From Lytechinus pictus (Eukaryota), in contig NC_087245.1 of assembly GCF_037042905.1 (NCBI RefSeq), positions 19,902,001 to 19,966,000 of the forward strand: DNA of 64,000 nt. The letters run 5' to 3'. Both the position numbers and the translations under genes were made by a program. Numbering within the stretch: position 1 is the stretch's first letter; each line of letters begins with the position of its first letter. A model generated the notes under the pieces. The model saw nothing but the letters and a program-made list of their open reading frames with translations, was not told where the DNA came from and made no database searches. Of this stretch, positions 1 through 64,000 are shown piece by piece.

Positions 1-3000
1 GGAATAAGAGTCGACTATTTTTAATGCTTAGAAAAAATTTCCTTGATTTATACCTCGAACCAGATTTCAATTCAATGAACAAAAATACTGTGATTCCATG
101 AAATCATCGGGTATTTTTATTAATTAAAGATTAAACTTGAATGGATTATAGTTTTTAAAAGAATTTGTGGATGATTATCATTAGGTATAATCATTTATGC
201 AGACTTTCCTATCAAGATATAAAGGTCATTAAATCATATCTTCAAAGATAGTTTCCCATCTAATGCCACCTGTTTGGCAAATATACAATGATAAATCATC
301 CTTTACAAACTTCTCGGATGAAAAAAGCATTGTCTACAGTTTCAAATGGGATTTGAAAACTATTAGAAAGAACAGCAAGGTAATACAACTATTTAGCTAG
401 GGTTATTCAATTGTAGAAAGTTAGAAAAAAATCCGTTTGATTTTGATCCATTTGTGCTTGGCTTCTGTTATGGAAAGAAAATATTTAGGAAAAAATGACC
501 ACTTGCTTCGTTCGAAAACACAAAGGGAAGCATAACAAATAATTCCTGATGAAAAGACTGACCTGATTTTATCTTCAATTTTTTTTTCGTTGAAAAGAAG
601 CTTTAAAAAGTTGATGGAGTGCAACAATAATTGTATATGTTGTGTAGAAAAGTAACAATATTGTACATAATGGTAACTATCACAGCTTATTCTATCACTA
701 GCTTGAGTTTTCACTACTTCTAAAATGGCAAAAGCTAAACTAATTTAAAACCAGTTTAGCTACCACAGATACATGGCTGTATATTTGGAACTGCTGACTC
801 AAAATCAAATAGCGATGGGAAACTACTGCTAGAAAAAAAAAAGATAATTCATGCTTTAATAATACTCGAAACCGACAAGATTTTTTTAATCATTATTTAA
901 TTTGAAGTACATAAAAGCAGTTTCTTCTTTACAACAGTATCTGTTTTAGCTAAAATGAATGATATAAACTTGTACTTATAATAATTACATGTAGTTTTGT
1001 AAGATCAGTGAAAATTTTTGCTACATGATAATAAATTCTTCCATGATAATTACCGTTATTTACAATACTGTAAAAAATGATATGTACTCTAAGAACATTA
1101 AGTATGTTGGTAATGATATATCAGGAGTGAATGACCTACAAAAAATAAAAATATACATGTACACCGAAAAAGCCCTTTGAGCCCTTTTATCTATATGATA
1201 AAAAGATAACATTGTATATGAAATTCCCATTTCATAGGTGACTATCCTGTCTGCTACAATAAAGTCACCTAACGTGATGATATCATGAAAGGCCTAAGGA
1301 ATTCATCAAGCTGAGAGTTATAAGTCATAGTACATTTAATTCTGTACGCAAATTTGTGTCCATACTTGTGAAACCCAGAGGATAAAAGTGACCTACTTGT
1401 CAGAAGAGATAGTAATAAAATGATTTGAGCTTCTATGTTTTATGTCCAATTTGAAAAGGCAGTAATCAGTTGAGACGGGGTTCTCAGACCTGAAAGAGGG
1501 GCTAAACATATTCCATGTCTCATACTTATCTGCTTATACTCAACTTCTGCCAGAGTGACCTATATGTCAATGTGGATAAGTGTAAGAATCATGATTTGAG
1601 CTGTGAAAATGTGACGTTTATTCGGCAAAAGTCATGCTTGCAGGAAGTGTATCTTTCACCTCAAATTTTCAGGAACACTTGATGCTTACACTATGCATAC
1701 ACTGACCCAATCATAACCAATATCGCAAAACTGCACAAATATCCAAGAAAAAAAAATTGAATCTATACAACGATTGGCTGATGACATAAGCATTACTAAA
1801 TCAGTTACTATCTTAATATGCATGTGTAAAGTAAAGTACATTGTACACAATGCCCAGAATAAAAAAGAAATACAATGCCAAAAACAACCACCCTAAAATG
1901 AAAAAAAAAAAACTTCTCATATACTAGGCTTAGTTTAAATTAAAAAAAAATAGATTCTCATTAAAAATAACATTTTGCATTACAAGACTGGTCAGGATAA
2001 GATAATACATAAAAATATCAAATCATCTAAAGATACAAATATATAATCATGAATAAAACAAGAAACTATAGAAACAATAAATAATACAATTAACTCTGAG
2101 AAAAAGAAGACTCCCATGAACAAAGGTAATAACAAACTAATGAATATTCCACAAACTCTATGATAGAAATATTAGGTAGGTAAGAAACAGAGTATACTGT
2201 GATTTCAATGGTCAACAGTTACATAGAATATGAAAAGTGCACAAATTACTTCCATGAAATTTTGAACATCTTTGGACTTAAAAAAGTAATATACTCAAAT
2301 CAAACTTGCAAAAATATTCATGAAAAACATGTAAACAGACAAGAGAAATAATCTTCTTTAGAGCGTATTACTAAATATATAAATTGTGATTGTCTTTACT
2401 TATATCACTCCATCAATCTTACTCAAATCTGACAAACACAAAAGGCACATCTAATGAAAATGGAGACCAAGAGAATATATATTTTATAAAAAGAGTGAGA
2501 AATAAAAGTCTTTTCATTTCCATTTTCCAAAATTCTAGCATGGCATTGTAATGTTTACATTTCAAACGCAAGTTGGCTGGGAAGAAGAACTCCAAAGGAA
2601 CATCCGATATCACTGAAAGCGTGATTAAGTTTTCTTGGCGTGTGCCCTCTCAGTCCCGTCATTTCTAATAATCAGTTAAATGAACTTGTTGGAGCAAAGG
2701 AAACAAATCATGAAAATATCATTTCGGTGCATAAGAAGAGGTGAAAGGGGTGTATAAGGAGAGAAGGAAAGTGTACTGAGCAAGAATGGGAGAGAGAGAG
2801 AGAGAGGGGGGGGGGGGTGTAAAGAAAGAAAGGGATACAGAGGAGAGAGAGAAAGAGTAAATTGTCATTTATATTTTCTGATGTTATGTTTTATTTATTG
2901 TAATTATTGCATTGTAAATTTTGTTGGAAAAATGAATAAATAAATGAATAAATGAATGAAAGAAAAGGAACAATAAACAATAATAGAGATAGAGGGGGGG

Positions 3001-3989
3001 GGGGGGAGCAGGGAGACAAAGAGAAATAGAACAGGGGTAGGAGCCAAGATGATATTTAAATCATAGAGACAATATGCTTCATGAATTAACTTTATTAGAA
3101 CCAGGGCCTATATTCTCAAATTTATATCATACCCTGTGAATCTGTTCAATTGTTCCAAGTTGATATGTTGCATTTTTGACAGTATTAAGAGCTAAAGAAT
3201 TCATTTTACTACATTTCACCACATTATTAAAAGTCATGACATTGAGGAAATCCTTTCAAATATTAAAATGTGTCTCTGCACAGGCTACTTCCTTATTTCA
3301 ATGGATGTCTTTATGCAATTGTCTCTTCGTTGCCTAAAGGCACTAGTTTACATAATTATTGCATAAAGTTAAAGTCCTTCTGGTGCTAATGTCAAATAAT
3401 ACATTAATTTATATGATAAACACAAAGAATGGGGTTGTAAATCACGCCATGACATTCATTGCCAAAAATAAATCCGTTGGTCTACTGAAGCATATCTCAT
3501 GCTCAAAGCAGAAATTATTCTTCTTTTGGCGCAATTTGAAATAGGCTGACTCACACTTTCTGGGCTCAGCTAAGCATGTATATATTTCTCTGATCTACAT
3601 GGCTGCCATGCAGAAATGACATCAAAACATGCAAAAAAAAAGATGAGGTGAGCTTGAAATAGTATGTTTAAAACAGGGTGTGCATATTTTTAAGCATATA
3701 TATGTTGTACATGGGATGAAAGAATGGGGGAGGGGGTCTTTACATTTTCTTCCACCAATCCGGTAAGATTTCAAACTAACCAATCTTTTAGGGTGCTATT
3801 GGTTGAGCAATGCCTGACACATGATGTTGTGTTTAGAGGGCAGGGAATTCAGTACGCGATGTAATTTGCTGGCCAAATATTTGTGCTATGTGTTACAGGC
3901 GACTCGTCAACGCAAACGCTTACAGTGCTGGCTGGTGCTGAAATGGGATGGGAAAGTGGATACAAAACCAACACAGAGGGTTTTGTCAA

Positions 3990-4290
3990 AAGGAAAATAG
4001 AAATGGGAAAAATATGGGAGATGTGAACAGAAGGAGCAGGGAAAGTTAGGATTTATTGTGAGAGGGAGATAGAGAGGAAAGATGGATGAATAGAGGAAAG
4101 CTGGGAGGGGTGAAGCAAGGATATCAGTAGGTGAAGGGTGGGAGAGGCAAAGGGGAGGGGGTAGGCAATTGAAAGAAATAGCAAAAGCAAAAGAGGAAGA
4201 GAGAGAGAGATAGAAAGACACAGAGAGAAGGAGCAAAACACAAGAACCAGGGAGGGAGAGACAAAAAGAGAAGAAATGTGAAGTCTAAAC
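3990..4290. repeat. GA-rich polypurine low-complexity tract (others at ~2740-3050, 16060-16280, 23325-23830, 26470-26750, 55740-56540; CT-rich at ~22095-22290, 58730-58940)
   Basis: Strong purine bias with (GA)n and G runs; source of the spurious Leu/Ser/Phe/Pro-rich ORFs. Confidence 0.85.
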
Positions 4291-5434
4291 ATTAAAGCCG
4301 CCCCCTCCCAAAAGTCACCATTACTTAGCCAAAAAAAAAAAAGAATACAAAAAATCTGCTGATGGCATGTAAGGTTCGAGTGAGTCGAATGATGGAAGTT
4401 TTAAGAATCTTTGTAATAGCTATCTATAATGATATAAAGCATAAACTTGAAACATAAAGCCATTCCAAAACAAAAAACCCACAATTTAACAAATTGTTGC
4501 AATATGTGAGAAATGCACATTCAAGGATTGACTAATTCTCCCACAATGTTTTGGTGAAAACCCAAATTCACACTATGGAAGGGATAGCGATATAGTTCAC
4601 ATAACATGCTCTAAAAATGTATGTATGTGGTAAGCCACAGAATTCTACATACACCATTTCACCCGCTATCCAAGTGCTTAACGATTCATCATTATCACAC
4701 CTCAAATAGATAGAAGATTGCACTACCTTACATTATGAAACAACTTTCTTTATAAGCATTCAAGAATCAGATTTTTAAATTTGTGCAAAAGGAAAAATGA
4801 AAGAAATTGGACCATTGAGAATGAACCCATTTTCTATTTCAAGAATTTATAGTGTCATTTACAATTACATCAGTTTTATTTCATGTACACTTTTGGTAGT
4901 TGAGAGAAAACATGGATGCTTGAAAGATAATAATAGATTAGCCTTTGTACACTTTGCATAAAAGATATCTGTAAATCTAGAAATAACTGTAAATTTCATT
5001 GTAATATTATAAAATGAGCATGAATCTTCCATTTTGGTTTAAATCATTTAACAACGACAACTTAAACAGTGCTATCATACTACACCATTTTTAATACATT
5101 TTCTTGTGCACAAACCAGACCCTAATTAGTTTTACATTGATACACATGGATGCAGGCTGGAAAGAATGTAGACGATATCCTAAAAAAACAACTAATCTTA
5201 TTGATTGAATATTAGTAATCTACAATACCGAGCATCTATTACTGTTATGTTATTACGGTTTGTCATATTTTTTTCTTAATTTGCTATCAACATATAAAGG
5301 GGAATAGTAATCATCTTTTATCTTATGGGTCATTTAACTCTGTTTACTGAGCTAGAAACAAAGAAATCTGACATATCACATCAAGTTTATACTAAAATTG
5401 TAATTATTCTTTATTCTACAAATTTTCCACAGAA

Positions 5435-5910
5435 GGTGGTTTCAAACCGCCTCGATCACAAGAATCCCCGTTAAATTACGAAAACTTTTTAAGGCTGAAA
5501 AATACCCATTTATTATTCCTGCATTCACACCGCCTTGAAACATACCCTTCGGGATAAGTTCCTGAAGTTACGAGCATGTGCAGTATGGTCTGATAAGCAG
5601 CAAGGCGCGAAATTCAAAATCACTAGCCCAGCAGCAACCCATGCACGGCGCCGCACCCAACGACACGCTGGGCTAAAAGTTCCCGTAATTTGCTTTCAGA
5701 CCGCCAAAATACCCACGACCTTGGAAAAATCCCAGCGAAAGTTCTCGTAATTTCGCCAAGTACCTACTATTTATCGGGTATTTTCTTTCGGGGATATTAC
5801 GCGTAGTTTGCTTTCACACCGCCAAAATACCTGGTATTTTCTGATCGGGGTAAATTTCCCGATCAGAGAATACCTGGAACTGGCGAACTTCGAGGCGGTC
5901 TGAAACCACC
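5435..5910 (+). mobile_element. Non-autonomous DNA transposon (MITE), 476 bp, copy 1; superfamily uncertain (PIF/Harbinger-like or TA-target)
   Basis: 21-bp TIRs GGTGGTTTCAAACCGCCTCGA ... TCGAGGCGGTCTGAAACCACC (1 mismatch); internal TIR-derived repeats TTTCA(C/G)ACCGCCAAAATACC; CpGs intact; near-identical inverted copy at 42184-42659; flanks AA|...|TA. Confidence 0.93.
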
Positions 5911-6448
5911 TAGAGTGTATGAAAGCAAGAATGATAACTGTTCCCTTTCCACGTCTTTGGGATCATTATTTCTTCATAATCTAATTTGACATGTTAAGAT
6001 ATTTATTGGGCAAATGTAGTAAATTGTTCGAAAATTGAACCTTCTGGGAAAACAGTATAAACAGAAAGCAAAGAAAGTTAGTTCTCTTCAGGAGGATGAC
6101 AGGGAGGGAGGGATGGGGTTATCTTGCATAAATTTTGATTGGTCGATAATGAAATTTTACGAAGACAGTCTCTTTTTTGGATCAGACATACGCAAATCAA
6201 TAAAAGAGTAAGATGAACTGTGGAAAAATAAAATTTCAAATTCTTTGTAAAATATGACTATAAAAAGAGATAATATGGTAACTATTATACACTCATAATC
6301 AATTTTTAAATATTCAGTACTTTCAAGAGTCAATTGATACAAAAAAGGGGGAATGGGTAAAAAGCTTAAAACAGATCCTTCAAAGTAACTTTCCCCGAGT
6401 ATCTTAAGATAAGGACTTATCTTAAGATAAGGAAGGGTAAGAGGAAAA

Positions 6449-6660
6449 CATGTCACTGTGATCTTGACCTTTGACCTTCTGACCTCAAAATCAAAAGAAT
6501 TGCTGGGATCTATGCTAGTATCATACACACCAAGTTTTATGAGCCTAGGTTAAGTTAAATTGAAATTATCACGTTTACAAGGTAAAGTTAACGGATGGAC
6601 AGACAGACGGACACGGAGCGTAATACCATAGTACGTCCTGTAGGACAGGCGTATAAAAAA
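6449..6660 (+). mobile_element. 3' fragment of a Pearl/Tsp-like (Helentron-associated, HINE-type) element
   Basis: TGACCTTTGACCT core, CCAAGTTT motif, GAC(A/G) microsatellite, terminal hairpin TACGTCCTGTAGGACAGGCGTA followed by an A run; same layout as the 3' end of 46409-47622. Confidence 0.7.
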
Positions 6661-7894
6661 ATATCTAAGAGGGAGTGAGAAAGGAGGGTGGGAGAGGGGA
6701 AAAACTTTGTTCCAAACCAGTAAACTAATGAAAAGACTCTTGCTTTTGTCATATTCAATTGAACAGAACATTACCCTATTCAGATTTAATATCATCTAAG
6801 AATAAAGAGAATTTAGGCTCAAGTTAAAAAAATATAAATTTTTGTTTATGGAGTCAGAGTTAAAACCAAGGTATTAGACACCGGGGGGGGGGGGGGGGGG
6901 GGTGATGAGTCCACAGCAGTAAAAGTGCATGTTAGATCAGGGTAATGTGTCTTCACAATATTTTCCCCTTGTTGATCTTGACACAGTTGTGCACTTTCCA
7001 AGAGCCATGCTTATTTGGCCCACTATCTTTGACAAGATCTTGTCCATGTAGCATGGACAATTCACAGAAATTCAAATCAAGTTAAAAACAGAAGAGTATT
7101 ATCATAAGTTTGGAGCAAGAAAGGCATTAAACGTCTTCAAGCAAATGAGTCAATGTCCTTCTGCCATTGTGTATGATAGTGTACAAATGGAAAATCTTCC
7201 CCTCCCATGCACAGAGAATGGAATTTGAGTAGATCCATGAATCTAAGCACAAAACTATTACTCTAGCATAATGCAACTGCTAGATCATGTATTGTAATAG
7301 AAATAGAATAAAATAACTTGGCCTTATGCGGAAAACACATGAATTCTTGATATCTCTACACATACCACGGTTTATAACAATGGTATTTAAAATACATTTC
7401 CTCACTTGAGTGGGTCGTAAATGAACAGTGCTTTTGTTCTCATTGTAAGCCTGCCTTGCTCTCTTTTATAACACTCCCTTTGGTACATTATTCACTAAGG
7501 TCACTTGTCCCATTTACATACTTCATAATTCAGTAATCACTTACATAAACAATGCATATGATTATCTTACCTTGATTAAGATTGATGAATGTGTTTTGGT
7601 AATTTTAGGCATTTTTCGGTCCGGTTTTGACTTGACGACTACAAAGACCCACATAGCATGGGTTGGGCACTTAAAATGTGTGTTTATCCAAATGGAATTC
7701 CAATTTATCAAATGGATTCATCTCATATTTCATTTTTATAGATCAAATTACACTTAATCCCTTCAACTGTCAATAACTAAATTGCTTTTACACATCCTTC
7801 ACAATTTAAAAAGAAGCTTGACAGATTGTTGAAAATATGGGCATGTGGTGGGAGTATTGAATAATGCAAAGGAGGAACTGGTATGGAAGACCAA

Positions 7895-8041
7895 GTGCCC
7901 ATTTCATAAGACTTGTTATAATAAGAAATTCGCAATAACAGTAGAAATTTACCGAAATCTTTCAATCTGATTGGCTGATAGTAAATTTGTTATAGAAATT
8001 ATGCATTTGTTATTATAACAAGTCTTTATGAAACGGGACAC
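7895..8041. mobile_element. ~150-bp foldback MITE
   Basis: ~30-bp inverted arms TTTCATAAGACTTGTTATAATAA / TTATTATAACAAGTCTTTATGAAA; related copy at 32545-32694 shares ATTGGCTGATAGTAAA and the right arm. Confidence 0.8.
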
Positions 8042-8151
8042 AAGTCAGGGAGTTATTTTTTTTCCGGAGGGTTGATGGCCAATATACCACAGCCACTTTG
8101 AACAGCACCATCTTAAGATCAAAACTACTCAAATTGTTCTCTGTTCCTTCA

Positions 8152-8429
8152 GGCCTGGTCCCACTGGCCGACGGACACAAAACGTATTCATAACGGATAC
8201 AGCAGACAAGCAAAATTTCAGGGTGGCTCCATCCGTTTTCAGCCGCTCCAGACAATGGACAAAATGGGCGAACAATGAAATTACAGTGGACGGATGCTCA
8301 ATGGATACGGAGCGCATGAAGCATGTATAAACAGAGTACACAACGGATACATAACGTTTTCCAACGAATGGCAAGATTCTTTCCCGTTTTACCTCCTCTC
8401 TACATCCGTAAGTGCAGTGGGACCAAGCC
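8152..8429. mobile_element. MITE, PIF/Harbinger-like termini
   Basis: TIRs GGCCTGGTCCCACTG ... CAGTGGGACCAAGCC; internal dispersed ACGGA(T/C)AC motifs; TSD not cleanly preserved. Confidence 0.75.
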
Positions 8430-9096
8430 TTTACTCAGAATGCTACATTACACACCAAGCTTTATAATATGCTCACTATAGTAATGAACACTTTTCCATC
8501 TCTCCTTATAACTTAAAAAATAACACATGATTTTGCCAAGAAACAAAATAATAACATTATGCCTTAGGCCCAGTGTTGAATGATAAGGTAGATGTATCTT
8601 AATAGCATATATACTGCATAATCCTAGAGCACATGAACATGAAAATATTATGACAGGAGATCCTGTTTTTACAAATAATATTTTGATTGATTCTTAATAA
8701 TAAAAAATCTAAAATTCCTTTCTATTCCTATTTTTTTCTTTTTCACTTGACCCTCTTCATACTATCTCTCTCCTTATACTGCCCCCCCCCCCCTCTCCGA
8801 GGTCATCTACTAGTCACATGGGTCATCTTAGTAATGACTGGAAACTGTCCTGGTTCAGAGCAATCCATTCAGAAAGACGTGGAAAGAATTAACCTGCTAG
8901 TATGTGACACCTAGATTTGGGAATCTTTCTTCACCTTCAAACTTCTGGCTCTCCTGGTAGTGTGGGTATTCCTGTTCTGGCATTCACAAATATACATCTA
9001 TTTTCTTCTCACCTTCTGCCATTCACTGTTATTACCCCCATCTCTCTCACCCTTTATTGTTGGTGCCCCTGTCCAGATCTTCAAGCACTACTTGTA

Positions 9097-9492
9097 CCCC
9101 TTTCATAAACCCAATAAAACCTATCCTCCAATTAGCCGCCTAAGAGTAATGCGGATAATTCAATAAAAATTGCGTTCACAAACTCCGAAAATTATCCGCA
9201 TTATTTTTACGAGCGCCCGTCCTGAAAAAGGCGGATAATCGTCATGACAACTGGACATGCCCCCTCCGATGCGGTTGTGTTGGAAAAGGGTGACCTTGTG
9301 ACCGCACCATGGCAATTATCCGCATTATTTGGAAATACGTTCATAAACTCAAAATCTTGTCCCGATGCCGCTATTATGCGGATAATAGCAGCATCAGAAT
9401 AATGCGGATAACTCTTGTCCTCCTCTGATTTTACGACCAAATTATGCTGCTATTAGCCGCATAATTGGGTTTTATTGGGTTTATGAAAGGGG
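9097..9492. mobile_element. MITE, ~396 bp, flanked by TA
   Basis: Perfect 25-bp TIRs CCCCTTTCATAAACCCAATAAAACC / GGTTTTATTGGGTTTATGAAAGGGG; TA on both sides; internal repeated TTATCCGCAT/ATGCGGATAA motifs in both orientations. Confidence 0.92.
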
Positions 9493-10868
9493 TATCAGTC
9501 TATTACCAGTTGGTCCACGTTTTAGATTATCCAAAAGCATTTTCTTGTGCTAGATCCATGAATATGTCACAAATCAAAACGCAAACTCGAAGATGGTAAC
9601 TTGAGGAGAACGTTCAATCAGACTATTTCTATCTTTATCGAGTTCACCCACTGCAAATGTTTGTAATTGCGACAAGATCTTAGACACAATTTGGGTAATT
9701 AATATTCTGTCCACGGTTTGTAGTGTTTAATTTTTTGTCCTAAGTTTTTCTAATGCTGTCACTCATAACTGTTACATTTATTACCATACTATAGAGAAGA
9801 GTTTTTAAAAATTGATTGAATAACTATTAGTGGAAATTCAATGATAAGTCTACGTAAGTCTATGAGCTAAGAAGACATGCAGACCAAATAATGTAAAGCC
9901 TATTAGAAAATGGTAATAGCAAAAGTGGGAAGAGATCGTTTTAAAAAGACCACATAGACTAGGCAAAGAGGGATTCATTTTTTAATCAGACTTGAATACA
10001 TTTGCAATTGAAAGCCAATAAATTTCTATTCAAGACACTTGACTACTGGTAACTCAGAGATTTATTTCTTTTTCTATTGGGGGTTTCTATTACTCCTTGA
10101 TTTAACTTTGTGAAGCTGTAGGAAGTTAAAAAGGCAAAGCTACATCAAAGTCACATCACATCAACGTCCCTGGAGAAAAAAATGAATTTCTAGCTCCAAT
10201 CATGGATGTACTACTCTCACTAACAAGTCCAACCATGACAGAGGCAAAGGACCCCTTTCACTGGTCACCTTCACCTATCACCTCACATATAAAATATATC
10301 CCATCACTCCTTGCTGAGTATCACATGACCTGACTAGGTGTTCCCCCGCTCAACAAGTCTACATTCTTATATCCAGATCAGTATCACGCTAGAATTTCAC
10401 TTCCCATTCTACGTTGAGAGATCTTCGTGCAAAAGCCTCTCAAAAGACACTGTATTCTTTCTTTCACATGAATTCGCCAACTCAAATTTGAGACATTCAG
10501 GCTACGGACCTGGAACTTGAATTGAAAATTTATTTTAGTCTACTAAACCATTCTTGCTATAAAAACAGTTCTTATTTGATTAAGAAATCGATTCATCACA
10601 GTAGTTTTGTGCTCTAAAATATAGTTTAAAAAGATGTCAGATAGAATATAAATGTTTCAATTTGATTTTGTCTTCTAAAATAGTTTCGAAAAAAATAATC
10701 GAGAATGAAATTTGACTAGAAGAGAAAACCAGAAAGATAAGTATAGAATAAAAATGAGGTTTACTCTCCCATTTTGAAATTTTGATATATCCATTGAAAG
10801 GTTCCAGCAAGGAAAAAGTTGACATCTCAGGCAGGATTCAAAAGCAAAAGCCAACATTGTGATGCTGC

Positions 10869-10961
10869 TTAACCTGTTACAGACTGGATGATTTTGCTAT
10901 AACACATGTTTTTCATAGACTCATGCCTGCATATATCCGTGCTCAGTCTTCAATGGGTTAA
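10869..10961. mobile_element. Very short piggyBac-like MITE (coordinates include TTAA flanks)
   Basis: TTAA on both sides; imperfect TIRs CCTGTTACAGACTG / CAGTCTTCAATGGG; similar element TTAACCCATTG...CAATGGG at 39916-39995. Confidence 0.55.
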
Positions 10962-13900
10962 GTTATTCCTTGAGATTCTAATGCATCCAATTAGTTTGTA
11001 CAAGGTCTTCAAGGTACAGCAAGGGACAAGTTAAAATCAACATTTCAGGGTCTGATGGGGTGACATCATGAAACTCTTTAAACCTTTCTCTACAATGTTC
11101 TGATATATCCAATGAGTTTATACATTGTCTTCAATGTTTCAGTAAGGGATGGGTTAAAAATCAACATCTCAGGATCCAACATGCTGACATCATGAAGCAC
11201 CTTCCCCTACGCGCAGTTCCAGCAAGGGATGGGTTAACCTCCGGGGATTCGAAGGGATATTCCCCTTTTCTCTCCTCAGGGCCATGTTCCTTAGAACTGT
11301 ATCCCTAAGAACCTCCTCTTCACATCCCTGGTGAAGCCCATCATGAACTTGTTGATCATGAACCCACCGGTGCTGCAAGGGATTATTCAACGTCGTGAAA
11401 TTCAAACCATTCTCTTGCTGATAGGCTCGGCAACACAAATCGCTGGTATCATTCACCTTAAAGAAAGGAGTTATGTTTCAGCAAGGCTATACATACTACT
11501 CTTTCATTCTTGAGCTCCCCTATCCCGAGAAAATGGGCAGTGTGCTAATTAATAGATTTTCCAAAAAAAAACACAAACCTACAAGTGAGCATGGTAAGGG
11601 TGTACTGGAGCTCTACACAATTTGATAGTAGGTAAATATTATTATGATATTCAATTTTTTAAACCAAAAGTTTTTAGGCCTTATATTCAATTCGATGTCA
11701 TGCGAACAACCTTCAGATGAGGGTATAATCTTTCAATATAATATATCTATATATACCTCATAAAATTTAAATTTATGGATATTCCAAGGGTCCTGTATTA
11801 TAGAAGATTTCTCTTTGTGTTTTGTATAACTGAAATAAACTAAAAGTTTGAAGCTGAGAGAGCTCAAAAATAGAATGATTAAAAAGGTTTTTAAATCACA
11901 ATTCACATTGGTGCTACTTTGTCCCCCCCAAACCCCCCCCCCCCCGACAGTTTGAAAGAAAGTATGGAAAGCTTCGGGTGCATGAAAATCATTTGGCAGC
12001 TGAAAAAACTTTTAATCAAAACAAAGTCTACTGGAAAGTGCAGCATACAAAATATATAATAATTTTTTCATACATATCAAACTGGGTGTTTAATTTAGTG
12101 TTAACATTCTCCTTTGAAGAATGATACTCATCCACGTTTCTTTTTTCTAAGCATGTTGCCTCTACTTTACGTCTATTTCCTCATTTAGTGAAAACATATA
12201 TTACATTGATGCTGGAAGGGGCCAACATTCATTATCAGGTGGAAGGGGAAGGGGAAAGGGTGGAAGCATAAAAATTGTGATACGGAAAACAAGTCCAAAA
12301 TGAAAGTAAAATACCCTGCATAGAGTATCATATCAAAGAAAACTTTACAAATACTTTACACAATCCCAATGCACCTGGAACATGGCAAATAAAGAGAATT
12401 ATGGTTTAAATCATGAAATAACAGGTTAAGATAAAAGCACATTGATAAAATATATGATGCATATAGAGTTTAAAATAATTCCATAACATGTGCAGTTACC
12501 CCACATGCTGTCCCAGTATACGATCTACTGAGCACAGCATGTCATATGGCCTATAAGCCTTATAGTCAGTCTACAGTCGCACATAAAAATCACATTTAGA
12601 TTCTACCACAAATCTGTCATTCACAGCTAACAAACACCGCTGCATAAGCACTGGCTTTGAACGACAAAAGAAAAGAATAATTCGTTTACAGAGGGATAAC
12701 GAGATCTATGGTGGCTGGGTCCCAATGCATTGTGAGTCAGCATGTATGGAAGAGAATGGAGAAGGAATTTGATAGGAATGAGATATGAAATAGATGAACT
12801 TGCCGAACATTGTTGGCTGGATCCGATCATTACTACATGCAATGACAACATTAGGGCTAACACAAACAGGTCCAGAACTTGTATAGTCCTCGGCAGAGAA
12901 GGCCTGGTCTGGGAACGCTGAAGCCCGGTGTTTTTCCTAGTAGTATCAGGACTTGTACTAAATCCATATAATAGATCTGTAATTTTGTGTTCCTTTTGTT
13001 GTACAACCTTTGTGTGTGTCTCTCTCTATGATAATAAAAGCAGACTCGTTGTTGGTTGGCTTGTGTTGCGCTTTTGTGTGGAAATAAATAGCTATGCACA
13101 AGAGTGGAATAACTATCCAAACTGATTTTGATAGTGACATCGTATGACCCCCATCCCCCCTTTTGGTAACCAATCTTTTATTGCAGTCTTGGGATTGCGC
13201 CCTCTAAAAGAATTGGGTCAGTGCTTTGAAACGACCATACACAGGACATAGCAAGTAAGCATTGGACTCATAAAACTTACGGTTGTTTTCTTATTGAGAA
13301 AAGCCCCTTTAGGTTGCTCACTCCTACACCCCTCACTACATATGTGGGTTTATTTAGTCAGAGCAAAGTCCTCCCAAATGGGGTAAAGAACGCCATTACT
13401 ACGCCAAAATTTGGGTCAAGGATGCACTGCTTGTTTGCATGTTTATGTTAAACTAGTTTGCAGCACACATTTTGGCGATGATATGATTGCGATTCCTAAT
13501 CTCGGAAGAATTGAATTCTGGTTCATCATGATGGTAATATTTGTCAAGATTTACACCTCGTTGTCATAAGCCGTGCCAGATTTCCACCATTAACTAGGCC
13601 AGACATCTAATCCTACACACATACACAAAAGAGCACGCTCTGCTTTGCAAACGAAGGTGACCCACATTGATTAGTGCTGAACCTGGTTCATGATGGTTAT
13701 TTTGTTGAATGTGAACAGGAGAAAAGAACTGAATATTGATTATTTATGTCTGTTCATAGAACGCAACCATACCCCCAGGTATTTTGATTTCAAAGCTAAC
13801 AGTTTATTATTGTGAAAGTTCAGAAAGCAAAATGACATGGAGCCTTACTAATTGTGATCCCTAGTGAAGTTAATAGTTAGGCCTATGAATGTGGTGATAG

Positions 13901-14968
13901 AAAGGTTCTAATAGTTACATGTAAATTTACCATTTTAAAATAATGAATAAAAGGTAAATAATAATAAATCCTTCACATCGTATCCTATCATATTTTACTG
14001 TCCAATTTCCTAAATTAAGGTGTAACACAAAAAGTTTTGATTTGGTGATATCTATTTTCTTTCCATAGATTTCAATGAAAGCTAAAATTATTCATTTGGT
14101 GGTAAAAATAATTTTTCAGCTCCTCAATCTTTTCATGGAAATAAGGAAGAAAGTGATAATGAAATATTTCCTAAATAGGACTTCACCTAAAATATCATAT
14201 TTGAACTGTTTACAGGAATTAGATGAAAAATCAATGATCAACAAATAAGAGTTTATAGAATGAGGATGAAGCTAACGAAGAAGGGTGTTTGAGTGACTAA
14301 ACAGAATAACACAAGAATTTGTGAGAATAGATATCATGGAGATTACAATTACGCTTCTCAATATCTCATTTAAGAAATAATTCGTTATCTGTCTGTCATT
14401 CTTTATCTCACGATAAACCCCATCTCTCAGTAGAGGGCTTACAGAAAAGCGAGAGCTTTGTCTCTACCTAAACACCATTTACAAACATCCTCCTACAGCA
14501 GACTTAAAGCCCCCGCCTATGGGGATAACTAATTTCTTAGAACCACTACATGAATATGGTGAGGATCGAAAAGTGTGAGGAGATAAACTAGAAATCCCTT
14601 TTCAACGACTTCTCATTGAATTTCATCCAGTTAGTCCCTGTTGAGCTCTTCCGTCTGTAGTTTAGAATAAAGCATCATACGTATGAACAAGAAAGCGCAA
14701 TTCAATTCGATGTAGTTTTAATCTCAAGTACAACGCTAATATCCACTGCACTATTGCAGCTGCAGATTAGACGTTAACTGCCAAATCCAGTTTCGGTGAG
14801 ACCTACAAATTAATTTGACATTACAAATCAGGCAACTAAGAAGCAAAATATCCAAGGATGATTAGACTTTTCCTCTATATCATACAGAAAAGGAAGTATT
14901 CATTCATGTGTTAAAATTAACAAGAAACATCTTCATGACAAAACACTCATCAACCACACTTGCGTTGT

Positions 14969-15246
14969 GGAACGTTGTGGCCCAGTGGATTAGTCTCCGG
15001 ACTTTAAAACAGAGGGTCGTGGGTTCTAATCCCAGCCATGGCATAGTTTCCTTCAGCAAGAAATTCATCCACATGGTGTTGCACTCAACCCAGGTGAGGT
15101 GAATGGGTACCTGGCAGGAATTTATTCCTTGAAACGCCGAGCACTGAAAGCTAGCTGCTTGAGCTAGCCGGGCTAATAATATCCAAGTCCTTTGGAAGCT
15201 CATAGAGATGTTATTCATAATGTGTTATGCACTATACAAGAACTAT
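14969..15246 (+). mobile_element. tRNA-derived SINE with L2-type tail
   Basis: Pol III A-box TGGCCCAGTGG (14978) and B-box GGTTCTAATCC (15022); central CACTCAACCCAGGTGAGGTGAATGG shared with the 17114 copy; decayed GCGCTATA-type tail. Confidence 0.9.
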
Positions 15247-17113
15247 GTAGTGCATGAGATAAGGTAGGGGTCATCTCCAGTATCATACATAAAATGATTT
15301 ATATCACTGATTTAAAAAATACGCTGAAACTGACAGGTAATCATTAGTGTCATAAAATCTATCTGTAGTTTCAAAGCAGATGACTTTACACTATATCTCA
15401 ACAGTTTCACATTATATTCGCTTTGGATGCTAAGATTGCTGACAGAAGCACTGAAAAAGTGCGATGACATTTGATCAAATTTAGTGACCTCTGAATCTGA
15501 TGATAATATGTGGATAGATGAAATTAATTTCTATGTTAATACTGAAAAATTTTGTTCCATTTTGATGCAAGCCATCAGAATACTTGCCATTAAAAAAAAA
15601 TCAAAATTTTGCAAGTTCAACTATGTATGGTTATATTATGTGTTTTATATCAAAAAGTTATGATAATCTTGTGGTATCCAGAAATATATACCATGCAGGC
15701 TCACTCACTTCAGGAGCTAAGAAAGGATTTTTTTAATGCAACAATGTTCAGCAACTGTCCATAGCTGAAGCATTTGTTTGAGACATGTCTACCAACATCC
15801 ATCATTTATTGATGATTGGTGGGTGCCTCAACAACCTCCACCACCCAGTGATAATTGGGAGCGGAGGTTAACGCAGCAGACAATGATATTCACAGGGAGG
15901 AGGTTAACACGGCTTCCCATACAAAGTCAAGTGTGTGCAAACAAACGGTGGTCGTTTGGCCAGATAAGAAAGACATGATGGTGACTGATGGCCCGGTATT
16001 AGGATGCCTTCCAAGACGGATCGGTGTCTGATTTATGGAACGAAGAGTGATGGCATGGCGACAGGAGACAGGGAGAGTGAGGGAGAGAGAGAGATGACAC
16101 GTGGGGGAGGGGGGGGGAGACAGACTTAAAAACAAAGGGAGGGGGACGGAAAAAATAAAAAGAAGAGAGGAAAATCGTAGAGAAAGAAGGTTATAAATTA
16201 AATGGACAGAGACAGAGGAAAAAAAGATAAAAAGACGAGAGAGAAAGAGAGGTGGGGAGGAGGTTACATGAATAGAGACACACTAAGATAACAAAGTGAC
16301 TCTAGTTATCTTCTCTGACAAGCATTTTCCTCTTCCTAATACAGCATGAAATGTCAGAGAAGGGGAAGGGGGGGGGGCAGGAGGTGAATATGTGAAAAGT
16401 TCGGCGAGAATCGAGGCGGAATCTCGGCGCGATCGTCAGAGCCACAGTTCTGAAGGCTCCACAAAAGACAGACAATTCAATTTGATGAACCTCACAGAGG
16501 AGTCTCTCATGCTAACATGTTGCACAGCACATAACAGACACTCCTGTGCATGACATCCTAGTACTTATCCTTCCAAAACAAAGATCTGATTTCATCCCCG
16601 GGCAGCAACCCCTATGTGTGAGGTTTAAAACAACCAGCAGCACTTAATCAAACACTAGGAATTTTCCAATCTTAATTACGTTATGAAGATCAACCACAAT
16701 TGTGGTACTTAGGAAAATGATATATATAATTCATGTATAGAGTGACAACATTGCATGTAGCAACATTATCCACTTAGAAAGAGAACAAATAGTTAATCAA
16801 TTTAAAAAGCCTTTGGACATAACTCTGAACATAGGAAGGCGAAATAGCACTGCACTTACGATAATAGGAGAGTAATCATAATAAGAGATGTCATGTAATT
16901 AAAACATCTACAACAAACCGTCACAAGACTGCTTTGGCACTTTCTGAAGACTGCAGTGACACCATACCACCTCGAAAGATCTGAACAGTTCTTATCAATC
17001 ATTTGAAGAGTGTGAGAAACTACCTTTAAGTGGTTGGAAAATGATGATCATCATGTAAAGAAGATCTAGTGCATGCTTCAAGATCTTGGAAATACCAAAG
17101 TGATAATGATAGT

Positions 17114-17415
17114 GGGGGTGTCATTATCTAGTGGCTATGACTCTCGTCTTTCAATCTGAGGGACATGGGTTTGATTCCAAGCCATGGCGTGTTTTCCTTC
17201 AACAAGAGATTTACCCACATTGTGCTGCACTCAACCCAGGTGAGGTGAATGGATACTCGGTAGGAAGTAATTCCTTGAATGCTCAAATGCCTGATCAAGG
17301 TAGCCATGCTAAAGCCGGGGTAATAATAACATTAACATGTTAAGCAGGGCATGCTGTGAGAACAGTTTTTGGAACTGAAGTGGCTACCATAGGTAAAACA
17401 TGATGTTACAGTTAT
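17114..17415 (+). mobile_element. tRNA-derived SINE, same family head/core as 14969
   Basis: Degenerate A-box, B-box GGTTTGATTCC (17168), core TCCTTCAACAAGA...GCACTCAACCCAGGTGAGGTGAATGG, and GCCGGGGTAATAATA; 3' end approximate. Confidence 0.85.
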
Positions 17416-20400
17416 TACATGGAAAGTTGACTCAAGTCTGCCAAGAGTCATATGCACTGCACACATAAAGATGCATGAATGACCAGATTACTTGCACAAA
17501 CTCCTGGGAGACACATTAAAAAGAAATCATCAGTGGTGTTTTCCCATACAAAACTTGTTTGAGACAAGAAAAGCTGTACATCTAGCGTTAATTCATAATA
17601 AAATCATTGAAATTGTAAATTCAAATAAGTTTAAATATCCATTGGTGATCTTCAGGGTTATGTTTCTGTTCCAAGTCTTTACGTAATTAGCTTTGACTGT
17701 CATACTTAACAATGTATAAAGATAGGAACTATAATATACTATTACAATGACTGGAAAACTTAAATGAATTTGAATCCATTGGGCAGGAATTAAAACAATG
17801 AAAAAATACATTGTATATATTTATACTTCTTTCATATCTTATGAAGAAAGCAAAAATAAAAATCATGACGGATTGAAACAAAAATTATTATTCCAGTTTA
17901 TCAGATCTTTTTTTTTTAAATGAGAACTTTCCTAATGAAATTAGTTCAAGTTTAACATTTTCCTTTTCTCTAGTTTATTAACATTGATACAGAAGAATGT
18001 AATTTTGAACAAAAACAACACATTTATTGTTACAAACTAACAAAAAAAGGCTGAAAATTGGTGAGATAATCTTAAATGCTTAGATATAAAGGAGAGAAGA
18101 GACAGGATTTCCCTATGTAACTCTGATAAGAAAAAAAACCCATTCCACTATATTTGAAGGTTCAAAACATGGTTTATTTCTGCAGGTTATCTAATTAAGT
18201 ATTTCATCTTCCCATGAATGGATTCTTAAGAGGCCATAAAGTCAAAATTAACTTGCTATTACATCACAAATCAGTCCGAATCCCACAGTTTCGTATCTTT
18301 TTCATACACATGATGTAACAACCAAACAAGAGGAACCCCTTTCCCTGCTCTGGATATAAACCAGGGGTCAAATAGGAATCACGGCTATTTCTCCACACTT
18401 AGCATATCAATGTGGTCATGTGACACAAGCAATCAACCAATCACATTAATTACCTTCACAGCATTGCCGACATAGTTGGCATTCTTTCAAACTTTTTCGC
18501 CCAGGAGAGGACGGTGCGGGCAGGAAGGGTTTCACACGGCTTTAACTCGACCCAGATTGGGATAGCCCACGCAGGGGAAAACTCTGGCATGGGTGCCAGG
18601 ATATTGACCTTGTATTTAATCCCCCCAGTGCACTTGACACTTACATTCAAGTGTTAACATTGTTTCCTGTACTTGACAGTAAGAATGAAATTCAGAATGG
18701 AATGAATTCAGATTGAAGGGTGGAACCAAAGTTTAAAAATTTGTTTCTAGCTTAAAATATAGAAAGGTTGTCTATGACCTATTTGAAAGTATAACCATAG
18801 AAAACAACTAGTAAAACTAATATTTCAGAGAAACATTAGTAGAGGTTTTAGTTCCCTTGATCAGTTTACAGCTACAATCATTAAGATAAGAGTAAAGTTT
18901 CTAAACACCGAAGTAAAAATACTTTGATATGAGAAAATATTTGCTGACTAACTAATAAAAACTTGATCTTTCTGTGAATCATAATAAAATGAACATCAAT
19001 TGCATAAAAACTCTACAATTATTCATGGCAATGTTAAGGAAATACATAGTCTCCGACTAAGATAAGATTTCAGGTGGGGTTAGGGAAATTCAATAATCCA
19101 TCCAGATGGAATGAAATCCAACAAACTACCAACAAAGTAATAACACATAAGACATAAAACTAGAAAGGAGGTAATTTGTAAGATGATTTTGAGCTTCACA
19201 TTCCATGCATATATTTGAGGTTCCAACTGCAGGGAACATTATATTCATGCTCAGCCACAAGAGATAAGTACAGAAAGCATTAAAATGTTAATCCGGGATG
19301 TTCTGGATACTTGAGAGACATTACTTAGAGAGTGATAGCATACCTGACACACTTTGAAAATATCAATGAATAAATTATAATTTTTTAATTATAAGTGAAA
19401 TTACGTTTTCATCAAGGGGTAGGATTCCCACCAAGCCCTTGATCCTAGAAAATTCAAATAAATGTATTTATCTATCACATGAATATTTTCATCTTGAATA
19501 AATAATAGTATCAGATCCAGAAAACAATCTATTTTTATTCTCCTTTAAACCTGAATGAATCATAAATTTGTCTGATAGGATTCAGGATGCACATTTCCTG
19601 ACAACATATTTGATATTTTCCTCCTTTTCTATTCTTCTTATTTCCTTAATTTTTATATCCATTCTTATTTATAGTGGGGGTGGTGATTTTCCTGCTGCTA
19701 TTCCAACAGGGGCAACTCCATTTCACAGGTGATTGCCCCGTCGGGCAACCAGCAGAAACCAGCTAATCGAGCATCGTGAGCTGCCTAGCCCCAGGGGTGT
19801 GTGTGTATAGGCTTACACATGTCCAACCCTCCCTAAATTAAACTCTTTAGGTAATCTCATCCCGGTTGAAACATAAGCTGGTTAGTCCATCCAAGCCATA
19901 GGCATCTAATCACATTCCTTCCTATGACGCAGTAAAAGAAGAAAGAAAAGTATATTATTGTCTGTAAAATACTGGGTTATTACGTCTTCAGGTGAAAAGA
20001 AAAAGAAGTCTACAAAATGGGAATTTGATGAGGATTGGAGAAAGAAGAAAATACAGAATTTCATCCAAATCACCTGTAGATCTAGAACCATCTCATCGGA
20101 TTGTATCCATAGAATGTAATTTCTTAATGACATTAATACCTTACAGGTGGAGGAAACAATATAGTGAAAATCTAACAGTAAACATCGTCAAATGCTAGTT
20201 AAGCACTTGTCTTCCGGCAGAGATTGCCCACCATACTTACAAACACAACCTACCAAATATTCTTTAAGAATATGAAATTAATAGAAAATTGGATGCCTAT
20301 AATATATCATGCTCCCTTGTGACACATAATTAACACTGAAATTTAATATGAATTTGGCATTCAATAATGGAAAAGAACAAATATATTTGATAAAAATATA

Positions 20401-20569
20401 CAGTTCACGAACATTCGGTATATAAAAAATTGAAGATGACCTACATAAATAATTAATCTATCATAACATTTTCATTATTTCTAAAATGATGGCAATTATG
20501 GCATTTATCGTAAAAGTTTTTTTCACTATTTTACTAAAACAAATAACAACAACAATTCGATAGTTAGAT

Positions 20570-20965
20570 AGATAGATAGATAAATTTTATTTTCACACGG
20601 TAAAAAACCCAAACAGATACATAGTCTGATTTGCATTGGGGCCGTGCCATGAATAAAATGTACAAAGTAAAAGGCACCCAATCTTAGTATACATGAATAA
20701 TACATAAAACATAATAATCGTAATTATTAACAGGTGATAATACAAAGACAGAAAGTTTATACAAATAATTACGAATTGTAATCATCTTACATTCAGTAAT
20801 TCTGTATTCTATTCTTACAAAATAACTCATGGGGAAATTAAGATGAAATTTAACCATAAATAATTAAAAATTCTTCCTAATTGACCTTTAAAAGTGACAA
20901 TTTGATAACAAGCTTGGATATTTTTTTCAATTTTCCAAAAATTAAACCCAGAACTACACAAATTT
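20570..20965 (-). mobile_element. Decayed CR1/L2-type LINE 3' end
   Basis: Minus-strand translation SGFNFWKIEKNIQACYQIVTFKGQL resembles the GxxxWNxL..I....FKxxL C-terminus of CR1-group ORF2; ends in a (TCTA)n tail. Confidence 0.45.
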
Positions 20966-23900
20966 GTATAAATTCAGGCTGTCTACATAGAAAAAAAGCT
21001 GGTCAATTCAAATATAATTTTCATTCTCATACAAGACACAATGACTGACTTGTGTCTGTATATCACTACTTCTAACAAATGGAATGGGACAATCTCCATA
21101 TAAGTCATTGAGACCTACAGTAATATGATCAGTGTTAAAAGGTCATTAAAGACAATAACATAGACGACAGAGGGCACTAAATCTGTTCAGTGGCCAAATT
21201 CATATTTCACAAAGAATAAACAGATAATGGTCGCAATTTGTAACATTTAAGTACCAGACTACTAATCCATTATAATTCACATAAGTGACGTCTTAACAAA
21301 TCTTTAGACAGTCTAATCCATAATGCTGTACAACAAATTTTGTTGGTCTGAACGAGGGGACTTGGGTCCTTGTCTACTACAAAAAGTCTGTTCATCATCG
21401 AATGTCGTCTTTGACTGATGGAATAGATAAATAAATAAATCCATGCTCGGTAGAGATTGATGGCCTCTAATTGGAGTTTGGAGGGTGCATATGATCTAGA
21501 TATGTCGGCTCGCATTAAACGAAATCGTATAACGAGGGGCGGAGATCATGCATCAAAATAAACCCCGGCATTGGAGGGGTGGCTGATGGGGTGCGGTGGA
21601 GGAACGGTCTTTAAGGGAATTTTCTCAGAATTGATGGAGAAAACAAATTATCAGCAAATATCTGGTTAAATATCCAGCCCAGTAATGATTTTTACATGAT
21701 GTTGGACATATTGGAATCATGTAATGATTGTGCTTCTTCAAGTATCTTGACCTCCCATGTTTTTGCCTGTCTCATGCTGTCCATACTGTACTTTCAGTAG
21801 CTAGGAGTATTCATACTATATTCACTAACTCTGTTATGAAATTCTTCAGCCCATTTCAGTCACATAGATGAATAAATTTGCTGTTCCAAAGATAGACTTG
21901 TATCTAACAAATGAACACCCTGACCAACATTCCAACTTTTCTATGGAGAAAATTTATTTATACATTAACAGATACTTTGCTTGTTTATTATTTACCGGAT
22001 TTATTCTAACTAATTGGTGTCTCACTACTTACCAAACAGAGTAATAAACTAATAATCTCTTCAGGTGTCAAGCCAAGGTCTATTCCAAGTTGGTCTCTCA
22101 TCTTCTCTCTCTCTCTCTCTCTTCTACCCATACTTTCCCCCATTACTCATTTCTTTATTCCTCCCATCTCACTCTAGCTTTCTCCCAATCCTACTTTCTC
22201 TTTCTCCTCTCATCACTTTCATCCTCCCTTCATCTACATATCTACCAATATATTTATCTGTCTGTCTGTCTTTGTGTCTCTAAGAACATCTCTATCTTGC
22301 TCCATCTTGATGACGGTTCTGATAAAGATATTATCCTACATGACGCCAAGAAAAGAGGATACAAATAGGGATGCAGTCCTGAACAAGGTGGGGCAAAGTA
22401 ATTACTTTACCAATTTCTCATCCTTGCCTTTCCTCCATTGTCCCTCTTTCCCCGCTCCAAGTCTTCGTTGACCTCCTTTGACCCTTCTTACCACTTATTT
22501 TCCAGTAAGATAGTATCATAATTATGCATAGTGCACTATAATGATCCTTTTCCTCACCTTATAAAAGTGATTGAGAATTTGTCATTTCATTAAACACATG
22601 ATGTAGTTATCCTGACTGACATTTGAATATATTAAGTAAAGAACAAATGAGGAAAAGTATTCAAATCTGCCAGATATAACACTTCTTGAATATCAAAAAG
22701 GGCATCAGATCCTAAAAATATTTCAATAATTATCGCTCATTGCATAAAATGACTGCTAACCTTGGTGAGAAATTTGAGTTTAGAAAAAATGAAATTCAAC
22801 TTGGAAATTAAACTAAAAGTTTAAATTTCTTGTAAGTCATTTCTGACATATTACCATAAAAAGCATCGGACAGTTTTCTTGCCTATCATCTAAAACTGGA
22901 AAGTGTTGGAGTTTCTTCTTAGTTTATTTATAATAGCCCTGGGAAGTGAGACTTAACAGATTCTAAACTTAACAATGGTATGTACTTGACTCAAATGTAG
23001 AAAGTTACACTGTAGCAATATCTAATGCTGATGTAGAAGAACTGGGCTAATGCACACTGTGACTAGGGTGCCAAATGCAAGTTCTTGGTTGTCCAGGAGA
23101 AAAATTTATGAATGAATGATAAATCATTCATAGAGCAACACGTAACATTATACACTGAAAACAAGTCCATGCTGAATCTAATTTTCAAAGAATTTCAAAG
23201 AATTGATATCCACTGAGAATAGATAGAATAATAGAACTATTTAAATTGAAGTGATTTCAAGATTGAGTTCTATCTATGTGGTTTGTAGGATCACACAAAA
23301 ACGTTGGTATACATATAATAAACTTGGGGGAAGAAAGAGAGAGAGAGAGGGGGGGGGGGGAGCGCGATATGAGAGATAGTTAGTAAAAGAGAGACGGGGG
23401 AGGGGAGAATATATTCCTTACAACTACACACCCACTCACAGGCCACACGATGACGCAAGAAGAGCTCTACTGCCATCAAAATATCAGATGAAATTGTACG
23501 CCGATATTCACGAAAAACGGAAATCACACAAAAACAGGAGGGAGAGAAATAACAAAAAGAAATGGATCCATTAGCAGAACAAGTCAACATTAGCCCTGCA
23601 AGAGGGGAGGACCTACTTTAACAAGTATTGCTTTAAACATTTCATGAAGATGGGGAGGAAAGAGGGGAGAGTAGAAATTGAGATGGCCATAGAAAAACGC
23701 AGGAAAGGGTGACTTAAAGAGACAAGGAGGGAGGGTTTAAGAGGGGAAGCAGAAAGCGAAGGAAAGAGCATCCCATTTATGAGGGTGGGAAAGGAAAGAA
23801 GGGAAGAGGAGAGATCGAGAAGAAAGCTAGAAAAACAGCGGACAGAGAATGGATTCGATCTTGACGAATGCGCCTTGGCTTTCACATTCATGTTTGCAAC

Positions 23901-25611
23901 CCAAGCCGCCATCCCCTCCTAGAGTTTCGATCGGACTGAAACCCGGCCGCGCAGAGATGCATATGTATTCGCGGGAAGCAATCTCCAAAGAGTCGACTTT
24001 GCGCATGAATGGAAAAACACTTTGAGGATATCAGAACTCCCACCAGGATTCAGCAGATATTGCCAATTTCCAGTTTGAAGATTTTAATCTGATTTTTCTC
24101 CTTTGATTCCCTTCTCTATTTTTTATCAGTTGTTATCTGTTGGGGAAACCATTAAGGTTGATATCACAAACGCATTTTCTTCTTTCTTCCTTCTGCTTTC
24201 ATCATATGTATGTCTTGAGCTTCATTTTGATTAACAGTAGATTGCAAAGATGTAGGGATATGAAAGGTTTGCCATTTTGATTGGAAGCTAGGATCCATTT
24301 TGCAACAGTTTTCACTCTGGTGATGGCCTACGGGAAAACCAGGAAAAATTGAAATAAAATAGTAAAGATTTCTTTACAAAGAAATTACAATCAATAACTA
24401 AAGGCATATAGATGTTACAAACATTTTTTTTCAAAGTGAGAAGTTGAAAACTACCGAGATCGTAATATAGCATTCAGGTCACAATTGGGGGGAAATACAT
24501 GTATATCGCAGGTACACTAAAAAAGAATCCCCATTTTCCACCAACTGTTTGCAGTATTGTTTTTCTCTAACTTGGTGTTCTTCATCTAGACTGTTTGGGT
24601 GTACATTCCTTATAAAAGATTAAAACTTAATTCATGGTTCAACAAATAATTGGATCCATTTTACACTCGGATACAGAAAAAAAACCGAGGAGAACTCACA
24701 TCAATATGACTCTGATCAATACCTTGCAATATCAGTCTCTTTGTCAACTATCAAATACCATGTTAGAAGTAGACAAAATCTATTTTTCAAGCTCCAAACC
24801 CAGAGGGTAAAGGTGCATCACATTTCTCTTCTCAGATCTGGAATCAAAATAACAATAATTGTCGGCAAAGTGGGGCTTGGGTTACATTACATAGAGCAAA
24901 AGCTAAAGGTATTCAGGTTTAGGAGTCAGGCTGGTTGTGGGTTAATGTTTATAGCACATCACATTGTCATTGTCTTTTAACCTCTCTTTCTTTCTAGAAA
25001 TTTTAAATATCATTTTTCAGAAAAAAAATTACTTGGTCTGTGGTGACCATGGTCAAAAATTTGATTTTCAAATTTTATACCTAACTGGTGAAAGTCCCAA
25101 GTTCTAATAACTGGAAGGATAAATTAGAAGAAAAAATTGTACTACTGCAATGCATTATGACAAATTAAAAGAGGACCTGCGCTACTGCATATTCATTAAC
25201 GATGTTGTACGATTTGAATATCATATCTGCATTGGCACTAAGCACAAAGTCACACTAAAATCTTTGTGGAACACCCAACTGGTTGGAAGACTAAATTCGA
25301 GCAAACCGTTTAGATTGGCCTGTGGCTGGTTGATGCCAAGGTCAACTTTGTCTGCTGGTATCATGTTTGACAGAGGGATTGGAACCGCACTGTTGCCGGT
25401 TCCAGGTAATCGTATCCCAGGACCACACTTTGAGAGGGTTGAACAAGGTTATAGTGCTGCTGGGGATCTGGTGGCTAAACCTGAAACAGATCTGGTTGGG
25501 AAACTAATCTAATTAAACTTTAAAACCAGGAGAGTAGTTTTCTCTTCTCAGACTCGGGAGCTGGTTTTCCTGGTGGTGACTTTAGGTGTATATGAATACT
25601 GCATCTGGCTA

Positions 25612-25845
25612 GTAATAATAGGCATTTATATAGTGCTGTCTATCTCAAAATATTTAATGCAGAAAAAACAAGAAAAAGGGAGTTTGGATTAGTGTCTTAG
25701 TGCCAAGAACTGATACTGATAGAAAAGATAGACTTCAGTTTGGATTTGAAAGTCTCTTAATATGATTTGATTCTTAAATTTAATAGTAGATTATTCAAAA
25801 GAGAAGGTGCTGCGACAGAGAAAGCTCGCTTGCCATACTGGTAGG
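25612..25845 (-). mobile_element. L2/CR1-clade LINE 3' remnant (ORF2 C-terminus plus tail)
   Basis: Minus-strand translation QYGKRAFSVAAPSLLNNLLLNLRIKSY*ETFKSKLKS matches the L2 motif GxRAFSVAAPxLWNxLP...FKxxLKT; tail GCACTATATAAAATGCCTATTATTA. Confidence 0.85.
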
Positions 25846-27639
25846 CTATGACACCAAAAGGTAGAATACTTTTTTTTCTTTAGCTGTGATGGGGGTTTAA
25901 CGAAAAAAAAAATGATAATAGATTGTATATTGAAAAGTCCAATTATGACAGCATTGTAATGAGCATATTAAATATAATCAGGAATTACCATCTAATCACT
26001 AATGCTCATATTTTCAGACCAATTTCACTACTATGACCTGTATTATATCTTTATAGAATATACCGTATGTTAGAATATGATACTCCGCTTATTTGTCAAT
26101 CAAAAAAACTTCACTGTAGCCTGTGATGCAATAAAAAGCAGTTTTGCAATTTCCATATACAACGTATCCCTGCTTTGTTTCTAAACCTTGAAATATGATC
26201 CTCAAACACTGCAGAATAGCGAGGGGGCACTGTTTGCGCAGACAAAACTCACCACCGCGTCTTCCGTTACCGTTTGCAAGATGGGGGGAGAGAAACGGAT
26301 GCCCTCTTGAACAAACACCGCCGAGCCAGTGTTGTTCAAACTTGGTTAGCTAGGTTTGGACAGGGAGACCGAGACATTCATGTTCTTGGTTTGTATGGTC
26401 AAGGCAATAGAGGAGTCTGGCGATGGCTGGCGGACATGGCAAAACAAAAATGGAGGATTGGACGGGCGAGTCGAAGAAATGGAAGAGACTGACAAGATGG
26501 GGTGTACGGGAATAGTACTAGAAAGAGAAAGATTAGGGGTAAAAGAAACAGAGAAATAAAAGAGAGACAATTAAGTAGAGAGCAAGCATGCAAACGGGAA
26601 CATCCTTATACAGATTATGAGTAAGAGAAATGAAGTAAGCGAGGGGGTCTAGAGGGGAGATAAAAAAAGAGGAAAAAAAGAGATGGTGAGGAGGAGAGAA
26701 ATAGTGAATGTAACTGAGATTTAGTAGAGATGGATGGATTGAGAGCAGGTATACAAACCAAAAGCTCTTTCCTTTAAAGATTGTCAAAGATCCACCATGC
26801 ATAGCACCAAATACACTCGACTCAACTAATGTAACAACATTTCTAGCATACATCCAGTAAATAGCATTTCAGATCAAATGAAATCCCTAATGGTGTGTGG
26901 TAAGGTAGCAGGAATAGAGATAAAAAGCAGCTTTGAAGGAAAAGGGATATAGAGATAGAGAAGATAAAAAGTGACGTAGATGGAAAAGGGAAGAGATACC
27001 AGAAGAAGACTGAGATAGAGTTGCAAGAATGGGGACTAGAAGGGGGAAAGAAACATACCTAAGTCAACAGATCTAGGAACAAAGTCTAGATGACTTCAGA
27101 AAGGAACTTATTGGCTCGCTTGGCGTCATTGAGTTGACTGTCGGAGAGAAGCCCTCGGGGGACTTGAAGCGCATCTGCCCTAAAATGTTTTACTTGCATT
27201 GAAGAGGCGATTAATGGAGGGTAAAGACATGTATCTCATACAAGATCACTTGATACTCTTTGCGCTTATCTCCTTCCCTCGCATGTCCCATCAACTCGGG
27301 TCCAACTGGACACATCTTAGTTTCCTATTTCGTAGCCCAATGTTCCCAATTTCTTTCTCCTCTACCGCAAACTAGGAATCATCTTCAAGGTTACAAGGAG
27401 GCAAAGGCCCTTTTTCAAGATAGTTCCATTAACTCTCACAAACAACCATACATATTGCTTACGATGACAATCACTCCTCCCCACCGTTGAGACATTGAAA
27501 GTGCATATATCTCTAAAAATAATAAGTGCTCTAGAAAGAATTACACAAAAGTAGATGAAGCCAAATAACTCATTGTACCATTTTATTAAAAAAGTACCAG
27601 TTCATGTTTTGCTTATACTAGGTGAAAAATGTCCATTGT

Positions 27640-27872
27640 TTCATTGTATTTAGGTTTTTTAGGTGTTGTATGTTATAAGTTTCTTTGTTTTTTTTTTTGG
27701 TATAATTTGTATTTTGTTCTATTGGTGGCAGCGCCAATAAGGCTTCTCTGCCTTCTAAGCTGTCTCCTCGTTTCATAAATTATTTATATTTCTTGTATAT
27801 TCCAATATGTTTTGTAAATGTTATTTTTAATATATGAACGAAATAAATGCATATGAATGAATGAATGAATGA
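27640..27872 (+). mobile_element. CR1-type LINE 3' UTR/tail remnant
   Basis: T-rich UTR with a stem-loop (GGCAGC..AAGGC..GCCTT..GCTGTC), then AATAAA and a (TGAA)n tail. Confidence 0.5.
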
Positions 27873-30722
27873 GTGCATTATGAAGGTGTTTTTTTAACAT
27901 GCTCTGCAGATGATGGTCAATATGTGACCATATCAACAAGGCTTTTTCAATGATAGATAAGAAAACTTAATATAAATTAGGAGTGGACATTTGGGAGAAC
28001 AAACAGAAAAAAGTCATAGAAATGAAAAGTAGAGAAGTAGAGCCTGCAGATATGAAATGATGTTCATCCCTTCTGAAAAGCTGTCACTCCATCTACTTAA
28101 ACAACATTATTATCACAGCAGAGCAAAGAACCCATCAATTTACCCATTCTTCAAATGTCGTTCTCAATCAGAATAACAAATACATTGCATTTTGGTCCAT
28201 GTTCCTGTCTGCAAACAGTCTCATGTACCCACATCCTCACGGGGCGTGAGGGTATTTATAGATTGGCAAAAATGCAGTCATGTCACGGTGGTGGTGTAAG
28301 AATACCAACACAGACTCAAGGCCAGGTGCCATTAGGCCTCTACATGTGTGTCTCTCCATTTTCAAATCCAAACTCTTCAAGGTTTGCACATCTTAACTTC
28401 CTCTCTAGTGTGCACTTGAGGGGTCAAAGCCAATCAACATGAACAACAGTGGGGGAAGAAAGACGCGAAGGAGAGGTGCGAAAGCCCGAATTCTACCTTG
28501 TCATGATTGGCAAAATTGGTTGTTTCAAATTGTCTTCACATTATGTACTTAGGCATATGATTCAATTTCAAAGCCCTTCTGCCTCCAACAATGAAAAGTT
28601 AATCTTATAACATTTGATTGGTCATGGTGTTGTAGCACTTTTCCTGTTGAACATTCAAAATTATTGTACTTCTCTTGTTCACACTGCTGGAATGGCTAAA
28701 AATATGTATCTAATAATTCATATCATCTTTCGTTGATTTTGAGTTTCAATAAAATAGTACCTATAGCACTGAAAGGAGAGTGCTCTGCAAAATATGTCTG
28801 GATTTTCAGCTTACAAATGACCCGCACTTCATAACAGCCCTACTCCAAATTTGTACCCCATAATATACGTAAATAGGCATGAATAAATAAATATATGAAT
28901 AAATAAATAAAAACGGATGAAAATAAAAAAACTCATTATTAGCAACATTAATCTCAACCTCTCACAAAACTATGCAGCAACAGGATCGTACTGATTTTAA
29001 AAAGTCATAAGCTCCTAATCTTTGCAAAATCATCACTGACATAAATGTCAGGATCTACCGTACAGTCTCAAAATCCAATATTATCCATTGTCCTACGGCT
29101 ACACGATTGCCTTTTGCAAAATAGTGAAAAAGGAATGAATGAATGAATGAAATATGAGTAAAGTAAAGGGTAAGAGATATAAGGTGGTAGAACTGTCTAG
29201 GCCCCTATGCATATTCTCCTCTTCGATTCCCACTGTGAAGTTCATGTGGCGAGGCTATTCAGCTCGAAGCAAAGTGGAAAGCACATTATACCAAACATAT
29301 TCCCTCCTGGAAGAGTCAACGTATTCTCTGAGGCACGTGAATGACCTCAAGTAGAATGTCTCTTTTAAGACTCGGTTTGTAGTCAACTTCATTCTACATT
29401 TCTCTGATGTCTTCGTCCACAGAAACAAGATTATTCATAGAACTGCAGTCATTCTTGTAAGATTCTAAAGTGACGAATTGAGCGAATGCAAAGCAAACAG
29501 AATACAATACTGTTTTGCTTGGTCAAAAGTCTGCACATTTGCAGAAAATTCTAGCAAAACAATTTCCTTGAATAATACTATGAATTTGTCAACAAAAGTT
29601 GGGGTTTCCCCTGTTCTTGTAGTTGCTACTGTACTTCAAAGTATTATAAGGCATCAATAATCTTATATTTTCTATAATACTTTCAACATAAATGATAAAC
29701 TTAATACCTTGACAAAGAAAGGTTTAGAGTATAATTTCTCAAAATGAATCCCTCAATCATGTATGACATAATATCTCTTATCTTTGCATGAATGAAAAGA
29801 CATGCACTCTTATTTATTCATAGCAATATACATTCATTATATGATATTGGAGTACATAATATTACATTATCAATTCATATATATAATCACATTACATGTC
29901 CCTTGTCACAAAACCACCTGACTTTCTATATACTGTTTTATTACCCATCAACCTCTTCAATATATTACAATGAATAAAAAGGAAGAGTAATATTGATACT
30001 TGGAATTCATATTTCAATTCAATTTGTAACATAATCAAAAAGGGGGAAACTAGGAAGTCTTCACAAAAGAGTAAATTAGATTTTGTCAACTTTTCTTTCA
30101 ATCAGCACACGTCCACATCCCGCTTTATTCGGAAAAAGAGAAGGAGAACAAAAATATCTCACCCATTAGGAAAACATTTGTTTTGTGTGACTGGCTAGGT
30201 AGACATCCCCGAGTGCACCGTAAGTGGCACGTAGGGAAAGTGCCCCTAAATCCATACTAGACAGGAAAAGAAGTGGGGGAAAGATGCAGGTTTATTACAT
30301 GGCAGAATAACTTTAAAAGCTTAAAGGTGTAACGGCATAACGAAATTCAAGACGCGCATTAGTTCTGAATCGCCTTCACCTTGACATTGCTCAGAGTCAA
30401 GATTGAATATCTGTAGCACTGTTCACTGGGTGTTGTACATGGTAGAGGGAAAAAGGTTAGTTTCTGAAATTGGACAACAAATTGTTGTACATGTAATATA
30501 GCATCAATGGTAGCAACTAAGAGACAAAAGGAAAAGAAAAAAAGCAGGAGAGTCAATCTACAAAGAAGAGAAAAAGAATGATAAAAGTACTTGTAAAAGG
30601 GTGAGGAAAAACACAGGAAAGCAGTAGCTCGTAAGCATCATATCACATAGCATGACAGTATGTGATGCAAGTAGCACCAAACTCTGGAGTGGGGGCCCAC
30701 TTTTGCATGGATAAGCCGCTGT

Positions 30723-30760
30723 ATTGCCATAGCAACGTCATCCCAGAACCTGCCACGTGG
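30723..30760. promoter_or_regulatory. Candidate cis-regulatory motif cluster (RFX X-box, half-CRE, E-box)
   Basis: ATTGCCATAGCAAC (30723-30736), overlapping ACGTCA, and CCACGTGG within a CpG-retaining island. Confidence 0.4.
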
Positions 30761-32544
30761 ATCCCGGGGTAGGATAGCTGGCATCACCTGTCCCGCAACT
30801 GTATCAGATGTTGCTGATCAGGGAGAAGAACAAGATGCAGGCAAGGATGGATTTTAACCATCGTCACACAACCTACAACTAGAGAATCTCAACGATGCCC
30901 CCCCCCCCCTCTCTCACTACAGCTTCAAGTATATAACATTCTATGGGCAGAAATGCATTTAGAGCTATTTAAAATATTTATAAAATATGACCTACATGAT
31001 CCAACAAGCCATGAAAAACATGCTCCATAATTGTTAGATGAAATCCAGAAAAGTCATATCAAAAGTATATTATTACGAGGTTCAAAGATGCAAACATGTG
31101 TAAGTGACGGGAGTTGTCAAATGAAATTCTTTCTCATATAACGCAGTGTTATTATAAGGATAATAAACAATTCATAAATGACATTAGTTAGTGAGATATA
31201 TCCTGATACAAACCTTATTTATTATTATTTACTTGTTTGACTGATCAACATTATACCACAAACACAAGAATTTAACAATTTATCAATTAAAGATTGAACA
31301 AAGTGGCCTATACCATCTAAGAACAATACATCCAATTAAATAAATACTGATTCTTAAAAGCATGCTTTGAAGAGGCCTCTGTCCACTTCCATTTGTTTCT
31401 AACCAGAAAGCTACTTTCATTATCATGAATAGGCACTTTCACAAATTGAACTTAAAACTAAAATTAGCTATACACTAAATTACTATTTTCCCCATGTTGG
31501 AGCAATTTCTTTTGTTCCATTGAAGGATTTCATGACATTAACCTTATACAATAATGAGAGCATATATGGAATTACTGTGTTTTTCATGACTGCATGAAAT
31601 TAAAGAAACACCTTGAATCATCATGTACACATGCAAAGTCATTGTGTAATTCTAGTGTCGTGTAAAATTTTAAAGAAACATGGTCATTGTCGAGTGTATG
31701 ATACATGCTGTGTTAAAGAGCTATCTAACATCATCAACATTGTTCAGTAATCTCTTATGCCTATTCAACTTCCCCCTAACTTATTGTTCACCAGACCACA
31801 GCTATGCAAATAAAAGCTACAGGCTCAGATGGGAAACAAAATAAAAGGTTCGTGTTAAACTCTTTGACAAAAGTACAACATTAGGTCATCCATTGATAGA
31901 GAGGCCTGGATGACCCTGAAATTAGTTCCAATTAATAAATTAAGCCTAAATGTTATATGCTAATTTCTAATCAAGGTCAACATGCCGGTAGGAGGGCACA
32001 TTCATAATTCATTAGAATTGGTGGTAAGGTTTCCAAACATAATTGCATACACAATGTGCGTTTCTACTTGAATGATCACAATTTCTAATTTCCATATTAA
32101 TCCTTAATTTCGATATGCAAATGCTTAAACATATGTTATTTCATGAATGACTAATTTTGAAACATAAGGCTGAATAAATGGTGAAAGTAAAGCATTATTT
32201 ATCACAAATATATTATCAATAGAATTCATATTGTCCTGACGCAAAACTCTAAACGGAGCTCATGAATAATCGTCAATGAGAAATAATACAGAAAAAATGA
32301 TGTGGAAGCGGTTCATCGTGGCAATGGAAGAAGTTGGAGGAATTAATTGGTCGTCTTAACGATTGATCAAATGTTAGGATCAAATGTTTGATCCATCATG
32401 AGACAACCGATTAATTTCTTCAACTTCAATACAGAGAAACATTAAGAAAAAAAGAGAAATGGTGACCTGACCTTGATCAGAATATAAGTTATGAAGTCTT
32501 ACTCTACATCATGCTTTATCAGGCAATATTTCCTATATAGTTCA

Positions 32545-32694
32545 GGGGCCCCGTTATAAAACTCATTGTTATAACAACAGATTTGCAATCACAGTTAAAA
32601 GCTATTGATATCCATCAATTTCATTGGCTGATAGTAAAATTGTTATATAAATGTGGCATTTCTTATTATAACAAGTCTTTATGAAAACAAACCC
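32545..32694. mobile_element. ~150-bp foldback MITE, older copy of the 7895 family
   Basis: Shares ATTGGCTGATAGTAAA..TTGTTATA and TTATTATAACAAGTCTTTATGAAA with 7895-8041; GGG..CCC termini. Confidence 0.7.
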
Positions 32695-33751
32695 AGAAGA
32701 AGCAAGCCTAATGATACCTCAGAGCATAGCATAGATATTGATGAAGATAAATAACATTCACAATGAAAGCAATAATACCAAACAAAGTTATCATATTTCC
32801 TTTCGAATTTAACATTCACCATCCTACTCAAAAAGAGGGGTGGCAGAAGATTCTTTTCTTATTTGCATACTTCATAACACTTTGAGGTCAACTACTATAA
32901 ATGTTCATTCTTTTGAATACCATCCAAATCATTCTTAAGAGAAAAAAAAAGAACTTTAAAACCAGAAAACTTCTCTCTACAATGTTGACAAAGAGGCAGC
33001 ATTGTTTTACTAGTAATATATCCCCGGTCCTATTCAAAATCCTGTTCTCTCTTTTCTCGACACGCAACTGATATTTGATATTGTGACAACTATGGTATCT
33101 TTGAATTGCAAACCCTTACTGGAGTTTGATATAGTATATTAGATATCATTCAGGCAAATATATCACCTGACAATCCACTTAGAATTGTACAAATATTATA
33201 AGTGTACAAATATTACAATGATGGTTGAGGTTCTTGAAAGAAGTTTGTTTTAGCTTTTGTTCTGGTCTATAATGTCCTTCAACTAATTTTTTTATATAAA
33301 GATATCACCTTGAATGAAAAGGTTTGCCATAAAGAAAATTAAGAAAGTTATCTGGATATCGGGTGAGATGGCTGGCTGGGTGAAAAGAAGCAGAAAACGA
33401 TTTTATGAACAAAATAAAGCCTTGAATTTAGTCTTTGAGCGAAGATTGGGAGATTTCCTATGTATCCATGGCAGGTGTGTTAGGTATCAACTAAGAAAAG
33501 AAATATTAGACTGGATACATTGGGAATCAACAGTATTCTATGGGTTAAAAAGACAATATAATGATGAGGATGATCTGCTAATAATTATATGGATTGATGG
33601 ATCTGTATCAGAGTCATATTACTGTGAGGCACAAACTAGGAGGGGCTCTCATTTATAACAAAATGACTTTTGTAATTCAATAGTGAGACAAAAATATTGG
33701 ATAAAAATGGAAGATTACGAAAAACTTGATGACTGAAAATAGATCAAGCTG

Positions 33752-33922
33752 TACTCTAAATTTGAAGGATTTAAAATAAAAATGTCCTAAGATTCTGTGA
33801 ATAATGAGTGGCCAAAATCCTAAGAAATTAAAATAGAAATCCTTGAGATTAACAAAATATATTCAACTGGCCACTTTTTAGAGCCTCTCTGGATTAATGT
33901 CAAATCCTAGAAATTTAGAGTG
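33752..33922. mobile_element. MITE with CACT-type (EnSpm/CACTA-like) termini
   Basis: Left TACTCTAAATTTGAAGGATTT versus reverse complement of right end CACTCTAAATTTCTAGGATTT (18/21); internal AAATCCT repeats. Confidence 0.6.
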
Positions 33923-36900
33923 GGGGATTATTTATACGGTATTTTTTGTAAGTGTTAAAGGGACGATTGCAAACGTAAGCCCTTTCTGCTATTGCAGACA
34001 CAGTTACACAAGGACACAAAAATTGCAGATGGACATACAGTTTGTCTACTGATACTTTTGACAAAGTAAATATTGTCATGAACTAGTCATTGGCATGTCA
34101 TCTCAATTTAGACGTTAACCATAGAGGTGTTTGTTGGGTGAGCTATGACACAGCATGGATAGGTGTCAGGCCATCAGCTATCAGCTATTAGTCCACACTT
34201 TTGCGGACCTTTATTGCAGGGGTAGAGCAAGGTTAAGGTTATCATGAATCATTACTATGAAAACTACCGAAGGATAGGGGAAATGAATGAATAGTAAGAA
34301 CAGGGTAAATAAGAAAGATTGACTTATGGGAAACTTATACTTCTCTTCGACCTGGAGGGGACTCTAAATCAGCATAAGATATGAAAATAGAACATGTTTA
34401 ATCTCAACAATGAAGCATGTTCCTAATTATCAATATCACCATATTGTATATATGATTTCATTTTCAGATGGTTAATACAGGGATCACAAAAATTGGTAGC
34501 AAATCCACGCAACATAACTCTAATTCTAGACATGTTGTATTACAGATAATTACTTTATGAAATATTAGATATCTTAAAGCATGAAGAGGAATCACACTTC
34601 CTTTATCAAGGTTAGCATACAAGTTTACACGATAGGCTATATTAAAGTTTAAAAAATGGCCAACTGTTGACCTGCCTTCCTATCCTACCCAACCAACAAC
34701 CCCTCCCCCATCCCCCTGTCTGTACCCCTTTCTTTTCTGGAGAATTCTCGCATTGATCAAGATTGTAGATATTCAGCTGCGAATGGGCCGAGACAAGGAG
34801 GCGCCGCCAACAATTAGGTTGAATCCGTGATGGGGGGGGGGAGGGAGTTTGGCGATGGGACGAGGATTCAACCCCGGTGGAGAGCTAGGTCAACGCCCAG
34901 GTGGACAGGATGCGGGTGATGGGATTGGAAGAGATGGGATCCGTGTGCAGCAACATGAAGCCAGGTGTGAACGATACCACTGATCATTTCCATGGGATAA
35001 CAGCCAGGGGAAATGTTTAAACATGTTACCCAATCGATGGCTGCATCAACAACAACAATCTAGGACACCTATAACAGCAACATCCGCAAGCTAACCTTGG
35101 AGCATGCCCCTAATTGCCTATCCAACTCATTACAGCCAACTCTGTAGAGAAACGGTTTAAGGATAATCCTATTACCACAATCATCAGAGACACCTCATGA
35201 GACTGTTACTGCATGTATAGTCATCGCTTCTCTAAAAACCTGGGACACCCCAACAGGTGATTAACACTTGAGGACGTAGTATCACTTCAAAAATAACAGT
35301 TTAGACAATAATTAGCCCCAACCTTCAGAACAGGTGTCTAACCATGCCTGAGACGTCTTTCCTTGTTTGCCAGATATGTCTGGTTGATCTGAATCGACAA
35401 TTCAAGTTCAGAAAGAAGTGGGTTATATGAACTTCAGTCTCCATTTTACCTAATTTGGTATTTGACACGTCATTGGAGGGGTTAAGGCTATGTCCCACAT
35501 TCTCACATTATTAAGTGGCAAAGGTGTCTATCAAATTGTCCAATTTCTAAGGTATACTACATGAACATAACTTTCTAAAAAGATACTGGTTTTTACTATT
35601 GGAAGAAAGTGGTTCACAGACTTCATGACGACAAACGGTGTGTTGTAAACATGCAAGAAACCTTTAAAAAAACAAATGTATATCTGAATGCAAAAATTGG
35701 TAATGCAGGAAACTTTACTTTGCCAATTATGTTGGAGATACTGGCTACAAACTTATGAACATATTCTTAAATTCATATTTATTTCTGCTTATTAACAAGG
35801 GAATTGATAGGTCAACATCTTTGAAATCTAATGGTGGATTTCAAATCAATTCAAATTCAGTCTTAGGACAAATTATTTATTTGAAGAAAAGACTTGATCT
35901 TTCTCAGATGTGGAAATAAATAGATTAAATAAAATGTTATCTTTCTTCATGAACGTGCTGATATTTCAAATTGTATTGGCTGGCACTACTAAAGTCAGCA
36001 AGCTATTGTGTACCAATTTCTATTACATCTCCATCTCATAAGGGCACTATCCTCATCGCATTATAACATAAATAAGTTTACATCAATCATGCACTTTATA
36101 ATACATCTCAGCTCAGTAACTTATAAATAGCACCAACAAATGAATAGGAGATGGCCATGAAAATATTCTGAGGAATTAAAAATCATTACCTCTCCCATCT
36201 ATTGTAACATTCAGCCAGAAATTGCAATAACCAAAGAGGAAAGCTACCCCCCCCTCTTTTCAGAGTAATAACCCTTTTGAAATTCTATAGCTTTGCCATT
36301 TATCGATCTTCATAATCCATGGCAATCATATGCGGAGAGGATGAGCGCACGAATGCTCGCCTCGACGCCAGAACTAGAGATAGGTGACAAATCAACAAAA
36401 GAGGGCACTATCACGTTTCACACCGTGATAATCCAACTAACATTCTGGCCAAGTCCAAACTTGACAACCTTTGGCGATGCGTTGCAATATCATGTATTCT
36501 CTTCCTTGGCAGAGAAAGGCCGATGGTTTTGAAACCAACGTCCAATATATCACAGAGAGAGAAAGGGAGACGATCGATGTGTGTGCCAGAGGCTTTACAT
36601 ATCGCAAATCCTCATACAACCAGAATGGTGGACGGTGGCAAGAACGTCACAAGAAGTAATGTGCACCCGTCCATACAGCTTCCTTAGAATATACAACTCT
36701 TTAGTTTCACACTAATGAGTTTCAGAGTGCATTTCATAAGCAAGAGCTGTAAACATATGTAGTATGCATTGCCATGGCTCTCTACTATTATATACTTCTT
36801 TGCCTGCTCATGTCTTGCACAATGCTGCACCCATATACGTTTATTTTTGTCATAATTACACAATCTAACAACTTCTATTCATAATCAATTTTATAAACAG

Positions 36901-37167
36901 AAAATGGAATAGCAAAACAAAATGAAGTGATTCAAATTGAGGGCAGTAATCACCAAAAAGCAATTATTTTTGTGTTTTTACCTTGTTTTGAGATATAAAA
37001 GAAATATGTATGTTTTCTTATGAAGTTCAGGTACTGAAATTGTGTACTGAGAATACTGACCTTGTCCAAGTAATAAGAAATTACAACTAACTTTTCCCTA
37101 TAGATAGCCAAGTTCACCACCATTTCAGCTTTGTTGCTTATTCCTCTCCCAAACTAAAACAAAATGC

Positions 37168-37248
37168 AATGACGTTATGTCACTTGTTAAGAGGAAGTGA
37201 CGTGTTAGTGGAGATGCACTGTCAAATGACTCATTACCATGGAAACGG
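37168..37248. promoter_or_regulatory. Candidate enhancer with dense motif cluster
   Basis: TGACGTTA (CRE-like, 37170), GGAAGTGACGT (ETS-CRE composite, 37193), TGTCA (TALE), TGACTCA (AP-1, 37227), ATTACCATGGAAAC (X-box, 37233). Confidence 0.45.
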
Positions 37249-38300
37249 ATGATGATCAGGAGACAGTATGGGTGCACATTAAAAGACCGGTCTTTTGCAC
37301 CCATGATGGTAAGCACGACTGGAGCATTACTAAGCAAAATACTGTCTCCGCCGGGAATTATCAGGAAGAAAAATATTCATTGCAGCGTAAGAGGTTTTTT
37401 TTCATGAAAGAGGGGAATGGTCTCGAGTAAAGAAGATGGATGAATTGAAGATCAGACATTTTTTTGTTGGTAATATATCAGCAAATCTAAGATCAAAAGC
37501 AAATTTGAATACACATCACTTGTTCCGTGTTTTGTCGGGTTGGCATTAAGGTAGGAATTAAGGTAAAATCGTTCAACAAGAGTTCAAAGTTTGCTGTGAG
37601 AATGTTCAAAGAACTTTCACATAATCAATCCTATTCACATGCACAATCATAAACCGTTCTCTGACCACCAGTTACACCAGCGAGGAAACTAGGTCAGAAA
37701 ATGTCTACTCATAATCAAAATAAACTTTTATTTATTCATGTGTGAGGAGAAAGCACACTCAACAGATATCAATAAATAGCACCATTGCACCCAAATTATG
37801 TGAAAGAACTTAGAAGTTAATACTAATATCACAATGAAAACATGCTTAAATAGTTAAGGAATTTTTATGTTGTCTGATGAAACCTGATGGTCCCTGTACA
37901 AGGCATATGGGAATCAATGAATTAATCTTGTAACTTGTTGATTCAAACATTCAAAGTGTTTTCACTCTCAGTAATGACAGATCTCACCTTGGTGGTATAA
38001 AAAAAGTTATTTTTTTTTTCAAGATGACTTTGGCATAACATTAAATATAATGGAGTCATAACTAAACATATCTTACCTGATTATCCAAGGTAGATGTTGA
38101 AGAAGGGACATGAAAGATAAAAAAAAAAACAAGAGAAATCAATCAGATTGATTAAATAAAGCAAACTTATATACTTAAATACATTTAAAGAAATAGTATA
38201 TAAAAAATGAAACAAATCAAATTCATTATTACCCCCCCCCAAAAAAAATACTTTCATTCCTATGCTGTTTCTAGAAGACATATATATATATATAGAAAAG

Positions 38301-38455
38301 NNNNNNNNNNNNNNNNNNNNNNNNNNNNNNNNNNNNNNNNNNNNNNNNNNNNNNNNNNNNNNNNNNNNNNNNNNNNNNNNNNNNNNNNNNNNNNNNNNNN
38401 NNNNNNNNNNNNNNNNNNNNNNNNNNNNNNNNNNNNNNNNNNNNNNNNNNNNNNN
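38301..38455. other. Assembly gap (155 N)
   Basis: Run of N. Confidence 1.
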
Positions 38456-38728
38456 TACAGGGGGAGGGGAACCTCCAAATGAATATTCTCACAACTTTTG
38501 TCTTCATGACATGTGGAAGGAGAAAAATTGTTTTGTTTCTGTTTCCTTCACATCAATTTTAAAAATAATATTTCAAACCAAATCAGAATAACAATAAGCA
38601 ATTTTAAGAGAAATAATTTAGAACAGTTATCCACTTGTGAGGGAAAACACAAATTGTTGGTTCTATGTTGTTGGCAACAAAGAACAGATGAATGGAAGCG
38701 GAATGGAAAGTGGAATGGAGTGAACAGT

Positions 38729-39075
38729 GGAAGCATCGTGGTGTACCAGTTCTGACTCTCGCCTTGTAATCAGAGAGTCATGTGTTCGAATCCCACCATG
38801 GCCTAGCGTCCTTTGGCAAGACGTCAATCCACTATTTGCCACTCTCCACCCAGGTGTTAAATGAATACCCGGTAGGACGCGAAAGCCTATGTAGTATACC
38901 TAGCAATTGAATCTTGGAACCCTTGTTGGAATGCTACCCAGGGAGGGGAGAAGGTGCATACATTGTATGCGAGGTTGCCAGGATCCAATGACTGGGGTAA
39001 TAATATATCTTAAAGCGCTTAGAGACGTTGTTCCTATGTATTAAGCGCTATATAAATGTAGAATATTATTATTAT
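38729..39075 (+). mobile_element. Full-length tRNA-derived SINE with L2-type tail
   Basis: B-box GTTCGAATCC (38784), core CCTTTGGCAAGAC...CACTCTCCACCCAGGTGTTAAATGAATACC, tail AAGCGCTTAGAGAC...TAAGCGCTATATAAAT..(TAT)n. Confidence 0.9.
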
Positions 39076-40712
39076 CATTAATGGGCAAGAAAGAGGGCTT
39101 TTATTGCAGAAACGAAAAAAGAGAAATGTACTTGGCTTTAAGCAAGTTCTTTTTTAGCCTTCATGAATTTGATGAAATGACAATATCTGCCATCATCTTA
39201 AAACATCATGCATCCCTAAAAAACACTCTCCTCACTGAAGTCCTCCTGAAAGACTAGACGAGGAGAAACAGAAAAGTTCTTGAGAACGAAAAGCACGGGA
39301 ATAAGCCCCTGCAATCAAGGACATAGGGCGTATCGGATAACATTATCTGAAGTAAAAATCCATTAGTCTTGAAATGCTAGAAACGTTGAAAATTGCAAGA
39401 TGAACGGGATAAAAAATGGCCAGCCTCCTTCATCAACCTAGTTTTCCACCCGTTAAGAAAGTCATCTGAACATCAACAAATCATAAAGAAAAAGGATGTT
39501 CAGAATAATGTGCTGCGAAAGAATAATCTTTTGTTAGGAGACCAAAGCCTGGATGCTTCAGCTAGTCTATACCACAGCAAAGTTAATTTGTTCAATAGAT
39601 TCAAAGAAAAATAACACATAATACCAAAGACTTTTTCAAATCATAATAACATTGATCACGGGAGCAACTTAGAATATGGCTGACATAAAATTTGCTCCTT
39701 CGCTCCCTTCTTAATATCTCAGAGGGCATTGGGTTTGAATTAAGATTGTAATAGAATTTATGTATCAGAATAATGTACAGATAAAGATTACGGTTAGTTC
39801 AGCCATGGAGGTAAAGTTTTATGTTTGGCTTAATGTGCAGATTTTCCATTGGAGCAATTGTCGCTAGAGCAAACGTCATGGAACCAAAACAGTTTGCCTT
39901 CTTTGGCACTAGGAATTAACCCATTGCCTACTGGAACCAGTGGTCCCATGTACAAAAAACCTATGATTACTACAGAATTCAGAGTTCAATGGGTATGACA
40001 CTTTGCTAATTTCTTTTCTGATCTTGGCTACTAACTGCAGAAAGGCAAAGATGCAATCGTTAACTTTTGTGAGTCATTTTATCTATTATATCATGTTCTG
40101 CTAAACCAAGAGAGACTGGATATTTGATATAATGTATTTGTTCAAGTTTACTGCAGCAAATAATAAATTTTTCGAAGTCTGCACATATTCAAAAAATTGA
40201 TTCTTAAATTATTAAGTTGCCCTATCATCAACTAGAACTGGAACTCTATTACAAAGCCTATGGGAATTACAGAATAGAACGGGTTAAGTTTCTCACAAAG
40301 TTTCTCTCTAACAGTGGTCTTCTTTACATCAAACACACAGATTACACAAAATGTAGGAATTAAGCAATCACAACAATTTATTGATCCATTTATATAAAGA
40401 GTGATGTCAGGAGTAAGCTAGGATGGGTAGACGGTCTTAAGGAAGCAGCGATTACGGTGTTTGTATGTTTACCTAGGGTCGAGCACTCCTTCCGTAGATC
40501 CGTCCCAACGCTTCCGATCCAACGATAAGCAATCTTTGCCTCTCGTGGACAAACGTTTATTGCCAGAATTTATCGTTTGCGTCAGCAGCAGCGGCAAACA
40601 GGGGAAGGCGGTTTTTTTTCTCTGACCACACTTTCTGTTTACTCATTTTGTCAACTACACATGCCATGGGAGACAGCGGTGGTGAGAGAAAGAGTTTCAT
40701 TAAAGGATATGT

Positions 40713-40886
40713 GGCCTGTTTTCAGAAAACTTGTTGTCAATGACAAAATGCAAGGAATCTGTGACAAAACATTGACAAATGCAAGGAATCTGTGACAAAT
40801 TTGATCTTGACCAATCAAAATGCAGGATTTGGGTTGCTTAAAATGGCTGTATATTGTCATTAATGCTAAAGTTTCATGAACAGGAC
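40713..40886. mobile_element. Decayed MITE with internal 32-bp tandem duplication
   Basis: Imperfect TIRs GGCCTGTTTTCAGAAA / TTTCATGAACAGGAC; AAATGCAAGGAATCTGTGACAAA occurs twice; central CCAATCA. Confidence 0.5.
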
Positions 40887-41740
40887 TTGATCTTAATTCA
40901 ATTCTCAATAAACACACACACAGAGACAAAAACAAAACCAGCTATAAATCTACTTTTGATAGAACAGGTATATATTTTATGTGTTTTATTTACTAATAAT
41001 GTTATGGATGATGGTGATAGCATTTTAGAACACTCACGATTTCAAAGAAACTCAGGAAAAATATAAAAGATTTTACCACAATTTTATACCAAAAATTGAC
41101 AGAAGGAACAATAAAAAGGGTATTTACACAAAAATGGTTATGTAGCACTCAAGAACACGAATATCAAATTATGTAAGAGTATATGCTAAAGAAATACCAT
41201 TTGAGAAGAGTGGCGTCAGATTTGTGACCATGTTAACAAAAAAATAGGAAATAAATCATGAAGCTAAACAATCCTGGATTTAGTGAAGTAATAACAGTTG
41301 AAAGTCATGTACTGATAACATGTAATGTGATTCTTATTTCTGAATTATGGTTTTATTCCTAACAAATTGGATGGTATATATCCTCAAGGGAAACTAGATG
41401 TATGACAATCAGCAAGGGAATCTAGTTTTTGAAGGAAATTGGAACTTTTTTTTATCAAATTCAGCAGCCGATTTGCCATGTCCAATCTGGAGGGTTTCAT
41501 TTGCCTTTCATTCTGCTCTTCCATCAATACAGCTGAAATTGCAGTTTGCGCATTACTGTATATTGATTAGGTGATTTATTTGGTTACAGACAAATAATTC
41601 TTTTCATATGAGACCTATCTTGTAAGAGCATAATCTCAAACAGATGGACTTTCAGTTGTACTTTCAGTTTGTAACTATTGCAATCCATTGGTTTCTGAAA
41701 TGAAAATATGATTTTATTCAAGTTTTTAGTAATACATGTA

Positions 41741-42070
41741 CAGCATAGGAAATACATGAGCGTGACGGGTGATTTCGCCCTCATGACAGCCCAAATCATC
41801 CCTAAAATTCCCCCAAAATGCATGCTTTGGGGTGACTATTCTTTCTCAAATCACCCACAAGATCTGTACTAAACAATATTCAAGATTATTTAGAAAATTA
41901 ATGTTCTAAATGTGGCAGAAGAATAATATTTGATTTCAATGGACAATTACTTTTTTACCCCTGAAAAGTAGCCCTTCAATTGAAAGAAATAGCCCCCAAA
42001 TTCAGCAATTGCCCCAATGTGGAAAAGAGAAGTAGCCCCTAAAAAATAACAAAAAATGTTTCCTACCCTG
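41741..42070. mobile_element. hAT-like non-autonomous element, 330 bp, 8-bp TSD TACATGTA
   Basis: CAG...CTG termini; TIR CAGCATAGGAAA versus CAGGGTAGGAAA (10/12); TACATGTA directly on both sides (41733-41740, 42071-42078); internal (A/T)GCCC repeats. Confidence 0.8.
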
Positions 42071-42183
42071 TACATGTAGACTGATTTAATAGCAGTTGAT
42101 TATGATTATTAGGAAGATTATATACAACTTATAAGCCATCTCTATAGTAAAGCAAAATCAGACTGTTTGTTTCTGTTTTATTA

Positions 42184-42659
42184 GGTGGTTTCAGACCGCC
42201 TCGAAGTTCGCCAGTTCCAGGTATTCTCTGATCGGGAAATTTACCCCGATCAGAAAATACCAGGTATTTTGGCGGTGTGAAAGCAAACTACGCGTAATAT
42301 CCCCGAAAGAAAATACCCGATAAATAGTAGCTACTTGGCGAAATTACGAGAACTTTCGCGGGGATTTTTCCAAGGTCGTGGGTATTTTGGCGGTCTGAAA
42401 GCAAATTACGGGAACTTTTAGCCCAGCGTGTCGTTGGGTGCGGCGCCGTGCATGGGTTGCTGCTGGGCTAGTGATTTTGAATTTTGCGCCTTGCTGCTTA
42501 TCAGACCATACTGCGCATGCTCGTAACTTCAGGAACTTATCCCGAAGGGTATGTTTCAGGGCGGTGTGAATGCAGGAATAATTAATGGGTATTTTTCAGC
42601 CTAAAAAAGTTCTCGTAATTTAACGGGGATTCTTGTGATCGAGGCGGTTTGAAACCACC
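42184..42659 (-). mobile_element. 476-bp MITE, copy 2 (inverted relative to 5435-5910)
   Basis: Reverse complement of copy 1 with about 8 substitutions counted by eye; TA on both flanks. Confidence 0.93.
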
Positions 42660-44965
42660 TACTTCCACAGTTGGAGTTCAAGTGAATTTCAATAATTCGT
42701 CACCATTTTCACTTATACCATCCCAAGAGGATATCAAAGGAATTATAACAAACACATGTTTAAAGGTTTTTTTTGGGTTGAAACAATGTGATCTAATTGC
42801 ATCTTAAGTGAATTCATTGATTAAGAGTACAATATTTAAGGAATCAAGAGACACTTTCCACATTTATGAGATTATGATGCATGGATAGCTTAAATAAACA
42901 AATAAAATAACAAAATATTATCAGTTTCAATTCATTTATCAGATTTTGTCTTTTTGTGATACTTTGTGAAATGGTGACAAATTGATGCAAGAGAGCTTTC
43001 AAAATGTGTCACAGCTTAAGATTGAGTGATTACACTGTAACAATTTGAACTATTTAATCTGAACACAAACTAGATTTCACTCAACTCCTTATCTCAACAT
43101 GTTGCTAAAATAGCACCAAATCAAATGCAGGAAACCCATAGATATGCAATTTGTCACATGTCACATGTTCAGAAATAGTGGAAAATTGCATTCCTAACAC
43201 TTTCTCACTTTTAGCCAAAGTAACTTACAATAAATGGAAACTCTCTTTGGAATAAAATGAACATTCCCTTTTACCCTTCTACTTCTGACATGGTGTTTCA
43301 TTAGGTAGTCATACCCTTACGTTTTGGCTGTATTAGTGTTTAAAATGCCATTTACTAATATCAGGGAGACAACTTTCTAATCATTCTAAATCTGAAGGAA
43401 ATTCTCTTCCCCTAAGGAAGCTATCTTACTCCAAGAAAGGTTTGGTATCCAGGGATCTTTTAAAAGTAATTTTGCTCATTTGCATCTTCATGTGAAAAAG
43501 GGGAATTACTTCAAACTTTTGTAAAATTCTAGCGTAATTTCAATCTACAAGTACGTTTCTTTGCTTAAATATGGCTTATAAAGACAAGATTTTTTTTTTA
43601 ATAATTCATCACCTGACATGTTTCTCTCATCAGATGAATCTATTCAAAAACTCTATTCATCAAGCATTGGAGTCACTTTGAAACATTTTTTAACATTTCC
43701 TTAATGGCATATGCATACACCATCATTTCATGAAAACTATAACATAAAAAAAAAATGATTGTGGCCATGGCATTTATTCACATATCTGCTCTTTAAAAAA
43801 AAAGTCATATATGATCTCACCAGAGCAAAAGTTTTACTTTTGTTATACTTTTGTTATCTTCTTGATTATCATTTTTAAAAGAATTTATTTTTTAGGGTAA
43901 CTCCTACATCCATTTCATGAATGAAAGTTTAACTTGATTCAATAACCCTATTCAGATGAGAAATGGATAACTACAGAACACGACAGCTTTACATTATATA
44001 CTGTATGTTCTTGTTTACCTTTATTAATTCAATTCCTAATACTAGATTATTTGGGTTTTTTTCAAGAGAAAGACAGTGGGTGGCATTTCTATCCTTCCTG
44101 GTGCTATGAGAGTCATGTTTGTGAGAGGAAATTGGGATACTCTTGTCACTGGAGATGGGAGAAGGAAGCAAACTCTGATCATATTTCATCATTATATTCA
44201 AGATGATTTTGGAGTAGGTGCTTTGGTAAATGGCGAGTGGAGAGCTACCCATCTTTCCAATATTATAGGAAGTGATCATTTGATGGGCATGACGCAGGTG
44301 ATAAAATACATTTCTTTTTGTCTTAAAGAAAATAAAAGTAGGAAAATGTCAAAGTAAATACAATGATCAGTGGTTTCCTGACGGAAAGCCTTAATCTCTC
44401 TTTTTATGAAAATCTAAAGCTCGATTTCACAAAACGTAATGTCAGTATTAAATAAATTCATATTTTCTGCTCATGTTTAGTCTGTACGTGCATCACACTA
44501 GACACAGACAGAGATGATATATGTCATTTGAAAATATGTAGGCCTATCTCTTTTTTTATCAAGATACAATTATTACTACATGATCAGTACCTAACATTGT
44601 AATTACACAATTCTGTACAAAATCATTAAGTGAAATTAACGATCAAATAGATCCTTGGGAGTAGATAAAAATAGGATTTTACCATGAACTTCTTAAATTC
44701 AATTCTTTCATTACAAGGATATGTCTGGTATTTAAAGAAAAGGGATTTCCAAGTGAAGGATTTAAAAGACTGAATGCAGTAAGAAGATAATCAATAGAAA
44801 ACTAGGCTTGGTGCAATAACTAAAAGATTCAATTTTGAGAAGAAAGCAAGTGTATAAATAATTTCTATATTGATCCAAATTAACCTTGCCAACATACATA
44901 ATCGGAGCAAACTTGTTGCCTCGATGGAATTTCAAACTGCAATGGCTTTACACATGCACACGTCA

Positions 44966-45046
44966 CTATAGAGCCGGGGTAATAGTATGCAGCGCTTAGA
45001 AACATTTGTATTAAGCGCTATATAAATGTTGCATATTATTATTATA
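44966..45046 (+). mobile_element. 5'-truncated SINE/L2 tail
   Basis: GCCGGGGTAATA..GCGCTTAGAAAC..TAAGCGCTATATAAATG..(TAT)n, matching the tail of 38729-39075. Confidence 0.75.
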
Positions 45047-45275
45047 ATGCGAGTTCCCGGCTGTGATTAATTCACATGATATCCAACTAGTGATCACATG
45101 CACATTCTGAATCGATTTAAACTATTTACATAGCTTAGCACCTGACTTATTCTTCAATAAAGCTAACACTTGTCTCTCTCAAAATTTTACTGATCACTAA
45201 AATGATCATTACCTTATGACGTTTGGGGAAAAAATATGTTAAACTCCCTTTAGAAAATATACAGCCCTATTAAAG

Positions 45276-46285
45276 CATAGAGCTATTACAGAGGAGGACC
45301 GACTCTCTCGAACGCTTTGCACCATGCGTGGCACCGCTAATCCCCTCACAGCAGGTTGGTCCATCACGGCACTTTCACACTTACAGGCGCAGGCCGCCCG
45401 TAAATCAGCCCTAAATCAGATAGGGAAAGTTGACCGAATGCAATTTAAAACGCCGTCATTCGGACCAAATGGGTAATATCAATATAAATAAAATTTACAG
45501 ATCATAATGAACAAAATATCATAAAAGTTAGGTCTAGATCTATCTCTTCGAATGCGTCAGTTCAAATATTTTTCAGAAAAGGTCCGGAGCCGAGGCCTGT
45601 ACTGTGTGAATGAGCTGAGCTCGGAGCTCCTGCATCACACTCACCTTCAACTTACACAAATAGGAGTACGTACGTGGGGCACTGGAGGATACTCAACGAT
45701 GCATCAATCAACGTAGAAATGCCCTGTAGATTCGTCGTTATATTTTCAAGGCAAACATGACCAAACAAATAATCTTACCATCGAAATCAAGTTTAAAGTA
45801 TGCTTTTCCCCTCATTGTAATTTTTAAGACAGGGGCGCACAGGAAAAGGTTTAAATAAAGCAAGAAAAAGATACATACATAAATGACTAATATCCAACTT
45901 TCTTCGTACGTACCGTGGCTGGGTTGAATCAGATTGTAACGTATTTGGTATGTATGCAAAGGGGATCATCTCAGAAGTTCAACTATACATCGAAGACATA
46001 CATCAGGAATCTGTACGAAGCGATATGGATGTTGGAAGTACAGCAAGACGTGTTTTGATTTTGAAAAAAATCAGAGCTCAAAGGGAAGTTATGTGGAAGA
46101 ACGTCATTTACTCGCATGGACCTCAAATTTTACGAGCGGGCTTATCGCGTTACGTAAGCAGGCTCTTACTTTCGCCTGGCGGCTCGCCGATTGATTTTAG
46201 ATATCATTCCTTCGCCAGAGGGAAGCCATAACAAAGGATTAACAGAGGAATTGAAGGAAGGATCTCCTTCTGTAATAGCTCTATG
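45276..46285. mobile_element. Non-autonomous P-superfamily-like element, 1010 bp, 7-bp TSD
   Basis: TIRs CATAGAGCTATTACAGA(A)GGAG / CTCCTTCTGTAATAGCTCTATG; perfect TSD ATTAAAG at 45269-45275 and 46286-46292; CAT termini with 7-8 bp TSDs are typical of P/Galileo elements; no transposase ORF. Confidence 0.85.
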
Positions 46286-46408
46286 ATTAAAGTGCAATTT
46301 TCCCCTAATTTAACTAAAGAAAACGTTTTTCTGAATATTGTTCTATTTTAACAGAATTCACGTAAGATTATTCAAGAGATGAATTTTTCTGCAATAAAAA
46401 TTACCACT

Positions 46409-47622
46409 AAACAAGTGGAATGCCTCTGGCAGTCTCGCCTGCATTACGCAATTCGATATAGCAGCAGTGCATGCTGCCATTGAAAACAGCTAATGAATAA
46501 TTATTCACAGAAGAAATCACTAATATGATAATAAAATATGTCCACTGACCCAAAATGACCTCTGACCATAATCATGTGACCCAAGACATGTGAAAAACAA
46601 TCATACATGCTTGATTACCCTTATGTCGATGTTTCATGAGTTATAATCCATACACTTTTAAGTTATGATGCCAATTCAACACATACTCCCAACACGGCCA
46701 GATTTCATTGACCTTCAAATGACCTTTGATCTTGGCCATGTTCCTGAAATGCGCACAGGGTATTCAGGGATACATTGCTGCTCTTATGTCCAAGTTTCAT
46801 GAACTACATGTAGATCCATAAACTTTTAAATTTACATGTATGATGACAATTCCTCAAATACCCCAACATGGCCAAAGTTTGTTGACCCTAAGTGACCTTT
46901 GACCTTGGTCATGTGACCTGAAACTTGCACGTGATATACAAGAATACGTGGTTCCTCTTATGTCCAAGTTTCATGAACTAGATCCATAATCTTTTAAAGT
47001 TATGATGACAATTCCTCAAATACCCCAACATGGCCAAAGTTTGTTGACCCTAAGTGACCTTTGACCTTGGTCATGTGACCTGAAACTTGCACGTGATATA
47101 CAGGAATACATTGTTGCTCTTATGTCCAAGTTTCATGAACTAGATCCATAATCTTTTAAAGTTATGATGACAATTCCTCAAATAACCCCAACATGGCCAA
47201 AGTTCATTGACCGTAAGTGACCTTTGACCTTAATCATGTGACCTGAAACTCAGGCAGGATCTTCAGTGATACACTATTACCCTTATGTCTAAGTTTTATG
47301 AACTAGGTCCATATAAGTTATCATGACATTTCAAAAACTTATCCTTGGTTAAGATTTTGATATTGAGTCCCCCAACATGGTTTAAGTTCTTTGACCCTAA
47401 AAGACCTTGACCTTAGTCATGTGGCCTGAAACTCAGGTAGGATGTTCAGCCATACTTGATTACCTTTATGTCCAAGTTTAATGAACTAGGTCTAAATTCT
47501 TTCTAAGTTATAATGACATTTCAAAAACTTAACCTTGGTTAAGATTCAATGTTGACGACGCCGCCGCCGCCGACGGAAAAGCGGCGCCTAAGTCTCGCTC
47601 TGCTATGCAGGCGAGACAAAAA
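46409..47622 (+). mobile_element. Pearl/Tsp-like Helentron-associated element (HINE) with internal tandem array
   Basis: Starts AAACAAG; subterminal inverted repeat GTCTCGCCTGCAT (46432) / ATGCAGGCGAGAC (47605-47617); 3' hairpin; GAC/GCC microsatellite at ~47554; about 6 units of 162-184 bp with TGACCTTTGACCT and TATGTCCAAGTTTCATGAACTA. Confidence 0.85.
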
Positions 47623-50273
47623 AAATAGTCAATAAATATGGCTATCGTCTTGCAATGTTAAAAAAATATATATTTTGAAAACATTGAAACATTGTAAATG
47701 TGCACCTGATTCATCATATTCATCTCTATCGTGTAAAAAAAAATAATAAGAAAGTTTTTCAAATATATGTTAATTATAAATTCAATTTCTTGAAAGGATT
47801 CAAAGAAATAATAAATGGGGTCGTTTCAAATAAAAATTTACATTATCTAGAACCGATGATAGGGAAAGTAGTGCACTAGACTTGCACATCTAGGAAGATA
47901 ATCTAACCGGAGATTCAGGGAATTTATTTCAAAGTCATTAAGTACTTTCCTTCTAATGCCATATTCGTATCGAGATAAGAGAGTAAATACATGCACGAGT
48001 AAATCTGTTTGAGTGAAAACGATTATCTCTTTTCTCTAGCATAACATTAATATTATAAATCTAGACTGATACATCTTCAGGGTGAGCAAAATCTCAGTAG
48101 AGATAGACAAAAATAAAAAAATATACAAAAATAAAAATGTTTTCAGTATAATATTGCAAACTCACAAAATCATTAAAGAAGAAAAAAGTAAGAACTAAAT
48201 TCCCTAATTTCGAAGGCTAAATCCACATACCTTTTCTTTACTTGATGCTTGCTGTAGGAAACAGATTTCGCTTAAGTGTGTAAGATATTTTTAAATTTTT
48301 GATAATCTACAAATACTTGACCTAATATTTAGTTTATTATTGATCATATCAACCTTAATTCAGATAGTTAAAAAAATTATGTTAATCATTACTAGATTTA
48401 TGAATTTACATCTATCTTTTATCAAAATATCTCAGCCTCAAATTATTTAGCCATGTGACTTATGAAATGTTCAAAATCACAGCAATTTACAACATTCAAT
48501 TGAGGAAAAACATGTCAACAAATAGACATAAATTTTGTACCGAGAAACAATTCAGTTTGATTCTTTTAAACCCTTAAAATGTTTCAGATATATTTTCTCC
48601 TTACTAAATTCTAATATAGTCCTCTCTTCAGTCAGTACATGTAAAATTATTATGAAGGTTGTATGTACAGGTTTGTTGTGCTGGAGGTATACGCTTTGCT
48701 GTCATCATCATCATCATTAAAAAGGCAATATCTGATGAAATACATTTGATGGTCAGAGGGGGGTGGAGGGGGAGGGCCTGAAGCTCGGGGGGGGGGGGGG
48801 GTACGGTAAAGATGATATAAAAAGAAGGATTTTGAACACACATTGTAATAAGAATGATCTAATGAACATGTCTCTCTGCCCCAAGGCCAAGTAATTTCCG
48901 AAGGAGCAAATCATCAAACCGAAACTTTCCCATGAAAAAAAAAGACTGCTTTGCTGCGATGAAATAAGCCATGAGAATTCCTCCCCCCCCAAAAAAAAAA
49001 AAAAAAAAATAGTGAATATGAAGTGACCACAATTACCCTCAACACCAGCATCCAGAAGAGTAAGTAATATAAAGCTAACATCATTCTTGCTATCAGCATT
49101 TTCAAGGTATGTCTCATATGCATAAAGCCATATGAGATTCTAAATATGCTTTATAAATGTATCAAGATAAAAACTTATTTTTCAAATGCATGGAATGCCA
49201 AAAATAAGCAAGTTCATTATCCATATCAGGCTGAGTTGCAACTATTTGCTACAATGCAATAAATGATATTAAGAGGGAAAAAAAATGCTTTTTTACAACT
49301 TCTCAATATCTTTTTTTAACTGTCTGGGTTTTCAAAATTTGGAGTCTTTAATGTTTTTTTTTTCTTGGTGCTATACCGGTTATTTGTAAAGTTGACAGCT
49401 CACACAAAGTGGGAACAGACATTTTCTAATTATTTAAACAAAGTTTGACTACATCTTTTATGATTTTATTTTATGTAAAATTGTGACAAATAACACACTT
49501 TGCACTAAAATGAATATTTTGAATAAGACTGTAAGCAGAATTAAGCTAACCTGATGGGGAAATTTTTTTGGCTTGCCATACTCCAATCTCAAGAAGAGTC
49601 ATATATTTCATAACAGCTTTATATGAAACACTCCAGCCTAAGTATATAATCTGTGTCCCCAACAAGACAATTGTACATGCAGTACATAAACTTTTCACCC
49701 CTTTTCCTCCACTGGAGTCCTGTGTCTTGTGTAAATTAAAGTTAAGAGGCCATGGCAGAGTGAATGGCTCAAACCCACAGAAAATTAAAGTATTTGGTAT
49801 TCTGTTGGCATTCGATGAGCGCATTGATTGGTGTACCTCATCATCCTATTCCTATTCAGGTTTATATATATATATACATGTATACACATGTATATAAGGA
49901 TAGGACAAGGACGCTAAGAACATTTCAGAGAGAGGCAGTTTAAGGAGAATGAAAATGGCGAAACATTATCAATCAATAAAAAGAAAGCCTGAGTGTTTGG
50001 ACTATTTAGTTTGAGGTGATGTTAACAAATCTACTACAGAACCAAATTTGAAAGAGGGTTTGAAAAGGCAGATTGAGTACTTAAACTTAACACAATTTAA
50101 AGGAATTTAGAGAATACTGGCTATTAATTTGCCAGACAAACCACAGCTGTGAAATAATTATATGGTGTGAACTAGTGATTTTGGGAGTTAAAAAATGAAA
50201 AATTTGAACACAATAAGAAGAAACCCCTCTATAGACATAGACATAATTTTGACTTTTGATTCTTCATGCATGT

Positions 50274-50419
50274 GGGTGTGTCATAAAGCTGTTTGTAAGT
50301 TAAGAGCAACTTTAAGACTGACTGGTAACCTTTCTTTTGTTCAATGGTCATTGGCGATGGTTTAGCAGTCGTTCTTAAAGTCGCTCTTAACTCACGAACA
50401 GCTTTATGAAATAGCCCCC
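50274..50419. mobile_element. Foldback MITE
   Basis: ~44-bp inverted arms TCATAAAGCTGTTTGTAAGTTAAGAGCAACTTTAAGA / TCTTAAAGTCGCTCTTAACTCACGAACAGCTTTATGA; GGG..CCC termini. Confidence 0.8.
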
Positions 50420-51318
50420 TGGTATGGTTTGACATTGTGAATGTAGTTTAACCATGGATCAATATTATAAACATGTCTGAGAACTTGCATTAACAAATAT
50501 TCTTGAAATCCTCATTACAGGAAAACCTTTTGATCAAAGTCATCACTCTCATAAAAAAAGGAAGAAAAACAACTCTGAAATGATGCTATGGTGATAAACT
50601 TCAGTTATGATTTTTTCAGTTTTATTCAAGGTTTTATTTGGTAAATGATACATAAAAAGGGAACTGCGAGGGATAGAAAGACAGGTAAAAATGTCAGAGA
50701 GAAACCCACATTATTAATGGCCTCCAGTCTATTCACCATCATCCATATCCAACAAAAACAAAAGAATTCTAGAGACAATAAATGAAAAAAGAGAAAGGTA
50801 GCTGGTAAATCGTTAAAAATATAAAATAAAGCCGACATATATCTTTTAGAAGTGAAACTGAGTTAAACATGAAATTGAAGATAAAAAGAATTCAAGAAAA
50901 ATACAATGGAGGTGTATCGATGCTCCGTTTCCATAGTATTTTCAATTCATAGGCTATAAAACAAAAACACAGCTACCATCTCCATTTTTATCACAGCATA
51001 TATTTCTCAGCCTGAACTTTTTTAATATCATGGTCACCGTTTTATCAGCTGAATTAAAGGAGTAAGTTCTGAAGATAATAAAATGTGTCCAAATGTTTAA
51101 TAAGCAATATACCCTTAATAATAAAATTTCTTTCAATTGCAACCATTGTTAATTTTCATAATAATTCTCATTTGATATTTCTAATGCAACCTCTCACTAT
51201 TTTTCCCGCTTTGACAGAAAGTAGCCTGTTAGTGTTGAAGTTCTAATGCCAACCTTTTTCACACTCCCTTCAGTTTACTATTATTCCACATACATGTACA
51301 TCTTCACACCAATATACT

Positions 51319-51615
51319 TATCTATCTATCTATTTAACTAACTGACTGACTGACTGACCGACNNNNNNNNNNNNNNNNNNNNNNNNNNNNNNNNNNNNNN
51401 NNNNNNNNNNNNNNNNNNNNNNNNNNNNNNNNNNNNNNNNNNNNNNNNNNNNNNNNNNNNNNNNNNNNNNNNNNNNNNNNNNNNNNNNNNNNNNNNNNNN
51501 NNNNNNNNNNNNNNNNNNNNNNNNNNCGACCGACCGACCATCTATCTATCTGTCTATCTATTTAACTAACTGACTGACCGACCGATCGACCGACCATCTA
51601 TCTATCTATCTATCT
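51319..51615. repeat. Compound tetranucleotide microsatellite (TATC/TAAC/TGAC/CGAC) spanning a 164-N gap (51363-51526)
   Basis: Higher-order unit TATCTATC..TTTAACTAACTGACTGAC..CGACCGAC appears on both sides of the gap. Confidence 0.9.
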
Positions 51616-53541
51616 GGTGATCATCGTGTCTCACTACAACTTTGTTTGGTGGATGAATTTGCATTTCTTTTCATTCTTTTTTTACCCCTCTTTTCTGCCT
51701 CCAAGTCCAAGTCTTCTCTTCCAATTTATCTAGGTCAAGAAACCACAAACTTCTTGCCATGTCTTCCATTTCATGATAATTGATATTTGAGCTCACTTAT
51801 GTTGGTTAGAAAACCAGTGTTTTTTTGTGTTTTTTTTTCAAGGAAAAGACAAGTACACCTGTACGGCTTAATAGATATTCACATTTAGATTGAGGTTATG
51901 ACGTACAAAACCTTGGATAGGTCAGTAAAGTTCTTTTTTTTTCTTATTCAGGATAATACAGTATTATTCATTGCAATCAAAGACAAAGTATGATGAAAAT
52001 AAAATACTGATTAGAAATAGATTCAATAAAATAATATATTTGAAATATGGAATTTATTTCAAATATGGAATGATGTTAGGTTTGTCACACTTGCGGACAA
52101 TGGTGTATATTGCAATAATATATGTTGTAATCATCTTTATGAAAGTGTAAGTACAGAATAGGCAGGAACTACTGGATGACATTCTTTGTAACAGATCACA
52201 GGGAGCTGAGGAGCAACATCTGCAAAATATTAAAATAACTTTATAATATAAAATAAAAAAAATATGTACACAGAGTTTGCAGTTGATAACGAGATAAAAC
52301 ACAAAAGAAATCAACAGGAAATAACATGGATATCAAATATCTTCAAGAACTTTCTTGTGACATTGCATGATGACTTTATTTATACTGCCTCAATTAGTCA
52401 TGGACATAACAACTTGTTTGGAAATATAGGAAATAGGATATCAAAATAACATTTTCTTCACGTGGAAAGGTAATGCTCAACGTAATGACCACAGCTCCTA
52501 AGAAACTCCCCTTGCTCATGAAGAAAACTTGTCGTTTACCAGGGTCCATTAGGCACAGAAATTCTAACCAACATAGCAGTCGTTAGAAGACACGAAAAGC
52601 AAGGGGTGGGTCTACATGGTGAATATTTCATGAAGGTGGTTATAGGATCATGACAAAGCCAGGTTTGACAGTGTCGTAGATAATGTAAGCTTTCATTTGG
52701 AGGGTTCGTTTCAGCACCAAAATGGCACTTAAGATCTCGGGCACTGTACTAAAGAAATAGCTATCTTCCTTGATGAAGAAGGCTCGGCAGTCTGATTTTA
52801 GGATATAAGAGCCTCATCAAAAGTAAAGTGAAAGTTATTTTTGGTAGGCTATATAAATAAAATATTCATTTCCATTTGAAAACCTTATTCAATTCCAACC
52901 ATAGATTATTAACGATTATAGAAAGAAACTTACTTATTCATATCTATGAGAATTATCTCGCCCCCATCCCCTTAAGTTGAATTTGAAAAATAGACTGGTT
53001 GTACTAGGCCCACTGCAATTCAACATAAGTTTTAAAAAGAGATTATAAAGAGCTGCATATTCAAATATTTTATGCACCTACATTTCAGCGATTCTGTATT
53101 AAACGTATCTTGGTCTAATCTGTCCATATAATTATGTAGACAGACTATTATGAATCAAGACAGTGAGATATGAAAAAAACAACCTGTATACAAATACGGG
53201 GAATTCCCGCACAGAAATATTAATTATGGATTCATAGCTCTAAATAATACTATAATCTTGTAGGATTATCTGTTCGGGAAATTCATCTTTTATCAGGGGA
53301 GTAAACATGTAGGCTAAAGCAATGGGCAATGCTAAAGTGGTTAGAAACCACAGAAAGATGATATTTTATAAATACTGAGCACAACTTAAGATGGATTTTT
53401 CCTCAAAAATTGATTTTGAGGAAATACAACTGAAAGTTGAAATCTAGAATTAAGTGAACAATTCATTGCAAACATAAGACTATGAATTTTATGATTTGAT
53501 GTCACTACATGTATGTGACGTCCAAAGTCAATACAATATAC

Positions 53542-53674
53542 GGGGGCTGGTTCCACAAATCTTAGTAATCATCGTGGTACTTTTTTAAATGATTGATTGC
53601 AACGACTACAATGTACAATTAATCATGAAAATCAGTGCACATAATAAATTGCTAACATTTGTGTTACAGTACCC
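53542..53674. mobile_element. Decayed ~130-bp MITE
   Basis: Imperfect TIRs GGGGGCTGGTTCCACAAATCTTAG / CTAACATTTGTGTTACAGTACCC. Confidence 0.45.
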
Positions 53675-55924
53675 AGGATAAGTTAACATCTACTCAAGAC
53701 AGCAATTTATAAAAAATGAAAAACAGGTTAGTGTAATATTTTACCCTTTAAAAAATTAAGTACATTATTTTGAAATCAGATGAAATTCTATTTGAATTAT
53801 ACAAGTGCGTGGAAAAGAATTAAATTCCAATGAAGTGCATTGAAAGATATTTTACATGAATATGATCATGATGGTAAAGAGTGAGCTTTAAAAAAAAACC
53901 TATTTCTCTTTCAAAATAATAGTGATCAATCAAGCCCCCCCTCCAAAAAAAAAATCACAACATACATCACCACATCTTGCATAGTAAGTATAGTATTTAA
54001 ATAATAGAATAATCATACTTTTGGAACATCTGGGATTTTGCTAAGCATCAAAATGTAAATAACAAATGCTCATATAATTTCCCTTAAAAAATAACATAAG
54101 CTGCAGTGTCAACTTGACCTAGTTATATCTCATCTGCAGGAACAATTTACTAATTACAAATCTATCTGCTTATTAGACGCCTGTAGAATCAAGGTTGCAG
54201 ATTTAATAACGTAATCAAATAATTGCTCTCGCAGCCAGAATTTGGGAAATACATCTATAGAAATATCTGCTGGTGCATAGAAAACCCACCAGAAATGTTA
54301 AGCAGGATAACATTGATACGAACAAAAGTTTTGAAGAAATAAATAGATTAAACACAGAAAAATGCCATCCAAGTATTGCTTGATTTATGGAATTTATGAA
54401 GTATTGACAATTTTTGTAAATTACAAGATACTGAAAAGTAATATTCTAAATTCATTAAATGATATTTACCATTGATAATAATAAAGGAAAATGTATATTC
54501 TTTGACTAGATTCTGACAAATCTAACCAACATTAAGTTTATGTGTATGTGAAGCATTGTCAAACTGTTTTATTTCATTAAGTGTAATAAAAATAAAATAT
54601 TACCAATAATAAAAATGCATACAGTAATGTATAATTAAATTACAATAATAATAACAACAACAATAAGAATAATGATAATAATAAAATCATTCATTCGTAA
54701 GTGCATAATCAAGTAAGAGCCATGGGAGTATTTTAGTTCAGAGTATATTCAGTGTATGTCCCTTTTCCCCTGAACATTTAAAAAAGCCTACTCTAGAAAG
54801 GAATTTAAGTCAGTGCAAAAGGCATTCAGTTTATGCCCTTTTGTCCCTGAGCACACACGTAATAGTCTACTCCTGAAGAGATATCCCATCCCACAAGCGC
54901 TATGAGGGTATTTACCTCTTACTCCCAGGCAGGGAGTCGAATCTATTTTCGGAGAGCTTTTGGTAGATGGCATAACTCTACATTTGTCTTTATCTTTCTC
55001 CCTTCTTCCCCCTTCTTTCCACTTCAAATAGCATCCTAATTGATTGAATTATGCTTCCATAAGGATGTTGGAGAATGAACCTCCTTGCTTCAAGGACCAA
55101 GTTTTCATTTGGACGATGGACGGAACCGTTCTTGAGGCAGAACTGTTCTCCGTTAAACATACCAAACCGAACACTGTTTAGCAAGACCATCGCATATTAA
55201 AATTTAGTAGCACTAGCAGTGAACACAGGCAGAGAGGTAATTATTGAAGTATTAATTATCTTCATCTTAATTGCAGACTAGGACAGGGAAATCATTGTTG
55301 AAGTATTACTAAATATCTCTTAAACAAAATATGAACAATCATGTAATGAAACAAAGGGGGAAGACAGATGGTGCAAACGATTCTTTTCTTATCTTTTCCT
55401 TCTGGCCTTAAATATAGTTTACTCAATGATCACTGAAATCAATTTATGGATTGAAAATATGTAGGAAGACAATAAATCCTTTCTGTTGAAGGCAGGTGCA
55501 ATAAATCAAATATTATTTTCCCCTTAGAGACAATTTAGAGAACTTCAATGAGCATGACATAAACTGACACGGGACCACGTTTTGATAATTTGTGAATAGA
55601 ATTTAGAACAAATATTTGTTTCAATTCCTTACATGTATTTAATTCAACTTCCTTTAAAAAGAAAAAAAAACTTGCCCTTGGCTGAAAAGTTTAAACATGA
55701 TGCATATTTTATATGCACAAATATCCATTTCATTCACAAAAAACAGGGAAAAGTGAGAACAAATGGGAGTGAATGAAGAGAGAGAAAGGAAGAGAGGTAA
55801 AGATGGGAACAGAGTGAGTATTTAGAAAAGTGAGGGAGGTGGGAGAGACAGGAGAAGGGGGAGAGGGAAAGGGGGAGGGAAGAGAGAGGAGGAATGAAAC
55901 AAAAGGTATATGAAAGGATACTTA

Positions 55925-56391
55925 TATGCTTTTCACACTGCATTTCCTTAACCCCATACTATCCTTAACCCCGGACTATCCTTAACCCCATACTATCTTT
56001 TTTCGATTCACACAGTCTTTCTTAACCCCGTACTATTGCTTAGCCGGGGTTAACGCCTCAACCCCGGACTATCACACAGCTCATAAATATTGATGATTTT
56101 ACCATACAGAGCGCAATTAACGTGCAATTTCAACTTCTGTGATTGGCTAATGCTTAGCCCTGTTTCGTTTCACACTGCATCTCTTAGCACCGCAATTGTG
56201 GTGCTAGCACCACAATAAGCCGGCTAACCCTGCATTTTTGCAGGGCCAGATAGAACCGTACTATTTACCGTGCTAGCCCACTTTGCTCAAACGTAGTGTG
56301 AAAACGAAGTGGGCTAAGCTTAACCCCGGGAAATTGGTGGGGCTAAGACCCCCCCTTAGCCCCACCAATTTAGGACAGTGTGAAAAGCATA
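55925..56391. mobile_element. MITE, ~467 bp, inserted in a GA-rich tract
   Basis: Perfect 16-bp inverted ends TATGCTTTTCACACTG / CAGTGTGAAAAGCATA (outer TA may be the TSD); internal CTTAACCCC repeats; purine tract continues on both sides. Confidence 0.88.
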
Positions 56392-59300
56392 ATAGGGAGG
56401 GAGATGAGAGCGGGAAAGAGGAGGAAGGGGGAGATGGAAAAAGATAGGGGCAGATTGGGGACAAAGGGAAAACAAAAGAGAGAAAGAGAGAGGGAGAAAG
56501 AAAGAGAGAGAGGAGAGAGAAAGAAAGAGAGTGGCAGAGGAAATCACAAGCCAGGTGAGAAACCCCCCTTTCACAAGGTAAAAAAATTGTAATTTGAATG
56601 ATGATTCCAGTGAAAAATAAGGCTAATGACGAATATTTAGCACGTGTGAAACCAAACTAGAAAATGATTAGAATCACGAACGCTAATCACAGTCACAATT
56701 ACAATAGCAATTATTATTACAATGATGATTCAAGATTCACGTGTAAAAAGGCCCAAAGAGGAGAGAAGACAATGAGCAAGAGTTATTACAGGGGGAGGTG
56801 GTATGTGCTGTCTTTCACTCTGTAAACATCGAACCCCTTTCTCTTCTCCTGCCATTTATATCCTATTTAACTGGACATGGACTTGTTTGCTCAGTTGCAT
56901 GTCTGTTATTCTAACGGCCAATAACATTTACCCTCTCCTTCTCATTTTCTCCCCTAAAGGAAGATGGGGCTCGATTCCAAAGCCACGATTCCAAAGCCAC
57001 GAGGAAAGGAAATAAACATCACCCTTCACAGCAAGCTATAATCTCTAACATTCTTACTACGTTTAGGAATACTTAACAAGTATTTAGATCACAAAATCTA
57101 CATTATTCATTACAAGCACTAAACGGTATCCCACTGTGTTTCAGCATTTGAAATATAATTCAATGTCGCGATGATGTTCAGATATTTTCCAATTAAACTT
57201 TTCAATAGCTCTCCAATTTCTGTGAATATATTTGAGTCTTTCTCATTTTCATTGAATTAAAAATACAAAACAAAGAAAGTGTGAAATTACTAGGTTGTGA
57301 AGATGGTAGAAATGTAAAAAAAAATAGGCCTACCATTAATTTGCCACTGTCCTTTTGATTACACTACTATTATGAAAATGAATAAGATATTCAAATGAAA
57401 ATTTAAAAATATTTAACTGCACATTTTTAGAATGGGTTTCTGGATTTGAACGCACACCTCACAAATTTCCATTTCCACATCCACAAACAATTAATGAAAA
57501 AAATAATATCAATTACTATAATAGTATCTAATTAGTTTCCATTATGCATCTCATAATACTGTGTCAGTCACATGTACCTGTACTTTTTGAGCTCCCTAAA
57601 AGCCTATTTTGAGGGAACATACTATTTTTATAGAAAAATTGTAACAAAAAATCAATTAATGCAAAACAAGTAGCAAACATGGAAAATAAAGGCACAGTTC
57701 ACAGCAGAGATCATAGGTGACAGTGAAATAATAGTCCCACATGTTTAATTGTATGAGGTAACTGTTTGTACTTTAGGGACACTGTCAATCCTATCTGGGG
57801 CAGGCACTTTAGTGCACCTATTTATGAAATGGACCAATGGATGGTGTAAAACACCTGCTTGAACTTCAACACCAGTCGCAGCTAAGCTAAGATCCCGTTA
57901 TTTGAGTTCGGAGATTTATTAAAAATTGAGTTCTCAAACATGAGAAATGAGAGAGGGGGTAAGAGGGGGAAACGGTATGAAGTCTATGCGAAATGATGAA
58001 TTAATAACCTTCTCGTTCTCACTGGTTCTGGTGAAGGCCACAGCTAATGTGTGAAGAGGATATTCCATCAATGTTATAAGTGAGGGTGCTATGTACTAAT
58101 GCTAACTGCACCCATTTGTAAGTTTATTCACATCATTCTCAAACTCTGAAAATGTATGAACTGAATGAACAAATCGACAGGTATAACGCATACTATATGA
58201 CACAGTGGAAGACAATTTATGTTGTAAATGGTTAAGGCCTATGAGGATTGCAAGAACGGATGAATGGGGGAAGTGAATTAATTTTTCTCTTATTATTTCA
58301 GGCTAGCAGAAGATAGGAGGGAGGGGGCATTAAAGGTCAGTGTCCTGATACAGTGAGTAAAGGGAAGGAGGGGGGAAGGGGCAAAGATGGAGCAAAGAAA
58401 GTCCCTTGCCTCAACTTAAATCAAATCTCATGATATATCATCCCCTTGGAGACAGAAAAAATGACAGCAAAATGGAGTCTTGAATCACTAATTCTCGACC
58501 TGAAAACATCAGCACGCATAGAGCTCTTCATAATTCATTTTCGCTCCTGATGTATTATTGAGATCAACATTGTGACATTCGATCAGCATCTCCATTGAGT
58601 TACACCACTCTGTTAAGAATGTCTATAGGTGAAGGTGATAACATCCACGACATTGCTGCCATGGCAACATTATGGCGGGTAAAGGATATTTGCCAAGGAA
58701 TGGGCAATATCTGGTCCCACTCGGTTTACAATCCTCTCTTCCTCGATTTCATCTTTTACCTCGTTTCAGGTTTTCTTCCGATATTTCCCTTCATCTCCTT
58801 ACTCTTGGAGCACATTTTCCACTACCACCTATCTACATCCCATTTTCTCTAAACCCCCACCCTCGATCTCTGTCTCTCTCTGTCTCTCTTTCTGCCCCCC
58901 CCCCCTTCTCATTGTCTGCCTAGTCTCTCTTTCTGCAAATCCTCCCAAATAATATGTGATGAATGAAGCGTATATGAATAAATCATTTCAAAATGTTAAT
59001 GGGCCTTGAAATGAATATTAACATGCATCTGGCTACAGAAAGAACAAATATGCAATGGGAGAAACAATGCCAACTAAAGGCATTCAAATTGTTATGAACA
59101 ATGTACCATAGAATACATGTACTTTATTGCAAAACAACACAAGGTATGTGAAAAACAACATTTTTGTGTGGTACAGATTTCAGACCATTGCCATTATTAT
59201 GTTTAGATAATGAATATCAAGGAAGAGGGGGAAGTGCCTAGAAGAATAACATTACTAACCCTTCTTGGTATAAATGTTTGAAATGTTAACATTATTGTTT

Positions 59301-60730
59301 ATAAAAAGCACAATATGGCCAGGAAATCCTCAGTCGGAAAACATTAATTGTCAAGTTACATGTTCATTTACACTATGCATCTTCCAATGATTTACCTAAA
59401 CCCCTTCGTACCTATTGATTTTCTAATGTCTTTCTAAAGCGACTTCAAAACATCTCGTTTATCAAACACTTATCCACCTGGAGGTTTTTTATATCATGGT
59501 TAAATGTATCTTCACATTGATTGATATAGTTTTATCATTGCCATGCATCATGAAAATTAATGATTCAATTTCATGTACTCACAAGGTCTACATTTTTTTT
59601 CCAGGATGGTATACAGGCTGGTTATTATTATTATTATTATTATTTTTTTATTTTTTTTTGGGGGGGGGGTAAAAAGGGCCTAATGAATTCCAGTATTTGA
59701 TGAGAAAAAAAAAGCTAGATAAAGAGCTCCAAAACTTTCTAAGTAAGGACATTATTGCGAGGTACAATCAACATTGATGTAATTCTAAATTAGAACATCT
59801 AACCACAAATAGATTAAATGAATTCCATACAAATTTGTGCCTTTTTTCAAGTTTTTATACATATAAGGGAGGGGGGGGGGAATTGAACTAATTTCGATTT
59901 CTCAGTTGTAAAAACTATCCCGATATAAGAGTTTTACAGTATAAAGCATTGTGCTAGTTATACAAATTCACATGTAAAACAAAAGATTTTGAACATCACA
60001 TGCATAATCCTGTCCCCATCTCTCTACAGTTTTTAAACAAATTTCTGGGAATCCTTAAGAAAAAACTAAGATAAAAGGATATGCTACAACAAGAACATCA
60101 AACGTATTGTATATAAATGGAAAAGAAAGCAGATGAATGATTTTGTAAGCAATCATGTAGCACTCCACCTTATCCCTCAACTTCAAACTCCAGAATCTTG
60201 TGGCGAGGGTGAACTGATGAGACCTACATATTCTCCGCATTCTCTCAGCCCATCACCCACTCCCACACACACTCACACCCTCACTCACACACACAAGTGT
60301 GTCAGATAGAGCTGAAACTGTTTGTATAACATGATTAGTACCATAAACGTTTCTCTCCTGATTCTTTCAGGCTATTTTCAATTCATCAATGCTGTGATGG
60401 TTAGACAGGATGGGGACATCATTGTCCCGTCAGAGAAAAATGGATGTGAACTAATGTTATTCTTCATTAATGTGAATGATACATGTAGGACAATATATAT
60501 GCTCACTGCCTGATGAAAAAAAATACTTGGAATCATAACTTGTTTGGGCCTCATATTTATATCATTATATAAATATTCATTAATTTTATACATTTATTAA
60601 AATGTTTTATATATGAAAAAGATGAAGTCTCTCAACTCTCTAAACAGTTTTCAGGAGGGATCCTGTACAGAAACAGGACATCCTCTCCAAGCCCAAGTTA
60701 TTTCACCAACTTCCAATCTACAGAAGACCT

Positions 60731-60888
60731 GGGGAGCGTTTCATCAACATTTTTGTCCGACAAGTTGTCAGATCTGACATCTTTCCTTGATGTTGATTGG
60801 CTAAGAAGCACTGTTACTATGGTAAATGTCGGATAAAACAGGACTTGTCAGATAAAACGTCTGACAAGTCCTTCATGAAACACTCCCC
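60731..60888. mobile_element. ~158-bp MITE
   Basis: TIRs GGGGAGCGTTTCAT / ATGAAACACTCCCC; internal palindromes TGTCAGATCTGACA and GGACTTGTCAGA..TCTGACAAGTCC. Confidence 0.8.
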
Positions 60889-63800
60889 CGCTTACCATAG
60901 ATGCATGACTGATTTCCCAATATCATGGACCTAATCTGTCTTAATATGAATACCTATATAGGCATACATACATGCCTATTATGCTGTGGAATGCTCCACA
61001 AACAGAAATGTACTTTGATCAGCAACACATAAAGGCTAGATGTGTTAAAAATGTCACCTTCAACCAATCTAGATACCAAAGCACCCCTTTGGAGGTAGCA
61101 GTGACCGGCCAAAATTCAGGCCGATTCCAATCTCTCACCACAAAATTACGTACCCAGTGAGGAGGTCAAAGAAGCAATAGTAATTACATGCTTGTCCAGG
61201 ACAGGATGGTGCCATGCGGTTTATAGAATTCTATTTCGCCGGGCTCTAACCCTTCACTCCTGCATACTATTCGCCACCGTTCGAGCGTATAACGTCCAGG
61301 TGACGTTCTCTCGCTCTTATGACCTACAAAAGCCTGACCTATGCTATGCGTCCTAGAAATGCCTGACCTTCAATAACCCGTCAATGTGGTCATGACCCTT
61401 GTACAACACCTACGGCAAGCTATTGTTCAGCATTGAATTATTTGGTAACATGACGATATTATCTTTTGTTCCCTTCTCTTTTGCGTCTTTCCATCTGAGT
61501 CCAAATATATAGGCCTACCAGATTTACTGGGGCATATTGTACCATTTTGGCAGCTGACAAAGAATGCTTAGTTACAATCAATTTGTGTCAATGATATTTG
61601 ATGCTCTTTGTTGCATATCCGATGTGCCCAATATAGACATTTGTAAATAGTACAGTGTATGGGAAAGTTAAAAAATTGATAATGGTAATGCACAAACGAG
61701 AAGCTACACTTCAATTAATCTGACAATGATATAATTTTTAGTATAATTTCAACATGTTTTAGCAATCACCTGCCAATAAGAAACACCTTCTCTGATTTCC
61801 TTTGAATGTGTTTTTCTCACGGAACACATTTTACATCACAGGAAACCTGCCTACAGTGACAACCTCCATGTAAAGGTCACTTCTCATTTTTACTTTAATA
61901 TAACAAATGGACTTAATCCATAAATGAAAAGATAATGATTAATCCAACACCCTGCCTACCCCACCCCATTGACATTTTTCCATCGTACAAACACGAGTGC
62001 CAAATACATGTACCTTTTTAAACATATGCATTAACTGGGTGACCAGTTCTATGCATGTCTTCATGAATATTCCATGAGCAAATTGATGATGTCAAAATAT
62101 TGGATTGACATCACCACTAATTGTAAGAACAATGGATATATGTCAATTCTAAAATCTGTTACTGCATGAATGCATTATAATTATTGGAATTATCATATTT
62201 AGTCCCTCCCCCCCCCCCAAAAAAAAAAAAACACCCCATAATAAATAGAAAATTGGAAATATCAAACCTTGTTCTAATGATGAAAAGAAAAAGAAAAGAA
62301 CTCACCTACAGATGATATGGAATCATAACATGATCATCCAGTGATGGAATGCCACAGAGAACAAAGATATGAAATGAGAATTTGAGAAAGGAAATTCATT
62401 TTAGTTGTCATGTTTAATTTTTCTTCATGAATAAAACATTAATATATATATATATATTTTTATACTAACTTTCTGGTTATTTCATCCTTCAACAAGATTT
62501 ATAAAAATCTTGTCATGTGAAGGGGGGGGGGCATGGAAAAGATATATATTTTCATAACAGTACATTCCAGAAATATCACAAAACCAAAAATCCATCAGTG
62601 TTTGATATGAATTCGGAAAGCCTCAATCTTTCTTTTCATATGACACTATTCATGTGATGCATACTTTCTGCATTGGTGAAGGCAATAATGAAGATGGTAT
62701 ACGAAACACTTGTTTCTTTGAGGCTCATCCCCTCTCCTTTCAAAGAAAACTCAATCACATTAAAAGAGTAAAGACAGAGAAATCTTTAATCAAAGTACAT
62801 GGTTCAAATAAAAAAATAACGAAAAATCATATTGATGGCATTAAATGAAAGAAAAAGATCCGAGATTTTCCAATCCAGAATAGACAAAATAAAAGAGAGT
62901 TTTTTGTTTTGTTTTGTTTTGTTAGTTGCTGTTTTTTTTTAGGGGGGGGTCTTAAAAGCACTTTTAATGTTTGATATTTTGACATTTTCCCCAAAAAACT
63001 ACAACAATAAAAAAGCATTTTGACCCATTGTTAAAAATGAAAATTTCAGGATTCTTTAAAAAAAATGGATATAATTTGATACAAAGTGCATGCTCTCTCT
63101 CCCTATCTCTCCTTTTTTCCCTCTCTCTCTCTCAACCCACATTCTGTTGAACTCATTCCATACAAAATACATAAAAGCATTATACTCCACACCTATTCAA
63201 AATAAATTACACAAGTCACGCAGACGTTATGTAAATCAATCGGAAGTACTTGTAATCGTACGACAGTGTGGACATGACAATCGTTTTCAAGATAAAAAGT
63301 ACTGATGTAATAGAGCCTCCTATCACACAGACCCAAAAAGCTGTTAGTGCATACATGAATTATCAAAATGTGGCAATTGCATGTCAAGCATTGAGAAAAA
63401 GGAGGAAAGTGTCGAGATCCGGAGCCCTAAATTACATTTCTTGATTGTTATTCATTCCAAAATGTCATTTGACTTATTGAAAGGGTAAACATTCAGCAAA
63501 GAAGCGTCTAATGTGGCAATTTCATATGATACTGTAGCGCTATGAGAGGTGAAAGGAGAAGAATGTAATAGTTAAAGGTAGAGGGGGAGGGGGTGAGAGA
63601 CTTGACTAAAGAGATAAGAATACAAAATATCACATAAATATATGAAATTTAAAAAAAGACAAGTTCAATTTTTTTTTCACTAAAAGTTTTGAAGAAGGAT
63701 TCGTAGAAAAATTTGTCATCCAATGAAATGGAGCCCGTTAATTCTTAATTTTAACCATCAATGAACAGTTTTAATTACATGAATCAATTAAGAAATTTTG

Positions 63801-64000
63801 GCTTGATAAATTAACTAATCTATCTTATAAAGTATATGTTTATGAAATGATGAATACTGGTTTTAAACAAATATTCCTTGGAATGGAAGGATGATAATAG
63901 TATGAATGACATATATTTCTCTTATACCCAGTACCCACAGCTCCGCATCATAGTGATATTTCTAGTTGTTTTTTCGGGTAGGGGGTTAATGAAGTTTGAA

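Follow-up and report, generated by a model that had tools for sequence, protein, structure and literature searches.

To our knowledge, recursive splicing has been demonstrated experimentally only in flies and vertebrates. The vertebrate RS-exons reportedly described by Sibley et al. in 2015 involve exon-definition recursion, a regenerated 5' splice site and a premature stop on inclusion, and the reading proposed here for a long intron of the sea urchin Lytechinus pictus would share all three features. Distant branch points located behind long AG-free zones were reportedly associated with alternative exons by Gooding et al. in 2006.

In Drosophila, the recursive sites of Ubx, kuz, Bx and luna (Duff et al., 10.1101/006163; Joseph et al., PMC8605326) consist of an abutting acceptor and donor on the sense strand of a very long intron. 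Their pyrimidine tract adjoins the AG, and TT occupies positions -5/-6 in 196 of 197 ratchet points (bioRxiv 10.1101/006163). The cryptic RS-exons of flies are short (around 50 nt) and usually out of frame, and they are closed by a competing downstream donor (PMC8605326); the segments removed in each step measure 2.6-63.6 kb (bioRxiv 10.1101/006163). For kuz and Bx, disabling the recursive donor was shown to bring the cryptic exon into the message, with loss of the mRNA (PMC8605326). Proof of use in flies came from junction reads, from saw-tooth read density, and from lariats and conservation; the L. pictus candidate is described here from its sequence. In vertebrates, exon-definition recursion with a regenerated 5' splice site and a stop on inclusion was also covered by Blazquez et al. 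(PMC6224609), who count about 10 known human intronic recursive sites, a small number, found mostly in long neuronal genes.

In sea-urchin introns longer than 50 kb, ratchet-point motifs occur at 0.54 per 100 kb on the sense strand versus 0.066 on the antisense strand, an 8.2-fold difference (Shepard et al., 2009, PMC2773006, Table 2). Motifs were defined in that study by a score of at least 80% of the human consensus matrix, and no loci were named (PMC2773006). As far as motif statistics go, the ratchet-point idea has therefore been available for sea urchins since 2009. The author of a preliminary description of the DNA analysed here knew of no characterisation of recursive splicing in echinoderms; this stands for experimental work, as no experimental demonstration in echinoderms was found in the literature, but not for the motif excess, which had been published in 2009 (PMC2773006).

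This article describes a locus that gives the 2009 statistic a concrete test case. The urchin is genetically tractable, the intron measures 219 kb, and candidate junctions can be named in it (A2 208583 to 38076, 62305 and others). The main product is a locus model in which the intron contains about six named candidate junctions. The central reading, for which a probability of roughly 0.4 is estimated, is that the site at 38077 plausibly acts as a ratchet point, followed by a cryptic RS-exon of 89 nt, during removal of the 219-kb A-type intron.

Host gene and predicted A-type intron

Coordinates refer to the window, meaning the whole stretch of 64,000 nt that was analysed; exons of the host gene located beyond its ends are given on the same scale. 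Identification of the host gene had been proposed in the preliminary description as a check, and homology searches assign the site to the L. pictus Rev-erb/E75-like NR1 nuclear receptor gene, LOC129259031. A search with the large hinge exon retrieved L. variegatus LOC121425969 at 99% identity, with L. pictus LOC129259031 in the same cluster, and a profile-free search with exon F2 returned echinoderm orthologues, the crinoid one being named NR1D1-like. The contigs from Logan that contain the gene are short genomic fragments of another urchin, located round the large hinge exon.

The gene is encoded on the minus strand. The zinc-finger exons F1 (-10912..-11000) and F2 (-22279..-22428) are found below the window. 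Far upstream, exons A1 (227373..227167) and A2 (208657..208583) were located by tblastn and by searches of the species' own genome with the A-type proteins of D. setosum and S. purpuratus. It is at these exons that the A-type isoform (S. purpuratus isoform X1, D. setosum) begins, and the L. pictus A1/A2 protein is 95-96% identical to the S. purpuratus isoform X1 model. The first coding exon of the B-type isoform (-6560..-6622) is also found below the window, and only the A-type pre-mRNA would traverse the site.

Exon A2 ends at the boundary AAAG|GTAAAT and F1 starts at cattacag|AT, and the two exons join in frame. With the boundaries set by homology, the A2-to-F1 intron would extend over 219,494 nt, from 208582 down to -10911, and the entire window (1..64000) would be internal to it. 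Counted from its 5' end, the 38077 site comes 170.5 kb into this intron, on the sense strand, with 49 kb left to the 3' end, in agreement with the earlier guess that the host was a long intron. Both the intron and the A-type transcript are inferred from conserved exons and homology, since the L. pictus RefSeq model lacks the A-type exons. The RefSeq protein of LOC129259031 (837 aa) begins past the DNA-binding domain, and both zinc-finger exons, the B-type exon and A1/A2 are all intact in the genome (-6622 to -45504; 208583 to 227373); the annotation thus seems to be missing the 5' part of the gene.

The N-terminus of the D. antillarum protein, MLVARMKSYLPA, was absent when searched for in L. 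pictus, where the B-type exon takes its place. Between D. antillarum and L. pictus, the locus can be aligned in exons only. Introns of the gene are 86-93% identical between L. variegatus and L. pictus, over a part of the L. variegatus locus that reaches window position +1643; the L. variegatus intron is on CM031015.1, upstream of about 84.83 Mb. In S. purpuratus the gene, LOC100890792, has a range of 131 kb. An open frame of 720 codons, suspected to be derived from a transposon, occurs on the minus strand of the same intron at 109581-111740, outside the window.

Structure of the candidate site

Read on the minus strand, the site is C38079 A38078 G38077 | G38076 T A A G A38071, that is, CAG|GTAAGA at 38071..38079 with the junction at 38077/38076, in the context ...TTGGATAATCAG|GTAAGATA. 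Of its 9 positions, 8 agree with the consensus. The hexamer GTAAGA starting at 38076 is identical to that of the F1-exon donor of the host gene (CAAG|GTAAGA), and joining exon A2 to G38076 would yield AAAG|GTAAGA. An AG-free zone of 87 nt (38079..38165) precedes the acceptor AG, the closest AG upstream being 38167-38166; ranked against the AG gaps inside 3 kb, this zone has p=0.023. Downstream there is a second donor, AAG|GTGAGA at 37982..37990 (junction 37988/37987; A37990 A G37988 | G37987 T G A G A37982), which would set the 3' end of the candidate cryptic RS-exon, the interval of 89 nt between the two junctions (37988..38076). The preliminary description had placed the junction, the 87-nt zone and the second donor 89 nt downstream at exactly these minus-strand positions, and the octamer TATATAAG (38173-38166) and the ATG (38111-38109) were also found where it had put them. 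Its statement that recursive sites are built from a 3' splice site directly abutting a 5' splice site, with a cryptic donor further on, agrees with the published recursive-splicing exons (PMC8605326).

A search of the 811-Mb genome relaxed to E<=10 gave a single copy of the 241 nt round the site (37960-38200), and scans for Rfam families, tRNAs and tandem repeats gave no match. An origin of the region from a repeat was considered and rejected: the stretch is single-copy and unrelated to the look-alike site at 7571. Exact and homology look-ups with a 66-aa open reading frame that abuts 38077 returned no match. A run of 155 N (38301-38455) begins 224 nt upstream of the site, the reading of which is unaffected; another run, of 164 N, occurs at 51363-51526.

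The donor half of the site is close to consensus and the acceptor half is atypical. The polypyrimidine tract (minus strand, 38099..38138) contains 36 pyrimidines in 40 nt, including a run of 11 T, and it stops 21 nt short of the AG, so that it is distal (22-61 nt upstream) instead of adjoining. Matches to yUnAy suggest candidate branch points within 38139..38152, namely TTAAT (A38152), CTGAT (A38143) and TTGAT (A38139), which precede the AG by 75, 66 and 62 nt. Next to the AG, pyrimidines occupy 5 of the 10 positions from -14 to -5, and positions -5/-6 are AA. The fly-type arrangement, with a pyrimidine tract directly upstream of the AG and TT at -5/-6, is thus not that of 38077; this rule may not apply to echinoderms. 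The real acceptors of the host gene include ones with tight tracts and, at the other end of the range, one whose tract is interrupted in a similar way.

As judged from its layout, the 38077 acceptor is of the kind in which a distant branch point is paired with the first AG past the tract. Gooding et al. are said to have described such acceptors, with a strong U-tract set well upstream, a long stretch free of AG and use of the first AG that follows; unlike 38077, these belong to annotated human alternative exons and are not zero-length or recursive sites. If use of 38077 were confirmed, it would mean that the pyrimidine tract of a functional ratchet point may lie at some distance from the AG, and the motif employed to search other genomes would be widened accordingly.

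The 219-kb intron was also scanned by a classical test that asks for YAG|GTRAGT and for 7 or more pyrimidines in the 10 proximal positions. It is passed by three sense sites (165286, 128137 and 62306) and no antisense site, and it is failed by 38077, which is therefore not the best candidate of its own intron. By a simple proxy for the score, 38077 is also probably below the cut-off of Shepard et al. (PMC2773006). The site does combine the core motif of a ratchet point with location in a long intron, on the sense strand, and with a cryptic exon that is short, out of frame and bounded by a second donor that would compete with the first. In this it is like the Drosophila sites, as it is in its abutting acceptor and donor; it differs from them in the position of the tract, in AA at -5/-6 and in the length of the cryptic exon, 89 nt compared with around 50 nt.

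Proposed splicing steps and transcript evidence

If 38077 is a ratchet point, the 89-nt exon would be defined about 170 kb into the intron by the distant-branch-point acceptor (a branch point near 38139-38152, the 40-nt U-rich tract and the first downstream AG, 38078-38077) together with the donor at 37988/37987. Exon A2, which ends in AAAG, would then be spliced to G38076, regenerating the 5' splice site AAAG|GTAAGA. In a third step the regenerated donor would outcompete the downstream donor, and the 89 nt would consequently be removed with the next intron segment. That segment would run to one of the ratchet candidates at 22558 or 7571, or to the F1 acceptor at -10911/-10912. Were the downstream donor to win instead, the product would be an mRNA with a frameshift and an early stop: with the 89 nt inserted between A2 and F1, 30 codons are open and MN-stop follows, the TGA being the third codon of F1, as in a poison exon.

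This last outcome raises the alternative that 38076-37988 is a rarely included cassette or poison exon of the A-type transcript, regulating the gene via frameshift and decay and involving no re-splicing. The spacing of 89 nt between acceptor and donor and the early TGA on inclusion would suit such an exon, as would the reported tie between alternative exons and long AG-free zones with distant branch points (attributed to Gooding et al. in 2006). It is nevertheless considered improbable: the 89 nt received no read in any of the three runs described below, and the exon would start with a near-consensus donor, a situation in which the competition model favours skipping by re-splicing (PMC8605326).

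Three L. pictus RNA-seq runs (X1-X3; library selection not stated), sampled at 12.9 M records each, or about one quarter of each run, were mapped on 35200-41100 at 90% likeness. Depth was zero over 37958-38154 in all three, with no joint or loose end at 38076 or 37987, and nearly all other bins of the 5.9 kb were equally empty. Over 38155-38351, where there is (TA)n simple sequence, depth was about 0.2-0.5 in two of the three runs, and no read starts were seen. The zero depth counts against expression of this stretch as an exon or first exon in the three samples. Because the surrounding intron is uncovered too, the lack of reads bears on the expressed-exon readings only and not on recursion.

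The same data bear on an internal alternative first exon, an option raised in the preliminary description, by which TATATAAG would drive a transcript whose first exon ends at the 38077 donor. The TATA-like octamer is located 55-62 nt upstream of the ATG, a strong donor follows, and the gene does have alternative first exons (the B-type exon and others in S. purpuratus and Diadema models). Set against this are the RNA-seq depth over 37958-38154 and 38155-38351 and the coding consequences: joining the ATG...CAG frame to F1 gives MSLLQHLPWIIR and then a stop, and use of the second donor puts the same stop within the 89 nt. In addition, TATA-like octamers are frequent at 33% GC, and the annotated isoform N-termini of four urchin species include none inside the window. 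The first-exon proposal, left unsupported by the three samples and by a stop with either donor, is regarded as very improbable.

The only pile-ups in the mapped region, at 38549-39139 and 39731-39927, consist of hundreds of reads that are 90-95% alike and come from a high-copy repeat. High-copy short repeats are located at 38727-39083 and 39731-39927, and a first look at the genome gave at least 3,769 candidates for the former at about 91% identity. Joints such as 39940->37891 correspond to fragments of the repeat family that are arranged differently here. In the X4 contigs, of unstated type, word depth was 20-37 over 37958-38351, a stretch containing simple sequence.

Chance, enrichment and further candidates in the intron

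A single site of this kind can be a coincidence, and the most direct rival to the ratchet-point reading is that 38077 is a chance motif: a good donor beside an AG that follows a T-rich run in an AT-rich, single-copy intron, ignored by the spliceosome. Under this explanation the T-rich run could derive from an old poly(A) tail, seen here from the other strand, and an unused 38077 would be an ordinary chance motif of an AT-rich intron. The frequency of AG|GTRAG in the window fits composition, with 12 on both strands versus 11-15 in Markov resamplings and hence no over-representation, and an AG-free zone of at least 87 nt precedes 1.6% of the minus-strand AGs of the window. The interrupted acceptor, with its weak proximal pyrimidine tract and no TT at -5/-6, and the zero reads at 38077 are also what chance would give, and the site had been chosen in the preliminary description for these very features. 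On the other hand, AG|GTRAG preceded by a zone of at least 87 nt is expected 0.04-0.09 times per window by Markov resampling and was seen twice, both times on the minus strand. One such site per window is uncommon and still possible by chance. The strong donor pair at 89 nt is likewise scarce, close AG|GTRAG donor pairs being expected about 0.21 times in the whole intron and seen twice. Taken together, chance is a serious explanation of 38077, nearly as probable as the ratchet-point reading.

The intron-wide pattern is harder to produce by chance than a single site. Markov resampling yields too few long AG-free zones, and this comparison was made against the empirical distribution of AG gaps instead. 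In the long intron, a zone of 50 nt or more free of AG precedes 8 of the 22 sense-strand AG|GTRAG sites, compared with 6.1% of all sense AGs (binomial P=3e-5). Ordinary AG|GT showed no excess, with 48 such zones among all 722 sense AG|GT sites, and sense AG|GTRAG differs from the other sense AG|GT with an odds ratio (OR) of 9.4 (P=3e-5). The controls comprised the antisense strand of the intron (3/17) and 141 kb of flanking L. pictus DNA and the D. antillarum locus, both strands (0/32), the flanking L. pictus part being short introns, exons and upstream DNA. Against all controls (3/49), the sense count of 8/22 gives an OR of 8.8 (P=0.0025), and the difference persists with the two sites picked in the preliminary description removed (6/20 versus 3/49, P=0.014), which counts against chance. 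This OR is similar in size to the 8.2-fold excess of Shepard et al. (2009, PMC2773006), which concerns the same clade and the same kind of signal, and it is a different quantity.

The strand comparison is less sharp. Sense versus antisense only, 8/22 versus 3/17 is not significant (P=0.29), and there is a mild excess of long-zone sites on the antisense strand also; of the three antisense sites, one has a downstream donor, a point in favour of chance. By local rank among AG gaps inside 3 kb, 7 of 22 sense and 3 of 17 antisense sites have p<=0.05. A GTRAG donor 20-120 nt downstream accompanies 4 of the 8 long-zone sense sites (128137, 38077, 22558 and 7571), compared with a background of 12% (P=0.01), and the combination of long zone and downstream donor occurs four times on the sense strand and once on the antisense strand, with about 0.16 expected by chance. 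The enrichment statistics rest on one locus, and the zone and donor thresholds were set after the site was seen.

The intron has other candidates besides 38077. The minus-strand site TAG|GTGAGT at 62298..62308 (junction 62306/62305), with a zone of 115 nt, is a better classical fit, and no GTRAG donor occurs inside the 400 nt downstream of it. It belongs with two further sense YAG|GTGAGT sites, 165286 and 128137, both outside the window; the AG-free zones of the three are 80-115 nt, and 128137 has a second donor 34 nt downstream. Closer to F1, also on the minus strand, are AAG|GTGAGG at 22550..22560 (junction 22558/22557; zone 52 nt, next donor 66 nt downstream) and AAG|GTAAGA at 7563..7573 (junction 7571/7570; zone 58 nt, next donor 26 nt downstream). 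The candidates divide the intron into segments of 15-66 kb. Several candidates per intron, tens of kb apart, in a long 5' intron of a developmental regulator are also what is found in Drosophila.

A broader proposal would be that the 219-kb intron is removed stepwise via about six sense ratchet points (165286, 128137, 62306, 38077, 22558 and 7571), some of them with distant-branch-point acceptors unlike the fly type. This stepwise model is tentative and, on present estimates, rather doubtful. If true, recursive splicing would for the first time have been demonstrated beyond insects and vertebrates, a result pointing to a mechanism that early bilaterians already had.

Some of the AG|GTRAG sites are repeat-borne, as a repeat family carrying ...CTCAACCCAG|GTGAGGTG has four copies, at 15093 and 17239 (plus strand) and, outside the window, at -4443 (plus) and -16089 (minus); the AG-free zones there are about 30 nt each. 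Finally, an inverted repeat of 482 nt, 98% complementary, has its arms at 5431-5912 and 42182-42663, 36.3 kb apart. It flanks the sites 38077, 22558 and 7571, and a stem formed by it in the pre-mRNA could loop out 36 kb; the arms probably derive from a single transposon, of which two young copies face in opposite directions.
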